DNA of 64,000 nucleotides from IMG/VR virus record IMGVR_UViG_3300007512_000025, positions 1 to 64,000 of that record; one strand, written 5' to 3'. The notes under the pieces are model-generated. The model did not search any database, was not told where the DNA came from, and saw nothing but the letters and a program-made list of their open reading frames with translations. The stretch comes from a virus. Each line of letters starts with the position of its first letter. Within the stretch, counting starts at the first letter, position 1. The position numbers were made by a program, and so were the translations under genes. Shown one piece after another: positions 1 to 64,000 of the stretch.

Positions 1-546
1 ACTCTTTACTGGTCACGCCGTCCCGGTCTTTTCGTTACCCGCACAACGGGTGCCGATGCGACCAGCTTGGCTGCACCTCCCGACTTCACGGGTTCCGTGA
101 GTGAGTGGTACGAGACTCTTGTTGAGACTATCAACGATGTGTCTGCCGACATTCACCGCAAGACCCTTCGTGGTGGTGCTAACTTCTTGGTCTGCGGACC
201 AGAGGTTGCCAACATTCTTGAGTTCACCAGCGGCTTCCGTGCCAGCGTGACTCATGATGATGACACTGGTTCAGTCGGTGCTGTCAACGCCGGTTCCATT
301 TCCAAGAAGTGGGACTTGTGGGTTGACCCTTATTTCCCACGGAACGTGATTCTCGTTGGACGTAAGGGAAGCAGCTTCTTGGAGAGTGGCTATGTCTACG
401 CTCCTTATGTGCCGCTTCAGACCACACCTACTATCTTCCACGCTGATGACTTCACTCCCCGCAAGGCAGTGATGACTCGCTACGGCAAGAAGTTGGTCCG
501 TCCCGACATGTACGGTATTGTTATCGTGCGTGACCTTGAAGGCTAA
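1..546 (+). CDS. Major capsid protein, T4 gp23-like (C-terminal part, 5'-truncated by window)
   Basis: Frame 1 is open from base 1; C-terminal GYVYAPYVPLQ...PRKAVMTRYG motif typical of gp23-family capsids; followed by terminator and neck genes. Confidence 0.92.
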   Translation, partial: TLYWSRRPGLFVTRTTGADATSLAAPPDFTGSVSEWYETLVETINDVSADIHRKTLRGGANFLVCGPEVANILEFTSGFRASVTHDDDTGSVGAVNAGSISKKWDLWVDPYFPRNVILVGRKGSSFLESGYVYAPYVPLQTTPTIFHADDFTPRKAVMTRYGKKLVRPDMYGIVIVRDLEG

Positions 547-573
547 ACCTTTCAAGTAGCGTAAGCTAAAAAC

Positions 574-613
574 AGCCCCACCTTGACATTAGTTGAGGTG
601 GGGTTTTGTTTTT
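574..613 (+). terminator. Intrinsic terminator after capsid gene
   Basis: CCCCACCTTGAC-ATTA-GTTGAGGTGGGG hairpin followed by TTTTGTTTTT. Confidence 0.85.
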
Positions 614-625
614 GTTCATTTTGAA

Positions 626-633
626 ACTATTTA
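626..633 (+). promoter_or_regulatory. Putative phage late promoter (ACTATTTA)
   Basis: Same 8-mer recurs in intergenic DNA before several structural genes. Confidence 0.65.
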
Positions 634-665
634 TAGCAAGAGGTGAATATCGGGAGGATAAATGA

Positions 666-2018
666 ATGGCACTGCCAACACTAACACCAAAGCCGACAAC
701 AAATAGAATAGTTTTACCTGAAAAGCATGATGTCGCTGGCTTGACCGCCACCGAGCGTCAGGCTATGATTAAATCTTTTCCATTTGGAACATATGCAAAT
801 GAGAATTATTGGTTCGACGCTTCTGGGGAGGCTGATTCGTCACAGGTTGATTTATTTTTGTCAGGTTCGTCAGACCAAGTGGCGTACACTTATAGAAAAT
901 TGGGTGGAGACATCCTTGATATTGAATTAACAAAAGAACAAGTATTTTCAGCCTATGAAGAATCTTGTTTAGAGTATTCTTATCTGATGAACATCCACCA
1001 GTCAAAGAATGTTTTGTCAAATGTGCTTGGTGGGACAACCGGCTCGTTTAATGAAGATGGAATGATTACAGAGGCTTCAGGCTCTAATGGGTCGATGGAC
1101 CAAACTGTCCACCTTTCGTTACGCTACCCGCGATTTGATTTCGCTTATGCCCGTCGAGTTACAGAGGGTATTTCAGAAGAAGCGCAGGTTGGTGGAGCAT
1201 CAACTGTATACTCCGCATCATTTACCCTCACCGCAGACGTACAGGACTATAATTTGCAGAACATCATCGGACAAGATGCCGACTGGAGAACAACCTTGGG
1301 GCTTGAGGCATCTCCCAATACAGATACTCCGAAGATTCTGATTAAAAAAGTTTATTTTCAAACCCCAAAGACCATGTGGAATTATTATGGTTATTATGGC
1401 GGCGTGAACGTGATGGGTAACTTGTCAACTTATGGGCAGTATTCTGATGATTCAACATACGAACTTGTCCCAGCTTGGCAAAACAAGCTGCAAGCAAAGG
1501 CGTTTGAAGAAAGCCTCTATGTGAGGGCTTCTCATTCATCATACGAACTTAAAAACAACAAGCTTAGAATTTATCCCACGCCCGGTGACTCCACCCCGAG
1601 CAACATGTGGATTGAGTTTGTTGTTCCAAATGATACTTGGGTCGAAGACACAACGGCTTCCAATGGAATCATGGGAATTAATAATTTGAACACAATCCCA
1701 CTTCAGAATATTCCATATAAGAATATTAATTCGATTGGAAAACAGTGGATTCGACGTTTTGCCCTTGCTTTGTCAAAAGAGATGCTTGGGCTTGTGCGCT
1801 CAAAGTTTGCTTCAATTCCAATACCGGGCAACGACATCTCCATGAATGGTGATGCACTAATTTCGGCAGGAAAAGAAGAACAATCAGCCCTTCGGGACGA
1901 GTTGAAAGAGACGTTAGACCAGTTGACGTACAGCGAGATGATGGCAGGCGATGCCGAGACAGTTGAGAATTCAAATGCAGTTATGCAGAAGGTGCCAACA
2001 GGTATTTTTACAGGATAA
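666..2018 (+). CDS. Neck/head-tail adaptor protein (T4 gp13-like)
   Basis: Position after capsid; LGG..LDIELT N-terminal motif, LRIYP, WIRRFALALSKEMLG..RSKF..IPIPG..ISMNGD C-terminal motif of gp13-like proteins. Confidence 0.8.
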   Translation: MALPTLTPKPTTNRIVLPEKHDVAGLTATERQAMIKSFPFGTYANENYWFDASGEADSSQVDLFLSGSSDQVAYTYRKLGGDILDIELTKEQVFSAYEESCLEYSYLMNIHQSKNVLSNVLGGTTGSFNEDGMITEASGSNGSMDQTVHLSLRYPRFDFAYARRVTEGISEEAQVGGASTVYSASFTLTADVQDYNLQNIIGQDADWRTTLGLEASPNTDTPKILIKKVYFQTPKTMWNYYGYYGGVNVMGNLSTYGQYSDDSTYELVPAWQNKLQAKAFEESLYVRASHSSYELKNNKLRIYPTPGDSTPSNMWIEFVVPNDTWVEDTTASNGIMGINNLNTIPLQNIPYKNINSIGKQWIRRFALALSKEMLGLVRSKFASIPIPGNDISMNGDALISAGKEEQSALRDELKETLDQLTYSEMMAGDAETVENSNAVMQKVPTGIFTG

Positions 2019-2032
2019 TGGGAGGGTGAGAA

Positions 2033-2539
2033 ATGGCAGATGAGTGGTCACAACCAGACGCGCCCCCACCCCCGCTATTCACGGGCAAAAAAGAGCGCGA
2101 TTTAGTCAAACAAGTAAATGATGAACTTATCGAGCGAGTCATCGGGCAGACAATTATATATTACCCCATTGATTTGGAGACTTCTAACTTCCACCCGCTG
2201 TATGGCGAAGCGATTAATAAAACTTTCTTGCCTCCAGTCAGGGTTCACTGCTTGGTGGAAAAGCAAGAGACAGATACAACGTATACCAATTACGGAATTG
2301 ACAAAGTTAGCAACATTACCGTCCATTTTCATAAAAGGCGGCTTACTGAAGACCAAGACCTTTGGGTTCGTGAGGGCGACTTTGTTCAGTATGACGGGCA
2401 CCTTTATGAGGTGGCTGATTTGAGCCAGCCTAGATATTTATTTGGACAGGATGGGCAAAAATTCCAAATTACAGCCACATGTCGAAAAGCCCGTGACGGA
2501 GTATTTAATAGTGAAGACCCACCATGGTTAGAGGTATAA
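2033..2539 (+). CDS. Neck/head-closure protein (gp14-like)
   Basis: Synteny; ELIE..IGQ.I.YY, LYGE, EGDFV.YDG..YEV pattern. Confidence 0.7.
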   Translation: MADEWSQPDAPPPPLFTGKKERDLVKQVNDELIERVIGQTIIYYPIDLETSNFHPLYGEAINKTFLPPVRVHCLVEKQETDTTYTNYGIDKVSNITVHFHKRRLTEDQDLWVREGDFVQYDGHLYEVADLSQPRYLFGQDGQKFQITATCRKARDGVFNSEDPPWLEV

Positions 2540-2543
2540 GACG

Positions 2544-3410
2544 ATGAGTAATAAATACACTAGTCAAGATGAGCCAAAGCTTAAAGAAATTGAATTGCAG
2601 GAATCCACCATTGAGGACTTCGATTACGCTGTCCACAACTGGCTGAATGAGAATATGGACATTCATACAACAACTAACCGAGGGTGGAAGAAGGTTCCAG
2701 TTATTTGGGTTGCTGGTGAAAAGGTGCATCAAGCTAAAAAAGACCAGCGACTGCGTGACACAAGCGGTGCGCTCATCCTTCCCTTAATTACGGTTGAGCG
2801 GACAGGGTTTGCCAAAGATAAGGCACGCAAAGGCACAGCGTGGGCAATGTTGCCAGAAGTTAACGACCACAAGGGTGGCGCTATCACGATAGCCAGAAGA
2901 ATTAAGCAGGACAAGAGCGCAGCGTATGCAAACGCAACCCACAAACGCCAACTGTATTCTAACACGCCCATTAATTTTCGTACAGCGAAAAACACCAAAG
3001 TAATTTATGAAACTTTAACAATTCCGATGCCCGTGTATATCGAGGCGACCTATTCTATTAGCATACGCTCCGAATATCAGCAGCAGATGAACGATATGGT
3101 TCAGCCATTTGTTACAAAACATGGTGGACCAAACCACGTTGTTATTAAACACAATAACCATAGGTATGAGGGTTTCATCGGTCAAGACTTTACGTCAGAA
3201 AATAATGTAGCCGACATGGGCGAGGGCGCTAGAGAATTTCAGACCAAAATTGAGTTTAAGGTGCTTGGAGCGTTAATTGGTCACGGTCCAAATCAAGAGA
3301 AGCCGAAAGTTGTCATCAGAGAAAACGCAGTAGACGTAAAAATGATGAGAGAGCGCGTGCAACTGGAAGATGAAGCGGAGTATACAGCGAATAAAAAATA
3401 TCGTGAGTAA
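2544..3410 (+). CDS. Tail terminator/completion protein (gp15-like)
   Basis: Synteny before sheath; KVPVIW, LPLITVERTG, PVYIEATYSISI motifs. Confidence 0.7.
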   Translation: MSNKYTSQDEPKLKEIELQESTIEDFDYAVHNWLNENMDIHTTTNRGWKKVPVIWVAGEKVHQAKKDQRLRDTSGALILPLITVERTGFAKDKARKGTAWAMLPEVNDHKGGAITIARRIKQDKSAAYANATHKRQLYSNTPINFRTAKNTKVIYETLTIPMPVYIEATYSISIRSEYQQQMNDMVQPFVTKHGGPNHVVIKHNNHRYEGFIGQDFTSENNVADMGEGAREFQTKIEFKVLGALIGHGPNQEKPKVVIRENAVDVKMMRERVQLEDEAEYTANKKYRE

Positions 3411-3434
3411 AAACATCCTTTCGACATTCCAATC

Positions 3435-3442
3435 ACTATTTA
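3435..3442 (+). promoter_or_regulatory. Putative late promoter (ACTATTTA) for sheath
   Basis: Recurrent motif, intergenic, upstream of sheath RBS. Confidence 0.65.
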
Positions 3443-3517
3443 TTACTGAAAAGCCATCAGGCTAAGACAACAAAAGTCGCATAACTAAAGATATATGCTT
3501 TTAAGGAGAAACAACAC

Positions 3518-6500
3518 ATGTCAGTAAAGAAGTTTAAGTTTGTATCACCCGGAATTTTCATCAACGAGATTGATAATTCACAGGTGCCAAAACAGGGAGC
3601 AGGAATTGGGCCCGTTATTATCGGTAGAACCCTCCGTGGACCAGCAATGCGTCCGATTCAGATTGAGTCATTCGCAGATTTCATCGAAACCTTCGGTGAG
3701 CCAGTTGCGGGTGGTGTAGCTGGAGATGTCTGGCGTGAGGGTAGCCGTCTTGGTCCAACTTATGCCGCATACGCCGCACAAGCTTACCTTCGCAACGCAT
3801 CCCCCATTACGTTCGTTCGCCTTTTGGGTGATACGCACCCCGACGCGACCTCAGCCAGTGTGAAAGCGGGTTGGTCTGTCACCTCTGCCGCTGCCACATG
3901 GTCATCCACCGCTGGCAACAAAGGTGCCCCCGGTGCTTATGGTCTATACATCGCAAACGGTTCTGAAGGGCAAGCATGGGCAGATGGAGAAACATACAAG
4001 GCTTCGCTTGCTGCAATCCTTTATGTAAAAAATGGCGCTGTTGCCCTCAAAGGTCGCTGCGTTGGCGGCGGCGCAACCTCTGCCGCAGCGGGTGAGGGAA
4101 CCGAAGCAATCGGTGTCTGGGTTCGTTCAGACGGTCCAGATAACCAATTCAGGCTCAAGGTCGCAAATACTCCCGGTGCCAGCTATTCTGCCAGCCGCAC
4201 CTCCAATGTTGAAGAAATCGCCTTCAACTTCACAAAGACTTCCAGACTTTATGTTAGAAAGGTTCTTAACACTAACCCAGTTCTTTGCAATGGTCAGCTT
4301 ACTGGGACAACTGCTCAGAAGGCTTACTTCTTGGGACCAACATTTGACAGGCACCTTGCTGAAATGCAAGACGGTCTGACCACCGCAGCTTCGTCCACCG
4401 CAGCGCAGCCGGTCAGCGGTCAGTATGCCTGCTTGCTCCCACTTTCCACCGCAGCCGCTTCGTGGGAGTCAAGCTTGACGCCTGCTATTTCACCTTGGAT
4501 TATTTCACAGCACAACGGCGACCCATCTTTGTACAACACTCAGTCGAACGCAATGCTTGAAGGCACAACCACAGTCGAGGATTTGGGTATCGAAAAGCTG
4601 TTCCGCTTTTATTCGCTATACTCCGGCTCTTGGGAAAGCCGAAATCTCAAGATTTCAATTTACGACATTAAGGCTCCCACAGATGAGTTTAATCCCTATG
4701 GTTCATTCTCTGTGATGATTCGCAGGGCATCAGACACAGATGCCGCTCCACAGATTGTGGAAAGATATTCTTCTTGCAACCTAAACCCAGCTTCTCCAAA
4801 TTTCATTGCGAGAATGATTGGCGATATGGAGTCTATCTGGGATGATGACGATAAGAGATATGTGAACCACGGGCTTTATCCAAACCAGTCACGGTTTCTT
4901 CGTGTTAAATTGGCAACTGCTGTTGAGGCAGGCTCTGCTGATGCACGCTTGCTGCCCTATGGCTTCCTTGGGCCCGCATGTCATAAGCCTGTCTTTGGCG
5001 AACACACCAGCAGTGGGGCACCCAACACATGGTCCATCCGCGCTCCAAGCGCACACAAGAAGTTCCCCAATGTTTTCGGTGGTGCATCCACTTTGGACGC
5101 AGACGATGCAGCTTACAACCCCGCAGAATCCGGTACGCTGAACAATTCTGTTAATAATGTGGGCATGGGAGATGTAACTTTCTGGGATGCAGATAACGAC
5201 GGCACCTACACCGACGCCGCAGGCGACTTCGGTGAGAACAAGTGTTACGCTGGTATCGGTACGACAGTCAATGCAAACAAAAACTTTGAGGTTCTTCTGG
5301 TTCACCCAATTCTGGGAATGAGAAAAGACACCAAAGATACGACACTTTCCAGCCCGAAGGACGCATTCTTCGGAATCGAAACCACCGAGTTTGGAAGTGA
5401 TACAATTTTTGATGATTCATATGGTGATATGGTCGGCTATGGAAAATACGGCATTGCCAGCACATCAGCCGACGCATGTTCTGTTGATGACGAGAGTATG
5501 TACCAGTTCATCTTCACTCTGGATGACATTCGTTATTCGCCCGGTGTCGCAGTTAGCGATGCACGCGGCTCCAACGAGTCCGACTCAAAGCCTAAAAACT
5601 TTGAGTGGGTTGCTGGTAGTCACGCATGTCCTTCACTAAACTCGGACTCCACTGCCGCTGCTTTCCCGGTTCCAAAGGGTCAAACTTCTTTGACGGGATA
5701 TACGCCAACAACTGGCGTCCGTAACCCATATGCTATTCTTGAAGCGGGCTGCGATGCATTCACACTTCCGTTGACTGGTGGTCACGATGGCATTGATATA
5801 CTGGAGGCTAACCCCTTCCAATACTCTAAGTCAAACGCCAACGACAATCTGCCGCAAGCAGGCGACACCGCGATGGACCACTATGCTATTAACTCAGTTA
5901 AGAAGGCTATTGATTCTGTCTCTGACCCAGAAGTTGTTGAATATAATTTGATGGCTGCACCGGGTCTGGTTCAGCCTTCTATCACAAACCACATGGTTTC
6001 AACTTGTGAGAACCGTGGCGATGCGCTGGCTGTTATTGATATCGAGGAAGATTACTGTCCACCGAATATTTCAGAAGGCAAAGATGAAGCAGCCCGTATG
6101 CCAGATGTTGACAAGGCGATTACTCAAATGAGAATGCGCTCGCTCAACTCAAGTTATGGTTGCTGTTTCTTCCCTTGGGTTCAGATTGCTGACACCATGA
6201 GCGGGCGCGTCCTTTGGGCACCCCCCTCCGTCGCTGCCCTTGGAACGATGGCTTCTTCAACAAAGAAATCAGAACTTTGGTTTGCCCCAGCAGGGTTCAC
6301 CCGAGGTGGATTGACTGACGGAGCCGCTGGAATTCCAGTTAACGGCGTTCGTCTGCGACTCAACTCTAAGGAGCGTGACAAGCTTTATGAAGCAAACATT
6401 AACCCGATTGCTCAGTTCCCCGCAGAAGGAATTGTTATCTTCGGACAGAAGACGCTTCAACTAACCGCATCTGCTCTCGACAGAATCAATGTCCGTCGCC

Positions 6501-6796
6501 TGATGATTTACTTGAAGAAGGAAATCTCTCGCATGGCGAAGACAATTCTATTCGACCAGAACGTCAAGACCACATGGGTTAGGTTTATTAGTCAGGCAGA
6601 CCCATTCTTGGCTTCGGTTAAGGGTCGCTTCGGGTTGACAGAGTACAAGATTATTCTTGATGAAACGACAACCACACCAGATTTGATTGATAGAAATATC
6701 ATGTATGCAAAGATTCTTCTCAAGCCTGCAAAGGCAATTGAGTACATTGCGATTGACTTCGTGATTACTGATAGTGGAGCGTCTTTTGACGACTAG
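3518..6796 (+). CDS. Contractile tail sheath protein (gp18-like)
   Basis: N-terminal SPGIFINEID; C-terminal WFAPAGFTRGGL, LYEANINPI, IFGQKTL, LDRINVRRL, PAKAIEYIAIDF. Confidence 0.96.
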   Translation: MSVKKFKFVSPGIFINEIDNSQVPKQGAGIGPVIIGRTLRGPAMRPIQIESFADFIETFGEPVAGGVAGDVWREGSRLGPTYAAYAAQAYLRNASPITFVRLLGDTHPDATSASVKAGWSVTSAAATWSSTAGNKGAPGAYGLYIANGSEGQAWADGETYKASLAAILYVKNGAVALKGRCVGGGATSAAAGEGTEAIGVWVRSDGPDNQFRLKVANTPGASYSASRTSNVEEIAFNFTKTSRLYVRKVLNTNPVLCNGQLTGTTAQKAYFLGPTFDRHLAEMQDGLTTAASSTAAQPVSGQYACLLPLSTAAASWESSLTPAISPWIISQHNGDPSLYNTQSNAMLEGTTTVEDLGIEKLFRFYSLYSGSWESRNLKISIYDIKAPTDEFNPYGSFSVMIRRASDTDAAPQIVERYSSCNLNPASPNFIARMIGDMESIWDDDDKRYVNHGLYPNQSRFLRVKLATAVEAGSADARLLPYGFLGPACHKPVFGEHTSSGAPNTWSIRAPSAHKKFPNVFGGASTLDADDAAYNPAESGTLNNSVNNVGMGDVTFWDADNDGTYTDAAGDFGENKCYAGIGTTVNANKNFEVLLVHPILGMRKDTKDTTLSSPKDAFFGIETTEFGSDTIFDDSYGDMVGYGKYGIASTSADACSVDDESMYQFIFTLDDIRYSPGVAVSDARGSNESDSKPKNFEWVAGSHACPSLNSDSTAAAFPVPKGQTSLTGYTPTTGVRNPYAILEAGCDAFTLPLTGGHDGIDILEANPFQYSKSNANDNLPQAGDTAMDHYAINSVKKAIDSVSDPEVVEYNLMAAPGLVQPSITNHMVSTCENRGDALAVIDIEEDYCPPNISEGKDEAARMPDVDKAITQMRMRSLNSSYGCCFFPWVQIADTMSGRVLWAPPSVAALGTMASSTKKSELWFAPAGFTRGGLTDGAAGIPVNGVRLRLNSKERDKLYEANINPIAQFPAEGIVIFGQKTLQLTASALDRINVRRLMIYLKKEISRMAKTILFDQNVKTTWVRFISQADPFLASVKGRFGLTEYKIILDETTTTPDLIDRNIMYAKILLKPAKAIEYIAIDFVITDSGASFDD

Positions 6797-6810
6797 AGAA
6801 TAAAATAGAG

Positions 6811-6844
6811 TCGGGGGAGATTTTCTTCTCCCCCGAACTATTTA
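6811..6844 (+). promoter_or_regulatory. Hairpin followed by late-promoter motif before tail tube
   Basis: TCGGGGGAGA-TTTTCT-TCTCCCCCGA stem (6811-6836), then ACTATTTA (6837-6844). Confidence 0.6.
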
Positions 6845-6906
6845 AAAATAGAGAGAAATCAAAGCTACTTCAATGTAGTAAAGTTATTTTAAGGAGAAAT
6901 TAAAAA

Positions 6907-7479
6907 ATGAGTTCAGGAACTTTTTGGTCAGATGCTTCGACGGGTGTACGCGACCCTAAGAGACAATTTAGGTGGGTGTTGTATAATGACAACATTCCAA
7001 TGTTTACGCTAAAGAAGGTGGCGAAGCCCAGTTTTACTGTTCAAGAGTCCACACACAAATATATTAACCACACGTTTTACTACCCCGGTCGCGTAGAGTG
7101 GAACACCATCGCTATGACTTTGGCAGACCCCGTTGACCCAGATGGCGCAGCAACAATGGTTGATATTATTCAGGCAGGCGGTTATTCACCAGCGATGGAC
7201 GAGACAATGACCAGCACTATGTCAAAGTCCAAGGCTACCAACGCTCTTGGTCGAATTCAGATTGAGCAGATTGACTCAGACGGAAACATGATTGAGCGAT
7301 GGGTTCTTTGGAACGCTTGGATTAAAGATGTTAAGTTTGGTGACCTTGATTATGATGGCGATGATTTGACCGATATCGAGATTGAACTTCGTTATGATTG
7401 GGCTTATCTTGAAACAGATAAAAATTCTAATGCCTCTACGACTGGCACTACGGCTACTAACAAATACTGGACGCCATAG
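6907..7479 (+). CDS. Tail tube protein (gp19-like)
   Basis: Follows sheath; PKRQFRW, YYPGRVEW, W.L.NAWI....FGDLDY, LRYDWA. Confidence 0.92.
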   Translation: MSSGTFWSDASTGVRDPKRQFRWVLYNDNIPMFTLKKVAKPSFTVQESTHKYINHTFYYPGRVEWNTIAMTLADPVDPDGAATMVDIIQAGGYSPAMDETMTSTMSKSKATNALGRIQIEQIDSDGNMIERWVLWNAWIKDVKFGDLDYDGDDLTDIEIELRYDWAYLETDKNSNASTTGTTATNKYWTP

Positions 7480-7583
7480 AATTACGCTCACAGGCTATAA
7501 AACTGAAAAAAATATTAACAAGAACTACTTATTAGTGTAAGATGCTAATGCATTATGCACTCACAAAACAAGAAACGAGGTGA

Positions 7584-8465
7584 TTGATGAGTAGAAATGA
7601 AGACCGTCTTGGCGGGGGTAGTAAAAATATTAACACCCCTTCCACGGCAGCAACCACAGTAGGGGCATCCAACACGAATGTCTCTTCTTCACCATCTCCG
7701 TTAGAATTTGTCCGACCAACATCTTTGGTAGCTTTACCATCTGGCGGCAATTTCTATCCAGAGGGTCATCCCCTTTGCGGAGTAGGTGAAATTGAAGTAC
7801 GGCACATGACAACGGCAGAGGAAGATATCCTCACCAGTCGTGTTCTATTGAAGAAGGGAACGGCTATTGATAAATTCTTGGAAAAGATTATTCAAGCACC
7901 CGTCCACCCCAATGACTTGCTCTTGGGCGATAAGTCGGCTCTGATTGTACAGGCGCGTATTGATGGATACGGACCCGAATATACAACTCAGGTGGCATGT
8001 CCTGCATGTCAGGCGAGGCTGAAGCACACGTTTGATTTGACCACCTATCAGTTGGTCGAGGGTCATGACTGTGCCGATATTGACGGAGCATCAGCAACGG
8101 ATAGAAATACCTTTATTATTTCTCTTGAGAACGGCTGGGAAGTCGAGGTTCGTGCGCTTAATGGCCACGATGAGAAGCGGATGACCAAGGCGATGAACCA
8201 ACGTCAAAAAGCAGGGCTTCCTGATTCTGGCATTCAAGAACAATTGCGCTCTATGATTGTCTCTATCTCGGGACACACCGACAAGGGTACAATTAATAAG
8301 GCAGTTCAACATATGACAGGTAAGCAGTCACGGAAGATTCGTGAAACCTATGGTAAGATTATCCCTAACATTGACATGAAGCAGTCAATCACTTGCCATG
8401 AATGTCTATCGACTTCGGACATGGAGGTGCCGCTTACCAGCGACTTTTTTTGGCCTAAGCAATGA
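7584..8465 (+). CDS. Tail assembly chaperone / baseplate hub assembly protein (T4 gp26-like)
   Basis: LPSGG.FYP, MTTAEEDIL, two CxxC pairs, terminal FFWP; position after tube. Confidence 0.75.
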   Translation: MMSRNEDRLGGGSKNINTPSTAATTVGASNTNVSSSPSPLEFVRPTSLVALPSGGNFYPEGHPLCGVGEIEVRHMTTAEEDILTSRVLLKKGTAIDKFLEKIIQAPVHPNDLLLGDKSALIVQARIDGYGPEYTTQVACPACQARLKHTFDLTTYQLVEGHDCADIDGASATDRNTFIISLENGWEVEVRALNGHDEKRMTKAMNQRQKAGLPDSGIQEQLRSMIVSISGHTDKGTINKAVQHMTGKQSRKIRETYGKIIPNIDMKQSITCHECLSTSDMEVPLTSDFFWPKQ

Positions 8466-8469
8466 ATAT

Positions 8470-8712
8470 ATGAAGAACGTCTATGAGGTGTTCTTCTTTA
8501 TGAAATACTTTGGTGGTTGGAGTTTCTTTGAAGCATACAATTTACCAGTTGGGTTGAGAAAGTGGTTTGCCGAGCGGTTAGCGGAGCAGCTAAAGAAAGA
8601 ATCTGAAGCAATGGACGGCAAGGGAGGCGGCAATCGAACCCCAAGTCGCCCATCAATGCCATCCAGACCTTCGATGTCCAGACCATCCATGCCTTCAAAG
8701 CCTTCAAGGTAA
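8470..8712 (+). CDS. Small tail-chaperone partner (gp51-like or frameshift extension of upstream gene)
   Basis: +1 frame relative to upstream ORF and open across its T7 run; WSF.EAYNLP..LR.WF pattern; PSRPSM repeats at C-terminus. Confidence 0.7.
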   Translation: MKNVYEVFFFMKYFGGWSFFEAYNLPVGLRKWFAERLAEQLKKESEAMDGKGGGNRTPSRPSMPSRPSMSRPSMPSKPSR

Positions 8713-8738
8713 GAAGCGCAGAAAAAGCAAATTAATTT

Positions 8739-8775
8739 AAAGACCGAGACTAGTTCTCGGTCTTTTTATTTTTTG
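8739..8775 (+). terminator. Intrinsic terminator
   Basis: AAAGACCGAGA-CTAGT-TCTCGGTCTTT plus T-tract. Confidence 0.85.
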
Positions 8776-8805
8776 AAACCTACCTAATTTAAGGGAGGAA
8801 GAAAT

Positions 8806-9411
8806 GTGCGACTATTTATTACATTGTTTTCGCTGATTCTGGCTGCGTGCCCAGCCTCCCTTGAAACACACACAGACGAGACAGATTCGGTCGCAGTAGA
8901 AGAACCTTCCCCGATTACTTGGGAAGAATGCGGTGGAGCCTTGGGCGACCACGCTTGCGACTTTACATTTAAAGACCAAGCTGACGAAGAATGGAATTTG
9001 TACGACCATTATGGTAGTATTATTGTTTTAGACTTTTCCGTCATGTGGTGTGGTCCTTGCCAATCTGCTGCAAGCCAAGTTGCGGCGCATGTATCAAAAT
9101 ATTCAAGTGATGATGTTATATGGGTAACCGTATTATTGCAGAATACGGCAGGGGGAAGTGTATCCTTGGAAGATGTGCAAGGCTGGCAAAACCTTTATGG
9201 AATTCCATCCCAGTCGCCAATCCTTCAGGGGAACAACAGCATCGTTGACTCAACAGCAGTAAGCGGATACCCCGTCATGAGTTACCCCACGATTGTGGTG
9301 GTTGACCGTGATATGGTGATGTATCAGGGCTTGCATGGTTGGAGTCAAGAAATGGTTGAGGGATGGATTGATGAATTGTTATTATTAGACGCGGAGGAAA
9401 CAAGCGGATAA
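8806..9411 (+). CDS. TlpA/redoxin-family thioredoxin-like lipoprotein
   Basis: Lipobox LAAC; DFTFKDQ, VLDFSVMWCGPC, YPTIVVVD. Confidence 0.85.
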   Translation: MRLFITLFSLILAACPASLETHTDETDSVAVEEPSPITWEECGGALGDHACDFTFKDQADEEWNLYDHYGSIIVLDFSVMWCGPCQSAASQVAAHVSKYSSDDVIWVTVLLQNTAGGSVSLEDVQGWQNLYGIPSQSPILQGNNSIVDSTAVSGYPVMSYPTIVVVDRDMVMYQGLHGWSQEMVEGWIDELLLLDAEETSG

Positions 9412-9465
9412 GTTTCATTCAGATTTGGTTCGGCTTCATTCATAGTTTTTGGGAGGATACAATGA

Positions 9466-10476
9466 ATGTTAAAGAAAATTTTTTATGGAATATTGGCAAC
9501 AGTAGCAGCCACGGGTTGTTATACTGATTACCAAGTAGTTTACAGCAATAGGGACGCTGGGACTGGAACTGAATATATAGAGGTAGTAGAGGTTCCAATA
9601 TATGTCGAAGTAGAGGTGCCATCTGACCCCGGTCTAATTTGGGTTGACTCATTCACCCAGCCACAAAGTGTAGATGGCGTAGACATTCTGTGGGTTATCG
9701 ACACTTCCGGCTCAATGAACCGTTTCGACCCACAATTGATGGCTGGTATTGAGGCTATGATGGAGGCATTGCCTGAATCGGGGTGGAGACTCGCCATGAT
9801 GAGCAACGACCCGTCACAGGCTTCCATCGAAGCGCAATTCCCCCTTGTACCCGGCGATGATATAGATGATGCCATGGACATGTATACTGCAATGGGCAGA
9901 GGGCACAGGGAAGAAGGCTTCGACGCTGCCTATGAATACATTGTTAACAACTCTTATGCTCAGACTTGGATGAGGCATGATGCTGCTTTATTAATTGTTA
10001 TGGTTTCCGACGAGGAAGACCAATCAGATGACCATTTCCCAGTTGTCGATGATTTTATTAGTTGGTATGGAATCCAGCGCAGTGGCTCTGCGTTTATAGC
10101 GAGCATTGTCAATGTGGCGCAGGCAGATTCGGTTTGTGCCACACCACCTAATGCTATTGATATTGGCGACAGATATGTGGAAGCCACAAACTGGTTCGCA
10201 GGCACAGTGGTTGACATTTGTTCAGAAGATTGGTCACCCGGCGTTACCGATGCCTCTAGTCAGTTGGAACCATACGAGTCCATCACGCTCACCCATGAGG
10301 CAATCGCCGATTCAATTAGAGTGTTTGCTAACGGCTCGTTATATCACGATTGGTACTATGTATCAACCGATAATACGGTTTATTTTTCGGTGATTCCAGA
10401 CTCAGGCGCTTTGGTTGAGGTTGGGTATCGCTATCATGAAGAAGAACAGGACACCGGCATGGACACGGGCCCATAA
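9466..10476 (+). CDS. vWA-domain lipoprotein
   Basis: Lipobox ATGC; VDILWVIDTSGSM MIDAS DxSxS; IVMVSDEEDQS. Confidence 0.85.
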   Translation: MLKKIFYGILATVAATGCYTDYQVVYSNRDAGTGTEYIEVVEVPIYVEVEVPSDPGLIWVDSFTQPQSVDGVDILWVIDTSGSMNRFDPQLMAGIEAMMEALPESGWRLAMMSNDPSQASIEAQFPLVPGDDIDDAMDMYTAMGRGHREEGFDAAYEYIVNNSYAQTWMRHDAALLIVMVSDEEDQSDDHFPVVDDFISWYGIQRSGSAFIASIVNVAQADSVCATPPNAIDIGDRYVEATNWFAGTVVDICSEDWSPGVTDASSQLEPYESITLTHEAIADSIRVFANGSLYHDWYYVSTDNTVYFSVIPDSGALVEVGYRYHEEEQDTGMDTGP

Positions 10477-10506
10477 AGAAGGAAATATGCAACGGAGAAC
10501 AATAAA

Positions 10507-10692
10507 ATGTATGACAAGTATTCTAAAAAGAAAAAGTTGGCACAACTCCGCATGTACCTTGAGCAGCGTGAAGAAAGATTAAAAAGAACCCAAGAAGTTC
10601 GGCAGCGACGGGCAACCATCAAAAGGTATTTTTGGCGGCTGTCCGTTTCTGCATTAATTGCAGCAACGATTGTTGTGGCGCTATACTTATAA
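10507..10692 (+). CDS. Small basic protein with C-terminal TM helix
   Basis: SD GGAG; hydrophobic C-terminus. Confidence 0.6.
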   Translation: MYDKYSKKKKLAQLRMYLEQREERLKRTQEVRQRRATIKRYFWRLSVSALIAATIVVALYL

Positions 10693-10717
10693 CACAATTA
10701 CTGGGAGGTAAAAATGG

Positions 10718-10936
10718 ATGGAAAAGAAAGATGAAATAAAAAAATTTCTTTTGGAGCAGTTCGCTGGTCGATTCCGCACGGAAACTGAACTAGACGAATT
10801 TGCAGAAGAATTACTCAAATCGGCAGAGAAGCAGGACGCACTAGAACGCGCTCGTTATGCCAAAGTGTGGAAAAAGGAGGAAATTGAACAGTTGGGTATT
10901 GAAGTCAAGCCTGTTGATTGGCAGCAATTTGATTGA
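10718..10936 (+). CDS. Hypothetical protein
   Basis: SD GGAGG; compact ORF. Confidence 0.65.
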   Translation: MEKKDEIKKFLLEQFAGRFRTETELDEFAEELLKSAEKQDALERARYAKVWKKEEIEQLGIEVKPVDWQQFD

Positions 10937-10971
10937 TGCTGCTGGTTTAGTCTGTCAAAATCGCTTATCAA

Positions 10972-10979
10972 ACTATTTA
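10972..10979 (+). promoter_or_regulatory. Putative late promoter (ACTATTTA) for tape-measure operon
   Basis: Recurrent intergenic motif. Confidence 0.65.
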
Positions 10980-11007
10980 TATTATGCTGTACGTTGCGGC
11001 GTAATAA

Positions 11008-11364
11008 ATGGAGTATATTATCATGAATGAGCAAGAGCGCGAGAGAGAAGAAATTGTTATTGACCTTGGAGCCGCGAGGCGTGGAGAGTTGAATGAAATT
11101 TTCTTCCGTGCGTTTGGTTGGGGTGTGCAAAAGTTGCTCGGGATGATGTTCGGCAGTTCAGCCGCCATCCCCGTCAAAATCAAAGGGAACCAGCAGGAGA
11201 TTGCTGCTTTTTCATCTGCGATTGGCAAAGAAAAAAGATACATGAAAACTGCTGCCAAATACGGACTCAACAACCCCAAGACTTATAAAGATAAGTATGC
11301 TTTGAGAAAAGCCGCAGCGAATTTTGAAAAGAAAACAGGCATCAAATGGCCCTTTAAAGGTTAA
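11008..11364 (+). CDS. Hypothetical protein, likely late/virion-associated
   Basis: Behind late motif, directly before tape measure. Confidence 0.7.
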   Translation: MEYIIMNEQEREREEIVIDLGAARRGELNEIFFRAFGWGVQKLLGMMFGSSAAIPVKIKGNQQEIAAFSSAIGKEKRYMKTAAKYGLNNPKTYKDKYALRKAAANFEKKTGIKWPFKG

Positions 11365-11393
11365 CTGATAGTCATAAACGGAGAACCATTTGA

Positions 11394-14300
11394 ATGGCAG
11401 GTAACGGACCAAGCGTAAGCCCAGAACAACTAGCAATGATGGACCAGCTTAATCAAAAGCTGGCAAGTGCAGAAGTTACCGCAGCCGAGTACGCTGAAGC
11501 TGTAAAGCAAGGCGGGCTTGAGACTGCTCATGCGGTAACTCAACTGGATGCGATGATAGCCAAGTTCCAGACTCTTCTGGACAACGCTAACAAGCTGGGT
11601 ATTTCCCTCGGGCAAATCCAGACGCTTCAGGGTAGCCTTAATGATGCCCAAGCTGAATCAAATTCTCTGAAAAACGGCGAGTTAACCCTTCAAGAATCCA
11701 CAAGCGCCAAGATAGCACAAAAGAAGGCAAAGCAGGATAAGCTAACCGCCGCCCAGAAAGCGTTCAATAAAGAAATTGAAGGTGCGAATGTTTGGGGTCA
11801 AGATTTCTTAATGAAACTCGCCCAAGGCGAGACTGCCATGGAAGCCCTTATTGGCAAAGGTGCCAACCTTAACAGTGTAATGGATAAAATCGGCGCAGGC
11901 GCGATGTTAGCCATGCGAGATTCATTCCTTGCAACGATTGGAACTGCCGACAACATGCAAGCCTCGTTCAACGCAATGTCGGGGCAAGCAGGTGCGATGA
12001 ATGACACCATCCTGAGCGCCCACCGTGGTGTTGGCTCGCTTGGCGTCAGTATGGAAAAATCAGGCGCAGCAGCGCAAGCACTTTATTCAGATTTTAATCA
12101 GTTCTCCAGCATGAATTCTAGCCTGCAAACAGAAATGATTCAAACAACTGCTTCGTTGGAAAACTTGGGTATTTCTTCTGCCACCACCGCAGGCAATATC
12201 GCTTTGGCAACAAATGCATTTGGAATGACGGCAACAGAATCGGTTGCACTACAGGATGACCTAGCAAAAACCGCAATGGCTATTGGTATGCCCCCTGCAA
12301 CGCTTGCAGCCGAATTCGCCAAAGCCGCTCCGCAGCTTTCAGTATACGGCGCAAAGGGCATCGAGGTCTTCAAGAACATGGCAGCAGCCTCCAAGGGCTT
12401 GGGCATGGAAATGGGCACCCTCCTTAATCTGACTTCACAATTTGATACGTTTGAGGGCGCAGCCAATGCCGCTGGCAGCTTGAACTCAATCCTCGGAGGC
12501 GACTTGCTCAACTCCATGGATATGCTCAATGCCACGGAAGACGAAAGAATTAGAATGATTCTTCAGGCGACAGATGCTTCTGGTAAGCAGTGGTCAACCA
12601 TGGGCAAGTTTGAGAAGATGGCGGTTGCTAATGCTGCTGGCATCACAGACATGGCTGAGGCAAATAAATTATTTGGCGGCGGGCTTAAAGGCTACGACGA
12701 TGCTCAGAAGGCAATGGCAGACAACGCTGTAGCTGAAGCTGAACTGGCTGAGGCTAAAGCAGCAGCAGTCTCCATGGGCGAAAAGATGAAGATTATGATG
12801 CAGCAACTTGCGGTCGCAATACAACCTGCAATTAATTTTGTTCATGCAATGTTGAACGGTGTCTTGAAACTTAATGATGCTTTCGGCGGCGTGTTGCTTC
12901 CGGTTCTGGTTGGCGGCATCGCGGTAATTTGGGCGGGTGTCAACGCTTTTCAGTTTTATCAGAAAGCGCAAAAAGCAGTCGCCATCGGCAAAGCTTTGCT
13001 CGCTGGCGAATCCCTAAAAGAAGTAGCTGCATCAGGTGCGAGTGCCGCTGCTAAAGGAACAGAAGGCGTAGCCTGTGGCGCATTAGCGACATGCAAGAAA
13101 TTTGAAAAAGCAGCCACGGACTCAAGCACTCGTTCCACAAATATGGGCGTCTTGGCACACATTCGGTCAGGCGCTATCAAAGTAGCCAATACCGCTAGGA
13201 CTTGGGCTTTGCTCGCCGCAGAAAGGGCACTCACAGCAGTGAGATGGCTCGGGGCGAAAGCGTCAGCGTTCATGGCTTGGGCACTTGGTGGTCAGGCTTC
13301 TGCTCAAACCCTCGTCGCCAGAACAGCCAAACCAGCCGCTGCTGCATCAGGGAGTTTCGGGAAAGCGATGCAGACGCTCGGTCATCCAAAAGTCCTCATC
13401 GGCATCGCTGCCATTGCCCTCCTTGCCCTCGGGCTAGGAGTTCTGGCTCACGGTGTTGCAAAGATTATTGGGGGGCTGACTGAAATGCTTCGGCTTTTTA
13501 TGTCGGCACCGGACGCAATCATCCCCGCAGTTCTTGGGCTGGCAATGGTCGCTGCTGTAGTTTATGGCATCGCATGGGCTTTCGCTACGCTCGCTCCAAT
13601 CGCACCCCTCGCGATGATGGCTATGATTCAGATTGGTATCGGCATGATGTTTCTTGCGGTTCCCATAATGCTGTTGTCTGTGGGCATAGCGATGATGGGT
13701 AACGCACTGGCATTGATGGATACAGCGACGATGTTACAGTTCGCAATGGTGTTGCCAATCTTTGCGTGGGCTTTGATGGCTTCTATTGTTCCAATGATGA
13801 TTGCCGCAGCATTCTTTGCACCCGCCGCTTTCGCCATCGGTCTTGGTTTAGCATTTATTGGTCTTGGTCTTCAATTAATTGCACCTAATGTTTCTAGTAT
13901 GCCCATGCTCGCCATCGGCTTGATGGCTCTCGGATGGGGCTTGCTCGCTGCCGCTTTCCCAATGTGGCTTGCGTCAATCTTTTTTGCGCCCGCTGCGGTT
14001 CTTGTCGGCATCGGCTTGGCTGCACTTGGTCTGGGCTTGAATCTTATTGCCCCCAATGTTGGTGCCATGCCGGGTGTTGCTCTGGGCTTGGTCGCGCTTG
14101 GTTGGGGCTTATACGCCGCAGCCTTCCCAATGTGGCTCGCCTCAATCTTTTTTGCACCCGCAGCGATTTTTGTCGGCATTGGTTTGGCTGCGCTCGGTCT
14201 GGGCTTAAAATTAATCGTACCACATGTACCAGCAATGGCAATGCTAGGTCCAAACTTGATTCTTCTCGCCATTGGTCTTTATTTTGCAGTGCCACTACTT

Positions 14301-16214
14301 CTCGCTGTTGGTATTCCTTTGGTCATCGCAGGCATACTTATTGGATATGGTGGGTTGATGTTGGGGCTGGGTCTGGGTGCCCTTGGTTTGGGCGTCGGAA
14401 AGTTAATGCCGCATCTTCCAAACATGGGCTTGCTTGCTATAATGTTGCCGCTCCTTGCTGCTGCTCTGATGTGGTCAGCTACCCCGCTTCTTATTGCAGG
14501 CGTCTTGCTGCTCGCCGCTGGCGTGCCATTTGGTTTGGGCGCAGCGATGATTGGCATCGGACTCTGGGCACTTACAGCTACGTCCGCAGATTGGCCAACA
14601 TTATTGATTTTGCCTGCCGTCGCCATGGCATTGATGATGGCTGCTCCGATGTTATTCTGGGCGGGGCTTGCGATGCTCAACGCAGGACCGGGATTTATTG
14701 TTGGCGCAATTTTGATTGGAATTGGTATGGCGATTCTTGCGAATCCGTTGATGCAATTTGCTCAGGCGATTGCGGTTCTAGGTCCGTTTATTCCCGCACT
14801 GCCAGCTTTGGCAATGGGTCTAATCATGCTCGGCTTTGCCTTGCCAATCTTTGGATTTGGATTGTTGATGCTTGGCATCGTTGCTTCACTGCCGTTCTTC
14901 TCTACGGGGCTTGATGTTTTAACTGAGGCACTTTATGTGTTTGCAGACGCAATGTCTGGAATTCCAACAGAGAAAGCTGTGGCGCTTGGACAAATTTTCC
15001 AAGGCTTGGGCGGGCTGACTGACATGGCTGGCGTCGGCTCTGCGCTGATGGATTTCTCTTGGGGTGTTATGTTCTTGGGCTATGCCCTGACCTTCATGCC
15101 CGATGGTGCCGACTTGATGGCGATGGCAGAAGGACTCAAGATGTTCGCGGAGACAGGCGCAAAACATGTTCTACCTGTATCCATTGCTCTTTATTCAGCC
15201 GCACCTTATCTACTCGCAGCAGCATTTTTACTGGCACCAGCAGCCTTCTGGCTTGCAGTCGCTGGTCCACCTCTTGCATGGGCGATGTTCTGGATATCGA
15301 CAGCATTCGGCTTCATGGGCGAGGGGCCAGCGAAGGCTGGCATGGAAGCGGTTAACCAGAATTTCTTGGGAGCAGCAATTGGATTGTTTATTGGTGCGCC
15401 TTTGTTATTCTTTGCTTCTATATGGTTATTCTTTGCTGCACCGCTGTTCTTTATCGCCGCCTTCTTTATTGCCTTGGGAATGTCGATGCTGAACGAGCCG
15501 CTGTTGCAGTTTACGATGACCATGCTGTTATTGGCACCCATCGCGGGAGCCTTACCTGCGCTAGCGTATGGTTTGTTCTTGCTGGGACTCGCTTTGCCTG
15601 TCTTTGGGTGGGGATTGTTTATGCTCGGCATCTTTGCTTCTCTACCATTCTTCCGTACAGGGCTTAGTGTACTCACTGAAGCACTTTATATATTCGCTGA
15701 TGCCATGTCTACAATTCCAGTTGAGAAGGCGGTCGCTCTTGGGCAGATTTTCACGGGTCTTGCTGCAATGACAGATATGGATGCGATGGCTGACGGGCTA
15801 TACACTGTTGCCGGGGCAATCTGGTTCCTGTCTTGGATTATGGGAACCATCCCAGAAGAAACATTAATGAAGATGAAGATGGTCTTTGACACTGCCCTTG
15901 ACCCACTTAATCAATTGGCAACAAACTTGACCCCAGAGGTGGTTACAAACGCCAGCGGTCTGGTAACAGAGGCTGAACGGTATGGTATCGCTCAGGCGTC
16001 GATGAAGGGCTTTGACCAAGATGCATTTGCTCAGGCTGTTGTCGGCGCTGCTAAGGCTGCTGGAGGCGGCGAAGGCAGTGGTGAGAAGGGTTCCGGCGGC
16101 GGCGAAGGCGGCGGCGGCAAGGGTCAGGATGTTGTTCTGGTTCTTAACGAGAGAGAATTTGGACGTGCAATTGAAGTTTATATGAACAAGAGAATTCCTT
16201 TGGGAGTGTCCTAA
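11394..16214 (+). CDS. Tail tape measure protein with very long hydrophobic repeat region
   Basis: 1606 aa, Ala/Gly-rich helical N-half with FDTFEGAANAAGSLN-type motif; position between tail chaperones and baseplate genes. Confidence 0.85.
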   Translation: MAGNGPSVSPEQLAMMDQLNQKLASAEVTAAEYAEAVKQGGLETAHAVTQLDAMIAKFQTLLDNANKLGISLGQIQTLQGSLNDAQAESNSLKNGELTLQESTSAKIAQKKAKQDKLTAAQKAFNKEIEGANVWGQDFLMKLAQGETAMEALIGKGANLNSVMDKIGAGAMLAMRDSFLATIGTADNMQASFNAMSGQAGAMNDTILSAHRGVGSLGVSMEKSGAAAQALYSDFNQFSSMNSSLQTEMIQTTASLENLGISSATTAGNIALATNAFGMTATESVALQDDLAKTAMAIGMPPATLAAEFAKAAPQLSVYGAKGIEVFKNMAAASKGLGMEMGTLLNLTSQFDTFEGAANAAGSLNSILGGDLLNSMDMLNATEDERIRMILQATDASGKQWSTMGKFEKMAVANAAGITDMAEANKLFGGGLKGYDDAQKAMADNAVAEAELAEAKAAAVSMGEKMKIMMQQLAVAIQPAINFVHAMLNGVLKLNDAFGGVLLPVLVGGIAVIWAGVNAFQFYQKAQKAVAIGKALLAGESLKEVAASGASAAAKGTEGVACGALATCKKFEKAATDSSTRSTNMGVLAHIRSGAIKVANTARTWALLAAERALTAVRWLGAKASAFMAWALGGQASAQTLVARTAKPAAAASGSFGKAMQTLGHPKVLIGIAAIALLALGLGVLAHGVAKIIGGLTEMLRLFMSAPDAIIPAVLGLAMVAAVVYGIAWAFATLAPIAPLAMMAMIQIGIGMMFLAVPIMLLSVGIAMMGNALALMDTATMLQFAMVLPIFAWALMASIVPMMIAAAFFAPAAFAIGLGLAFIGLGLQLIAPNVSSMPMLAIGLMALGWGLLAAAFPMWLASIFFAPAAVLVGIGLAALGLGLNLIAPNVGAMPGVALGLVALGWGLYAAAFPMWLASIFFAPAAIFVGIGLAALGLGLKLIVPHVPAMAMLGPNLILLAIGLYFAVPLLLAVGIPLVIAGILIGYGGLMLGLGLGALGLGVGKLMPHLPNMGLLAIMLPLLAAALMWSATPLLIAGVLLLAAGVPFGLGAAMIGIGLWALTATSADWPTLLILPAVAMALMMAAPMLFWAGLAMLNAGPGFIVGAILIGIGMAILANPLMQFAQAIAVLGPFIPALPALAMGLIMLGFALPIFGFGLLMLGIVASLPFFSTGLDVLTEALYVFADAMSGIPTEKAVALGQIFQGLGGLTDMAGVGSALMDFSWGVMFLGYALTFMPDGADLMAMAEGLKMFAETGAKHVLPVSIALYSAAPYLLAAAFLLAPAAFWLAVAGPPLAWAMFWISTAFGFMGEGPAKAGMEAVNQNFLGAAIGLFIGAPLLFFASIWLFFAAPLFFIAAFFIALGMSMLNEPLLQFTMTMLLLAPIAGALPALAYGLFLLGLALPVFGWGLFMLGIFASLPFFRTGLSVLTEALYIFADAMSTIPVEKAVALGQIFTGLAAMTDMDAMADGLYTVAGAIWFLSWIMGTIPEETLMKMKMVFDTALDPLNQLATNLTPEVVTNASGLVTEAERYGIAQASMKGFDQDAFAQAVVGAAKAAGGGEGSGEKGSGGGEGGGGKGQDVVLVLNEREFGRAIEVYMNKRIPLGVS
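13791..14294 (+). repeat. Three tandem 168-nt (56-aa) hydrophobic repeats within tape measure
   Basis: PMWLASIFFAPAA..VGIGLAALGLGL.LI.P.V unit; TTCCCAATGTGGCT at 13956 and 14124. Confidence 0.85.
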
Positions 16215-16237
16215 TTAATATGATGGAGGAAAGATAA

Positions 16238-17032
16238 ATGGCAGACTATGGTTGGTCAGATGGCACGTTTGATAGTGGCATGGAAGGCGATAATACAGAC
16301 TTGCTTGCGAATTTAAAAGGTCTTGTTATTGACATTTTTCATATTCCGTCAAAGTCGAATGTTGTCTTTAAGGCGTTTGTTACGTCTTATCAGGATAAGT
16401 TTGCATCGGAGTATAACACGGAAGATGTTTATGGGCGCATGGACCCCATTCAAACCTTCAAGGCAACCAAAAGAAATATTTCTTTGGGGTGGGACGTTGT
16501 TTCTGCCTCGGCAAAAGAAGCAAAAGAAAACTTAGAGCGTTGTACAAGATTATTCCAGATGCTATACCCGTCGTATGCCGCCACAGGCGCATCATCCGCG
16601 CCTACTACCGGGTCAGCCGGTGAATCTGTGGCTGGCACAGCAAGTACGATTACTGGTGGACCTATTTTTAGATTAAAGTTTGCCAATCTCATCCAAGATG
16701 TATCGGCTGAGATTAGCGAAGGCTCTGCAACTTCAGCAGAAATTGCTGGGCTTGTTGGGACAATCAGCGGGTTCACTTATGAGCCGGATTTTGACGCTGG
16801 CTTTTTTGATGAAGGTATCGGTACTCTATACCCACAGACAATTAATTTGTCTATGGAATATACTGTCAACCATACTCATGAATTGGGCTGGAAAGCCGAA
16901 GGCGCTGACTCGAAAAACCGTACCCATGCATTCCCGTACAACAATAGTGGCGAAGAACCCGAGGTCGGCACTCCCACAACTGATGACCCCGACGAGGCAG
17001 AAGCAGCGGGCGGCGAAACGACTGGCGCGTGA
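16238..17032 (+). CDS. Baseplate tube-initiator / tail-tube-like protein
   Basis: After tape measure; VYGRMDPI.TF..T.R.ISL, P.FRLKFANLI, YPQ.INLSM. Confidence 0.7.
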   Translation: MADYGWSDGTFDSGMEGDNTDLLANLKGLVIDIFHIPSKSNVVFKAFVTSYQDKFASEYNTEDVYGRMDPIQTFKATKRNISLGWDVVSASAKEAKENLERCTRLFQMLYPSYAATGASSAPTTGSAGESVAGTASTITGGPIFRLKFANLIQDVSAEISEGSATSAEIAGLVGTISGFTYEPDFDAGFFDEGIGTLYPQTINLSMEYTVNHTHELGWKAEGADSKNRTHAFPYNNSGEEPEVGTPTTDDPDEAEAAGGETTGA

Positions 17033-17065
17033 TTCCCATGGTCAGTATAATATAGGAGATAAATA

Positions 17066-17410
17066 ATGGCAGGCAGCAGATACGACAGCAAAAGACCAAA
17101 GGTTAACACAACCGATGTTTATGAAGAACTTCGGGAAGAACGTGGTGTTTCAAAAATCACTCATTACCAAACTGCCAATCTGACTCATCCGACCGTTGAG
17201 CAGCGACGGCAGCTTGAAAGGATTGGGCATATTTGGAAGGTAGGAGACAGATTCTATAAGCTTGCACATGCTCACTATGGCGACACCCGCTACTGGTGGG
17301 TGATAGCTTGGTACAATAAGAAACCAACAGAGTCGCATATAAAAATAGGCGACACTATTAAAATTCCTCACCCTCTGCACAAGGTGCTGGGATTCATGAG
17401 GAATGAATAA
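17066..17410 (+). CDS. Baseplate LysM/gp53-like (tail X-like) protein
   Basis: GDRFYKLAHAHYGDTRYWWVIAWYN...IKIGDTIKIP. Confidence 0.85.
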   Translation: MAGSRYDSKRPKVNTTDVYEELREERGVSKITHYQTANLTHPTVEQRRQLERIGHIWKVGDRFYKLAHAHYGDTRYWWVIAWYNKKPTESHIKIGDTIKIPHPLHKVLGFMRNE

Positions 17411-19770
17411 TGGCAGACCCAGAAGTCATAGAGAATGAAGAAGATGCATTAGAAGCAAGGCGCCTGCAAGAGCAGTGCTTTTTAATTAATAGTTTTGAAG
17501 GCTTTGCTGAGTCCAATATGGAGAAGACATATGAAAATTTTATTCCCATTCAGCATGATAGCCCAATGGAGGTTGTCCAGAAGCTGTTAGCCATCCCAGA
17601 CCTTATGGGGCTGATGTCTATCAAGCCTTATTTACTCTCTGCCTTGGTTCCACAGATACGACTTTATAAAGTTCACTATGAAACTGTCTCAGCCAGCGGT
17701 ACTCCAATTGAAATGCCATTTGAAGACTTCTTGAGTGCGTCCATGTTGGAAAATATAACTGCTTCCGGCTCCCAGCGCGGCATGGGCGTCGGCTTAAAAA
17801 GTTTTGAGTGGGAGTTGCTTGGGACAAACCCCGCAGAATCAGATAATAATATTAAAGCAAAATTGAAATTGCACTTCAATACGCTTGAGGATTTCGTTAC
17901 GCCAAGAGGATACCATGCGGAGACAGAAACAGAAGTCTCTTACATGAATCTGATTGTCCCAGTCAAAAAGTTTAATCTAGATACCTCCGATAAGTGTGAC
18001 GATAAGCAGTCAGAAGGTCAGAGAAGTTATAATAATAAATACTTTCGGTTGAAGGTGTCAGTTGGCTATGGCACACCCGCAGGCTCAATCTGGGATGCAG
18101 CCGCTGAAGGTGCGGCTCTCAAGGGCGCAATTGACAACGCTAGACAGTTTTTTTACTTAACCCTTATTAGCCATTCGTTGGACTTTAGAGAAGACGGCTC
18201 GCTGGACTTGGAAGTTGAGTATGTGGCGGCGATGGAGGGCGCACTTATTCACCCTAAAGCGGATGTGCTGCTGATATCTGACCAAGCTGAAGCTATTATG
18301 GAGAATATAGAAGAACGTGCTGCCGAAGAAGCCGAGCAGCAGGAAGCGGTCGATGCAGAGACAGAGGCTAATTGCAAGAACGATGACGATGATACCGCAG
18401 AAGCAGATGATTTGGAAAAGCTGGAAGAAGACAACGCAGAAGCCAATGCCGATGACAAAGCTATTTTGTATAAGGCGATTTTATCAGCCTTGGAAGACAC
18501 AGGGGGAATTTATTCCTTTTCATTAGATGCTGAAGACGTGGGCGAGTTAAGCGGAGGGCAAGCTGCCAACGCCGATGACATTGAACGACCAACGTGGAGC
18601 AAATCAGATGTCATCCGCGAAACAAACAACCGTGCATCAGTGTCGGGTTCGACCGCTGAGTTGGGCGATGCTGTTGACAGTGCTGCCGATGATGGGGGTG
18701 CCGAAGCCGCCCAAGCTTCCGCTGCCGCCGAACCGGATGAACAGCAGATTATGTATTTTCACTTCGGCGACTTGTTGGACGTTGCATTGGGGGTCTTATA
18801 CAAAAACGGACACCCAAATGAACTTTCTGAAATAAAATGCCTGACGGGACCATATGTCTATTTCAATCCAAATTCAGGAAAACTATCGAGCCAATATAAC
18901 ATGTGTGATATTCCAATTGCAATGAACTTGTTTTCGGTTTGGTTCATGGACAATGTGGTAAAGCCGCAGCGACTAAAATACCCACTGAAACAATTTATTA
19001 AAGATGCAGTCACTGGGCTTGTCGGTGCTGCCATGAAACCGCAATGTTTCGGGAGCGACTATGGAGCAGCCCCAGCCTCCCTCAGTATGCAGCTAATAGA
19101 GGCACCAGCTACCAACGATGGTAAGTGTCGCGTCACCAACACCGACCCCGATGGAGCAGCCATCGGTGGCAAGCGCGTGGGCATCGACGCTATCATGCCC
19201 TATCCCGATGCCATCGACGCAGAAACGGCAAAGGCTTACTCGTATTTGTTCATGTATGTTTCCTCTGCTGGTGCCAATGCGTTTGGTCCACCTCAAGATG
19301 GCGAAGGCACGCGAGAAGAAAGAGATTCTAAGTTGGGCATTTATCATATGAGAATCGGCTCGGACTCTGGGCTGCTCAAGAAAGTTAAATTTAAAAAGAG
19401 CGACCAACCGTATGCTAGAGAAGCCCGCATGGAACAGGCGGGCGAACTTGATGGCGATTCGTTGAGGGAAAAATACGATGCAGATGTGGAGTTGTTTGGC
19501 AACGCTATATTTAAACCGGGTACACACTGCTATATTGACCCTACAACGGTTGGGGCAGGCGACCCCGCAAGAATTGAAACGCTAGCAAGAAGAATGGGGT
19601 TAGGTGGATACTTTATGGTAACAAAGGTCAAGTCGGCAATTGAAGCAGGAAAGTTTTCAACAGACCTTGAAACGATTTGGGTCGCCAGCGGGTCAGGTAA
19701 AGCCCCCACTGATGCATGTGGCGAGAGCGATGAAGAGTGTTCGGACGGGGCACCGGGTTCACCAGTATAA
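17410..19770 (+). CDS. Baseplate hub protein (gp27/VgrG-like)
   Basis: Synteny; C-terminal YDADVELFGN..FKPG..CYI...LGGYFMVTKV...I..G.F.T.L. Confidence 0.7.
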   Translation: MADPEVIENEEDALEARRLQEQCFLINSFEGFAESNMEKTYENFIPIQHDSPMEVVQKLLAIPDLMGLMSIKPYLLSALVPQIRLYKVHYETVSASGTPIEMPFEDFLSASMLENITASGSQRGMGVGLKSFEWELLGTNPAESDNNIKAKLKLHFNTLEDFVTPRGYHAETETEVSYMNLIVPVKKFNLDTSDKCDDKQSEGQRSYNNKYFRLKVSVGYGTPAGSIWDAAAEGAALKGAIDNARQFFYLTLISHSLDFREDGSLDLEVEYVAAMEGALIHPKADVLLISDQAEAIMENIEERAAEEAEQQEAVDAETEANCKNDDDDTAEADDLEKLEEDNAEANADDKAILYKAILSALEDTGGIYSFSLDAEDVGELSGGQAANADDIERPTWSKSDVIRETNNRASVSGSTAELGDAVDSAADDGGAEAAQASAAAEPDEQQIMYFHFGDLLDVALGVLYKNGHPNELSEIKCLTGPYVYFNPNSGKLSSQYNMCDIPIAMNLFSVWFMDNVVKPQRLKYPLKQFIKDAVTGLVGAAMKPQCFGSDYGAAPASLSMQLIEAPATNDGKCRVTNTDPDGAAIGGKRVGIDAIMPYPDAIDAETAKAYSYLFMYVSSAGANAFGPPQDGEGTREERDSKLGIYHMRIGSDSGLLKKVKFKKSDQPYAREARMEQAGELDGDSLREKYDADVELFGNAIFKPGTHCYIDPTTVGAGDPARIETLARRMGLGGYFMVTKVKSAIEAGKFSTDLETIWVASGSGKAPTDACGESDEECSDGAPGSPV

Positions 19771-19785
19771 GGGAGGATATGATTT

Positions 19786-21198
19786 ATGTCAAAGTTAACA
19801 GCAAAGAAAGTTAAGAAACGGATTAAAAGGTACGGTATTAAGAAGGGCAGGGTAGGCGACCCCAGTCTTATCCCAGTTGGCGTCAACGAGTTGGGAGCAA
19901 AGGACTTGTTTATTCAAAAAGGGCTTTACGCCACCACTTCATATCCAGATTTTGCTCCAACACCGTTGGATACATTTCATAAATATAATAATCTTTATGG
20001 CAGAGTTGATGACAGCATGAATCCAATTTTCTTAGCTGAAGATAATTTAAAACAGTTGCCAATGGGACCGAGTGGGGATACAATGTTCGCTCTGGGTTTT
20101 GTTGCGGAAGCTTTCAAGGACTTGCAAAAATATTTTAAAAATGCCGTCGCCACAGGGCGAGTGTCAGAAGCAGACACCGCTTATCCAACTCCAGAAGCGT
20201 TGCAGGCGTGGAGTACGGACACGGGCGTCCACGCTAAGTATAACCTTTATTGGGAAAGTTTGTATACAACATTTGTTGGAAAATATATGGACTCATTCTT
20301 GAATCAAAAAATCCGCAATTTTGATGATTTTGTAAAAGTGTTTTTGGGGTACACCACGACGTTGGCTTATTCAAAGCCCGTCACCCGGGTGGCGTTCCTC
20401 ACTTCTAATAAGATAGACCCCCGCGCATCTGGTCTTGTGATAGATATGTACTCGGGAGAGCATGATGATGACTATGCCAAGTATACCGGATTCATTCGCG
20501 ACCAAAACTTTTCTTTCTTTGCCAGAAGCTGTGAACGCTTCGGCTTTTATGTTAATAAAAATGCTCCTTGGCGCATTTGTGCTGACATTACTAATCCGTA
20601 CATGCAAGAAAAACTCAAGCAATTCGGGATGGAATCCGAAAAGGAATTTTTCACCACTTATTACCTGAAGGCGTCAAATTATGAATTAGATAACTTGAAG
20701 ATAAGGTTGTTTCAAGTCTACGATTTGTTTTTAAAGCAATATCCAGACGTAACAACCCTTTCTCCCTCAACCGCCCCAGAGATAGCTGCATCGTTTGTGC
20801 CGGGAAGGAAAAAAGATGGGGGTATCAAGACGATTATTACTTATCAGCAACGAGAGACAATGACGTTTGAAGAATTGAACAGGAGGTTCCCAGATGAATA
20901 TTGGATGAGGCTTTATATTTACCTGAGAGCAGTCGAAACCCACAAGACCTATACCCAAATAGAGTTTGATAGAACAGTGAGGGTCGCCTGTGAATATATG
21001 AATTATGTTGGATTGTGGAGGGCGATTGAATATACTGATGAGGTCTTTCGTCTAACAGACAATGAGATTTACGAACAGCGGACAAGCCCGCTCTATGAAA
21101 AAACTTTGAAAAAAGACTTGACAGCCGAAGATGAGTGTGTTACATTATCAAGTAATATAAATGAAGTCAGAAGTTCCAGACCCAGTTTCTATTTTTAA
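19786..21198 (+). CDS. Hypothetical protein (end of structural operon)
   Basis: 470-aa ORF with SD GGAGG; no motif recognised. Confidence 0.75.
   Translation: MSKLTAKKVKKRIKRYGIKKGRVGDPSLIPVGVNELGAKDLFIQKGLYATTSYPDFAPTPLDTFHKYNNLYGRVDDSMNPIFLAEDNLKQLPMGPSGDTMFALGFVAEAFKDLQKYFKNAVATGRVSEADTAYPTPEALQAWSTDTGVHAKYNLYWESLYTTFVGKYMDSFLNQKIRNFDDFVKVFLGYTTTLAYSKPVTRVAFLTSNKIDPRASGLVIDMYSGEHDDDYAKYTGFIRDQNFSFFARSCERFGFYVNKNAPWRICADITNPYMQEKLKQFGMESEKEFFTTYYLKASNYELDNLKIRLFQVYDLFLKQYPDVTTLSPSTAPEIAASFVPGRKKDGGIKTIITYQQRETMTFEELNRRFPDEYWMRLYIYLRAVETHKTYTQIEFDRTVRVACEYMNYVGLWRAIEYTDEVFRLTDNEIYEQRTSPLYEKTLKKDLTAEDECVTLSSNINEVRSSRPSFYF
21118..21146 (+). promoter_or_regulatory. Sigma70-like promoter for polA-like/tubulin operon (inside upstream CDS)
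   Basis: TTGACA-N17-TACATT with TG extension. Confidence 0.55.
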
Positions 21199-21207
21199 AG
21201 GTGATTA

Positions 21208-22392
21208 ATGCTGTTTCAGACACTTGATGACAAGGCAGAGTGCTTTGGCATATATGCGGATGGTCATGTCTACTATGAGAACCTTCCAAACGACCTGACA
21301 AGGACGTGGAATTATTCAAGCCACCTCGGTGCGGCACCGATTGAGTACGCTCAGATGCTCTGTGGCGGTCGTTCGCTGGCAGAAGTATGCCCAGCCCACC
21401 TCAAGCCAGAGTGGGAAGCTGTCACTCATCAGATGAGGGCATATTTAAATTCTTTTCGTGAAGCTAAAATTTCGCTCAATGAACATTGCTTCTATAACTT
21501 GGTTCCCGAGCGTTTTCTGGTTGATTTGTGTGAGGCTAAAAATAGTATTTGTGAATTTGTTTTTGAAAATTATCAGAAGCCAGAAAACTATGATTTCATG
21601 ATGGATGTTGTTCGCCTCACCACGGATATAAACAATCATCGCCTCTGTATCGACAAGCATCCCATGCGCTCTCGGCTCGGCACTCATCAGGGTCGCCTCT
21701 TGTGGCGCACCTTGGACGCTATGAGTCGCTATATTAAATACAATGCGTATGGCACCAAGACCGGGCGGCTCTCAACAGTCAAGGGAAGCTTCCCAATACT
21801 GACATTGAATAAAGATTTTCGCAGCATCTTGGTTCCAAACAATGACTGGCTGGTCGAACTTGATTTCAATGCCGCTGAGTTGAGGACGCTCCTTGGCTTG
21901 TCTGGGCTGCAACAGCCAGTCGATGACATTCACATGTGGAATGTAAAAAACGTATACGCTGGGCAACTCACTAGAGATGAGGCAAAGCAGAAGATATTTG
22001 CATGGCTCTACAACCCCGAGGCGACTGACACTAGATGTAGCAAGGCATACAAGAGGGGCGAAGTCTTGGGAGAGTATTGGGACGGGCAGACAGTTGCGAC
22101 TCCATTTAATAGGAAAATTCCTGCCGACAAGAAACATGCGCTCAACTATTTAATACAAAGCACCTCCAGCGATGTCTTTTTAGACCGAGCGGTGGCTGTT
22201 CATGAATTTCTTAAAGACAAGAAAAGTCATATTTCAATGCTCATTCACGACAGCATTGTTCTTGACTTGGCTGAGTGTGATATGCCCGAGTTGAAAAAAA
22301 TTGTTAACATTTTCTCTGAAACGCGGTATGGTAAGTACAAGGTTGGCGTTAGTGCTGGAAAGACCTTTGGTGATTTGCGGAGGATTCGATGA
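21208..22392 (+). CDS. polA: Minimal family A DNA polymerase (polymerase domain only)
   Basis: TGRLS, motif A ELDFNAAELR, motif B RDEAK..IF..LY, ALNYLIQS, motif C IHDS. Confidence 0.85.
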   Translation: MLFQTLDDKAECFGIYADGHVYYENLPNDLTRTWNYSSHLGAAPIEYAQMLCGGRSLAEVCPAHLKPEWEAVTHQMRAYLNSFREAKISLNEHCFYNLVPERFLVDLCEAKNSICEFVFENYQKPENYDFMMDVVRLTTDINNHRLCIDKHPMRSRLGTHQGRLLWRTLDAMSRYIKYNAYGTKTGRLSTVKGSFPILTLNKDFRSILVPNNDWLVELDFNAAELRTLLGLSGLQQPVDDIHMWNVKNVYAGQLTRDEAKQKIFAWLYNPEATDTRCSKAYKRGEVLGEYWDGQTVATPFNRKIPADKKHALNYLIQSTSSDVFLDRAVAVHEFLKDKKSHISMLIHDSIVLDLAECDMPELKKIVNIFSETRYGKYKVGVSAGKTFGDLRRIR

Positions 22393-23261
22393 ATGTTATT
22401 GGGCTTGGTTCTGCTGGCTGTGCTATCGCCGATTCTCTAGATAAATATTCGCAGTACGATATCTATAAGCTTGACAATGGTCTTGAGCGTAAAGGCAATA
22501 CATATCCAATCGCCATTCAACGGACACACGAAGAATATGATAAGGAGCCAATTAAGCTGACTCAGTTTATCTCGCGGATGAAGAAGTCTGATACGTTGCT
22601 CTTTATTCTTGGCGGCGGCGGTGCCATCTCTGGGGCGTCTTTGCAGGTATTGCGCCAGCTTCATAAGAAGTATCCGAATTCAATTGATATTATGTACATC
22701 AAGCCAGATGTGGAATTGCTTTCTGAACTCGGTCGGCTCAGGGACAGGGTTTGCTTTCGGGTTCTTCAGGAGTATGCAAGGTCAGGTGTCTTTCGTTCGA
22801 TTTTGCTGGTGAGCAATCCACACATTGAGGCTGCGATTGGTGATGTGCCAATAAAAAATTATTATGAAAATATGAATAATTTTATCGCCTATGCGTATCA
22901 TATGCAGAACGTCTTTAGAAACACCCAGCCAGAGATTTCATCTTTGTCCAGTAGCAAGCCCGAACATGTGCGACTGTGGACGCTTGGAGTTTTGGACGTA
23001 GAAAAAAATGAAGAAAAATTGTTTTTTCCCCTTGACAAGCCCACCGAGAAGTGTTATTATTATGGCATCAATGAAGAAAGGCTGGAAACAGATGGGAAAC
23101 TACTAAGAGAAATACGGAAACAGGTTAAGGCTAACTCAGAACAGGCTGGGGCACCGTGTTCGTATGCCATCCACTCTACATCTTATGAAGATGATATGGC
23201 ATATGTAACTTGCTGGTCGAGTCAAATTCAGGCGTACCCTGAAAACTATCAAAGCTTATAA
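22389..23261 (+). CDS. Tubulin/FtsZ-family (PhuZ-like) protein, divergent
   Basis: N-terminal VIGLGSAGCAIA, degenerate signature LGGGGAISGAS, I.P, LVSN, N..IA. Confidence 0.75.
   Translation: MNVIGLGSAGCAIADSLDKYSQYDIYKLDNGLERKGNTYPIAIQRTHEEYDKEPIKLTQFISRMKKSDTLLFILGGGGAISGASLQVLRQLHKKYPNSIDIMYIKPDVELLSELGRLRDRVCFRVLQEYARSGVFRSILLVSNPHIEAAIGDVPIKNYYENMNNFIAYAYHMQNVFRNTQPEISSLSSSKPEHVRLWTLGVLDVEKNEEKLFFPLDKPTEKCYYYGINEERLETDGKLLREIRKQVKANSEQAGAPCSYAIHSTSYEDDMAYVTCWSSQIQAYPENYQSL
23032..23060 (+). promoter_or_regulatory. Sigma70-like promoter within tubulin CDS
   Basis: TTGACA-N17-TATTAT with TG. Confidence 0.5.
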
Positions 23262-23279
23262 AGCAAAAGGAAGAAGAAA

Positions 23280-23558
23280 ATGAAAATTCTATTGACTAGT
23301 ATTATTATTGCAGCAGGGTTGGCAGCGTCCACTCCCGCAGAGGCACACCCTCCACCAACAGGGCCAAGCGTAGAAGTGCGCCTTGTGTGGGTATGGGTGC
23401 CAGCGTATGTTGAACGAGGCATCCGTGTCCGTGGGCAGTGGCGACACGTCCAGTATGGAAGCAGCGTCCACCTTCGGCACCGTCACCACCGACCAGTGGC
23501 TCGCCACGTCCACGCTCCCCGTGGTCGGCACCACGCTCACCCAAGACGGCACCGATAA
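23280..23558 (+). CDS. Secreted His/Arg-rich protein, YXWGXW-repeat-like
   Basis: Signal peptide ending AEA; WVWVPAY...RVRGQWR. Confidence 0.65.
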   Translation: MKILLTSIIIAAGLAASTPAEAHPPPTGPSVEVRLVWVWVPAYVERGIRVRGQWRHVQYGSSVHLRHRHHRPVARHVHAPRGRHHAHPRRHR

Positions 23559-23585
23559 TTTATTTTAAAAAAGTGAAAAAAGTCC

Positions 23586-23614
23586 TTGACAAGACTTGCA
23601 GCACATGTTATATT
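23586..23614 (+). promoter_or_regulatory. Sigma70-like promoter
   Basis: A-rich UP tract, TTGACA-N17-TATATT, TG extension, intergenic. Confidence 0.8.
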
Positions 23615-23649
23615 GTTATCACATTCAAACACAAAGAAAGGAGAGTTGA

Positions 23650-23946
23650 ATGATTGCACAGCGCGGAACCTTCGTTAAAGCCAACGGGGAGGAACGACAG
23701 ATGAACTTTGTTCGTCTGGACAACCTGCCAGATAGCTTTATGGATAAGAACACACTTGGGACTGGCACTGCGCCAAGTCTATCAGAGGGGCAAGAGCTTG
23801 TCTGGGACTTGGATGCTAGTGGCTTCCGTGTGTTCAACTGGAAGACAGCTATCGGTGATGTCATCGAATACAGGCTTCCAAACAAGCAAGAAGTTTCTTC
23901 AGAAAATTCTGAGATTCCTCTTAACAACACGACGGAAATCGTGTAA
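23650..23946 (+). CDS. Hypothetical protein (small SH3/WYL-like beta fold)
   Basis: SD AAGGAG; F.KANGE.R.M...VWDLD..GFR.FNW pattern. Confidence 0.75.
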   Translation: MIAQRGTFVKANGEERQMNFVRLDNLPDSFMDKNTLGTGTAPSLSEGQELVWDLDASGFRVFNWKTAIGDVIEYRLPNKQEVSSENSEIPLNNTTEIV

Positions 23947-24025
23947 AATACAAACCAGATGCTCGGAAGATTTGCCGAGTATACTAAAGGGTAATTTACC
24001 CGCCATTAACACAAAGGAGAATAAA

Positions 24026-24793
24026 ATGGCTATTGATATGAGCAAAATGAAGTCGAAGCTGAATTCGGTACAAAACCGTGGGAGTTCACGCACTTCACAA
24101 TTCTGGCGTCCCTCGGACGGGGACCAGACTATTCGCATCGTTCCAACTGCGGACGGCGACCCCTTCAAGGAGTATTGGTTCCACTATAATGTGGGCAAGA
24201 ATGCAGGCTTCTTGAGTCCCAAGAAGAATTTTGGCGAGGATGACCCACTGGATTCATTCGTTCGTCAACTCTTTAATGAGGGCACTGAAGAAAGCATCAA
24301 GATGGCTAAGAACTTGATGGCGCGTCAGCGTTTCTTCTCTCCCGTCATTGTTCGGGGCGAGGAAGCCAAGGGCGTCCGTATCTGGGGCTATGGTAGGACT
24401 GTGTACGAGCAGCTTCTCAACCTTGTCCTCAATCCAGAGTATGGGGATATTACTGACCCCGATTCTGGCACAGACCTTCACCTAAATTACGGGAAGCCTG
24501 CTGGCGCATCCTTTCCGCAGACTAAGCTGATGCCATCTCGTCGTACTTCTACTATCTGCCCAAATATTACTGAGGCAGAATGTGCGGAGTTGCTTGAGTC
24601 TATTCCAGACTTCGGTACACTCTTTGAGAAGAAGTCTTCAGAAGACGTACAGCGTATGCTGGACGAATATCTGGCTGATGACGAGTCGGCAGAGGACATG
24701 TCCACTGAAACAAATCGCTATGGCGGCAACACTACCTCCCAAAGCAGCACTGCCAATAGCGTTGAAAGCGCATTCAACGAACTTCTTGGGTGA
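24026..24793 (+). CDS. Single-stranded DNA-binding protein (T4 gp32-like)
   Basis: SD AAGGAG before ATG 24026; FWRP....TIRIVP, YGDITDP..G.D, acidic C-terminus ending AFNELLG. Confidence 0.85.
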   Translation: MAIDMSKMKSKLNSVQNRGSSRTSQFWRPSDGDQTIRIVPTADGDPFKEYWFHYNVGKNAGFLSPKKNFGEDDPLDSFVRQLFNEGTEESIKMAKNLMARQRFFSPVIVRGEEAKGVRIWGYGRTVYEQLLNLVLNPEYGDITDPDSGTDLHLNYGKPAGASFPQTKLMPSRRTSTICPNITEAECAELLESIPDFGTLFEKKSSEDVQRMLDEYLADDESAEDMSTETNRYGGNTTSQSSTANSVESAFNELLG

Positions 24794-24802
24794 TAGCTTT
24801 TA

Positions 24803-24838
24803 TGACCCACGGGGGGGCACAGGGTTATCAGGTGCCCC
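24803..24838 (+). ncRNA. H-type pseudoknot RNA motif, copy 1
   Basis: TGACCC-ACGGG-GGGGCAC-A-GGGTTA-TCAG-GTGCCCC. Confidence 0.7.
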
Positions 24839-24849
24839 ACACTTTTACA

Positions 24850-24885
24850 ATACCCACAGGCAGGCACAGGGTTATCAGGTGCCTG
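24850..24885 (+). ncRNA. H-type pseudoknot RNA motif, copy 2
   Basis: ATACCC-ACAGG-CAGGCAC-A-GGGTTA-TCAG-GTGCCTG. Confidence 0.7.
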
Positions 24886-24911
24886 ATTTAACAATAAAGG
24901 AATTTTTTATT

Positions 24912-25370
24912 ATGAACGCAAAAAGCGGAAACTCAGTCACCGTCCACTACACTGGAACACTGGATGATGGCACAGAATTTGATACCTCCCGAGGGAGAGA
25001 ACCAGTCACCTTTACTCTAGGCTCTGGGCAGTTGATTTCTGGCTTCGATACTGCTGTCACTGGAATGACAGTGGGTGAGGTCAAGGAGGTTGTTCTGTCG
25101 CCAGCAGAGGCATACGGCGAGACGAACCCAGAGTTGACTCAGACGGTTTCACAGCAAGCCTTCCCAGAGGGCTTTGAGTTTGTCGTTGGTGGACAGGTTA
25201 TGGGTCAAAGCCCACAAGGTCCAGTCATGGCGACCATCTTGGAACTTGAGGACAACGAGGTCAAGCTTGATATGAATCATCCGATGGCAGGTAAGAATCT
25301 TAATTTTAAAATTGAGGTTGTTTCTATCGAAGAATCGGCTGAAGGTGGTGCGGCTGCATCAGAAGAATAA
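24912..25370 (+). CDS. FKBP-type peptidyl-prolyl isomerase (SlyD/SlpA-like)
   Basis: VTVHYTGTLDDGTEFDTS, GQLISGFD, PAEAYGE, LDMNHPMAGKNLNF. Confidence 0.95.
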   Translation: MNAKSGNSVTVHYTGTLDDGTEFDTSRGREPVTFTLGSGQLISGFDTAVTGMTVGEVKEVVLSPAEAYGETNPELTQTVSQQAFPEGFEFVVGGQVMGQSPQGPVMATILELEDNEVKLDMNHPMAGKNLNFKIEVVSIEESAEGGAAASEE

Positions 25371-25376
25371 TTTAGA

Positions 25377-25409
25377 TATCCGCAGGGAGGCACGGGATAC
25401 AGGTGCCTC
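25377..25409 (+). ncRNA. H-type pseudoknot RNA motif, copy 3
   Basis: TATCC-GCAGG-GAGGCAC-G-GGATA-CAG-GTGCCTC; compensatory changes in both stems. Confidence 0.7.
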
Positions 25410-25432
25410 AAATTCATTAGGAGAAAAATAAA

Positions 25433-25567
25433 ATGATGAAAATGATGAAGGTTGTTACCATCCTACCCCTCGCGCTAATGCTGGCGTGTGGTGATAAGGA
25501 TGAGCAAGACAGCGGTTCCGATAGTGGAGTCGTAGAAGAAGGTGGCGACACCGGAGGGGCAGAGTAA
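25433..25567 (+). CDS. Small acidic lipoprotein (44 aa, not in ORF track)
   Basis: SD AGGAG; MMKMMKVVTILPLALMLA-CGDKDEQDSGSDSG...GDTGGAE; stop overlaps next ATG. Confidence 0.7.
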   Translation: MMKMMKVVTILPLALMLACGDKDEQDSGSDSGVVEEGGDTGGAE

Positions 25568-25818
25568 TGACTGCAATTTTTACTAATCGTTGGGTTCAGG
25601 CAGGCTTGGCTGTATCAGCAATTATCGTTGGAGTGTTGGTTTTTAACCATAGCGAAGACGCTACTGTTGCTACAACTGAGGCGGCTCAGACACCAGTTAC
25701 AACCGTTGCATCGCCAGATAATGCCGATGCAGCAGCAACGACGGAGGCGAGCCTTGAGACTATCGAGCCTGTCACCGAAGATGCTGAAGCGGCTGAAACC
25801 ACAGAAGCGACTGAGTAG
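25567..25818 (+). CDS. Small membrane-anchored Ala/Thr/Glu-rich protein
   Basis: N-terminal TM helix plus low-complexity tail. Confidence 0.65.
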   Translation: MTAIFTNRWVQAGLAVSAIIVGVLVFNHSEDATVATTEAAQTPVTTVASPDNADAAATTEASLETIEPVTEDAEAAETTEATE

Positions 25819-25825
25819 TATATCA

Positions 25826-25861
25826 TAACCCACAGGGGGGCACAGGGTTAACAGGTGTCCC
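25826..25861 (+). ncRNA. H-type pseudoknot RNA motif, copy 4
   Basis: TAACCC-ACAGG-GGGGCAC-A-GGGTTA-ACAG-GTGTCCC. Confidence 0.7.
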
Positions 25862-25892
25862 ACTTTCTAATTTTAATAATAGTGGAGATTGC

Positions 25893-27026
25893 ATGATGGC
25901 AACGAAAAAAACAAAGGTTGGCAAACTTTCTATTGCCGATATGCGTAAGATGATTAATAAGCGAGCGGGTCAAGACGTTGCTTACAATCTCACAGAGGAT
26001 AACCCAACGGAAGTTAAGCAGTGGATTCCCACTGGTGCCCGTTGGCTTGATAGTATTATCTGTCGAGGGCAATTGGCTGGAATTCCAGTCGGTAAGGTTA
26101 CTGAGATTGCGGGGCTTCAGTCTACTGGTAAATCGTACATGGCTGCACAAGTCGCAGCTAACGCTCAAAAGCAAGACATTGATGTGGTGTACTTTGATGC
26201 GGAGTCTGCGATTGACCCCGGCTTCTTAGAGAAGGCTGGCTGCGACTTGGAAAAGATTCTTTATGTTCAAGCCGAGTCGGTCGAGTTCGTCTTGGAGACT
26301 ATTGAAGATTTGCTTGGGTCGGCAGAAAATAAACTCTTGTTTATCTGGGACTCGCTGGCGCTGACACCAAGCACTACGGACATCGCAGGAGACTTTAACC
26401 CGCTGAGTTCTATGGCTGTGAAGCCACGAATTCTCTCAAAGGGCATGGCTAAGTTGGTTCAGCCTATTGCCAATGCCGAGGCTACCCTGCTTGTACTCAA
26501 CCAGTTGAAGACAAATATTACTAGTAATGTTGCAGAGGCAATGACCACCCCATACTTTACACCGGGCGGCAAGGCGATGCACTATACTTACAGCTTGAGG
26601 ATTTGGCTTACGGGTCGCAAGGCTAAGGCATCGTTCATTATGGATGACCATGGCTTTCGGATTGGCTCCGAGGTCAAAGTTAAACTTGAGAAGTCGCGGT
26701 TCGGAACGCAGGGCAGGCAGTGTGCCTTTAAGATTCTCTGGGGCGACGATGTGGGAATTAAGGATAGGGATAGTTGGTTAGAAGCTGTCAAGGGTTCTAA
26801 GCACTTGACATCTGGCGGTGCGTGGTATACATTGACTCACAAGGACGGCACGACTGAAAAGTTTCAAAGCGCCACTTGGCTCCAGAAACTTGAAAATAAA
26901 AAGTTTTATGACCGTATCTTGGAGTTGATGGACGAAGAAATTATTCTTCGTTTCGACAGTCGAGAAGGTAATGCTTCCGACTTCTACGACATCGCCGACC
27001 AAGGAGGTGATGTATCAAAAAGTTAG
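25893..27026 (+). CDS. recA: RecA/UvsX recombinase
   Basis: GIPVGKVTEIAGLQSTGKS Walker A, YFDAESAID, IWDS, NQLK, TPGGKA. Confidence 0.95.
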   Translation: MMATKKTKVGKLSIADMRKMINKRAGQDVAYNLTEDNPTEVKQWIPTGARWLDSIICRGQLAGIPVGKVTEIAGLQSTGKSYMAAQVAANAQKQDIDVVYFDAESAIDPGFLEKAGCDLEKILYVQAESVEFVLETIEDLLGSAENKLLFIWDSLALTPSTTDIAGDFNPLSSMAVKPRILSKGMAKLVQPIANAEATLLVLNQLKTNITSNVAEAMTTPYFTPGGKAMHYTYSLRIWLTGRKAKASFIMDDHGFRIGSEVKVKLEKSRFGTQGRQCAFKILWGDDVGIKDRDSWLEAVKGSKHLTSGGAWYTLTHKDGTTEKFQSATWLQKLENKKFYDRILELMDEEIILRFDSREGNASDFYDIADQGGDVSKS

Positions 27027-27039
27027 TGAAAGAAAGTAC

Positions 27040-27069
27040 TTGACAGCTTGCCCTCACTTGTGCTATACT
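27040..27069 (+). promoter_or_regulatory. Sigma70-like promoter overlapping terminator
   Basis: TTGACA-N18-TATACT. Confidence 0.65.
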
Positions 27070-27094
27070 GTTGGTAACAAGTGGGGGTTTTTTT
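27051..27094 (+). terminator. Intrinsic terminator after recA
   Basis: CCCTCACTTGT...ACAAGTGGGGG followed by T7. Confidence 0.75.
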
Positions 27095-27138
27095 CTCACT
27101 GGGCGGTAACGGTGTGTAAAGAAACACGGGGCTTGAAG

Positions 27139-27528
27139 ATGGCGGCGAAAGTCGCAGAGCAGTCTGGGTATGAAACATTTCGTCACGGAGCAGTTTTGAT
27201 TCGGGGTGGCTCAGTTGTGAATGTCGCAGCGAACAGTGATAATCACACGTCGTTCGGTCAGAGATTTCGTCAGCGTCACCTTGGTCGAGCCACACATCAC
27301 GCTGAATTGGCATGTATCTTGGGGCTTGACAAGAGTATAACACAGGGGGGAACAGTCTATGTTGCCCGTATTAATAAAAATGGCGAGTGGAAAAATAGCA
27401 AACCCTGCTCGATGTGTCATGAGGTTATGAGTTATGTTGGCATTAAAAGAGTCGTATACACAGTTGGACCCAATGAATGGGGAACATATAAAATCGAGGA
27501 TGAAGATGAAAAGACTATTGGTTATTGA
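27139..27528 (+). CDS. Zn-dependent cytidine/dCMP deaminase-like protein (start uncertain: 27112 or 27139)
   Basis: HGAVL, HAE, PCSMC, GIKRVVY. Confidence 0.85.
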   Translation: MAAKVAEQSGYETFRHGAVLIRGGSVVNVAANSDNHTSFGQRFRQRHLGRATHHAELACILGLDKSITQGGTVYVARINKNGEWKNSKPCSMCHEVMSYVGIKRVVYTVGPNEWGTYKIEDEDEKTIGY

Positions 27529-28462
27529 TGCGCTGAACATGTATTTCAGGGCGTATATTGTTGACCCGTCGTTGTCTACTAATGGTCAGCCCATCGGAGG
27601 CTTGAAGGGCTTCCTGAAGATAATGCAGAAGCTGGTGCGGGAAACCAAGCCTGATGGTGTTGTCATCTGTTGGGACGGTGCAGGCGGTTCGCAACGTCGT
27701 AAGTCGATGGTCAAGACATATAAGGAGGGTCGGAAACCCATCCGCTTGAACCGCGATGTTCGGAACATGAGCGAGGCTGAAGAAATCGAAAATAAAATTT
27801 GGCAGCAAACGCGGCTGGTTGAATATATTAATAGTCTTCCGATTATCCAGTTGATGCTGGAAGCGGTTGAGGCAGATGATATTATCTCGCATGTGGTTCA
27901 GATGCCTGCCTACCGAGGCTGGCAGAAGGTGATTGTTTCGTCCGATAAAGATTTCTTTCAGTTGTGCGATGACGAGACTGTGGTGTTTCGTCCGATTCAG
28001 AAAGAAGTTTTGAACAAGCACACAATCACGGAACGTCATGGGGTTCACCCCACAAACTTTGCATTGGCAAGGGCAATAGCTGGTGATAAAAGCGATAACC
28101 TACCCGGTGTCGCTGGCGTAGGACTTCCTACCGTTGCCAAGCGCCTGCCTTTCTTGTCCGAGGATAAGACATATTCGCTCAATGATGTCTATGAACACTG
28201 TGCTAATATTGACAGCAACATTAAAGCGTATTCAAGAATTGTGGAAGAATTTGATAAGGTTAAGCTAAACTATAAGATGATGCAGCTTTATCGACCAGCC
28301 ATTCCACCCCAAGGGAAGAAGAAAATTAATTATACCGTAAAAAACTTCGTCAACGAATTCAATAAGACTGAGGTTCGGAAGATGATGATACAGGATGGGT
28401 TTGGTCAAGGCAATTGGGATGATTTATTTCAAACAATGAACCGATTTTCCCTTGACAAATGA
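27500..28462 (+). CDS. 5'-3' exonuclease / flap endonuclease (T4 RNase H / PolI N-domain-like)
   Basis: LVIDALN, YKEGR, EADD, SSDKDFFQL, GDKSDNLPGVAGVG. Confidence 0.95.
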   Translation: MKMKRLLVIDALNMYFRAYIVDPSLSTNGQPIGGLKGFLKIMQKLVRETKPDGVVICWDGAGGSQRRKSMVKTYKEGRKPIRLNRDVRNMSEAEEIENKIWQQTRLVEYINSLPIIQLMLEAVEADDIISHVVQMPAYRGWQKVIVSSDKDFFQLCDDETVVFRPIQKEVLNKHTITERHGVHPTNFALARAIAGDKSDNLPGVAGVGLPTVAKRLPFLSEDKTYSLNDVYEHCANIDSNIKAYSRIVEEFDKVKLNYKMMQLYRPAIPPQGKKKINYTVKNFVNEFNKTEVRKMMIQDGFGQGNWDDLFQTMNRFSLDK

Positions 28463-28480
28463 CTTGAAATGATATATATT
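28452..28480 (+). promoter_or_regulatory. Sigma70-like promoter
   Basis: TTGACA-N17-TATATT. Confidence 0.7.
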
Positions 28481-28514
28481 ATAGATAACATAAAAACACA
28501 TTATCGGGGTAGCA

Positions 28515-29903
28515 ATGGCTGTTGCAATGGCTGAAGAACGTACAGATTTCTCACATTATGGTTCAAAATTTCAAGAAGGCTTGGCACAGCTTATCCTTGA
28601 TGACCGTGTATTCGCTGACCAAATCAGTGAAGTTTTAGATTATCAATATCTTGAAGTCCGATATCTAAAAGAGTTCGTTTCAAAAATATTTGATTACCGC
28701 CTGAAATATGGCACGCACCCATCGCGTGATACCATGGCAACAATCATCCGCGCAGAGTTGGAAGACATTAATGAAGTTGTCCGTCGCCAGATGCGGGATT
28801 ACTATGCGAGGGTCTATGCCTCTCCTACTCAGGTAGATGGTGCCGCACATATCAAAGAGGTGTCGCTTGACTTCTGCCGGAAGCAGAAGTTGAAGGCAGC
28901 GATGCTCAAGTGCGTTGGGCTAATCAAGTCATCTAGTTTTGACGAGATTAGCAAAACTATGAACGACGCTCTTAATATGGGTTCGCCCAACGATGCTGGT
29001 TACGATTATATTTTGGACTTTGAAAGAAGGTTTGAGATTAAGGCGCGGAACCCTGTGTCCACAGGTTGGCAACAGGTTGATTCTATCTGCCGAGGTGGAC
29101 TGGGAGCGGGAGAACTTGGTGTCTGCATCGCACCCACAGGCGCGGGCAAGTCAATGGCATTGGTGCATCTCGGTGCCCAAGGTATTTTAGAGGGTAAGAC
29201 TGTTGTCCACTACACTCTTGAACTTGCGGATGTGGTAGTGGCGACACGCTATGACAGTTGCATCACTGGAATTCCGCTGTCATCTACATTTTCTAACAAA
29301 GAAAAGATTTTTGATGCAATCAAGGACATTGAAGGTCAGCTAATCGTCAAGGAATATCCCACCAAGTCGGCTTCGACCAAGACCATCGCCGCACACTTGG
29401 ATAAACTGCATCGTCGCGGCATCGACGTGGGCATGGTAATTGTAGATTATGGAGACTTATTGCGACCAATCAGCATCCAGCGTGAAAAAAGAAATGAACT
29501 GGAATCTATTTATGAAGAGTTGCGAGCAATTGCTCAAATCTATGAGTGTCCAGTGTGGACTGCTTCTCAGACAAATCGTTCTGGTTTGAATGCAGAGGTC
29601 ATTACGATGGAGTCTATCTCTGAGGCATTCAACAAGTGCTTCGTTGCGGACTTCATCTTCTCCCTTTCACGGACAATCGAAGATAAAAATACCAACGAGG
29701 GAAGGTTCTTCATAGCAAAGAATAGAAACGGTCCAGATGGAATTGTCTATCCAATCTTTATGGATACAGCCAATGTAAAAATTAAGGTTGTAGCTGGCTC
29801 AGGTATGACACCCAATCAGGCAGTTTCTAAGTCTAGTAAAGAACAGGCTCAGTCACTGAAAGACCGCTACAAGGCGTTCAGGACAAAGAAGAAAGAGGAA
29901 TAG
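28515..29903 (+). CDS. dnaB: Replicative DNA helicase (DnaB/gp41-like)
   Basis: APTGAGKS, TLE, IVDYGDLL, WTASQTNR, AKNRNG. Confidence 0.95.
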   Translation: MAVAMAEERTDFSHYGSKFQEGLAQLILDDRVFADQISEVLDYQYLEVRYLKEFVSKIFDYRLKYGTHPSRDTMATIIRAELEDINEVVRRQMRDYYARVYASPTQVDGAAHIKEVSLDFCRKQKLKAAMLKCVGLIKSSSFDEISKTMNDALNMGSPNDAGYDYILDFERRFEIKARNPVSTGWQQVDSICRGGLGAGELGVCIAPTGAGKSMALVHLGAQGILEGKTVVHYTLELADVVVATRYDSCITGIPLSSTFSNKEKIFDAIKDIEGQLIVKEYPTKSASTKTIAAHLDKLHRRGIDVGMVIVDYGDLLRPISIQREKRNELESIYEELRAIAQIYECPVWTASQTNRSGLNAEVITMESISEAFNKCFVADFIFSLSRTIEDKNTNEGRFFIAKNRNGPDGIVYPIFMDTANVKIKVVAGSGMTPNQAVSKSSKEQAQSLKDRYKAFRTKKKEE

Positions 29904-32327
29904 ATGTACAATGAAGATGAAGTAAGGGAGGCGACCCTTCAATATTTTAATGGTGATGAACTTGCCACAAATGTTTTCATTACCAAGTATTGCCTCCGCG
30001 ATAAGCAGGGGAATTTTGTGGAAAAAACTCCAAGAGACATGCACAACCGCATGGCTGCGGAGTTTGCAAGGATTGAGAAGAAGTATGGTGGACCTAGAGC
30101 ATTAAGTCAGGATAAGATTGTTGAATATTTCGATAATTTTAAGTACATTGTGCCCCAAGGTTCGCCAATGATGGGGGTTGGAAATGATTATGTTAATGTC
30201 TCGCTATCAAATTGCGTTGTGGTCGAGTCACCAGCAGATAACATTTCCTCAATCATTAACTCTGGTCGAGATTTGGCTAATTTGTTTAAGCGTCGTTGCG
30301 GCGTTGGGCTTGACCTCTCTGATTTGCGACCGGATGGCGCACAGGTAAATAATTCTGCTGGAACAACCACGGGTGCTTGGTCATTCGCAGACCTCTATTC
30401 TTATGTGTGCCGCATGATTGGTCAGAACGGTCGCCGTGGCGCACTTATGATTACGATGGATGTGCGCCATCCAGATATTGAACAGTTTGTTACCATGAAG
30501 CACGACTTAACAAAAGTGACAGGAGCAAATGTTTCTGTCAAGATAAGCGATGACTTCATGTCGGCGGTACAAAATAAGCGGTCGTTTACTTTGACTTATC
30601 CAGTCGGCTCTGAAAACCCCAAGTACACAAAAGAGGTTCAAGCCGAAGAACTCTGGAATACCATTGTTGAGTCGGCGACCACCACCGCCGAACCCGGTAT
30701 TTTAATGTGGGACAACATTATTAATAACCTGCCTGCACATTCTTATGCTGAAGATGGGTTTGCTACGATTTGCACGAACCCGTGCGCGGAAATCCCTCTC
30801 TCTGCTTATGACTCTTGCAGGCTGATTTCTATTAATTTAAAAAACTTTGTCACGGGACCGTTCACGGTCCACGCAAAGTTTAAATTTAAAAAGTTTACCG
30901 AAGTTGTCTCAGCCGCAATGAGATTGTCGGATGACTTGGTTGACTTGGAACTTGAAAAGCTACAAACAATTATTGAATTAGCGGACACTCCAGATGAAAA
31001 AGAGTTGTGGAGCAAACTGTACGTTGCAGCCCGAGATGGGCGCAGGACAGGTCTTGGGACTCACGGCTTGGCAGATGCCTTGGCTTGCCTTAACATGGGA
31101 TACGACTCCGACGAAGGGCTTGCGATGATTTCTCGCATCTATGCTTGTCTTCGTGATACCGCTTATCAGGAGAGTGTCAATCTCTCGACCGAGCGAAGCC
31201 AATTCCCCGTATTTTCTTGGAATAAAGAAAGGAACAATGGGTATATCAAAAGGCTTCCCGAGACATTGCAGCGGGCAATCGCACGGCATGGAAGAAGGAA
31301 CATTTCTCTTTTGACGAACGCACCCACTGGTTCTGTTTCAATTCTTTCACAAACCTCGTCGGGGCTGGAGCCTGTATTTAGAAACTCTTATGTACGTCGC
31401 CGAAAGATGAGCCATGACGAGAGCGACATCGAACCAGATTTTGTTGATGACCTCGGTGACCGCTGGAAAGAATTTGAAGTGTTCCATCACAACGTGGAGC
31501 AGTGGAGGGCAATGAACGAAGGAAAGGACTTGCCCGCCTTCTTTGTTGAGTCCGACCAGATTGATTGGACACGTCGTGTTGAAATTCAGCAGGCGATTCA
31601 AGACAACATCGACCACGCAATTAGTTCTACAATTAATTTGCCCGCTGGCACCGAGCCATCGGTTGTGGGCAACTTATATCTTGAGGGCTGGCGTCGAGGG
31701 CTGAAGGGCGTGACTGTGTACGTCGATGGAAGCCGTTCAGGTGTCCTTGTGTCTAATGACGATGCGGCACAAACCACTGGCTTTCCACACCACACCGCAC
31801 CCAAGCGTCCAGAGGTTGTCGATTGCGACATCCACCACACCACCATTCAGGGGGAGAAGTGGGTTGTGCTTGTTGGCTTGTTAGATGATAAGCCTTATGA
31901 AGTTTTGGCTGGCGAAGCGAGCCTGATTGAGATTCCAAAGAAATATAATAAAGGAAGCTTGACCAAGCACAGTTACAAAACAAGAAATAACCGATACGAT
32001 TTATCATTTGGATACAACGGCGACACGATTAATATTAAGGATGTGGTCAAGGTATTCGATAACCCCAGCAACGCTTCATTCACCCGCATGATTTCACTTG
32101 GGCTACGTCATGGCGCACGTCCGAGGTTCATGGTGGAACAGTTGCAGAAAGATAAAAACAGCGACATGTTCAGCTTCGCAAGGTGCATCGCTCGCATCCT
32201 AAAGAATTATATTCAGGATGGCGAGTTGCCCAGCGACAAGGTGTGCGAGGCTTGTGCAGCAGAGACTTTGATTTACCAAGATGGCTGCGTCACTTGTACT
32301 TCCTGCGGCTATGCGAAGTGTGGATAA
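29904..32327 (+). CDS. nrdJ: Class II (adenosylcobalamin-dependent) ribonucleotide reductase
   Basis: SNC, TNPCAEI, APTGS, SSTIN, GVTVY.DGSR, C-terminal Zn ribbon ending CGYAKCG; no beta subunit adjacent. Confidence 0.92.
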   Translation: MYNEDEVREATLQYFNGDELATNVFITKYCLRDKQGNFVEKTPRDMHNRMAAEFARIEKKYGGPRALSQDKIVEYFDNFKYIVPQGSPMMGVGNDYVNVSLSNCVVVESPADNISSIINSGRDLANLFKRRCGVGLDLSDLRPDGAQVNNSAGTTTGAWSFADLYSYVCRMIGQNGRRGALMITMDVRHPDIEQFVTMKHDLTKVTGANVSVKISDDFMSAVQNKRSFTLTYPVGSENPKYTKEVQAEELWNTIVESATTTAEPGILMWDNIINNLPAHSYAEDGFATICTNPCAEIPLSAYDSCRLISINLKNFVTGPFTVHAKFKFKKFTEVVSAAMRLSDDLVDLELEKLQTIIELADTPDEKELWSKLYVAARDGRRTGLGTHGLADALACLNMGYDSDEGLAMISRIYACLRDTAYQESVNLSTERSQFPVFSWNKERNNGYIKRLPETLQRAIARHGRRNISLLTNAPTGSVSILSQTSSGLEPVFRNSYVRRRKMSHDESDIEPDFVDDLGDRWKEFEVFHHNVEQWRAMNEGKDLPAFFVESDQIDWTRRVEIQQAIQDNIDHAISSTINLPAGTEPSVVGNLYLEGWRRGLKGVTVYVDGSRSGVLVSNDDAAQTTGFPHHTAPKRPEVVDCDIHHTTIQGEKWVVLVGLLDDKPYEVLAGEASLIEIPKKYNKGSLTKHSYKTRNNRYDLSFGYNGDTINIKDVVKVFDNPSNASFTRMISLGLRHGARPRFMVEQLQKDKNSDMFSFARCIARILKNYIQDGELPSDKVCEACAAETLIYQDGCVTCTSCGYAKCG

Positions 32328-32344
32328 AAAAATAAAAAAAGTCC

Positions 32345-32373
32345 TTGACAAACGGGTCAAGATAGGGTATATT
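32345..32373 (+). promoter_or_regulatory. Sigma70-like promoter
   Basis: A-tract, TTGACA-N17-TATATT, intergenic. Confidence 0.8.
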
Positions 32374-32412
32374 AGTATAGTAAAACAAACCAACAAACAA
32401 AAGGAGTTTGGT

Positions 32413-32673
32413 ATGAACGAGACAGGTAATGAAATCGTGACGGAGCAAGATGAGCATGTCATCAATTATGTGAAGTCTCTCGCAGCGATTGAAGAAGCTA
32501 TGGAGCCGTTTAAGGAACAGAAGCGTGCGCTCAAGGGTAACTACATTGAGAACGGTTGGTTGTCCCGTGAGGATATCAGCTTGGCTGTTAAGGCGTTCCG
32601 TATGATTCAGAAGAACACTGACCCTGAGCAGTTGATGGATTACTACAACACTGTCAATAAGAAGCTTCGATGA
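32413..32673 (+). CDS. Small helical protein, possibly GapR/T4 DsbA-like DNA binder
   Basis: SD AAGGAG; coiled helix followed by G.L......AVKA.R pattern; functional call weak. Confidence 0.6.
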   Translation: MNETGNEIVTEQDEHVINYVKSLAAIEEAMEPFKEQKRALKGNYIENGWLSREDISLAVKAFRMIQKNTDPEQLMDYYNTVNKKLR

Positions 32674-32948
32674 TACCGATGAACAGACATGTCAGGGTTG
32701 ACATCGTACAGCAGGCTCCCTCCGATGCTGCGGGGGGAGTCTTGATGCCAGAGGACTACAAGGCAGTTCAGGAGTGGGAAGTCGGCGTGGTCAAGGAGGT
32801 TTCTTCTGATTGTGAACGCTTCTCTGTGGATGATGTTGGTGGTGTTGTCGTGTTTCGCGGGAACATGCTGGTCTGTGTCGATGCCTTGGGTGGTCAATAC
32901 CACTTTGTGCAAGAGAACTATGTGGTCTGCAAGCAGCCCGTTCGTTAA
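32670..32948 (+). CDS. groES: Co-chaperonin GroES-like
   Basis: P.NRHV.V, mobile loop AAGGVLMP, G.V..V, Y..V.E..V. Confidence 0.75.
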   Translation: MIPMNRHVRVDIVQQAPSDAAGGVLMPEDYKAVQEWEVGVVKEVSSDCERFSVDDVGGVVVFRGNMLVCVDALGGQYHFVQENYVVCKQPVR

Positions 32949-32967
32949 TTAAAGGAAGTGAAGTTGT

Positions 32968-33738
32968 ATGCAGGAATTGGTGGTTGGGTGTACCATTGAG
33001 GCGTTGCGCCATGCATTTGAGCGCGACCTTCCACTGGTCTATCTCAACCCCAAGCCGCCCCACCGATTTACTGGTGACACAGAAGAATGGCATCATTTAT
33101 ACTTTTGTCTTTCCTTGGCAGGACAAATAAAATTTGGCAATAAAATTTCTCAAATCAGAATATCTGACGAAGGACTAAGAATGACTGTTGGGCACCGTGT
33201 TCATGTTGTTCAGGCTTCTTCGTTTCTTATGTTTGATGATGGGAGTGTCGATGGGTTACCTTCTGCTGAAAGGTCTGACCCGCTCAACGAAGTCTTGGAC
33301 TGGATTGATGTGCGAAGCGGTATGAAGCATGATTTTCATAGAATTCATATATACAATTCGCCATTCATCGTGGGGGTAAATTTTTATCCATCCGAGAGGA
33401 TTGATGGCAATCATGACCTGATGGATGCGTGTACTATAAGCTATCTTACCGACGAACAGTTGCAAGACTTTGAATATTCAGAATTGATAACCAGAATCAA
33501 GACAGAAGAAATAATGAAAGAGGCTGGAATCAAAGGCACTGGCAATGGTGCGGGCAGGTTTTTGCCCTTGAAGTTAGAGTCCCGCGTGAGAGAGGTGTAC
33601 CCGAAGGGGGTCAATCTCTATTCAGAATTGCCCGATGGTATTAAGATTATGGGTAGTTCATCAGTCAGGTATCCGCACTCAAAAAGTGGATATCTAAATT
33701 ATTTAATTAAAGGTGTGCGGTGTGATAGAGAGCGGTGA
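32968..33738 (+). CDS. Hypothetical protein (Rossmann-like N-terminus)
   Basis: LVVGCTIEAL..A start; overlaps next gene. Confidence 0.7.
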   Translation: MQELVVGCTIEALRHAFERDLPLVYLNPKPPHRFTGDTEEWHHLYFCLSLAGQIKFGNKISQIRISDEGLRMTVGHRVHVVQASSFLMFDDGSVDGLPSAERSDPLNEVLDWIDVRSGMKHDFHRIHIYNSPFIVGVNFYPSERIDGNHDLMDACTISYLTDEQLQDFEYSELITRIKTEEIMKEAGIKGTGNGAGRFLPLKLESRVREVYPKGVNLYSELPDGIKIMGSSSVRYPHSKSGYLNYLIKGVRCDRER

Positions 33739-34600
33739 ACAAAACACTTCAGCCTTTCACTTGGCGGGGCTGGTTCCCGTGGCTGGTCAGCCGCTGGACT
33801 TCGATATGCCGTGGCACGATTCCTTGATGCCGATAGGAAAAAATTATCTGGCAGTGGAGCGAGCAGTGCTGGAATGTGCGTGGGCTGGGTCAGAAACTAT
33901 CTGGGTCGTGTGCCATAGGGACATGCAGCCACTAATTAAAGAGCGCATGGGGGAGTGGATTTTTGACCCCAACTCGCTGCTGCAAAAGGGAATCTTTCAA
34001 TCTGAGAAGCGCAGGCGCATTCCGATTTACTATGTTCCCGTGCATCCGAAGGACAGAGACAGAAGGGATTGCTTAGGGTGGTCAGCCTTGTACGGTGCGC
34101 TCAGTGCCTATTATATTTCTAAGCGCATCAGTAAGTGGCTCATCCCAGATAAATTTTATTGTGCATTTCCATACGGAATCTATAATCCCGAATTGCTCAA
34201 AAATTTTCGCCGCAAAATTTCCAGAAACGGAACTTTTTGCTTGACATACAAAGGCGGTTCTGTTATAACAGGTGAGTATTTGGGATTTACCTTCGATGGT
34301 GAAGATTTCAAGAGATGTAGGAGAAGGGTGCGTGAAGAAGGAACGTCTTTGCACGATTCAGACGGAAATCGCTTGCCAATTGAAAAAAGATGGTCTGCAA
34401 GAAACTTTTCCCTTGACAAAGTGTTCTCAGATGTTATAATAGATATAGATTCAAAGTTTGAGGTTCCGTGGTATCACAGAGTGGACTCATGGGATGGATT
34501 GACTGAATATTGGTCGGGTGGCGAGTCACTAACAAAGCCCGATTTCTTTAAACCAAAAAAGTGGAATAAAATGGGAGGATTGGGTGCAGAATCAGATTGA
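33713..34600 (+). CDS. Sugar-phosphate nucleotidyltransferase-fold protein, divergent
   Basis: GLVPVAG, P...LMPIG, ERAVLEC..AG.ETIWVV, terminal VDSW. Confidence 0.65.
   Translation: MCGVIESGEQNTSAFHLAGLVPVAGQPLDFDMPWHDSLMPIGKNYLAVERAVLECAWAGSETIWVVCHRDMQPLIKERMGEWIFDPNSLLQKGIFQSEKRRRIPIYYVPVHPKDRDRRDCLGWSALYGALSAYYISKRISKWLIPDKFYCAFPYGIYNPELLKNFRRKISRNGTFCLTYKGGSVITGEYLGFTFDGEDFKRCRRRVREEGTSLHDSDGNRLPIEKRWSARNFSLDKVFSDVIIDIDSKFEVPWYHRVDSWDGLTEYWSGGESLTKPDFFKPKKWNKMGGLGAESD
34413..34440 (+). promoter_or_regulatory. Sigma70-like promoter within CDS
   Basis: TTGACA-N16-TATAAT with TG. Confidence 0.6.
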
Positions 34601-34832
34601 GAGAACCTTTGACGATATGTCTTATACAGATAAGGAAATGGCGGGGCTACCAGTAAGGTATTTTTTGCTTGACACCAACATAAAATTATTTTTGGAAAAT
34701 TTCGTTGAATCACTTGACAAACCCGACCAATCTGATAATATAGAGGATGTCACAATGGCGCGAGAGTTAATGGTTGAGGCGTCCGAGATTTTACTGGTTG
34801 CTATTAAGAGGATGTGTCCTGATGCGAAATAA
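34584..34832 (+). CDS. Hypothetical protein
   Basis: SD GGAGG before GTG; fills gap before dnaE. Confidence 0.55.
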   Translation: MQNQIERTFDDMSYTDKEMAGLPVRYFLLDTNIKLFLENFVESLDKPDQSDNIEDVTMARELMVEASEILLVAIKRMCPDAK

Positions 34833-37800
34833 TTCTACTATTCCATTCGTTGGGCTTCACGCTCACTCTGTGGCGGGTTCTCCGTTCGATGCGCTTGGTT
34901 ACCCCCAAGAGCATATGGACTACGCTTATAATAATGGCATGGAAGCCCTTGCGCTAACCGACCACGGCAACTGCAATGGCTTGGCTCATCAAGTCTTGCA
35001 CACGAAGAAGATGCGAGCCGAAGGAAAAGAATTTAAGCCGATTTACGGTGTTGAGGCGTATTTCCATCCGTCCATCGCGGGCTGGAAGGACGATTATGAT
35101 GAAGCCAAGAAAGTCAAGAAGAATGCTTCTGCACTCAAGGACGGCAGCACAGGCGGCGCAGTGGTCGAAGACGAACAGAGGCACTTCAAGGGGCTGGTGA
35201 ATCGTCGCAATCATCTTATTCTGCTGGCTCAGAACCAGACAGGCTTGAATAACATTTTCAAGATGGTGTCAGACTCGTTCTCAGGCGATAACTACTATCG
35301 CTTCCCCCGTGTTGATTATGAATTGCTTGCCAAGCACTCTGAGGGCGTTATCGCCGCCTCTGCGTGCCTTGGTGGGGTTTATGCTGGCTGCATGTGGCGA
35401 AACGCAGTATATGACGATGAGGGCAATCGGACACGCTTCGATGAAGTGGGGATTCTTGCTGATATGCGGGAAACAACAAGCCAGATGCAAGAGATTTTTG
35501 GTGACCGCTGGTATGGCGAACTTCAGTGGAATAATATTCCAGAGCAGCATCTATTGAACCAGTACATTATTAAAATGTCCGAAGAATTTGGCATGAAGCT
35601 GATTTCTACGGCTGATAGTCACTATCCAAATCCAGATGCATGGAAAGACCGTATTCTTTATAAGAGGCTTGGCTGGCTGGGTCGCAAGGACGAGGTTCCC
35701 TCCGAGTTGCCTGCGGGCTTGGATGAGGTTGGCTATGAGTTGTATCCCAAGAATGGCGACCAGATGTGGGAATCATATTTAAACTATTCTAAGGAATGTG
35801 ACGTTGACTATAATGATGACGTTGTAAGGGCTTCTATCACAGAGACTCACAACATTGCGATGAATCTCATCGAGAATTTTCTACCAGACTCTACTGTGCG
35901 CCTCCCAGACTTTGTTGTGCCCGAGGGCAAGACTGCAACACAGGCTTTGGTGGCACTGTGCTTGGACGGGATGCGGAGCATGGGGTTGATGGAGAAGCCC
36001 GAGTATGTGGCACGCCTGAAGAAAGAACTTGAAATCATCGACAGCCGTGGGTTCAGCAAATATTTCTTGACTATGAAGGCGGTCGCTGACAAGGCTGTTG
36101 AAACTCAGCTTGTTGGTCCGGGTCGCGGCTCCGCTGCTGGCTCGCTTGCATCTTATGTCTTGAACATCACGCAAGTTGACCCCATTAAGTACGGTCTGCT
36201 GTTCAGCCGCTTCATGCGTTCCGATGCGAAGGACTACCCCGACATTGATTATGATGTTGCGGAGCCTATGGAGTTGAAGGAGCGTCTGGCAGAAGAATGG
36301 GGCAGGAATACGGTTGTTCCTATCTCTAATTGGAACACTCTACAGCTTCGCTCTCTGATTAAGGACATCTCAAAATTCTATCAGATTCCGTTTGTCGAGG
36401 TGAACGCCGTGACGGGACGGATGCTGCATGAGGCTACTCCCAAAGCAAAGCGCAAACACGGCATCACAGCGGGCGTCTATGCTCCCACCTTTGAAGAAGT
36501 AATGGAGTTCTCAGAAACGCTCCAGTCGTTCTTGCGGAAGTATCCACACGTCAAAACACACGTCGAGGCGTTGTACGGGCAGGTTCGTTCTTGCTCTCGC
36601 CACGCGGGTGGCGTTGTGATTGCCGAAAACTTGGATAAGTACATGCCGCTTATTACTAGCGGGGGTGTGCGACAGGCTCCGTGGTCAGAGGGTCAGAATG
36701 TTCGACATCTTGAGCCAATGGGGTTTATTAAGTTCGATATCCTTGGACTGGCTTCACTCCGCATGATGCACAACTGTATTAAGAATATTCTTCGCAGGCA
36801 TCATGGAAATGATAATCCGACCTTTAACGAAGTTCGTGATTTCTATGACAAGCAGCTTCACCCAGATGTTATAAATTTTGATGACCAAGATGTTTATGAA
36901 AATATTTTTCACAAGGGTCGTTGGGCAGGAATCTTTCAGTTTACTGAAGCCGGGGCACAAACATTTTGTGTCAATGCGAAGCCGAGAAGTATCATTGATA
37001 TTTCTGCCATCACTTCTATCTTTCGTCCGGGTCCGTTGTCGGCAAAGGTCGATAAGAATTATGTCGAAGCCAAGGAGAATCCCGCTGGCATTAAGTATCT
37101 CAATGATACCGTCCGTGAGGTGACCGAAGAAACTTTTGGCTTCCTTATCTTCCAAGAGCAGATTGCATTGCTGGCTCACAAGCTGGGCGGCTTGACGCTC
37201 GATGAGGGCAACATGCTTCGCAAGGTTCTGACCAAGAAGGGCACGGGCAAGGGCAACATTAAAATTAAGTTGCGCGATAAGTTTGTTGGTGGCTGTTCTG
37301 AGAAGGGCATCTCTGTGCGAGATTCGGAAAAGCTTTGGGAGACATTTGAGTTCTTCTCGGGCTATGGCTTCAATAAGTCGCACGCCGTTTCATACAGCAT
37401 TCTGTCTTATCAGTGCGCTTGGTTGTTCCACTACTATCCAGTAGAATGGATTGCTGCGTTCTTGGACAAGGAGCCAGAGTCCCGCAAGGAGCGTGCTATC
37501 AATGCTGCGAAGAAGATGGGCTTTGAGGTTGTGCCGATTGACATTAATATGTCTGATAGGGACTGGCAGATTGCCGATGACACTACGCTGGTGCAACCAT
37601 TTTCTTCTGTGAAGGGCTTGGGCGATGCAGCGATTGACCAAATACTAAACAATCGACCGTTTACTGATATTGAACACTTTCTTTTCAACGACGATATGGT
37701 TTATTCTAAGCTGAACAAGAAGGCGCTGGATGTGTTAGTTCGGAGTCAAGCATTAAATAGCCTGATGGATGAACGGTTCACTGGTCGGAAACACTTTTGG

Positions 37801-38256
37801 TCGGTCGTAGCGGTTGACAGGGCAAAGACCAAGAAGAAGTTTGGTGAAAATATTGAGTTGTATGCACCCGAGGCTGACTTTACTGATGAAGAAATGATTG
37901 AACATCAGGTCGATTTGACTGGCATCTTTCCGTTTGAGTTGGTAATTACTGGTGATGTTCTTGAAACGCTCGACTCTTGTGGGTGCCCCCCGCTTGGTGA
38001 GTTTGACCCTGAGCTAAAGATTGCTTGGTTCATCCCTCGGGAGATTATTGAGAAGAAGACAAAGAACGGGAAGGATTACTGGATTGTAAAGGTAATTGAT
38101 TCAACTAGTTCTGTTGCTTCTATCAAGTGCTGGGGGATTAAAAAGGGTGTAGACAATCTTTTTATTAACAGACCGTACATGGCTAAGTTAGACTATAGTG
38201 AGCAGTGGGGCTTTAGTACCAGAAGTATTCGACACAATTTCCGTCTGTTGGCATAA
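34822..38256 (+). CDS. dnaE: DNA polymerase III alpha subunit (family C)
   Basis: PHP LHAHS, ALTDHG, GPGRGSAAGS, PDIDYD, HAGGVVI, KFDILGL, GYGFNKSHAVSY. Confidence 0.97.
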   Translation: MRNNSTIPFVGLHAHSVAGSPFDALGYPQEHMDYAYNNGMEALALTDHGNCNGLAHQVLHTKKMRAEGKEFKPIYGVEAYFHPSIAGWKDDYDEAKKVKKNASALKDGSTGGAVVEDEQRHFKGLVNRRNHLILLAQNQTGLNNIFKMVSDSFSGDNYYRFPRVDYELLAKHSEGVIAASACLGGVYAGCMWRNAVYDDEGNRTRFDEVGILADMRETTSQMQEIFGDRWYGELQWNNIPEQHLLNQYIIKMSEEFGMKLISTADSHYPNPDAWKDRILYKRLGWLGRKDEVPSELPAGLDEVGYELYPKNGDQMWESYLNYSKECDVDYNDDVVRASITETHNIAMNLIENFLPDSTVRLPDFVVPEGKTATQALVALCLDGMRSMGLMEKPEYVARLKKELEIIDSRGFSKYFLTMKAVADKAVETQLVGPGRGSAAGSLASYVLNITQVDPIKYGLLFSRFMRSDAKDYPDIDYDVAEPMELKERLAEEWGRNTVVPISNWNTLQLRSLIKDISKFYQIPFVEVNAVTGRMLHEATPKAKRKHGITAGVYAPTFEEVMEFSETLQSFLRKYPHVKTHVEALYGQVRSCSRHAGGVVIAENLDKYMPLITSGGVRQAPWSEGQNVRHLEPMGFIKFDILGLASLRMMHNCIKNILRRHHGNDNPTFNEVRDFYDKQLHPDVINFDDQDVYENIFHKGRWAGIFQFTEAGAQTFCVNAKPRSIIDISAITSIFRPGPLSAKVDKNYVEAKENPAGIKYLNDTVREVTEETFGFLIFQEQIALLAHKLGGLTLDEGNMLRKVLTKKGTGKGNIKIKLRDKFVGGCSEKGISVRDSEKLWETFEFFSGYGFNKSHAVSYSILSYQCAWLFHYYPVEWIAAFLDKEPESRKERAINAAKKMGFEVVPIDINMSDRDWQIADDTTLVQPFSSVKGLGDAAIDQILNNRPFTDIEHFLFNDDMVYSKLNKKALDVLVRSQALNSLMDERFTGRKHFWSVVAVDRAKTKKKFGENIELYAPEADFTDEEMIEHQVDLTGIFPFELVITGDVLETLDSCGCPPLGEFDPELKIAWFIPREIIEKKTKNGKDYWIVKVIDSTSSVASIKCWGIKKGVDNLFINRPYMAKLDYSEQWGFSTRSIRHNFRLLA

Positions 38257-38267
38257 AGGAGAAAATA

Positions 38268-38492
38268 ATGAGTAAAGATGAAAAAAGATACCCGAAGGAA
38301 ATGCTTCAGGGTAAAACAAAAGATGAGTTGATTGAACTTGTCGATATGCTTCAAGAGACAGTGGCAATGTTGGACTTTCTTATTGCCGAATACGAGGCGA
38401 TGCAGGAGTCTGTCGGCAGGTCGTTTAAAGATAAGCTGGTGGAGCATTTTAAAAACACTGTCATAGACAACATAGAAACAGGAGAGGCTTAA
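38268..38492 (+). CDS. Hypothetical coiled-coil protein
   Basis: SD AAGGAG. Confidence 0.7.
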   Translation: MSKDEKRYPKEMLQGKTKDELIELVDMLQETVAMLDFLIAEYEAMQESVGRSFKDKLVEHFKNTVIDNIETGEA

Positions 38493-38822
38493 ATGGCTGA
38501 AGATAATGGTAAAGACGGCAGCAACGTGTTTAACTTCGACGCTTTTAAAAAGGCGATGGATGAGTTAAATAAGCAGAAGGCTGCTGCACAAGAAGATAAG
38601 AAGAATCAGGAGACAAAAGCTGCCCCTGATGATTTCGTGAATATCCTTGAGGCATTTGGTGAGTTGTTCAAGCCGCCATCGCAGGAGGAAATTAATAAAG
38701 CAGCGGCACAATTTGCTGACTCGCTGGAGAACGCTGCGAAGGTCATCCGCGCAATGCAGCAGCCCGCCGCTGACGGCACCGAAGATGACGGTGACAACGG
38801 CGATGAAGGCGGTGAAGCATGA
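38493..38822 (+). CDS. Hypothetical protein
   Basis: Tightly packed in operon. Confidence 0.7.
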   Translation: MAEDNGKDGSNVFNFDAFKKAMDELNKQKAAAQEDKKNQETKAAPDDFVNILEAFGELFKPPSQEEINKAAAQFADSLENAAKVIRAMQQPAADGTEDDGDNGDEGGEA

Positions 38823-39301
38823 TGATAGAGTATGTAAGGCTTCGTCCCGATGTTCGACCACCAGAGCGAGCAAACCCTTCAGATGCTGGTCTGGATGTTT
38901 ACTGGTGCCCATCCGATGCCGCCACGATTGCTAAGGTGGTACGAGCGGGAGGAAGTGTTTTGTTGGAAACGGGATTGAAATTTGGTGTGCCTCATGGGTA
39001 CATGCTGGAGGTCAAGAACCGCTCAAGTGTTGCTGCCAAGCGCCACTTACTGGTTGGAGCCTGTGTAGTTGACAGCGGTTACGACGGTGAGGTCTTCGTT
39101 AATCTTCACAATGTTGGAATCGAAACAGAGCATGTTGAACCTTATGAGAAGATTGCCCAGTTGGTTATGACTCCCGTCGTACACTTCCGAGCAGTTGAGA
39201 CAAGGCAGGACAATTTATACGATTGGTATCCTATTACAATGAGTGACCGTGGCGACGGCGCATTGGGTTCGACCAACCAGAATCCACTGGTGGAGGACTG
39301 A
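38819..39301 (+). CDS. dut: Trimeric dUTPase
   Basis: DAGLD, NRSS, VVDSGYDGE, KIAQL, RGDGALGST. Confidence 0.96.
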   Translation: MMIEYVRLRPDVRPPERANPSDAGLDVYWCPSDAATIAKVVRAGGSVLLETGLKFGVPHGYMLEVKNRSSVAAKRHLLVGACVVDSGYDGEVFVNLHNVGIETEHVEPYEKIAQLVMTPVVHFRAVETRQDNLYDWYPITMSDRGDGALGSTNQNPLVED

Positions 39302-39591
39302 TGGGAAGCATGAAGCGAGGCGTTGAACGAAAGAAAGCCCAAAAGAAAGAGAAGCAACTAAAGAAAGAGGTGGCGCAGAAGATGAATATGTTTTCTCGGT
39401 TACCAGAGGCGTGCTTGTCGTGCCTCTCTCCCTTTGACAAAACTAATGGGGAGATGGTCAAGACATGGACGGTGGTTGTGAAAGAGGCACAAAAGAAAGT
39501 AAATTTATATTGCCCAGATTGTTGGCAAACAGCGACAACAGTTGTTAAAGATTTTTATAAGGAAAAAGGGCAAAATGAACAACAGGATTAA
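39301..39591 (+). CDS. Hypothetical Zn-finger protein
   Basis: CxxC...CxxC. Confidence 0.7.
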   Translation: MGSMKRGVERKKAQKKEKQLKKEVAQKMNMFSRLPEACLSCLSPFDKTNGEMVKTWTVVVKEAQKKVNLYCPDCWQTATTVVKDFYKEKGQNEQQD

Positions 39592-40618
39592 AGAGGTACT
39601 TGCATACGACGATGTGCTGTTAGTCCCTCAGTACAGTGATATCGAATCGAGGCGTCAAATTGATGTTGGCGGTACGTTATCAAGCACGCGCCTGCGCCTG
39701 CCTATAATTTCCAGCCCAATGGACACCGTGACAGAGTGGAGCATGTGTCATTCGATGGACAAGGCGGGTGCCATCGGAATCATCCACCGATACAACTCGG
39801 TTGACGAGCAGGTATCGCACGTCTACAAGGCTTTCCAAGCTGGGGCAAAGAACGTCGGCGCCGCTGTGGGTGTCACTGGAGACTATCTGGACAGGGCGAT
39901 TGCGCTCTGCGACGAAGGCGTCCAAGTTATTTGCGTGGATGTGGCTCATGGTCACCATGCTCTTGTCGAGGGTGCAATCAAAAGTTTGCGCGACAGTCTC
40001 GGAGACGATGCCCATATCATGGCTGGCAATGTGGCAACCTTGGCTGGGTTCAACGCTTTGGCTGAGTGGGGTGCAGATTCCGTGAGGTGTAATATAGGCA
40101 GCGGTTCCATCTGTACAACGAGAATTCAGACTGGTCATGGCGTACCGGGCTTGCATACAATTTTTGAATGTGCGGCAAGCGAGTGGGCTGGCGATGTTAA
40201 GATTATCGCGGATGGCGGCGTCAAGAATTCTGGAGATATTGTCAAGGCTCTTGCGGCAGGCGCAGACTTTGTGATGCTTGGCTCGCTTCTTGCAGGAACG
40301 ACAGAAGCACCGGGCGAGTTGATTCAGAATTTTGGTAACAAGCAGGGTAATAGTCGGAAAGTTTATCGAGGTATGGCAAGTGCCGATGCCCAGAACGAAT
40401 GGCGAGGGCACACGTCAAGCTTGGAGGGTGTCGCAACAACTATACCATACAAGGGAAGGGTTGGAGAAATCCTAACCAAGCTGGAAGGTGGAGTCCGAAG
40501 TGGATTGTCATACTCCGGTGCCCGCACAGTTGACGAACTTCACAGGCGAGCAGTCTTCATTCGCCAGACCGATGCGGGCAGAACAGAAAGCGATGCCCAT
40601 GTGATAAGTGTGGGCTAA
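39575..40618 (+). CDS. guaB: IMP dehydrogenase / GMP reductase family (no CBS domains)
   Basis: [46 protein letters not shown]. Confidence 0.9.
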
Positions 40619-40944
40619 TGGATTACGGCGGCAATAAAAAGAAGATAGTGTTTTATGACACTGATGACCGACACGTTGCTCTAAAGATAAAGTTGCAGTA
40701 TCATGGCATGACACAAGCAGCATTTTTCAGGGCGGTGGTATCGGGGTTGATTGACGATGATGAATACTTTTCTGACTTTCTACGCTCTCACAAGGAGAGC
40801 AGTGACGTTCAGAGTAAGCGGCAGCGAAATGCGGTAAGCAAGGAAGAAGAAGCCGCAGGGAAAATAAAAAATTCTTTTTCACTAAAGACAGACGAGATTA
40901 GTGATATTTTTGATTTAATTGAGAAGGAGCATCCAGACCTATGA
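40618..40944 (+). CDS. Hypothetical protein, possible ribbon-helix-helix DNA binder
   Basis: KKIVFY strand plus G.TQAAFFR helix. Confidence 0.6.
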   Translation: MDYGGNKKKIVFYDTDDRHVALKIKLQYHGMTQAAFFRAVVSGLIDDDEYFSDFLRSHKESSDVQSKRQRNAVSKEEEAAGKIKNSFSLKTDEISDIFDLIEKEHPDL

Positions 40945-41186
40945 GAGAATGTAGTAAAGCGTGTGAGCGGTGGAACGAGCCATGTCCAAAAGAGAATTCC
41001 GATTGCCGATATTGGATTAACTATGAGGATGACTTAAACTGTACGTTCGTTGCAGTGGAGAAAAACGGACCGATGACTTTGCGGGACGTGGCGAAGCGAG
41101 AAGGCATTTCACATGTGCGTGTAAGTCAAATTGAGGACAAGCTAATGCCCATGATGCGTAGAAAATTTAAGGATTACGCACCATAG
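40941..41186 (+). CDS. Small Cys-rich protein with sigma70 region-4 HTH
   Basis: PMTLRDVAKREGISHVRVSQIEDK; 5 Cys in N-half. Confidence 0.8.
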   Translation: MRECSKACERWNEPCPKENSDCRYWINYEDDLNCTFVAVEKNGPMTLRDVAKREGISHVRVSQIEDKLMPMMRRKFKDYAP

Positions 41187-41230
41187 AGATATAAATTCGC
41201 TTTAGTGTTCGTCCGTTTTGCATACAGCGC

Positions 41231-41238
41231 ACTATTTA
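41231..41238 (+). promoter_or_regulatory. Putative late promoter (ACTATTTA)
   Basis: Recurrent intergenic motif. Confidence 0.6.
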
Positions 41239-41302
41239 ATAAGTGATACACGATACAGCCTTTGAAGCGGCTGAAATTTAAACTGTTTAGGAGATTACAA
41301 AC

Positions 41303-41794
41303 ATGAGTAAAAAGAAGTTGCTTGAAGAGGCACAGGTAAGAAGAATGTTCCAGTTGTCTGGAATTCCCGCAATTGGCGAAAGCTTTATTTCAGATAAGTT
41401 TTCACGTTTTAATGAGGAAGACGAGGAAGAAGCACCCGTCGAAGACCCTTTGGCTGGAGGCGAAGAAGAAGACCCTCTTGCAGCCGACGCTGAGGCTCCT
41501 GTCGATGCCCCTGTCGAAGACCCCGCCGCTGGCGGTGAGATTCCCCAAGACAAGGTGGAAGCTATCGTTGATGCTGTGCTTGCTGGTATCGAACAAGAAA
41601 CTGGTGTTCCTCTTGAGCGCGTTCCCGAAGAAGGAGCAGAGGTTCCTGTCGAAGACCCAATGGCTGGTGGCGAGGAAGAAATTGCTGCCGCAGCAGGGGA
41701 AGAAGAAGACCCCATGGCTATGGAGCGCAGAGTGGTTAATGAAGTAGCACGAAGGGTGGCACGACGGCTCGTTCGTATGTCCCGCAAGAAGTGA
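41303..41794 (+). CDS. Acidic late protein (scaffold/internal-head-like) with PVEDPxAGGE repeats
   Basis: Late motif upstream, terminator downstream; Glu-rich repeats. Confidence 0.7.
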   Translation: MSKKKLLEEAQVRRMFQLSGIPAIGESFISDKFSRFNEEDEEEAPVEDPLAGGEEEDPLAADAEAPVDAPVEDPAAGGEIPQDKVEAIVDAVLAGIEQETGVPLERVPEEGAEVPVEDPMAGGEEEIAAAAGEEEDPMAMERRVVNEVARRVARRLVRMSRKK

Positions 41795-41839
41795 AATATT
41801 CCCCCCGAATGATATGAATATTTAACAACGTGCGATTTC

Positions 41840-41872
41840 AAGAAAGCAGGCACATGTGTCTGCTTTCTTTTT
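41840..41872 (+). terminator. Intrinsic terminator
   Basis: AAGAAAGCAGGCAC/GTGTCTGCTTTCTT inverted repeat plus T-tract. Confidence 0.75.
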
Positions 41873-41903
41873 ATCTACCAACAACGGTAAGAGAGGGAAC
41901 AAC

Positions 41904-42269
41904 ATGACAGATACATTTATTATTGGAGTCACAGCATTTTTTGCTGGCTGGGTGGCTAATGGTGCAATTAGCAGACTATATATTAGTGGAAAGCTAATCA
42001 TGCTTGCCGCAATAGCTGAAAGGAAAAGCCTTACGATGTTAGGTCGCGCACATGAACATTATTACCAGTCATTACACATGCTGAAAACAGCGGGTGAGGC
42101 GACTGAGCGCGATAATGAAATAATTCGTGTCATCAACAGTCTAGAGTTTAGTCACAAGCAGTGGCAAAAGTCTTCTGTACAAGCTATTTACGAGGCACAC
42201 CCCTATAAACAAGGGGTGAAGTGGTATGACTGGCGCACGGCTATGCAAACTTTAGAAAAGAAAAGATAA
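41904..42269 (+). CDS. Hypothetical protein with N-terminal TM
   Basis: SD GAGGG; hydrophobic N-terminus. Confidence 0.65.
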   Translation: MTDTFIIGVTAFFAGWVANGAISRLYISGKLIMLAAIAERKSLTMLGRAHEHYYQSLHMLKTAGEATERDNEIIRVINSLEFSHKQWQKSSVQAIYEAHPYKQGVKWYDWRTAMQTLEKKR

Positions 42270-42286
42270 AAAAGGAGAGTCTACAA

Positions 42287-43477
42287 ATGAAGTTAAAATA
42301 TGATGCACTCAAGAGAATGGTTCTGGAAGAATTAGGAAAAGACACTTCCCTTATAGAATCTCCTGAGATGCTTGCAGAAAAGAGTATCTTAAAAAATAAG
42401 CACCCCTTCAAGGCTATTTTTATCTTTGGACCAGCAGGGGCAGGCAAGTCTTTCTTGTCCAAGCAAATCGGCATTCCAAAGGACTTTGTTGTCTCCAATC
42501 CAGATGAGCGTATTGAAGATGTATTCCCGACCTTCGGAATGAGCATGGACTTCCGTCAAGGCACGTTCGACCGAGGCGCAGAAAAGCAGTCTAGCCCAAT
42601 CGCAAAGGCTCAACAGACAGCCCGTGAAGTTTTACAGAACGCATCCCAAGGTCACACTCACAATATGCTTTCAATTGCAAACCCTATTGTGTTTGATACG
42701 ACTGGCGAGGATGTGGGAAAGATTGTGAAGCGCATGAAGAATCTTATGAAAATCGGCTATGATGTTGCAGTCTTTCAGGTTAATGTGCCTGTCGATGTTT
42801 CCGTTAGCCGCGATGACAACCGAAAGCGAACCGTTGGCGAGCCAACGAAGACAATCTCCGCAGACTATCAGAAGCAGGTTGTCCAAGAGCGTGGATACTT
42901 TAAGGCGCTAGCAGACCAGCCATATGCTACTATGCTTGGTGGGGATATTTATGCAAACTTATATGACCTTCGTGACAACAGCTTGCTTCCCGGTATTACC
43001 GATGAGCATGTCAACGCAATGAAGACGGTGGACGGTAAGCCGTTCACAGCCGAATATGCAGCCAGCTTATTGGCATCGGCACGAAACGACCTTGAAAACT
43101 GGGCAACCGCAGAGCCAAAAAACCCCACAGGTCAGACTATTTTATCTGGGATGAAGGCGTTGGTTAAAGTTTCCGGCGGCAAGCTTGGGCAGAACATGCT
43201 TGATTTTGGCTCCGCTGCTAAAGCTGGCGTTGCCACCGATGACCCAGCCGTTGTGCAGGCGACGAAACTCATTGCAGACATGGGCGGCGTCGAGGTTCCG
43301 CTTGCAGGCTCTCAGCGTGGTCGCAAGCAGCCGGGTGAGAAATTTGGTGTCGATGGCAAGGACGGCAAAGACCCGTCGATTCGCGACTTGGCTCCAGATG
43401 CACCAGTTAACGAACAGAAGCTTGCGGCTAAAATCGAAAGGGCTATCTGGGAGATGATGAAAAACAGTTCATCATAA
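42287..43477 (+). CDS. P-loop kinase (Zeta-toxin/AAA_33-like)
   Basis: IFIFGPAGAGKS, NPD, IVFDTTG, GYDV..F.V.VP..VS..R...R.R.V. Confidence 0.8.
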   Translation: MKLKYDALKRMVLEELGKDTSLIESPEMLAEKSILKNKHPFKAIFIFGPAGAGKSFLSKQIGIPKDFVVSNPDERIEDVFPTFGMSMDFRQGTFDRGAEKQSSPIAKAQQTAREVLQNASQGHTHNMLSIANPIVFDTTGEDVGKIVKRMKNLMKIGYDVAVFQVNVPVDVSVSRDDNRKRTVGEPTKTISADYQKQVVQERGYFKALADQPYATMLGGDIYANLYDLRDNSLLPGITDEHVNAMKTVDGKPFTAEYAASLLASARNDLENWATAEPKNPTGQTILSGMKALVKVSGGKLGQNMLDFGSAAKAGVATDDPAVVQATKLIADMGGVEVPLAGSQRGRKQPGEKFGVDGKDGKDPSIRDLAPDAPVNEQKLAAKIERAIWEMMKNSSS

Positions 43478-43482
43478 AATAT

Positions 43483-43758
43483 ATGTCGGATTTTCGGTTA
43501 GAAGCGATAAGAGAATTTGTTTCTGCTCTTACCAAAGACCCCCGCTGCCTTAAAGAAGAAGACAACATTTTATATTGTGAGAAGCTATTTAAAGTCAGTG
43601 GCATAATGAATAAAATTTATGCCAAGCTTGCAAGCGGAGAGATGAGTATCGGTGAGATGAAGCTATACCTTTCATATATAGATGAGTATTTGAACGATGA
43701 GGCTGATTTAAACTGGGAATTTGAGGGCTTGACAAAACAACCCAGAGGAATTAATTAA
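43483..43758 (+). CDS. Hypothetical protein
   Basis: Fills operon gap. Confidence 0.6.
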   Translation: MSDFRLEAIREFVSALTKDPRCLKEEDNILYCEKLFKVSGIMNKIYAKLASGEMSIGEMKLYLSYIDEYLNDEADLNWEFEGLTKQPRGIN

Positions 43759-43759
43759 A

Positions 43760-44503
43760 ATGCCAAGAAAAAAGAAAACTGAAGAAGTTGAAGAAGTTGA
43801 GAAGGTTGCAGAATCTGCGGAAGCAGAGTCGGAATCCGAAGGAGTCGAGGCTGAAGAAGAAAAAGAAGAATCAAAGAAGTCAATCATTATGTTGCCACCG
43901 CTCTTTGATATGTTAGGTGGAGGGGCTGGGCGTTCGGATGGAAAGATTCGTGTCCTTGGAATGATTGGCGACGTAGATGAGGAAAAGGCGAGCGAGTTAA
44001 TCTATGGTATGCTTTCGCTGAAGGAGACTGGCAAGCGGGAAGAATTTAGTGTACCCGAAGACCCCTCGTCTGATATCGTAACATCCTATGAGCCAATAGA
44101 AATTATCTGCTCAACACACGGTGGTAGCGCAAGCGACATGTTCGGTATCTACGACATGATGAGACACATCAGAGATGATATGGACATTGCAACAACCGGC
44201 GTTGGCAAGGTGATGTCGGCTGGCGTCCTTATTCTTGCGGCAGGCACGAAGGGCAAACGAAGGATTGGAAAGAATTGTCGTGTGATGATTCACTCAGTCG
44301 TTGGTGGAACCCACGGTGCTATGCACAATCTTGAAAACGAGATGGATGAGATTCGATGGATGCAGGAAAGATATATTGAAACGCTGGTTTCCGAGTCCGA
44401 CATGACAAAGGCAATGGTCAAGAAGATGCTGGGTAGAAAAGTTAATATCTATTTAACAGCACAGCAAGCAGTAGAATACGGAATCGCAGACGAGGTATTT
44501 TAA
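43760..44503 (+). CDS. clpP: ClpP-family serine protease subunit
   Basis: STHGGS, GKVMSAG (Ser), GTKGKR, VMIH (His), YLTAQQAVEYGIAD. Confidence 0.92.
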   Translation: MPRKKKTEEVEEVEKVAESAEAESESEGVEAEEEKEESKKSIIMLPPLFDMLGGGAGRSDGKIRVLGMIGDVDEEKASELIYGMLSLKETGKREEFSVPEDPSSDIVTSYEPIEIICSTHGGSASDMFGIYDMMRHIRDDMDIATTGVGKVMSAGVLILAAGTKGKRRIGKNCRVMIHSVVGGTHGAMHNLENEMDEIRWMQERYIETLVSESDMTKAMVKKMLGRKVNIYLTAQQAVEYGIADEVF

Positions 44504-44504
44504 A

Positions 44505-45446
44505 ATGGCTGTTGACAAGGTTTTTTATAACCAAGCATCCGCGACCAAGCTTGACTGGGAGCCATCATGGTTCGGGTGCGAGCATCACGACGAAGACTTG
44601 GTTGAAGCCATTAAAAAGTGGCAGCGACGAAACAAGATTACTGCCGATGGCATGTGTGGTCCTAGCACATATAGGAGAGTCTGGACTGAGCGGCAAGCAG
44701 ACATCCACGACTATGTGCCCAGCCCTTTTGGATATAAAAGCACAAGCCAGTCCTGTGGGAATAAGTTTATTGTTCACAACAGCAAGTTTATTCCTATTGA
44801 ATGGGATAAGGTTGTTTTGTGGGATGAACCAGATGGTTTGAAGGCAGATGCTGGAAACTATTATAATAATGCTGGCAAGGAAGACCGCAAGCCAAACAAC
44901 TTTACTAATCATTGGGACGTTTGCCTGAGTGCAGAGACTTGTGCCAAAGTTTTAAATAAGCGCGGCATTTCGGTTCACTTTTGTATTGACAACGATGGCA
45001 CCATTTACCAGATGCTCGACACTCAACATGGTGCGTGGCACGCTGGTCATTGGTATGGCAACAAGCAGGGCATCGGTGTGGAAATTTCTAACGCCTATTA
45101 CACGAAGTACCAAGGGTGGTACGAAAAGAATTTGGGCGAATCAAGACCAGTCGTTCCGAAGGGTGAGGCAATTGTCCACGGGCGAGGCTTGGACGAGCAT
45201 CTAGATTTCTATCCTGTGCAGATTGAAGCCCTAAAGAAGCTGTGGAAGGCGCTGCATCTCGGGCTTGGTATTCCCTTGGAGTATCCAAAGAACCGCGACG
45301 GCAGTCTCTGCACAACAGTACACTCGGACGTTACGGGTGGCAGATTTGAGGGCTTCCATAATCACTATAATATTACAAAGAACAAAATTGATTGTGCTGG
45401 TTTGCAGCTTGACATACTAATTAAAGAAGTAAAAGAGGAATTATAA
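44505..45446 (+). CDS. Endolysin: peptidoglycan-binding domain plus N-acetylmuramoyl-L-alanine amidase (Amidase_2)
   Basis: WQ....ITADG.CGP.T; SVHFCIDNDGTIYQ, AWHAG, GIGVEI, H......K.DC. Confidence 0.88.
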   Translation: MAVDKVFYNQASATKLDWEPSWFGCEHHDEDLVEAIKKWQRRNKITADGMCGPSTYRRVWTERQADIHDYVPSPFGYKSTSQSCGNKFIVHNSKFIPIEWDKVVLWDEPDGLKADAGNYYNNAGKEDRKPNNFTNHWDVCLSAETCAKVLNKRGISVHFCIDNDGTIYQMLDTQHGAWHAGHWYGNKQGIGVEISNAYYTKYQGWYEKNLGESRPVVPKGEAIVHGRGLDEHLDFYPVQIEALKKLWKALHLGLGIPLEYPKNRDGSLCTTVHSDVTGGRFEGFHNHYNITKNKIDCAGLQLDILIKEVKEEL

Positions 45447-45447
45447 A

Positions 45448-47238
45448 ATGCCCGACTGGAACCTGCTCGTTGAGAATTATTATAAAAAGAATCGCCCTGA
45501 CAAGTGGGGTCAAGACGCTATTGATAAATTGATTCTGGAAATGCTGGGCGAGGAAGAAGAACAGGAAGATAAGAATGAAGACCCTGACTACTCAGCAGCG
45601 ACCGAGCCGGAAACAGTTAAATGGTTTCTTGATTTCTTGCGGAAGAATGGGTATGAAAATGTTGCGATAGAAAAAATGGTTGGAGGTAAAAGTCCAAGAG
45701 TTCGCCTTACAAACTTGGGAACAAAAGCACAGCGAACAAAAATTGCAGACCTTGTTGCAAAGGCGGGAAAAGATGCCGAGCAAATTTCTGCTGGTGGCAT
45801 GGGCGATGAGTATAAAAGAATGAGAATAGGAAATCAGATTTTTGACCTTGTGCAAGGCGGCGGCGGCGCTTCTGCTGAAGGCTCCGATGCTTGCGAGGTA
45901 ATGGACTCAACAGCGTTTGAAGGCAATCTCGTATACGGTCTTCTTTATCTTTCTAGTGGCGAAGATGCTGCAAAATCATATCTGGAACAGGCACGCGCCC
46001 AAGACAAGGGCATCGTTTGTTCGGAAGTTGCACTAAAGGCTGGTATCAGCGCAGCTAAATCGGCTATGCCAAAGATTAAAGAGTATGGCTTAGACCCCAG
46101 TGATTCTAAGCGTGCATCTGGTGGTGAGATTGCAGCCACTCTTACCGAACCCTATGTTGCTCATGGGGCAAAGAGTACCGAAGCGAAAGCTGATATGATT
46201 GTGGGCGGTGTTGGTTGCAGCGTAAAGAAGAAGGAGGCTGCACAGTTTATGTCTGCTCAAGGTCCAGAAATGGCGGCAGTCATGGACGTTGTGATGAATC
46301 AATTGGCTACTCAACAAAAGGCAGATTTGTCTAGCGAGATTGATGAATTCGTCAACAGTTTGCAAAGGGCAATTGGTTCTGAAAAGAAAGCACATGCCAA
46401 GGATGCTGAAAGCGGTGAACTTACTAAAGGTGCAGCTTCATGGTATCAGTCTAAACAACAGTTGGCTACGGCAACGGGGGAATCAGACACGTTGTTCGGA
46501 AAATTAATAACAAAGGCTATAAACATTGATGACCTTGATGATTTGACGCCAGAAGAAAAGCAACAATTAACAATCGCACTTGAGGATACGGGAGCAGAAA
46601 GTTTCATGAATTTGAGAGAATCAGTGAAAGATGTTTTGTTTGACCCCAGCTTCAAGGCTGCGGTGTGTAAAGAGGGGATTACTGGGTTTGGTAAGTTCAA
46701 TGAAGACGAACCCAAGGCGTATTCAATGTTCAAGTGGAGTGCGAAAGACCCAAGCAAGGCTGACTTTACTGTCTTTTATGCAAATGGGAAGTGGGACGAA
46801 GAATGGTTTAGCAAAGTCGCAGCCCGCGCCAAACTGGAAGTGCGCGAACGAGGCAAGGCGACTGCCCGAGGGAGCGGAACCCGCGCAGAGATGGATAAGT
46901 ATGAAGTAGACAAAGACGGCAATAGAATCAAAGAATCGCTGGGGCTTTTGGATGTAGGTTTCTCTTTTTCAGACGAAGATATGAGAGAGATTGAACTTCA
47001 TACCGAAGATATTTATTCTCATTTTATGGAAACCCAATTGTTACAAGAAGGTGCCATTTGGGACGCCATCAAGGGCGCTGCTTCAAAGGCAAAAGATATT
47101 GCCAGCAAGGTGTGGAAAAAAATTGCAGGATTTATTGCAAGGGCTGCAAAATATATTAAAAACCTTTTCCAGAAAGGCTTCTCTTATCTGCTGGAAGCGG
47201 TTGGTCTTGAGGTCACTTCGTTTGAAGTGCAATATTAA
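45448..47238 (+). CDS. Hypothetical protein with possible PD-(D/E)xK-like nuclease core
   Basis: FEG...KADM......SVKK....QFMS spacing; leader LLVENYY; functional call tentative. Confidence 0.6.
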   Translation: MPDWNLLVENYYKKNRPDKWGQDAIDKLILEMLGEEEEQEDKNEDPDYSAATEPETVKWFLDFLRKNGYENVAIEKMVGGKSPRVRLTNLGTKAQRTKIADLVAKAGKDAEQISAGGMGDEYKRMRIGNQIFDLVQGGGGASAEGSDACEVMDSTAFEGNLVYGLLYLSSGEDAAKSYLEQARAQDKGIVCSEVALKAGISAAKSAMPKIKEYGLDPSDSKRASGGEIAATLTEPYVAHGAKSTEAKADMIVGGVGCSVKKKEAAQFMSAQGPEMAAVMDVVMNQLATQQKADLSSEIDEFVNSLQRAIGSEKKAHAKDAESGELTKGAASWYQSKQQLATATGESDTLFGKLITKAINIDDLDDLTPEEKQQLTIALEDTGAESFMNLRESVKDVLFDPSFKAAVCKEGITGFGKFNEDEPKAYSMFKWSAKDPSKADFTVFYANGKWDEEWFSKVAARAKLEVRERGKATARGSGTRAEMDKYEVDKDGNRIKESLGLLDVGFSFSDEDMREIELHTEDIYSHFMETQLLQEGAIWDAIKGAASKAKDIASKVWKKIAGFIARAAKYIKNLFQKGFSYLLEAVGLEVTSFEVQY

Positions 47239-47250
47239 TAAAAAATAAAC

Positions 47251-47279
47251 TTTACAAAGCACAAAAATAGTGTTATATT
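47251..47279 (+). promoter_or_regulatory. Sigma70-like promoter for groEL
   Basis: TTTACA-N17-TATATT with TG. Confidence 0.7.
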
Positions 47280-47313
47280 ATAAACAATAAATCTACATCA
47301 CTCGGAGGATAAA

Positions 47314-48897
47314 TTGAGTAAGGTATATGATTCTAATCTATCGTTGATTAAAAAGATTGCAACAGGTGTTAACCTGTTGGCAGATAACGTGGGGGCGACC
47401 CTTGGACCAAAGGGTCGAAATGTGATTCTGCAAAAGGCAGGCGAACGCCCTGTCATTACGAAGGACGGCGTGACCGTTGCTTCATTCGTGGACGCTGAAG
47501 ACCCGTTTGAGAATCTGGGCATCCAAGTGGTCAAGCAAGCATCTCAGGTGACAGCAGAAGAAGCAGGCGATGGCACTACCACGTCTACGATGATTGCGAG
47601 AGGCATTGTTGAGGGTGCGACCAAGCACTTGATTGCTGGGGTGTCTCCTACTGAGATTAAACGCGGGATGGATTTTGCCATGACGCAGCTACTAGAGTCC
47701 TTGACCAAAGTGGCAAAGCCTCTCACATCTTTTGAACAGGTCGAGAACATCGCAGTTATCTCTGCCAATGGCGATAAGAAGTTGGGCGGTTTGATTGCTC
47801 AAGCTATCGACCAAGTGGGAAAGCATGGCGCAATTCAGATTGAACCAGCTAATTCACAGAACACCACGCTTGAATTGATTGAGGGCTTCCAGTTTGATTC
47901 TGGATACCTGTCCAAGACTTTCGTTACCGACAGGCGTAGGTGGACAGTGCGTCATGAGAACGCACTTGTCCTTGTATACGACGGGGTTATTTCTTCGGTG
48001 GAGGAATTGTTTCCCGTGTTGCAACTCGTTGCCAGAGAGGGTAGAGCCTTGACTGTGGTGGCTGAAGATGTAAAGGACCAAGCACTTGCGGCGTTGATTA
48101 CCAATGTCACGCGAGGCTCCATGAAGGTCGCTGCTGTGAAGGCACCGGGCTACGGTGAAGAACGCCGCGCTTGCTTGAGCGACCTCGCCATGTCCGTTGG
48201 CGGGACTCTGATAGGTCCAGCCCACGGCACAACTCTAAAGAATACCAAGTTGACTGACTTGGGGCAGGCTCACACTGTCGAGGCTAAGAAGAACTGGTCT
48301 ACGTTTGTCGGCGGTCGAGGCGACCCCGATGTAATCGAGGAAAGAATTAATAATCTCAAGGAAGAAATACTTCAGACCGAGAACATGAAGGAGTGCGACT
48401 CCATCCAGCGGAGAATCAACCGACTTGCTAGTGGCATCGGCATTATCAAGGTCGGTGGAAGCACAGAGATTGAAATGATGGAGGCACTGCATCGTGCTGA
48501 CGATGCGCTCAAGGCTGTGAAGTCTGCTCAAGAACAGGGTGTCATTGCAGGCGGCGGTGTCGCTCTGTTGAACGCTGTCGAGGTAGTTAGTCAAGAGGAC
48601 TTCACTGCGATGACAAGCGCAGAGCAAGTGGGCGTCCAGATTGTTTTTGATGCCTGCACCGAACCCGTTAGGCAGATGGCTTTGAACGCTGGATTGTCTC
48701 CAGATATCATGATTAATAATATTAATTCTCTGAATTTTGGGTGCGGATATAATTTCTTTACGGGCGAAGATGATGTGGCAATGATGGACGAAGGTATCAT
48801 CGACCCAGTGAAGGTAACTAAATCTGCTCTTACAAACGCTGTGTCCGCAGCGGGCACACTAATCACCACAAGTCATGGAATTGTCGAGACAAAATAG
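47314..48897 (+). CDS. groEL: Chaperonin GroEL (phage-encoded)
   Basis: TLGPKGRNV, ITKDGVTVA, AGDGTTT, VKAPGYG, GGGVAL, GIIDP.KV; TTG start with SD GGAGG. Confidence 0.96.
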   Translation: MSKVYDSNLSLIKKIATGVNLLADNVGATLGPKGRNVILQKAGERPVITKDGVTVASFVDAEDPFENLGIQVVKQASQVTAEEAGDGTTTSTMIARGIVEGATKHLIAGVSPTEIKRGMDFAMTQLLESLTKVAKPLTSFEQVENIAVISANGDKKLGGLIAQAIDQVGKHGAIQIEPANSQNTTLELIEGFQFDSGYLSKTFVTDRRRWTVRHENALVLVYDGVISSVEELFPVLQLVAREGRALTVVAEDVKDQALAALITNVTRGSMKVAAVKAPGYGEERRACLSDLAMSVGGTLIGPAHGTTLKNTKLTDLGQAHTVEAKKNWSTFVGGRGDPDVIEERINNLKEEILQTENMKECDSIQRRINRLASGIGIIKVGGSTEIEMMEALHRADDALKAVKSAQEQGVIAGGGVALLNAVEVVSQEDFTAMTSAEQVGVQIVFDACTEPVRQMALNAGLSPDIMINNINSLNFGCGYNFFTGEDDVAMMDEGIIDPVKVTKSALTNAVSAAGTLITTSHGIVETK

Positions 48898-48907
48898 GTT
48901 CTTTACA

Positions 48908-48915
48908 ACTATTTA
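48908..48915 (+). promoter_or_regulatory. Putative late promoter (ACTATTTA)
   Basis: Recurrent intergenic motif. Confidence 0.6.
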
Positions 48916-48969
48916 CTCCAGAATGTAATTTTCACGTCGGGGGGAATTTCATTTCTTGGAGGGAAAGAA

Positions 48970-49356
48970 ATGTCAGAAGAAAATCAACAGTTAGCAGCCA
49001 TCGCAGCACAGCTTACCAACATTGAGGCTCAGTTGGAAACGGTTAAGCACCATCCATCACAAAATGGTGGCTGGGCTGACCTGATGGGCATGATTGAGAG
49101 GATTGACGCTCGCCTTGGCGCAATGGAGATAGCTTTGAACGACCCAGTGTCAGGCACAATCGCACGGGTTAAAGAGTTGTCTGATTGGAGAAGCCGAGCG
49201 GATGCGACACTGGATGGCAACCGGCAGCAGGACGAGCGACTGCTGAAATTAGAGATGCAAGTCCAGCTATACAACAAGGTTACATGGGCAATCGGCGCGG
49301 GCGTCTTGGCGCTTATGGTAAAAGCTTTCATGTCTGTTATTGTGCCCGGTGTTTAA
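48970..49356 (+). CDS. Coiled-coil protein with C-terminal TM (late; holin/lysis-accessory candidate)
   Basis: Heptad repeats then WAIGAGVLALMV helix; late motif upstream. Confidence 0.6.
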   Translation: MSEENQQLAAIAAQLTNIEAQLETVKHHPSQNGGWADLMGMIERIDARLGAMEIALNDPVSGTIARVKELSDWRSRADATLDGNRQQDERLLKLEMQVQLYNKVTWAIGAGVLALMVKAFMSVIVPGV

Positions 49357-49386
49357 AATTTTTTTTAATAAATTATGAGATTTTGC

Positions 49387-49415
49387 TTGACACTCCCCGT
49401 TCCTTATGTTATATT
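49387..49415 (+). promoter_or_regulatory. Sigma70-like promoter
   Basis: TTGACA-N17-TATATT with TG. Confidence 0.8.
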
Positions 49416-49441
49416 ACTAATGTAATAAAGGAGAGAGAGTT

Positions 49442-49783
49442 ATGACTATTGCCGACCCAAGACTGGAACTGGATTCAACCCGCTGCCCTGCCATGGTGCA
49501 AGAAGAACTGCCAAACTTTGTGGCAAAACTTCAAACAATGATGAACGAGCATTATACAGGTAGGTTTGCAAACCTGACCCCGCCAGAAGTTTTCGTGGCT
49601 GGTGGTCGAAAATATATTAAGATTGCCAAGCGCGACAATCAGACCAGCGTGTGGTGTTTCGTTCGTGCTGCCGATGGTGCAATCCTCAAGGCTGCGACTT
49701 GGAAGGCTCCCGCACTGAACTATGTGCGTGGAAGCATCTTCGACCAAGAGATTGTGGCGCTCACTCCGTATGGCTGTCGATAG
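49442..49783 (+). CDS. Conserved phage hypothetical protein
   Basis: GRKYIKI...SVWCFV...GAILKAATWKAPA...RGSI pattern. Confidence 0.75.
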   Translation: MTIADPRLELDSTRCPAMVQEELPNFVAKLQTMMNEHYTGRFANLTPPEVFVAGGRKYIKIAKRDNQTSVWCFVRAADGAILKAATWKAPALNYVRGSIFDQEIVALTPYGCR

Positions 49784-49820
49784 ATGGGACAGAAATTGAC
49801 CGGAATTAATGAGAAAGTGC

Positions 49821-49849
49821 TTGACAAATATACCTGCCTATGCTATATT
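49821..49849 (+). promoter_or_regulatory. Sigma70-like promoter
   Basis: TTGACA-N17-TATATT with TG. Confidence 0.8.
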
Positions 49850-49875
49850 TATAATGTGAGAGGGAGTTGTTACTA

Positions 49876-50658
49876 ATGAAAAAGAATCTTCGTGAACGCC
49901 TTAATGCCTTGGTTGCTAATCCCCGCATTCAATTTGCGGGACGCGACCTCGACTTCGCTAAATCTCTGCTGGCTTATTATGAGCGCACAGGACGCCTCAC
50001 CTCTGGTCGCAGGACTTGGGTTGACCGTCTTGAGGCTCGCTATGCTGAAGACGCTCCTGACAACAGTGACACGGGCGTAACGGCGCGTATTGTGGACGTG
50101 ATGGCTCGCACCCAAGAGGATACATGGGACCACAACTTCTTGGGTTCCGTCCTTCAGCAGAATCGTGAGCGTGGACAGTTGAGCAGCCGCCAGCTTGAGA
50201 TTTTGGGCAAGATTGAAGAACGCTACAGTCAAGACGCGATTGATAAAAAGGCTTCGTGGGCTGGCTGCTGGACTGACGAAATGTCTGAGCGTATGCAAGT
50301 TGCCGCTCGCTATTACCTTGCCAACCCGCCTTATTACGGCGACCTGTCTCGGCAGGTTCTTAACAACGCTGACTTCGTTCCCACCGAGCGGCAGTACCGT
50401 GCGTTGACTGAGAACAAGTATACTATCAAGGTGCTTGCTGCTCACTTCGCGGCTCCTACGTTTCCAGTTGGGGCAAAGGTGGAGGCTCGGGCTAACGCTC
50501 CCTATGGTATCAAGGGCAAGATGGGCTTTATCATGAAGACCGATGCAAAGCCAGTTACCAACGCTGCGCGTGGCACCAAGGTCTACATGGTTCTCCCCGT
50601 TGGCGAGCCAACTCCCATTTTCTGTGAAGAGCGACACCTCAAGCGGGGTCGCTTCTAA
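49876..50658 (+). CDS. Hypothetical protein (repeated F..S......G.L[TS] helical units plus C-terminal KOW-like domain)
   Basis: Own promoter; internal repeats. Confidence 0.75.
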   Translation: MKKNLRERLNALVANPRIQFAGRDLDFAKSLLAYYERTGRLTSGRRTWVDRLEARYAEDAPDNSDTGVTARIVDVMARTQEDTWDHNFLGSVLQQNRERGQLSSRQLEILGKIEERYSQDAIDKKASWAGCWTDEMSERMQVAARYYLANPPYYGDLSRQVLNNADFVPTERQYRALTENKYTIKVLAAHFAAPTFPVGAKVEARANAPYGIKGKMGFIMKTDAKPVTNAARGTKVYMVLPVGEPTPIFCEERHLKRGRF

Positions 50659-50722
50659 AAAATAATTATTTTACTTAACAAGTGTACACTTTCGGGTGTA
50701 TACTTGTATATATGGAGGATTA

Positions 50723-51217
50723 ATGAGGGTAAATATTCAGTATTCGGTTGAACTTAATGACTTGCCAGATGAATTAGAAAAGCTAATTGAGTCTACGGTG
50801 ACTGACCGTCTTAGGGTGGCAATGCTGCGAACGTCTGCGCTTGACTTTGATGATAGGACTGACCATATCGCAGTGGAGATTGATGAAGTTCGCAAGTTGC
50901 TGTATGAGGTTGATGAGCGTTTATCGGATGTAAGCGGGCTTCTAAAAGCTTGGGCTGTCCAGCAGGCAGCTATCGTCCAGCAAGAGGTGGCTAATGCCAC
51001 CACAGCGGAACCAGAGCCAGAGCCGGTTATCTCTGAAACAGAGGTCGTTCATGTGGATGTGGGCAAGCCAGCCGCAGCATCGGAAGAAACTATGAACATG
51101 GTACGAGCGAGCCTAACCGCCCACAAGCGGGAAACAGATGCTTTACGCAGAACGATGAATCTCGGCTTCGACCCAGACCTTGACATTGGGTCAGAAGGGG
51201 CTGACGATGAAGGTTGA
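50723..51217 (+). CDS. Hypothetical protein
   Basis: SD GGAGG. Confidence 0.7.
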   Translation: MRVNIQYSVELNDLPDELEKLIESTVTDRLRVAMLRTSALDFDDRTDHIAVEIDEVRKLLYEVDERLSDVSGLLKAWAVQQAAIVQQEVANATTAEPEPEPVISETEVVHVDVGKPAAASEETMNMVRASLTAHKRETDALRRTMNLGFDPDLDIGSEGADDEG

Positions 51218-51467
51218 AAAGGGAACGCTGGTCTATGTGCCAGCGAATGTAAGATTGATTAAAGAGAGTGCTGACCCCAGCGACTATGATACTTATGTTA
51301 AAGATTATGTCGTGACCACCAAGCCCGTCAATTGTTTAGTGGTGGGCGTTGGAAGCAAGGGTCACAAGAGATATAAAATCATTTATGAAGGCGCATCGTG
51401 GTATGTAAATTCAAACAATGTGTATGAAGTACAAAAGGAGCATACAAATGTTAGTGAAATTGGTTGA
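51207..51467 (+). CDS. Small SH3/KOW-like hypothetical protein
   Basis: KGTLVYV start. Confidence 0.6.
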   Translation: MKVEKGTLVYVPANVRLIKESADPSDYDTYVKDYVVTTKPVNCLVVGVGSKGHKRYKIIYEGASWYVNSNNVYEVQKEHTNVSEIG

Positions 51468-51762
51468 AGTTATTGAGGTTAAGCGGAATTATTCGCAAAA
51501 GGCAGAGAACACAAAGGGCAATTCTTATAGTTTGCGAGAGGTGACGGTCAATCCCAACCACGTTGTGTGTTTGAGGGAAGATATCAACATGAATCAGCGG
51601 TTGACCGAGGGTCGATTGCCTGAAGATATTGACAGCCGTCAAAGGTTTACTCGTATCTACCTTGACAGAGGGCAGAGCGGCATTGACCTGACTGTTGTTG
51701 GTAGTCTTGAGCAAACACAGCGCACGCTGGGTGTAGATGGTAGGGAGGTAATTCGTGGCTGA
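51448..51762 (+). CDS. Hypothetical protein
   Basis: SD AAGGAG. Confidence 0.7.
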   Translation: MLVKLVEVIEVKRNYSQKAENTKGNSYSLREVTVNPNHVVCLREDINMNQRLTEGRLPEDIDSRQRFTRIYLDRGQSGIDLTVVGSLEQTQRTLGVDGREVIRG

Positions 51763-52027
51763 GTTATCAGAATATTATCGCATCGTAGCGTGGGAGCGAT
51801 GCCCGTGGTGCGTCAAGGCTCACGCCTTGCTGAAGGAAAGCGGCGCGGATGTGCATATGATGTACTATGAGCGAGGCACACAAGAACTCCAAGAGGCGAA
51901 AGAGCGCAATAATTGGCAGACGGTTCCCATGGTCACGCATGTGACTGTCCACGGGGATGACATTAAGGAAACTTTTGTTGGAGGCTATGATAATTTGTGT
52001 AGATTTATAGGTGCAAACGGTGAATGA
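51755..52027 (+). CDS. Glutaredoxin
   Basis: CPWC, TVP, FVGGYDNL. Confidence 0.9.
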   Translation: MAELSEYYRIVAWERCPWCVKAHALLKESGADVHMMYYERGTQELQEAKERNNWQTVPMVTHVTVHGDDIKETFVGGYDNLCRFIGANGE

Positions 52028-52397
52028 AGTGAGTAACGCATCTTATTATCTGCTCCCCGGCTATCAAGCGATGATAGCCATGATAGAATTAAAAGAGATT
52101 CAGGACATTTCTTCGCATTTGCTAAAGTATTTTGCTGGCGAGTCTGATGTCGAACATTGGGAATCCACTGCAATACCAGAGATAGCAGAATTATACTCTG
52201 GCTCCCGTGCGTGCATTGGTATGCTTGAACACCTGATGAAGCAAGAGCCACCACCACAGTACCGAGAGAGGGTCGAAGGCGGTGGCATCTGCGTATCAGG
52301 CGATGAGTATATGGGCTTCGTCGGCTTGATGGAGACTATGAGGGCGCTCAAAAAGAGCGTTGAGGTGAGGCACAATATTTCTTTTGAGATTCACTGA
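52011..52397 (+). CDS. Hypothetical protein (start uncertain)
   Basis: Fills operon gap. Confidence 0.6.
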   Translation: MQTVNEVSNASYYLLPGYQAMIAMIELKEIQDISSHLLKYFAGESDVEHWESTAIPEIAELYSGSRACIGMLEHLMKQEPPPQYRERVEGGGICVSGDEYMGFVGLMETMRALKKSVEVRHNISFEIH

Positions 52398-53327
52398 ATG
52401 AATGTATATGAGAGGTTTGAGAACTACGCTGAAAACCACTGCTGGCAGTATGAAATACGCCAGCAAAATCTTTCTTTAGACCTTAAAGAGTCTGGGCTGA
52501 GTGAAGAAGAAGCACAAAAGCTGTCTATATCGGATTTTGAATTCGCCTTTGTTCCAAAAGAAAACAAAGAGGTGTGCCAAGAGATTAAAGATTTTATTGA
52601 GCGACACGAATGGCTTGGTAAGATGCCCATCTGGGCAACGCAAAGATTCACGGCACGGTTAAGGGGCAGCGGAATCCTCGCAGGCGTTGTTGTCATGGCT
52701 ACGCCGAACACTTTTTCAAACCTGCTGGGGCGCGAGAACAAGGGGAAAGAAAAGCTAATCTCCCGTGGCGCTAGTATATCGTGGTCGCCAAAGAACATGG
52801 GTTCGTGGCTAATCATGAGTGCCGTGCGCTGGATGGTGGCGAATACAGAATTCAGATTCTTCACTGCTTACAGTGACCCAGAAGCTAAAGAGTTGGGAAC
52901 AATTTATCAGGCGTGCAACTTTATTTATTTGGGGCAGAAGTTTGGCACCGGCAAACAATTTTTAGACCCTGCTAATCCCAAGCGCGGCTGGTTTGGTTCG
53001 TCTGGGTTTAGCGACAGGAGCCAGATTGTCAGGTATGCCAAGAAGCTGGGCATTGAGTGGCAACCTGAGTGGTACAAGATGGTCGGCTCAAAGAAGAACT
53101 ATAGAAAGGTTGACTGGTCAGCAATCCCCGAACAAGTTACTCAGCGGCTGAAACAAGAGCGCACATCTCACAAGGCGCGGTGCCAGCAAAGACCATCCCC
53201 ATCCAAGCACAAGTATGTTTATATTCTTGGAAAGTCCAAGAAAGAAACTAAGTTTTATAAAAAGTTGTTTGAACATCATAGCCCCGAAAAGGTTGGATTA
53301 CCGTATCCAGCCTTGCGAGGTCGTTGA
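52398..53327 (+). CDS. Mom-like GNAT-fold DNA modification enzyme
   Basis: FIERHEWLG, LISR, KN.GSW, AYSDP...E.GTIYQACNFIYLG. Confidence 0.75.
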   Translation: MNVYERFENYAENHCWQYEIRQQNLSLDLKESGLSEEEAQKLSISDFEFAFVPKENKEVCQEIKDFIERHEWLGKMPIWATQRFTARLRGSGILAGVVVMATPNTFSNLLGRENKGKEKLISRGASISWSPKNMGSWLIMSAVRWMVANTEFRFFTAYSDPEAKELGTIYQACNFIYLGQKFGTGKQFLDPANPKRGWFGSSGFSDRSQIVRYAKKLGIEWQPEWYKMVGSKKNYRKVDWSAIPEQVTQRLKQERTSHKARCQQRPSPSKHKYVYILGKSKKETKFYKKLFEHHSPEKVGLPYPALRGR

Positions 53328-53437
53328 GTTTTTTCGCTTTTATAATTAGGACGGACAGTGTTTCATCTCACTATATTTTATAAAATTCACAGGTTTTTCG
53401 GTACTACTCGGAAAACCGCACTTTTGTTCGTGGAGCA

Positions 53438-53445
53438 ACTATTTA
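53438..53445 (+). promoter_or_regulatory. Putative late promoter heading the leader-tagged cluster
   Basis: ACTATTTA intergenic. Confidence 0.6.
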
Positions 53446-53480
53446 TAAGGTGACCACAGGAATCATGGAGGTTTTTACCA

Positions 53481-54113
53481 ATGGCAAAAGATATCGTTGA
53501 CGTGGTAACAGAGGCTTTAAAAAAGAATGGCGTTAAGCCAACTAAGTCGAGTGTTACTTATTATTATTTGAAATCACTAAAGGAGTCCTATCGCTCTCTT
53601 GGGAAGCGAAGGCGCGTTCTCAACGAAGGAGCCGACATGGACCCAGAGCAGGTACAGGCTGCGCTGGAAGATGCTGTTGGGCAGTTGACCACATTGCAGG
53701 ACTACTTGAGTCCTGACAACTTGAAGCGGATGGAGGCTGCTGTTGAATTCCTCCCCCAGTTGGAAGAATTCTTTACTAGCCTGAACACACACTTTGAAAT
53801 TCAAAAGCAGAAGGAAGAAGAAGCAGCGAAAGCGGCTGAAGACGAAGCTGCACAAGCCGAGGCAGAAGCCGAGGCAGAAGCCGAAGACCAAGCGGCTGAA
53901 GCTGAAGATGAAGCGGCAGAAGAAGCTGAGTCGGCAGAAGAAGAATCGGCAGCAGCAGAAGAAGAAGGAGCGGCACAACCAGAAGAAGCACCACCAGCAG
54001 AGAAGGCTCAGGCAGAGGAACCTGCCGAGGGCGGCGAAGAAGAAGGGCTTGAAGAAAAGCTTAACGAGGGCATCTTGAGCAGATGGAAGACACTTGCAAA
54101 TATTAGGGGGTGA
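53481..54113 (+). CDS. Acidic late protein (internal-head/scaffold-like)
   Basis: Ala/Glu-rich; LKE/LNE sites; C-terminal LSRWKTLANI. Confidence 0.7.
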   Translation: MAKDIVDVVTEALKKNGVKPTKSSVTYYYLKSLKESYRSLGKRRRVLNEGADMDPEQVQAALEDAVGQLTTLQDYLSPDNLKRMEAAVEFLPQLEEFFTSLNTHFEIQKQKEEEAAKAAEDEAAQAEAEAEAEAEDQAAEAEDEAAEEAESAEEESAAAEEEGAAQPEEAPPAEKAQAEEPAEGGEEEGLEEKLNEGILSRWKTLANIRG

Positions 54114-54117
54114 TTCA

Positions 54118-54492
54118 ATGAGTGAGGATAATAATGGCGAGTCCATATTGGGGCTTGAGATTTCAGACAATGAACTGTTGCCGTCCGCTCCACCCAAGCT
54201 GGCAGCACGCGGTATCAAAACATTCACGGTAGCCCGCCGTGCGGACGAAACTGGTGTGTCAGGCACTGGTGTTGTCATAGAGGGCGTTGTGCTTGCAACA
54301 GGGCAGTGTATTGTACACTGGCTTTACCCGCCGCCCAGAGGCGGCATTGCTATTTTCGATAGCATGAACGATTTTATTAGAGTCCACATCGGTCCACATC
54401 CTGCGAACAAGACCATCATCACATATCAAGATGGCGAGCAGCAGACATTTGGACAGAATGATGATGAGGCAGAGGAAGAAACAAATGAGTAA
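54118..54492 (+). CDS. Conserved phage hypothetical protein
   Basis: F.V.R..DETGVSGTGVVIEGV...G.C..HWL. Confidence 0.7.
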   Translation: MSEDNNGESILGLEISDNELLPSAPPKLAARGIKTFTVARRADETGVSGTGVVIEGVVLATGQCIVHWLYPPPRGGIAIFDSMNDFIRVHIGPHPANKTIITYQDGEQQTFGQNDDEAEEETNE

Positions 54493-55120
54493 ATTTTATA
54501 ACAGAGGAAAGTGGAAGACATTTTTAAAAGAAAGTGTACAAAACCCCGTTAAAGAGTGTGGCGAGATGCCACCGGAACCACCCATGCCCAGTGCAGTGCC
54601 AATCCCGTCCGACGATGCAGACCCGATGGCATTAGCTGCCGAGTTGGGCGCTATCGGGCTTGACCCCGCCATGGCTCAGGGAGTTGTTGACTTGCTTCTT
54701 AGCAAGGGCTTGCTTGGCACCGCAGTTGACCCGGTTGACCCCGTTGGCGCACCGCCAATGATGGAGTCTGGAGGCTCCACTGACGGGGGTTCGGAGGGTG
54801 ATTGGTATAGCGATGAATATGAAACCCTCGCAGACAAGAAGTTCGCAGATTCACAAAGGGTTGCGCCGGAAGGTGAAGCTGGTGCGGACTCCGACCTGCT
54901 CGCTCAATATTCAGAAGAAGCGGTTGAAGCGGCACAGGCGGCTCTAGAGACAATTCCTGATGCTGGTGCCCACAGTGGTGCAGCCCTTGAAAATGAAATT
55001 CATCATTATCTGGAAACAGGCTTTGGCGAAACGAAGCGACCCAGAGAGATTTTTAAAATTGCTGACGAAGCTTTGGCTGTCGCTGGTGTTATATTAGGGC
55101 TTGGGCCCGACGCTTTATAG
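54485..55120 (+). CDS. Hypothetical protein with leader variant (KWKTFLKE)
   Basis: ATG 54485; acidic. Confidence 0.7.
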   Translation: MSKFYNRGKWKTFLKESVQNPVKECGEMPPEPPMPSAVPIPSDDADPMALAAELGAIGLDPAMAQGVVDLLLSKGLLGTAVDPVDPVGAPPMMESGGSTDGGSEGDWYSDEYETLADKKFADSQRVAPEGEAGADSDLLAQYSEEAVEAAQAALETIPDAGAHSGAALENEIHHYLETGFGETKRPREIFKIADEALAVAGVILGLGPDAL

Positions 55121-55137
55121 GAAGGAGAAACTACAAA

Positions 55138-55839
55138 ATGAAACTTAAAGATTTTAAAAAGCTGAATGAGGGCTGGGACAGATGGAGGCTCACCGAAGGC
55201 AAGCTTCAGTATTCTGTATCCAACACTGGCTATGGGGATGTGTATGAATTCTTCGATGAGAATGGCGAAGAGACAGAGCAGACTCTAGGAATGATGGTTC
55301 TCGACTTGGCTGATGCTGGGGTCGGAGGCTGGGCACCCGAAGAACAAATTGATAGAATGATGGCTGTCAACGCAGACCCAAACAAAAATCAAGGTGGAAT
55401 GCAGAAGTGGGACAGCAGCGTCTTTGAAGATTACTATGGTGCAGACAATCAAAAGATTCTCCAAGCTTGGGGTAAGATGAATAACATGGAGCTTGAGCAA
55501 ATGCCTGAAGCCGAAGACGAGTATGAAGATGATGGCGAGTATGATTTTGAGTCGTATTACAGCGAAAGCAAGAAAAGAAATAAGATTCATGAAAGTCGCA
55601 TGGGTGACCTTCACATTCAAATCCAAGATGCCTTGTCGGAAATTATGCAGCAGTACGGAGTTGGCTTAGAAGATATTGAGGGTGTCATCGGTGACATGAT
55701 GTCCGACCAAGAAGAACCCCAGCCATACGATGCCGAGGCTGATGAGCATTACGAGTGGCGTCACCAATCAGACCAAGATTTGAGAGAGCGTATCAGGAAA
55801 GCTGTCGTGCGTAAACTGCGGGAGAATAGAAAGAAATGA
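55138..55839 (+). CDS. Hypothetical protein with leader variant (LNEGWDRWRLTE)
   Basis: SD AAGGAG; acidic. Confidence 0.75.
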   Translation: MKLKDFKKLNEGWDRWRLTEGKLQYSVSNTGYGDVYEFFDENGEETEQTLGMMVLDLADAGVGGWAPEEQIDRMMAVNADPNKNQGGMQKWDSSVFEDYYGADNQKILQAWGKMNNMELEQMPEAEDEYEDDGEYDFESYYSESKKRNKIHESRMGDLHIQIQDALSEIMQQYGVGLEDIEGVIGDMMSDQEEPQPYDAEADEHYEWRHQSDQDLRERIRKAVVRKLRENRKK

Positions 55840-56240
55840 AACAGTTAATGGAAAATTGGCGACGATACCTCAAAGAGAACTATGAAGTTCCTCCCGTCCT
55901 TTATCACGCAAGCTATGGACCGCTAATCCCATCTATTCAGAAAGATGGTCTTGGTGGCGACAGAGAAACATATTGGGAAGACTCTGCTCGTGGTGTTGTC
56001 TATCTTGCGCTTGACCCCGAAGTGGCATTTTCTTATGCCGAAACATCTGACGATGCGTGGGATAAGTTTGAGGGTGAAGATGGACTAGAGATTGTCATCA
56101 TGGAAATAGACACCACACAATTGAACCCAGAGTTATTCAAGTTGGACAGCAACGTGGCAGACAATGAGGGCGACACAGTTGAGTATCATGGTGTTGTTCA
56201 GCCTGCTGCAATTAAGGTTGTCGATAAGAGGATTGCATAG
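55836..56240 (+). CDS. Leader-tagged ADP-ribosyltransferase-fold (Tpt1/KptA C-domain-like) protein
   Basis: MKQLMENWRRYLKE; LYHAS....SI.KDGL, VYLA.D...A, VIMEID...L, V.P..I. Confidence 0.7.
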   Translation: MKQLMENWRRYLKENYEVPPVLYHASYGPLIPSIQKDGLGGDRETYWEDSARGVVYLALDPEVAFSYAETSDDAWDKFEGEDGLEIVIMEIDTTQLNPELFKLDSNVADNEGDTVEYHGVVQPAAIKVVDKRIA

Positions 56241-56692
56241 TGAAACAGCTAATGGAAAATTGGCGAAAGCATCTCAACGAGCGCGGCAACCCCAACGAGC
56301 AACAGTTCCAAGATGCTGTTATTGATTTTGTGATGGGGCAGATGCAGACGATGGGCATGAACGCTGGCGAGCCTACGGACAGAACAAGGATTCAGAAGCA
56401 GGTACATAGTATCGTTGACTTAGCCATCCAGCAGCTTGGCTTGGGCGAGGAACCTGAACCAGTGAACGAAGCCATCTCTCTTGACATTGAAGTCGGAGAC
56501 GTTATTCTTGGCGGTAAATATAAAAACAAGCGCATGGAAGTCAAAGAGATTGGCACCGATGAACTTGGACAGCCAACCGTTAATGGCAAACCAATTTTAA
56601 AATTCAGAATCGAGAAGCACCTTCCAGATGAGAAAAAGTCTAAGAAGACTCTTGACATGGAAAGGGATAAAGGAGATAAATCAAATGATTAG
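56240..56692 (+). CDS. Leader-tagged hypothetical protein with KOW-like C-terminal module
   Basis: MKQLMENWRKHLNE; IEVGDVILGG.YKNK. Confidence 0.75.
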   Translation: MKQLMENWRKHLNERGNPNEQQFQDAVIDFVMGQMQTMGMNAGEPTDRTRIQKQVHSIVDLAIQQLGLGEEPEPVNEAISLDIEVGDVILGGKYKNKRMEVKEIGTDELGQPTVNGKPILKFRIEKHLPDEKKSKKTLDMERDKGDKSND

Positions 56693-56846
56693 TAAAATTA
56701 AAAATATTTTGAGCGAGGTCAAGGAGTCCACGCTTAGTGCTTGCCTGACCGTGAAGCAGTTGGTGATGTGCAAAGCACACATGCAGGATTACATGGTCGT
56801 CGGTGCGTGCTTTGCCGCAGGCGTAGCCTTGGGGTCTTGCTTGTAG
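56685..56846 (+). CDS. Small membrane protein (paralog of 57377-57517)
   Basis: SD AAGGAG; DYMVVGACFAAGVALGSCL. Confidence 0.65.
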   Translation: MISKIKNILSEVKESTLSACLTVKQLVMCKAHMQDYMVVGACFAAGVALGSCL

Positions 56847-56858
56847 GGGAGATAACAA

Positions 56859-57266
56859 GTGAAACTTTTAATGGAGAATTGGCGGAAGTTTATGAAAGAA
56901 GCAGACGACTTTGACTGGGATGCTTTCGGGTTTTCTGATGAAGAGCGTGGGGAATCAGAAGGACGCTCTTCTCACTATGACGATTTGGTTGGCTTAGATA
57001 GAGGCGACACTTTTACTATCGGCAGCCGCAAGCCTGTTTATCGTGTCATCGGGGCACTAACTGACAGAGGGACAGCCAAGGGCTCACAAACCAAGTTAGT
57101 GGTTATTGACGGCTCTGCCGAGAGAAAGACCTACGAAATCAGGACAACGGGCGAAGATTATGAAGTAGGAGCCTTCGGTAAAGATGAGAACAACGACCAC
57201 ACTATACTTGTTGGTAAGACAGGATTTGTTATGAACATCGCCAAACCTGCGGGAACAAATAAATAA
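56859..57266 (+). CDS. Leader-tagged hypothetical protein
   Basis: MKLLMENWRKFMKE. Confidence 0.75.
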   Translation: MKLLMENWRKFMKEADDFDWDAFGFSDEERGESEGRSSHYDDLVGLDRGDTFTIGSRKPVYRVIGALTDRGTAKGSQTKLVVIDGSAERKTYEIRTTGEDYEVGAFGKDENNDHTILVGKTGFVMNIAKPAGTNK

Positions 57267-57280
57267 AAGAATCTTCCCAA

Positions 57281-57288
57281 ACTATTTA
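57281..57288 (+). promoter_or_regulatory. Putative late promoter (ACTATTTA)
   Basis: Recurrent intergenic motif. Confidence 0.6.
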
Positions 57289-57308
57289 ATATAATGGAAT
57301 CAGCGAAC

Positions 57309-57374
57309 CACTTGCCAGATGAGAAAAAGTCTAAGAAAACCCTTGACATGGAAAGGGACGAAGGAGGTAAATAA
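57309..57374 (+). repeat. ~65-bp direct repeat of 56618-56683
   Basis: CCAGATGAGAAAAAGTCTAAGAA.AC.CTTGACATGGAAAGGGA shared. Confidence 0.85.
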
Positions 57375-57376
57375 CC

Positions 57377-57517
57377 ATGAAAGATTTATGTAAAGACATT
57401 AAGGATACAGCAACGCTGTTGCTAAAACTAGCGAAGGGGCAGGGTGCCCGAACAGATTACTTGTTGATTGGCAGCGCATTCGCTGCTGGCTTGGCTATTG
57501 GAAGCTGCCTGCTGTAA
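57377..57517 (+). CDS. Small membrane protein (46 aa, not in ORF track)
   Basis: SD AAGGAGG; DYLLIGSAFAAGLAIGSCLL matches paralog at 56685. Confidence 0.7.
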   Translation: MKDLCKDIKDTATLLLKLAKGQGARTDYLLIGSAFAAGLAIGSCLL

Positions 57518-57531
57518 GGAGATACTGAAGT

Positions 57532-58329
57532 ATGCGGCTGATAATGGAAAGTTGGAGGAAGTATATAGTTGAAGCTACGGCTGTACCTGAAGACCAAAAG
57601 ACAGGTTTTAGGCAGGCTATCGCTGACTCAAACTTTTGGACTCAGCCGCATACTGAAGACGATGTAGACGAAGTTGGTGGTACAACCAACTTGGGTTCCC
57701 CTGCCAGTGAAGCCCTTATGTCTGCACTTAATGCCAAGGCTGAGGAACTCGGCACAGATTTAAACTTTGTCATTACAGTGACCGCCGAAGAAGGCTACGA
57801 ACTTGCGCCCGAAGACCAGTTTGGAGGATACCCCAACAACTGGATGATGCAGGGACAGTATCGTGGACCGCAAGACGGGCTGCATGTTATTTGGATTGAG
57901 TTGCGCCCCATCTCAGAAGATTTTAACATGGAAGATTTAAACTCAGACGAGTTGGTAAAGAAAATCTCTCTGACGCTCAATCATGAATTGGTACACTATA
58001 ACCAGTTGAAGAAGCAGTCGGCAAGCAAGGGTATCTCTGATGAAGATGCGTGGGAAGAATTGTTAGATGACCCAAAACAGATGGATAAGAGCGGAACACG
58101 CGGTGGGTACTTGAGCCGACACATCGAGGTCGATGCGTTTGCCCACGAAGCCGCTGAAGAATTATTAGATAAATATTCCGCTGAAGAAGCTCTTGATATA
58201 ATTAGTCGAAAGAACCCAGACGTTGGAGGCGTGGTAGCTGACTATGTTGACGCGCTAAGTGACCAGCCGAAAGAGCTTCAGAAGTTTTGGAAAAAACTTT
58301 ATACACAGATTCAGGACCAATCACGATGA
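57532..58329 (+). CDS. Leader-tagged zincin-type metallopeptidase-like protein
   Basis: MRLIMESWRKYIVE; HELVH plus downstream EVDAFAHE. Confidence 0.75.
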   Translation: MRLIMESWRKYIVEATAVPEDQKTGFRQAIADSNFWTQPHTEDDVDEVGGTTNLGSPASEALMSALNAKAEELGTDLNFVITVTAEEGYELAPEDQFGGYPNNWMMQGQYRGPQDGLHVIWIELRPISEDFNMEDLNSDELVKKISLTLNHELVHYNQLKKQSASKGISDEDAWEELLDDPKQMDKSGTRGGYLSRHIEVDAFAHEAAEELLDKYSAEEALDIISRKNPDVGGVVADYVDALSDQPKELQKFWKKLYTQIQDQSR

Positions 58330-59078
58330 AACAACTGATGGAACATTGGCGAAGGTATGTTGCTATCAACGAGGGCATCGACCCGCGCATCAAAAAGCAG
58401 TTGGATGCACTTCTTCGGTTTCCTGAAATTGGTGTTGCGATTACAAGCGACGGCTTCGGCAAGGCTTTCAGATATGTTTTTATTACTGACCCAGAAGCAG
58501 AGCATCCACAGTTTATGGATATGGCGTTCCCCGGTGACATGACACCAGCCAAGTTGGATGCCCAAGGTCAAGATGAGGACGATTATTACATAAACCCAGA
58601 GAAGTATGAGATTTACGGTCAGGTTGAAATTTATAAATCGGAGCCACAGGGCGACGGCGAGTGTTACGATGGGCATATCATCATGGCTACAAATGCTGCG
58701 GATGGCTGGGGTCCGCTGTTATACGAGGTCGCGCTTGAGTGGGCATCGCAACGTGGCGGTGGCTTGACTGCTGACCGTGCAATTGTTTCCGACGAGGCAC
58801 AAGCGGTCTGGGCAAAGTACGAGAAGCGTGGTGATGTGGATACAAAGCAGATGGACATTGACCATACTCAAATGTGGGCGAAGGATGGCTTGCCGAAAAA
58901 GAGAAAGCAATTCCCACATTTGACACCAGACAAGCCCGAGGATGACTGTGACCAAAGCAAGGCGATTCAGGTCGGCAAAGAGAAGTGGGCAGACACGCCA
59001 TTATCCAAGATGTATTACAAGCCCAGCGCAGATGTTATGAAGGCTTTGAAAGCCGCAGGGAGGTTGATTGAGGTATGA
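58326..59078 (+). CDS. Leader-tagged GNAT acetyltransferase-like protein
   Basis: MKQLMEHWRRYVAINE; GWGPLLYE, VSDEAQAVW. Confidence 0.7.
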   Translation: MKQLMEHWRRYVAINEGIDPRIKKQLDALLRFPEIGVAITSDGFGKAFRYVFITDPEAEHPQFMDMAFPGDMTPAKLDAQGQDEDDYYINPEKYEIYGQVEIYKSEPQGDGECYDGHIIMATNAADGWGPLLYEVALEWASQRGGGLTADRAIVSDEAQAVWAKYEKRGDVDTKQMDIDHTQMWAKDGLPKKRKQFPHLTPDKPEDDCDQSKAIQVGKEKWADTPLSKMYYKPSADVMKALKAAGRLIEV

Positions 59079-59263
59079 GAAAAAGAGATTATTTATTTAG
59101 TGTAGTGCTTTTGGCTGCTGTCGCATGGATGACAGTCGGCTGTAAAAAAAAAGTAGAGGTGGACCCGCTGGTGCCACGCACTTATGATTTACCGGCATTG
59201 GATGAAGAAGAACTTGATGATTTGCCGGAAGCAGGCGAAGAAGATACAGCGGAGCAAATGTGA
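59075..59263 (+). CDS. Small acidic lipoprotein
   Basis: Lipobox TVGC then KKK and acidic tail. Confidence 0.7.
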   Translation: MRKRDYLFSVVLLAAVAWMTVGCKKKVEVDPLVPRTYDLPALDEEELDDLPEAGEEDTAEQM

Positions 59264-59937
59264 TGAAGCTGTTGATGGAGCGATGGCGCAAGTATATTGA
59301 CGAAGAATGTGACGAGGATGAAGTGGAGCAGCTTGCAACTTTCGCACACCAAGGGCAGACCCGAAGGGGCGGTGAACCATATATAACTCACCCCAAAGCC
59401 GCATCTGAATACGCAAAAGAATTCGGATACTCTGACGCAATATCCGATGCAGCACTCCTTCATGATACATTAGAAGATTACCATGACCCAGCAGAGATGG
59501 CAGAATTAATAAAAAGTGTGTGCCCCGAAGCACTTCCTATCGTAAAAGAGTTGACGCATGATAAGGGAGTGGAGTATACTGACTATGTGATGTCGCTGTC
59601 TTCTGAGGCGGTAGCCGTGAAGCTGCTGGACATGTATCACAATTCACAGGATTTGCGTCCTGACTCCAAACAATATAATAAATACCACAATGCGCTTGTT
59701 GCCCTCGGTGGCAAGCCAAGTGGAATCAATGACGCTCACTGGGAAGCACTGACTTCTTTGTTGGGCGTCGAGAGTGAAATTAGCGAGCGAGACTGGCAGA
59801 AAGAATCAGAAAGGGTGACAGACCATGAACGAAATAAAGACGAGATACTTGGCGACGGTGGGCAGGAAAATAAAGCCCCTTACGAAGACGAGCCAATCAA
59901 ACCCCGAAGCAAATCAGCACCACCAGCAGCGGGATAA
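59263..59937 (+). CDS. Leader-tagged HD-domain (p)ppGpp hydrolase-like (Mesh1/small alarmone hydrolase)
   Basis: MKLLMERWRKYIDE; AHQGQTR.GGEPYITHP, AALLHDTLED, ELT, VKLLD..HN. Confidence 0.85.
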   Translation: MKLLMERWRKYIDEECDEDEVEQLATFAHQGQTRRGGEPYITHPKAASEYAKEFGYSDAISDAALLHDTLEDYHDPAEMAELIKSVCPEALPIVKELTHDKGVEYTDYVMSLSSEAVAVKLLDMYHNSQDLRPDSKQYNKYHNALVALGGKPSGINDAHWEALTSLLGVESEISERDWQKESERVTDHERNKDEILGDGGQENKAPYEDEPIKPRSKSAPPAAG

Positions 59938-60029
59938 GAAAGAGAAGAAGCAGCAGAGGCAGAAAGAGGACGTGGTGACAATTTCAGATGAAGCCAAGCG
60001 GCTTTGTGGAATGAGTGACTAATTAATTT

Positions 60030-60191
60030 ATGAATAAGTTTCTGCGCTCAATGTTGTGGATGGCGGTCGGTGTTAATGCGGTTGTGTTCATCATAGGATT
60101 CAGCCTGCCATCGGCTGACTTATCACTGCTGGCTCTCGGCTCTGCCGGGTGCTGCCTCATCGGGATTTATACCACGAAAGAGAGGGAATAG
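60030..60191 (+). CDS. Small two-TM membrane protein (53 aa, not in ORF track)
   Basis: MNKFLRSMLWMAVGVNAVVFIIGF...LLALGSAGCCLIGIY..; stop overlaps next GTG. Confidence 0.55.
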   Translation: MNKFLRSMLWMAVGVNAVVFIIGFSLPSADLSLLALGSAGCCLIGIYTTKERE

Positions 60192-60427
60192 TGTTTTTCG
60201 ATGTATTCGTCGGGATTATGTTAACGCTGGTCATCGGCTTGCAGTATCTCATGATACACACTTATCAGAAAAGGCTGGATTACTTGAATCGTCAGGTGGT
60301 CGCACTCGCAAAATATAAAGAAGACAAGGGGCACATGCACAAGGTGTTCACGGGTAGTTTGGATATGGAATATCGAGGGCAGTCTGTCCGCTGCAAGGCG
60401 ACATTCCATCCTAAAACAATGATATAG
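60191..60427 (+). CDS. Small protein with N-terminal TM
   Basis: GTG 60191; hydrophobic N-terminus. Confidence 0.55.
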   Translation: MFFDVFVGIMLTLVIGLQYLMIHTYQKRLDYLNRQVVALAKYKEDKGHMHKVFTGSLDMEYRGQSVRCKATFHPKTMI

Positions 60428-60444
60428 CATTTACGATTGTTGGT

Positions 60445-60452
60445 ACTATTTA
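60445..60452 (+). promoter_or_regulatory. Putative late promoter (ACTATTTA)
   Basis: Recurrent intergenic motif. Confidence 0.6.
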
Positions 60453-60492
60453 TTATTAGCACGTTCACAAGGAGTTGGAACAAGACATGGGT

Positions 60493-61044
60493 ATGAAATT
60501 GATTATGGAAAGCTTTAGGACTTTCCTAAAAGAACAAGATTCACAATCAGCAGCTACGATGCAAGATACACCACAGCAGATGTATCATGCGGTTAGTTCT
60601 GACCAGCTTGATAGTCTCAGGGACAACGGCATTACAAACCTTCCCAGCGAGGTGGACTTTGAAGAAGATAGCACTGGCGTGCCCTGCTCGTTAGACATGA
60701 ACGATGCACAAAGGCATGGCGATGTAGTTTTGGAGTTGGATGGCGAGGGGCTTGCAGGCTCGGGTCAGTACACCTTAAACCCCAACGGTGAAACTGGTGT
60801 CCGTATCGGTATGACCGATTCTGCTTATACGTCTGGGCATGGTGTGCATGATATGGTTGATAAGTTGGGTACAAACATCCCATTTCAGTTTGTAAAGAGA
60901 ATGATATTTGCTGGCGATTCGCTTCCAAATGTGCGGAAGTTAAAAGATGGCGGGTTCGGTGGCGTCGAGATTGCTACGTTTCCACGCAGTCCTGACGAGG
61001 AAGTCCAGTCCATGTGGACTCCACCTCAGCCTGATGAAAGTTAA
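60493..61044 (+). CDS. Leader-tagged ADP-ribosyltransferase-fold-like protein (start 60487 or 60493)
   Basis: MKLIMESFRTFLKE; MYHAV....L.SL.DNGI, GV.CS.D...A..HG.VVLELD, IP..FV. Confidence 0.6.
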   Translation: MKLIMESFRTFLKEQDSQSAATMQDTPQQMYHAVSSDQLDSLRDNGITNLPSEVDFEEDSTGVPCSLDMNDAQRHGDVVLELDGEGLAGSGQYTLNPNGETGVRIGMTDSAYTSGHGVHDMVDKLGTNIPFQFVKRMIFAGDSLPNVRKLKDGGFGGVEIATFPRSPDEEVQSMWTPPQPDES

Positions 61045-61131
61045 ACATTTATAACCAGTTATCGTTTTTTGAGGACATTATCGTTTCATTCTTCCTATTT
61101 ATAAGTTAGAAGAAGAAGGAGCGTACTATGT

Positions 61132-61455
61132 ATGTCAATAGGAATTGGTGACCTCATACGTCTTAAAGATGATGAGCATATGCTTGTCGGTATTGGTATT
61201 GTACTTGATAAAAGAGATGATACATACGAGTTAGCGGTTGCTATCCTAGAGAATTTCAATGATTACATGACTTCAGTCGAGGAACACTTTGAACCAGAAA
61301 GCCTATCAGAAGAAGAAAAGCAGTTATTAAAGACGCCCGTTTATCTTGTTCTGTGGCACTCGGCAGATGACCACACGTTTTCGTCGAAGCCGATTTGGAT
61401 GTACGATTCTGAGATTGAAATTGTTAATAAAGCAATTAGGAGTGAAAAACAATAG
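61132..61455 (+). CDS. Small SH3/KOW-like hypothetical protein
   Basis: IGIGDLIRL...GIGIVLD. Confidence 0.7.
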   Translation: MSIGIGDLIRLKDDEHMLVGIGIVLDKRDDTYELAVAILENFNDYMTSVEEHFEPESLSEEEKQLLKTPVYLVLWHSADDHTFSSKPIWMYDSEIEIVNKAIRSEKQ

Positions 61456-61457
61456 CC

Positions 61458-61763
61458 ATGAAAACCACAACCGCACTGCTATGCCTGATGATTACTACTA
61501 CGGCAGCAGCAAGTGACAAGCCGACACACACAACACAGACAGCCCCACCCGACTTGGTTCTAAACCAGCAGGAGAGTATCGTATCGACTGAACTTCTCAT
61601 GATTCGTCTAAGGGAGCCGGTTCCAGAAGGCGAGGACGTTGGCGCTGCACTACCGCCACTGGTGCCACCAGCAACGCTGCTTTGGAATCAGGCGAGAGTA
61701 AATCCGCAGGTTCATCTGCCGTTCGTGCTAATTAAAAAAGAAAATATTAAAAAAAATCCATAA
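61458..61763 (+). CDS. Hypothetical secreted protein
   Basis: Signal-peptide-like N-terminus. Confidence 0.6.
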   Translation: MKTTTALLCLMITTTAAASDKPTHTTQTAPPDLVLNQQESIVSTELLMIRLREPVPEGEDVGAALPPLVPPATLLWNQARVNPQVHLPFVLIKKENIKKNP

Positions 61764-61768
61764 TTTAC

Positions 61769-61797
61769 TTGACAACCACCCCCTATAATGGTATATT
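61769..61797 (+). promoter_or_regulatory. Sigma70-like promoter
   Basis: TTGACA-N17-TATATT. Confidence 0.75.
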
Positions 61798-61840
61798 AAC
61801 AATGTGAGGGGGGCTTTGCCTTTCACATGAAGCAAGGAGA

Positions 61841-62047
61841 ATGCCCATGGGCTTGGAATTGGTTGAGGTCGTGCTTGAATGCCCGCGACCCATGAACGCA
61901 AATGAGTTCGGACAGTGGGAACGGAACAACCGTGCCGACGATATGATTCTCAGGAAAGAATATAGCCCAGTTGGTGAGGAACCAGCGGTGTTGTGGCGTG
62001 TCCTGTATATGCAGGGCGATGCTGACGATGCAGCCATGCTGCTTTAA
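61841..62047 (+). CDS. Hypothetical protein
   Basis: SD AAGGAG; downstream of promoter. Confidence 0.55.
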   Translation: MPMGLELVEVVLECPRPMNANEFGQWERNNRADDMILRKEYSPVGEEPAVLWRVLYMQGDADDAAMLL

Positions 62048-62085
62048 AAAAGTTTGAAGTCGGACATAATTTGTCCGCTTTGGCC

Positions 62086-62114
62086 TTGACATTCGTTAGA
62101 ATCTATGGCATAAT
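62086..62114 (+). promoter_or_regulatory. Sigma70-like promoter
   Basis: TTGACA-N17-CATAAT with TG; palindrome CGGACA-N5-TGTCCG just upstream (62061-62077). Confidence 0.7.
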
Positions 62115-62154
62115 GTATATGTAGGGTGAGAGAGAAACCTACAAGGAGTAAAAA

Positions 62155-62664
62155 ATGGAAGTTTCAAAAGCAATCAAAAAAATTGAGAAAGCCCTTGGCG
62201 TCAAAGTCACAAGGGGAGGTCACAACGACACCAAATATCATGCGAAGTATTACTTCACTTACGGAAACTACGTTGGGTCTTTCCTGACGCAGCAAGCCTA
62301 CGGTGAAGATGCCGATGGTAACTATGGGCCGAAGGACGAAGCCTACGCTCATAACTGGCACATTCGTCGTGAGAATGACCACTCTGACATGATGACGGAT
62401 TACTTTGCCGGTTCTTTCCGCTCCAATTGCACCCAGTTCATTCATGCCTTTAAGCCACCAGCACCAAAGTTTGCTGTTGGTGCCCTTGTCCGAGGCAAGG
62501 AAAACAAGCGGGCGATTCGACAAGGCTATGCTGGGAAGACTGGGCTTGTGATGGAGGCTTCCAGTAGCAGCGTCAAGATTCAATGGCTGGGCGAAGAATA
62601 CCCACCACGTTACAACTACGGATATCCCGAGCGGGACATTCAATTGGTCGCTGCTGCGGCATAA
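62155..62664 (+). CDS. Hypothetical protein with C-terminal KOW-like domain
   Basis: SD AAGGAG; FAVGALVRG...GKTGLV. Confidence 0.75.
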   Translation: MEVSKAIKKIEKALGVKVTRGGHNDTKYHAKYYFTYGNYVGSFLTQQAYGEDADGNYGPKDEAYAHNWHIRRENDHSDMMTDYFAGSFRSNCTQFIHAFKPPAPKFAVGALVRGKENKRAIRQGYAGKTGLVMEASSSSVKIQWLGEEYPPRYNYGYPERDIQLVAAAA

Positions 62665-62671
62665 GGAGTTT

Positions 62672-62965
62672 ATGATGGCTGAGAGAAAACGTAGAAACCG
62701 CAGGCATATTTCGGCTGCTGAAGGTCGGCAGCGGCTAACAGCAGAGCAACGAGCGCAGTTCGCTAGGGAGCGTCGAGCAATCTGTGGTAAACTGCTGAGT
62801 CAAGATGGCTTTCAGGGTGCCCTTGTTGTTGAACACATCCGAGGGTCACAGTATCTCTTGAGGATGCCAGACGGCACAGAGGTGTTCGCTTCTCATAAAA
62901 AGCAGAAAGGTCAAACTGGTGACGCGCTGTCCCGTGCAGGCTGGAAACTGTGGGAGCAGCGTTGA
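62672..62965 (+). CDS. Hypothetical protein
   Basis: SD AAGGAG. Confidence 0.7.
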   Translation: MMAERKRRNRRHISAAEGRQRLTAEQRAQFARERRAICGKLLSQDGFQGALVVEHIRGSQYLLRMPDGTEVFASHKKQKGQTGDALSRAGWKLWEQR

Positions 62966-63207
62966 TTGGTTCTCTCTTGCGATTTGATTGCGCGAAACGT
63001 GAGTTATATCACCCAACTGCGCCCGTTTACGAAGTCTTCGGTGGCGCAGTTGGGCTATGCACAAACCACCGCGTTAACGACCGAGGAATAGCATACGTTC
63101 GTGTTGAGTGGTTGAAGCCCGTTGAGCATGGCGGTCGGTGGACAAAAACTTCCTCATTCGCTCTGGATAATTTTATTGTTGTGGGTAAGATACATGGAAA
63201 GAAATAA
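62962..63207 (+). CDS. Small SH3/KOW-like hypothetical protein
   Basis: IGSLLRF...VRVEW. Confidence 0.55.
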   Translation: MIGSLLRFDCAKRELYHPTAPVYEVFGGAVGLCTNHRVNDRGIAYVRVEWLKPVEHGGRWTKTSSFALDNFIVVGKIHGKK

Positions 63208-63421
63208 TCACGGAAGTCACGCGAGAGTTGGTGACCTTGTAGAAGTGATGAACCCCATGGGGCAACTGACTGGCATTACTGGGCTGGTTTATAAGCTGGT
63301 TGAGGAACCGGGTTTCGGTGACTTCGATGACTCCCACCTCCACCGCCACTATTTTATGATTACGGGACTGCCGCACAGGATTAAAGATTCGCTGGTGGTC
63401 GTTCGTTCATTTGCAAACTAA
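63194..63421 (+). CDS. Small SH3/KOW-like hypothetical protein
   Basis: RVGDLVEV...TGLV. Confidence 0.6.
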   Translation: MERNNHGSHARVGDLVEVMNPMGQLTGITGLVYKLVEEPGFGDFDDSHLHRHYFMITGLPHRIKDSLVVVRSFAN

Positions 63422-63450
63422 TTAAATTTAGATATTCTTTTAAAAAGTCC

Positions 63451-63479
63451 TTGACGGGGCTTTCGTTTTATGTTATATT
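63451..63479 (+). promoter_or_regulatory. Sigma70-like promoter
   Basis: TTGACG-N17-TATATT with TG. Confidence 0.7.
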
Positions 63480-63662
63480 ATGGTTATGGAAATTAAAAAA
63501 GTCAAAAACTATGAAGTCTGGATTGAAGGCACGCTGGGCATCCACAAGGGCAAGCCTATTCTATATTCAGTGTACAGTGATTATAATGTGGCGCGTGTGG
63601 CAATGCAAAGGCTGTTGAAGTCAGGGCGATATGCATCACTTACAACGAAGGAGTCGGGGTGA
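63480..63662 (+). CDS. Hypothetical protein
   Basis: ORF directly after promoter. Confidence 0.55.
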   Translation: MVMEIKKVKNYEVWIEGTLGIHKGKPILYSVYSDYNVARVAMQRLLKSGRYASLTTKESG

Positions 63663-64000
63663 CAAAGAGGAAAGAGTTCAACCTCACGAAAGAAGAAAAG
63701 AAAGACCTTGCCGAGCATTTCTACAAACAAGAAGAAGAACGCTGGGCACAGGCTTCAAAGGCGTATTATCGACCGCAAGGCGCACCCGCACGCCTAAGCG
63801 ATGAGTTGCTTGACCAGTGGCACATGAAGCATGGGACAGGCATCCGACATCCCGGTGAAGTACATAAGACGATGGTGAAGGTGTTGTATGACGAGAAGTC
63901 ATATTCAATTAAAAACTTTCTTACAAGAGCAGGCGCGGAAAACTTTATTGAGAGCGTCGAGCATTATGGTCTTGCCGCAGAACTTATCACTGATGACAAA
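63659..64000 (+). CDS. Hypothetical protein (runs to window end)
   Basis: GTG with SD AAGGAG; frame open to 64000. Confidence 0.6.
   Translation, partial: MTKRKEFNLTKEEKKDLAEHFYKQEEERWAQASKAYYRPQGAPARLSDELLDQWHMKHGTGIRHPGEVHKTMVKVLYDEKSYSIKNFLTRAGAENFIESVEHYGLAAELITDDK

Follow-up and report, generated by a model that had tools for sequence, protein, structure and literature searches.

We found that four copies of one compact RNA element punctuate the ssb-to-recA unit in the stretch of viral DNA analysed here (64,000 nt, hereafter the window). The element is an H-type RNA pseudoknot on the mRNA strand, with two covarying helices and conserved loops, and the comparative sequence evidence (about 90 distinct copies, with compensatory changes in both helices) makes it a well-supported RNA family that is absent from Rfam. 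The motif probably marks and protects the end of the message for a gp32-like single-strand DNA-binding protein (SSB), rather than controlling recA. It is carried by uncultured marine myoviruses that are abundant and have genomes of roughly 180 kb. The motif may already be listed, without a description, in an automated catalogue built from IMG/VR (PMC10690425), which contains 8,495 unnamed structured-RNA candidates.

A pattern that fixed none of the variable stem bases matched exactly four sites in the window, which are also its only sites in the whole 77,427-base record (0.00 in shuffles), and a covariance model run with filters off recovered the same four copies at 48–58 bits, with the next-best match at 8 bits. 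All four lie on the + strand in intergenic DNA, where a first-pass annotation of the sequence had placed four pseudoknot-like elements. Three of the starts it gave hold (24803, 25377 and 25826), while the fourth, 24850, includes two unpaired bases and S1 of that copy runs from 24852; the stem pairs and the two G.U positions that it listed are correct.

Copy 1 (type A; 24803–24839, +; 55.5 bits) begins 9 nt past the ssb stop. Its S1 pairs 24803–24808 with 24822–24827 (TGACCC/GGGTTA) and its S2 pairs 24814–24820 with 24832–24838 (GGGGCAC/GTGCCCC), with L1 ACGGG, junction A, L3 TCAG and a trailing A. Copy 2 (type A; 24852–24886, +; 56 bits) follows 13 nt behind with no intervening gene, forming a tandem pair behind ssb; its S1 is 24852–24855/24869–24872 (ACCC/GGGT), its L1 ACAGG and its S2 24861–24867/24879–24885 (CAGGCAC/GTGCCTG). 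Copy 3 (25377–25410, +; 48.5 bits) starts 6 nt past the stop of a peptidyl-prolyl isomerase (PPIase) gene, with S1 at 25377–25381/25395–25399 (TATCC/GGATA), L1 GCAGG and S2 at 25387–25393/25403–25409 (GAGGCAC/GTGCCTC). It belongs to type B, which has G after S1, G at the junction and an L3 one base shorter. Copy 4 (type A; 25826–25862, +; 58.1 bits) starts 7 nt past the stop of an 83-aa ORF, with S1 at 25826–25831/25845–25850 (TAACCC/GGGTTA), L1 ACAGG and S2 at 25837–25843/25855–25861 (GGGGCAC/GTGTCCC, including one G.U pair).

The spacers behind copies 2 to 4 agree with the annotated range of 23–31 nt: 26 nt to the PPIase start codon, 23 nt to the start of the small-ORF cassette and 31 nt to that of recA. 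On the + strand, every copy has the S2 hairpin as its minimum-free-energy fold (−12.9 to −16.7 kcal/mol), whereas the − strand folds more poorly, and not at all for copy 4. The covariance-model search of the window found no copy in the ssb leader (23947–24025) and none outside the ssb-to-recA unit, including after recA.

The unit contains a gp32-like SSB gene (24026..24793, +; 255 aa; Pfam PF08804 gp32, E 1.5e-10), whose TGA stop (24791–24793) is immediately followed by a second stop, TAG. An FKBP-type PPIase gene (24912..25370, +; 152 aa; Pfam PF00254, E 4e-23) is the cassette gene between motif copies, with homologues behind the motif in 6 other loci. The second cassette (25433..25818, +) consists of two small ORFs (44 aa, 25433–25567; 83 aa, 25567–25818) without a Pfam family match, and the final gene encodes a RecA/UvsX-like recombinase (25893..27026, +; 377 aa; Pfam PF00154, E 1e-34). 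The strong + strand promoters (11/12 matches) are those at 23032, 23586 and 27040 (27040–27069, after recA), and none adjoins a copy. The sigma-70-like promoter at 23586..23614 (+; TTGACA-17-TATATT; repeat family D6) probably drives the whole unit, comprising a 98-aa ORF, ssb, the cassettes and recA. The sigma-70-like scan found no strong promoter between 23586 and 27040; therefore, recA must be transcribed through all four copies.

In relatives, the motif is present in about 90 distinct copies on roughly 100 IMG/VR contigs, with the consensus NCC-RCRGG-GAGGCAC-R-GGN-(U)UA(U)CAG-GUGCCUC-A and a length of roughly 33 nt. Two helices are present, the second joining the loop to the flank, and both covary, as in an H-type pseudoknot. 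S2 is a 7-bp G+C-rich stem. Over 91 distinct copies, 627 of its 637 cells are paired; 4 of the 7 pairs show compensatory changes, and pair 4 is a G.U in 26 of these copies. Across the family, the conserved part of S1 comprises the inner three pairs only (NCC/GGN), of which the third occurs as five standard pair types (C-G 42, A-U 31, U.G 6, G-C 3 and U-A 2). The outer S1 pairs form about as often as expected by chance (39, 30 and 30 of 91 copies), so the longer S1 of 5–6 bp in the window copies is not shared by the family. When loci were instead chosen by SSB homology, independently of the motif, 99.4% of cells paired and 5 of 10 pairs showed compensatory changes; none of 500 shuffles did as well, and slid partners paired in at most 56% of cells. 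The loops RCRGG and (U)UA(U)CAG are conserved, and the base after S1 covaries with the junction base as A/A or G/G (3 exceptions in 91 copies), which suggests a purine–purine contact of the kind typical of tertiary contacts. A 63-nt variant carries an additional hairpin that has its own covariation and G.U pairs.

The G.U pairs, which would read as A-C mismatches on the opposite strand, and the strict co-orientation of the motif with the genes indicate that it is an RNA, in agreement with the earlier assignment of a structured, H-type element to the mRNA strand. Two metatranscriptome contigs of a near-identical relative match 25390–25863 and then diverge exactly at the end of copy 4, marking a mosaic junction at 25863. 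Copies flank each inserted gene, motif types and plain hairpins are scattered over the SSB tree, and shuffling at repeated regulatory motifs has a precedent in the PeSL (promoter-early stem-loop) cassettes of T4-type phages (PMC2839356). The motif could accordingly be a site where mobile single-gene cassettes recombine or integrate, kept by its spread between phages and not by an RNA function. We consider this quite improbable: compensatory changes preserve two crossing helices with many G.U pairs, the additional hairpin of the 63-nt variant covaries as well, and the orientation is always that of the genes. Moreover, no integrase, transposase or homing-endonuclease gene accompanies the motif among the window gene families or the ORFs flanking other copies. 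Recombination there is more readily explained as resulting from the conservation of the motif.

We found that the constant neighbour of the motif in relatives is the stop codon of the gp32-like ssb, and not recA. The motif begins 1–21 nt past the ssb stop in 46 of 75 relatives, and nearly all copies start 5–17 nt after a stop codon. In 77 SSB-selected loci, the model matched 72 times, always downstream of ssb and on the gene strand, with 0 matches in the ssb leader. The window SSB is 46–67% identical to those of 26 relatives, and the ORFs upstream of copies on other contigs include 44 in its family; correspondingly, the gene-blind DNA pattern places 44 copies directly behind this one SSB family and the rest within the ssb-to-recA interval. 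The genes behind the motif are mutually unrelated (PPIase, small ORFs, protease, recombinase), with 18 downstream ORFs from other loci in the window's RecA/UvsX-like family. The layout ssb-M-[ORF-M]n, where M is the motif, recurs in many loci, with the extra copies behind inserted small genes.

These positions do not bear out the suggestion in its original form, a 5′-leader element coordinating recA and its neighbours. The copies follow ssb (72/72 downstream), and recA often has no preceding copy; three loci (L019, L028 and L064) read ssb-motif-PPIase-recA with no copy before recA. Some copies precede a terminator or a tRNA gene and not a coding gene, and close relatives carry a terminator-like hairpin in the same slot. 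Most of the relatives without the motif (29/75) carry, between ssb and recA, a G+C hairpin that has a tetraloop and is accompanied by a U run. Motif and plain-hairpin states are interleaved on a quick SSB tree (26 label changes): the nearest SSB to that of the window, in locus L125, is followed by a plain hairpin, and near-identical SSBs differ in what fills the slot (L142/L145 versus L143/L151; clade support 97).

Whole relatives of 147–193 kb carry one copy each, apart from one relative with a second, weak copy. That second copy, seen among the four large relatives examined, is divergent and lies behind a CobS/MoxR-like ATPase gene. The closest cultured relative, Microcystis phage Mel-JY01 (33% identity), has ssb and recA 8 nt apart and lacks the motif, so the element has no isolate. 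In cellular genomes, the full motif occurs at 3 of 120 loci among the matches listed, all on short MAG contigs resembling binned phage DNA, which give no evidence of a cellular home for the motif.

We next consider what follows each copy. Position +1 after the last stem is A in 83% of copies, positions +4 to +8 are U in 57–72%, and no G occurs at +2 to +5. The first 12 nt past the motif hold 7 times as many U runs as the next 12, and the runs are kept where no gene follows (L014, L055 and L070). Based on the position rules, the interchange with plain hairpins and the U-rich tail, we tentatively favor, at somewhat less than an even chance, a mechanism whereby the motif acts as a leaky terminator or processing stop. 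It would cap ssb and cassette messages at their 3′ ends and, as a second role, form the junctions between cassettes. Any such stop must be leaky, since recA is read through four copies and an RNA contig spans a copy in a relative. The pseudoknot would be transcribed within the ssb-to-recA message, as part of the 3′ flank of the ssb cistron and of every small gene inserted behind it. A fraction of transcripts would be ended or cut at the motif, by leaky intrinsic termination and/or by endonuclease cleavage in the A-N-W-U-U tail, leaving the upstream message with a compact 3′-terminal pseudoknot that resists 3′ exonucleases. The SSB message would then outlast and outnumber the message of the genes behind it. 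Because its sequence is nearly identical in otherwise diverged phages, the motif could also serve as a homology patch for swapping single-gene cassettes, which would explain why each inserted gene brings another copy. Of the three mechanisms offered by the first-pass annotation (SSB-loaded operator, riboswitch, nuclease-blocking or processing element), the last fits best.

A terminator-grade tail (at least 5 U in 8 nt, starting 0–2 nt after the stem) is present in 43 of 93 copies, about half, which can be read for or against termination at the motif. The S2 loop (9–11 nt) exceeds the 3–8 nt of intrinsic terminators, and a simple terminator scan called 0 of the 4 window copies, where the loop is 11 nt and the U run begins 3–4 nt past the stem. 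Three loci (L009, L014 and L035) have a separate canonical terminator after the motif; at these loci the motif is thus not the terminator, but it could still be a leaky stop ahead of it.

RNase E prefers to cut at R-N↓W-U-U, according to published site mapping, and the A-N-W-U-U tail resembles this preference. Conserved single-stranded bases beside a stable fold stand at every cistron boundary of the unit. The motif could be recognised by some other protein or nuclease, such as an endoribonuclease of the phage or the host, or could cleave itself, splitting the polycistronic message into single-gene messages. We judge this improbable as a separate account. No Rfam ribozyme family matches, and a Pfam search found no candidate nuclease gene adjoining the unit. 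In addition, a 1009-nt metatranscriptome contig (word depth 530) spans a relative's copy with more than 400 nt on each side; these data are assembled contigs, which do not show RNA ends, and uncovered parts were not counted as evidence. An RNA contig that crosses a copy at high depth means that any cutting is incomplete. This account overlaps the capping mechanism that we favor, and the sole difference is what makes the RNA end.

The capping mechanism has further weaknesses. Invariant loop bases and a pseudoknot are more than a plain stabiliser or terminator requires, and such an element would be expected behind other highly expressed genes, whereas the copies are nearly confined to the ssb locus. 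This ssb specificity points to a dedicated partner, which the capping mechanism does not name.

The SSB itself is one such partner. Free SSB could nucleate on the pseudoknot behind its own gene and spread over the A/U-rich spacer, repressing translation of the next cistron or altering the fate of the ssb message, so that downstream recombination and cassette output would depend on the amount of SSB left free of ssDNA. The gene-blind placement of copies behind one SSB family, their near-absence elsewhere in whole relatives and the conserved loops all call for a specific partner, and only a short, A/U-rich spacer separates the motif from the next start codon (median 24 nt, 73% A+U), with UAAA in 39% of spacers compared to 22% of other leaders. 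The T4 gp32 operator is a precedent, as is M13 gp5, which represses another gene's mRNA (PMC535899). We nevertheless regard an SSB operator, and the consequences drawn from it, as unlikely, though still deserving serious attention. The element stands behind ssb and in none of 72 cases in its leader, and copies before a terminator or tRNA gene have nothing to repress. Near-identical SSBs are followed by either the motif or a plain hairpin, which indicates that the protein has not co-adapted. The spacer is about half as long as the unstructured part of the T4 operator, and its A/U enrichment is weak evidence, because the control leaders often overlap coding sequence.

A small molecule is another conceivable partner, whereby a ligand would tune either read-through, with S2 and the U run acting as a terminator, or translation of the next gene. 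The size, the H-type topology and the invariant loop bases resemble those of the smallest riboswitch aptamers, the layout matches Guanidine-III block for block, the A/A or G/G covariation is of a kind typical of tertiary contacts, and copies 1 and 2 form a tandem pair. Even so, a riboswitch appears very improbable. No Rfam riboswitch model matches, Guanidine-III included; the Shine–Dalgarno of the next gene lies outside the fold, 8–20 nt downstream; and the unrelated downstream genes suggest no common metabolite. Multiple copies per operon after stop codons would be an unusual riboswitch arrangement, and the motif is freely exchanged for a plain hairpin.

Several simpler constraints were rejected. 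A recoding signal, in the form of a read-through or frameshift pseudoknot after the stop, is inconsistent with the TGA TAG end of ssb and with stop-to-motif distances of 5 to 17 nt in no constant frame; the plain hairpins of sister phages are equally distant. Neither a CsrA-type site (ACA-GGA in L1/S2) nor a sequestered Shine–Dalgarno mimic (GGAGG in S2) constrains the motif, as these bases change together with the partner strand (GG/CC, AA/UU, CA/UG).

The capping mechanism also has a more ambitious form, which we consider doubtful: the motif would belong to a new class of riboregulators or conditional terminators, in which a trans factor switches between stop-and-cap and read-through. The factor could be SSB from the upstream cistron or else a small molecule that is sensed through the invariant loop bases and the covarying A/A or G/G contact, and the switch would fix the ratio of SSB to recombinase in a large group of marine phages. 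Recognition of the motif by SSB or a ligand would make it a new regulatory class, whereas 3′-end capping would make it a natural exonuclease block of compact size and an intercistronic attenuator that can be tuned. The motif marks sites of single-gene gain and loss, which aids in reading mosaic phage genomes, and its length of about 33 nt and clear mutational predictions make it readily testable at the bench.

We compared the motif to known systems. The first-pass annotation had assigned it to no known family, and indeed, with gathering thresholds applied, Rfam 15 matched nothing anywhere in the window; relaxing the limit to E 10 for the region 24700–25950 brought up only three matches, all at chance level (U12, BjrC68 and mir-4637). 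The Guanidine-III model (ykkC-III, RF01763) found nothing in the 77-kb record with the limit set at E 10, while the same search found true members at 47–48 bits in two actinobacterial genomes. Compared to two genuine examples, the motif shares the block order and similar sizes (short C-rich S1, 5-nt purine-rich L1, S2 of 7–9 bp, junction of 1–2 nt, S1′, loop, S2′). However, Guanidine-III has L1 ACGAG where the motif has RCRGG, a junction AC in place of a single purine and a 10-nt L3 ending in AAAG in place of 5–7 nt ending in CAG, and its gene context is unrelated.

Intrinsic (Rho-independent) terminators and intercistronic 3′ stabiliser hairpins are features of polycistronic mRNAs. The motif resembles them in its G+C-rich 7-bp stem shortly past a stop codon, its following U-rich run and its occupation of the slot that holds terminators in sister phages, and the expected effect is the same, more message from the upstream gene than from the downstream gene. 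Unlike a terminator, its 11-nt loop pairs with the 5′ flank into a pseudoknot and has invariant bases, its U run begins 3–4 nt past the stem and is absent in about half of the copies, and it occupies one locus per genome.

The STAXI motif (Weinberg et al. 2010, PMC2864571) is a pseudoknot found in two or three repeats close to genes whose products bind single-stranded DNA or otherwise handle DNA. Its model (RF01728) had no match at E up to 10. Both are repeated pseudoknots near SSB-type genes, but STAXI units are larger, strictly tandem and suspected of acting as ssDNA (PMC2864571), whereas our copies are separated by genes and their G.U pattern points to RNA. In T4-type phages, gene gain, loss and replacement occur at the repeated PeSL (Arbiol et al. 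2010, PMC2839356), which are likewise short regulatory stem-loop motifs, separating small, non-essential genes within a plastic part of the genome. Gene insertion or replacement bounded by repeats is also seen here, in the layout ssb-M-[ORF-M]n and the divergence at 25863. PeSL are plain stem-loops joined to a promoter and spread through hyperplastic regions, whereas the motif is a covarying pseudoknot of the ssb-to-recA interval only, with no adjoining sigma-70-like hexamers.

The T4 gp32-type SSB message is the classic case of pseudoknot-based autoregulation and is unusually stable. Its operator combines a pseudoknot of roughly 28 nt with an unstructured UUAAA/UAAA stretch of over 40 nt that includes the ribosome binding site (PMC535899). 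The T4/RB69 operator and the motif are both compact H-type pseudoknots of ~30 nt on the mRNA of a phage gp32-type SSB, followed by an A/U-rich stretch able to hold a ribosome binding site, though the unstructured part is over 40 nt in the operator and the spacer about 24 nt in the motif. Unlike the operator, the motif has a U-rich tail and occupies a slot common to terminators. The operator lies in the ssb 5′ leader, whereas the motif follows ssb and is repeated after inserted genes, placing its knot on the opposite side of the SSB gene from T4's autoregulatory pseudoknot.

The ssb-recA unit is headed by a sigma-70-like promoter (23586-23614), and all of its genes and motif copies lie on the + strand. 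After a first gene encoding a 98-aa ORF, the gp32-like SSB gene (24026-24793) is followed on its 3′ side by tandem copies 1 and 2 of the pseudoknot motif (24803-24839 and 24852-24886) and an FKBP-type PPIase gene (24912-25370). Copy 3 (25377-25410) lies 3′ of the PPIase gene, and copy 4 (25826-25862) lies 3′ of the second of two small ORFs (25433-25567 and 25567-25818, the latter of 83 aa), ahead of the RecA/UvsX-like recombinase gene (25893-27026). Between 23586 and 27040 no further strong promoter was found; the next one lies at 27040-27069. A pattern fixing only the conserved bases matched exactly four sites in the window, the same four in the 77,427-base record and none in shuffled sequences. 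Beyond these copies, a covariance model with all filters off found nothing above 8.4 bits. On the + strand every copy has the 7-bp S2 hairpin as its minimum-energy fold; on the opposite strand the hairpin folds less well or not at all. The first-pass annotation's description of four look-alike intergenic elements is borne out in its details. The ssb leader (23947-24025) holds two small hairpins (CTCGG...CCGAG and GGGTAA...TTACCC) and no motif copy.

The phage is a large myovirus encoding a tail sheath, DnaB-like helicase, ribonucleotide reductase, DNA polymerase and GroEL. With the PPIase and a GroEL-type chaperonin (47314-48897; PHROG 5725, E 2e-126), it has two protein-folding helpers of its own. 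Early-type promoter cassettes recur at 23566-23619, 32325-32378 and 63431-63484, and also at 23032-23060 and 27040-27069, with an A-rich upstream stretch, GTCCTTGACA, a 17-18 nt spacer and TATATT/TATACT; in the replication module, consecutive transcription units seem to begin with them. A 394-aa ORF (21208-22392) matches family-A DNA polymerase only partially and overlaps a 290-aa ORF without a match (22389-23261), so that the polymerase gene could be split; another DNA polymerase, of 1160 aa (PHROG 405), is encoded separately at 34774-38256. Repeats of 41 nt (55837-55877, 56241-56281, 56860-56900 and 58327-58367) and 68 nt (56614-56681 and 57305-57372), spaced 400-1500 nt apart, resemble conserved segments of paralogous genes in tandem. 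A 1606-aa ORF without a PHROG match (11394-16214) contains a 214-nt pair with 72% identity (14817-15030 and 15570-15783) and, at 13909-14207, four 35-nt units spaced 72-96 nt apart.

The motif is a widespread family. An IMG/VR scan in which only the inner S2 bases and the end of the loop were fixed yielded at least 119 loci; among the matches listed, the free 5′ part CC-N-C-R-GG-NN is also seen in about 55 of them. The covariance model and search of related phages that the first-pass annotation had proposed, with a model built from 53 motif copies, gave 76 matches among the pattern-scan loci listed and 72 further matches in 77 loci chosen independently by SSB protein homology. Both sets together contain at least 92 distinct sequences, with the consensus N-CC-R-C-R-GG / GAGGCAC / R / GG-N / (U)UA(U)CAG / GUGCCUC / A.

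Claimed covariation in both helices held for S2, where 627 of 637 cells are paired and the exceptions come mostly from one shortened copy and one with an inserted base. Full compensatory changes occur at four of its seven pairs (G-C/A-U/C-G, A-U/G-C, A-U/C-G and C-G/U-A), and a fifth pair is G.U in 26 of 91 copies. In S1 the family keeps the inner three pairs, two of them invariant C-G and the third covarying (C-G 42, A-U 31, U.G 6, G-C 3, U-A 2, mismatches 7); the outer S1 pairs of the window copies are no family feature. Across the SSB-selected set, 99.4% of cells are paired, and both partners change at five of ten pairs, in 51 cells compared to 12.9 ± 2.6 in shuffles (none of 500 reached 51); sliding the partner columns by 1-3 lowers pairing to 29-56%. 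In 54 copies the bases after S1 and at the junction are both G, in 34 both are A, and 3 copies are mixed; the A/A form has one extra U in L3. Together the two bases look like a purine-purine contact that would close S1. Five loci carry a longer form of 63-64 nt (L059:4421-4483, -; L119:1750-1812, +; L054:1581-1643, -; L170:2301-2364, +; L172:2006-2069, +), with S1 = GCC/GGC and an extra hairpin within L3 that itself covaries and uses G.U pairs; they form a single clade on the SSB tree (support 98). The G.U pairs, the poorer opposite-strand fold and the strict co-orientation with genes (72 of 72 matches in SSB-selected loci) confirm the earlier proposal of an RNA on the mRNA strand.

No gene information entered the motif search. 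Among the matches listed, 44 upstream ORFs belong to one gp32-like SSB family, and the downstream ORFs are RecA-like (18), PPIases (7) or small ORFs. The motif core starts 5-17 nt after a stop codon, and S2 ends 16-31 nt before the next gene where one follows. In 46 of 75 SSB-selected relatives with enough sequence, the motif lies 1-21 nt past the ssb stop. It can then be followed by a separate canonical terminator (L009, L014 and L035) or a tRNA gene (L070). The first-pass annotation had the copies coordinating recA and its neighbors, but recA is not a constant partner: three relatives ordered ssb-motif-PPIase-recA (L019, L028 and L064) have only 2-25 nt and no copy in front of recA, and a fourth (L106) has several genes and no copy there. 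Therefore, the motif belongs to the 3′ side of ssb, and additional copies come after genes inserted between ssb and recA. Relatives of 192.8 kb and 146.7 kb have one copy apiece; a complete 180,711-base relative has one copy and a weak, divergent one (L329:1497-1531; 21 bits), 9 nt past the stop of a CobS/MoxR-like ATPase gene. This weak copy, with S1 = GGC/GCU and a G-C in place of a usually invariant C-G pair, is the only one seen outside the ssb-to-recA interval.

The stretch 23560-27100 was compared with assembled contigs of three marine metatranscriptome runs and one DNA run; such contigs carry neither RNA ends nor levels. A 1009-nt RNA contig (runs X11 and X12; word depth ~530) aligns solely over 36 nt of copy 2 (24849-24884), and its flanks, an ORF end and the next gene's leader, are a relative's own. 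RNA of a relative thus spans a motif copy, and phages of this group appear to be actively transcribed in the sea. RNA contigs of 680 and 591 nt, from two runs of one study, match 25390-25863 with three differences and then enter a different leader; 25863 is a mosaic junction exactly where copy 4 ends. Such a junction is compatible with a cassette site acting as DNA only, a reading we consider very unlikely for a motif with the G.U pairs and gene co-orientation of an RNA.

In their tails, just past S2, 83% of copies carry A at +1 and 57-72% carry U at +4 to +8; none has G anywhere from +2 to +5. The first 12 nt contain a four-U run in 42 copies and the next 12 nt in 6, and 43 of 93 copies satisfy a terminator-tail rule. 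The U run is kept in loci without a following gene and is therefore part of the motif, not of the next ribosome-binding site. As a terminator tail it is poor: a simple terminator scan of the window calls none of the four copies because of an overlong loop and an offset U run. A poor tail suits an element that downstream genes must be transcribed through.

In most of the 29 motif-free relatives (of 75), the motif's slot is taken by a textbook hairpin immediately 5′ of the recA ribosome-binding site, with a tetraloop on a 7-9 bp G-run/C-run stem and with 5-8 U. Whatever the pseudoknot's role, an ordinary terminator-like hairpin can replace it. On a quick maximum-likelihood tree of 73 SSBs, the labels type A (A/A), type B (G/G, shorter L3), plain hairpin and 'none' are interleaved, needing 26 changes against a minimum of 4, and well-supported branches by themselves force several. 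The SSB nearest to the window's (L125) carries a plain hairpin, and one clade (support 97) joins motif carriers L142/L145 with hairpin carriers L143/L151. The SSB protein does not follow the motif/hairpin switch.

The best-supported account, which we hold tentatively and at less than even odds, is that the motif would be a 3′-end element for the ssb message and each inserted cassette. As a leaky stop it could work by terminating transcription and/or through a cut within the A-N-W-U-U tail, after which the pseudoknot would shield the new 3′ end and SSB message would become more abundant than that of the genes behind ssb. The near-identical sequence might also serve as a homology patch for cassette exchange. 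But this account leaves unexplained the invariant loops and the restriction to one locus per genome, which call for a specific partner. SSB itself, bound to the motif as a putative operator, is a possible though unlikely partner, with the ssb stop adjacent and the protein indifferent to the switch; a candidate site for a nuclease or other protein is quite unlikely.

Rfam, searched as the first-pass annotation had suggested, holds no family matching the motif. Guanidine-III has the same block order, but its members differ in their loops (ACGAG, junction AC and a 10-nt L3), and its model finds no match in the 77,427-base record at E 10 while finding true members elsewhere at 47-48 bits; a putative riboswitch is the least probable reading. 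STAXI, a repeated pseudoknot near ssb genes (PMC2864571), does not match the motif. The T4/RB69 gene 32 operator, in gene 32's own leader, consists of a ~28-nt pseudoknot and then a stretch of >40 nt that holds UUAAA/UAAA repeats and the RBS (PMC535899), whereas the present knot lies 3′ of ssb, with a spacer of ~24 nt and UAAA enriched only mildly. Microcystis phage Mel-JY01, at 33% identity the nearest relative in culture, has 8 nt between ssb and recA and lacks the motif. IMG/VR sequences gave 8,495 unnamed structured-RNA candidates in a 2023 catalogue, of which twelve lie upstream of gp32 genes (PMC10690425); the motif may already be in this catalogue. PeSLs are promoter and terminator cassettes where T4-type phages shuffle genes (PMC2839356); gene shuffling is common to both, but the motif has no promoter.
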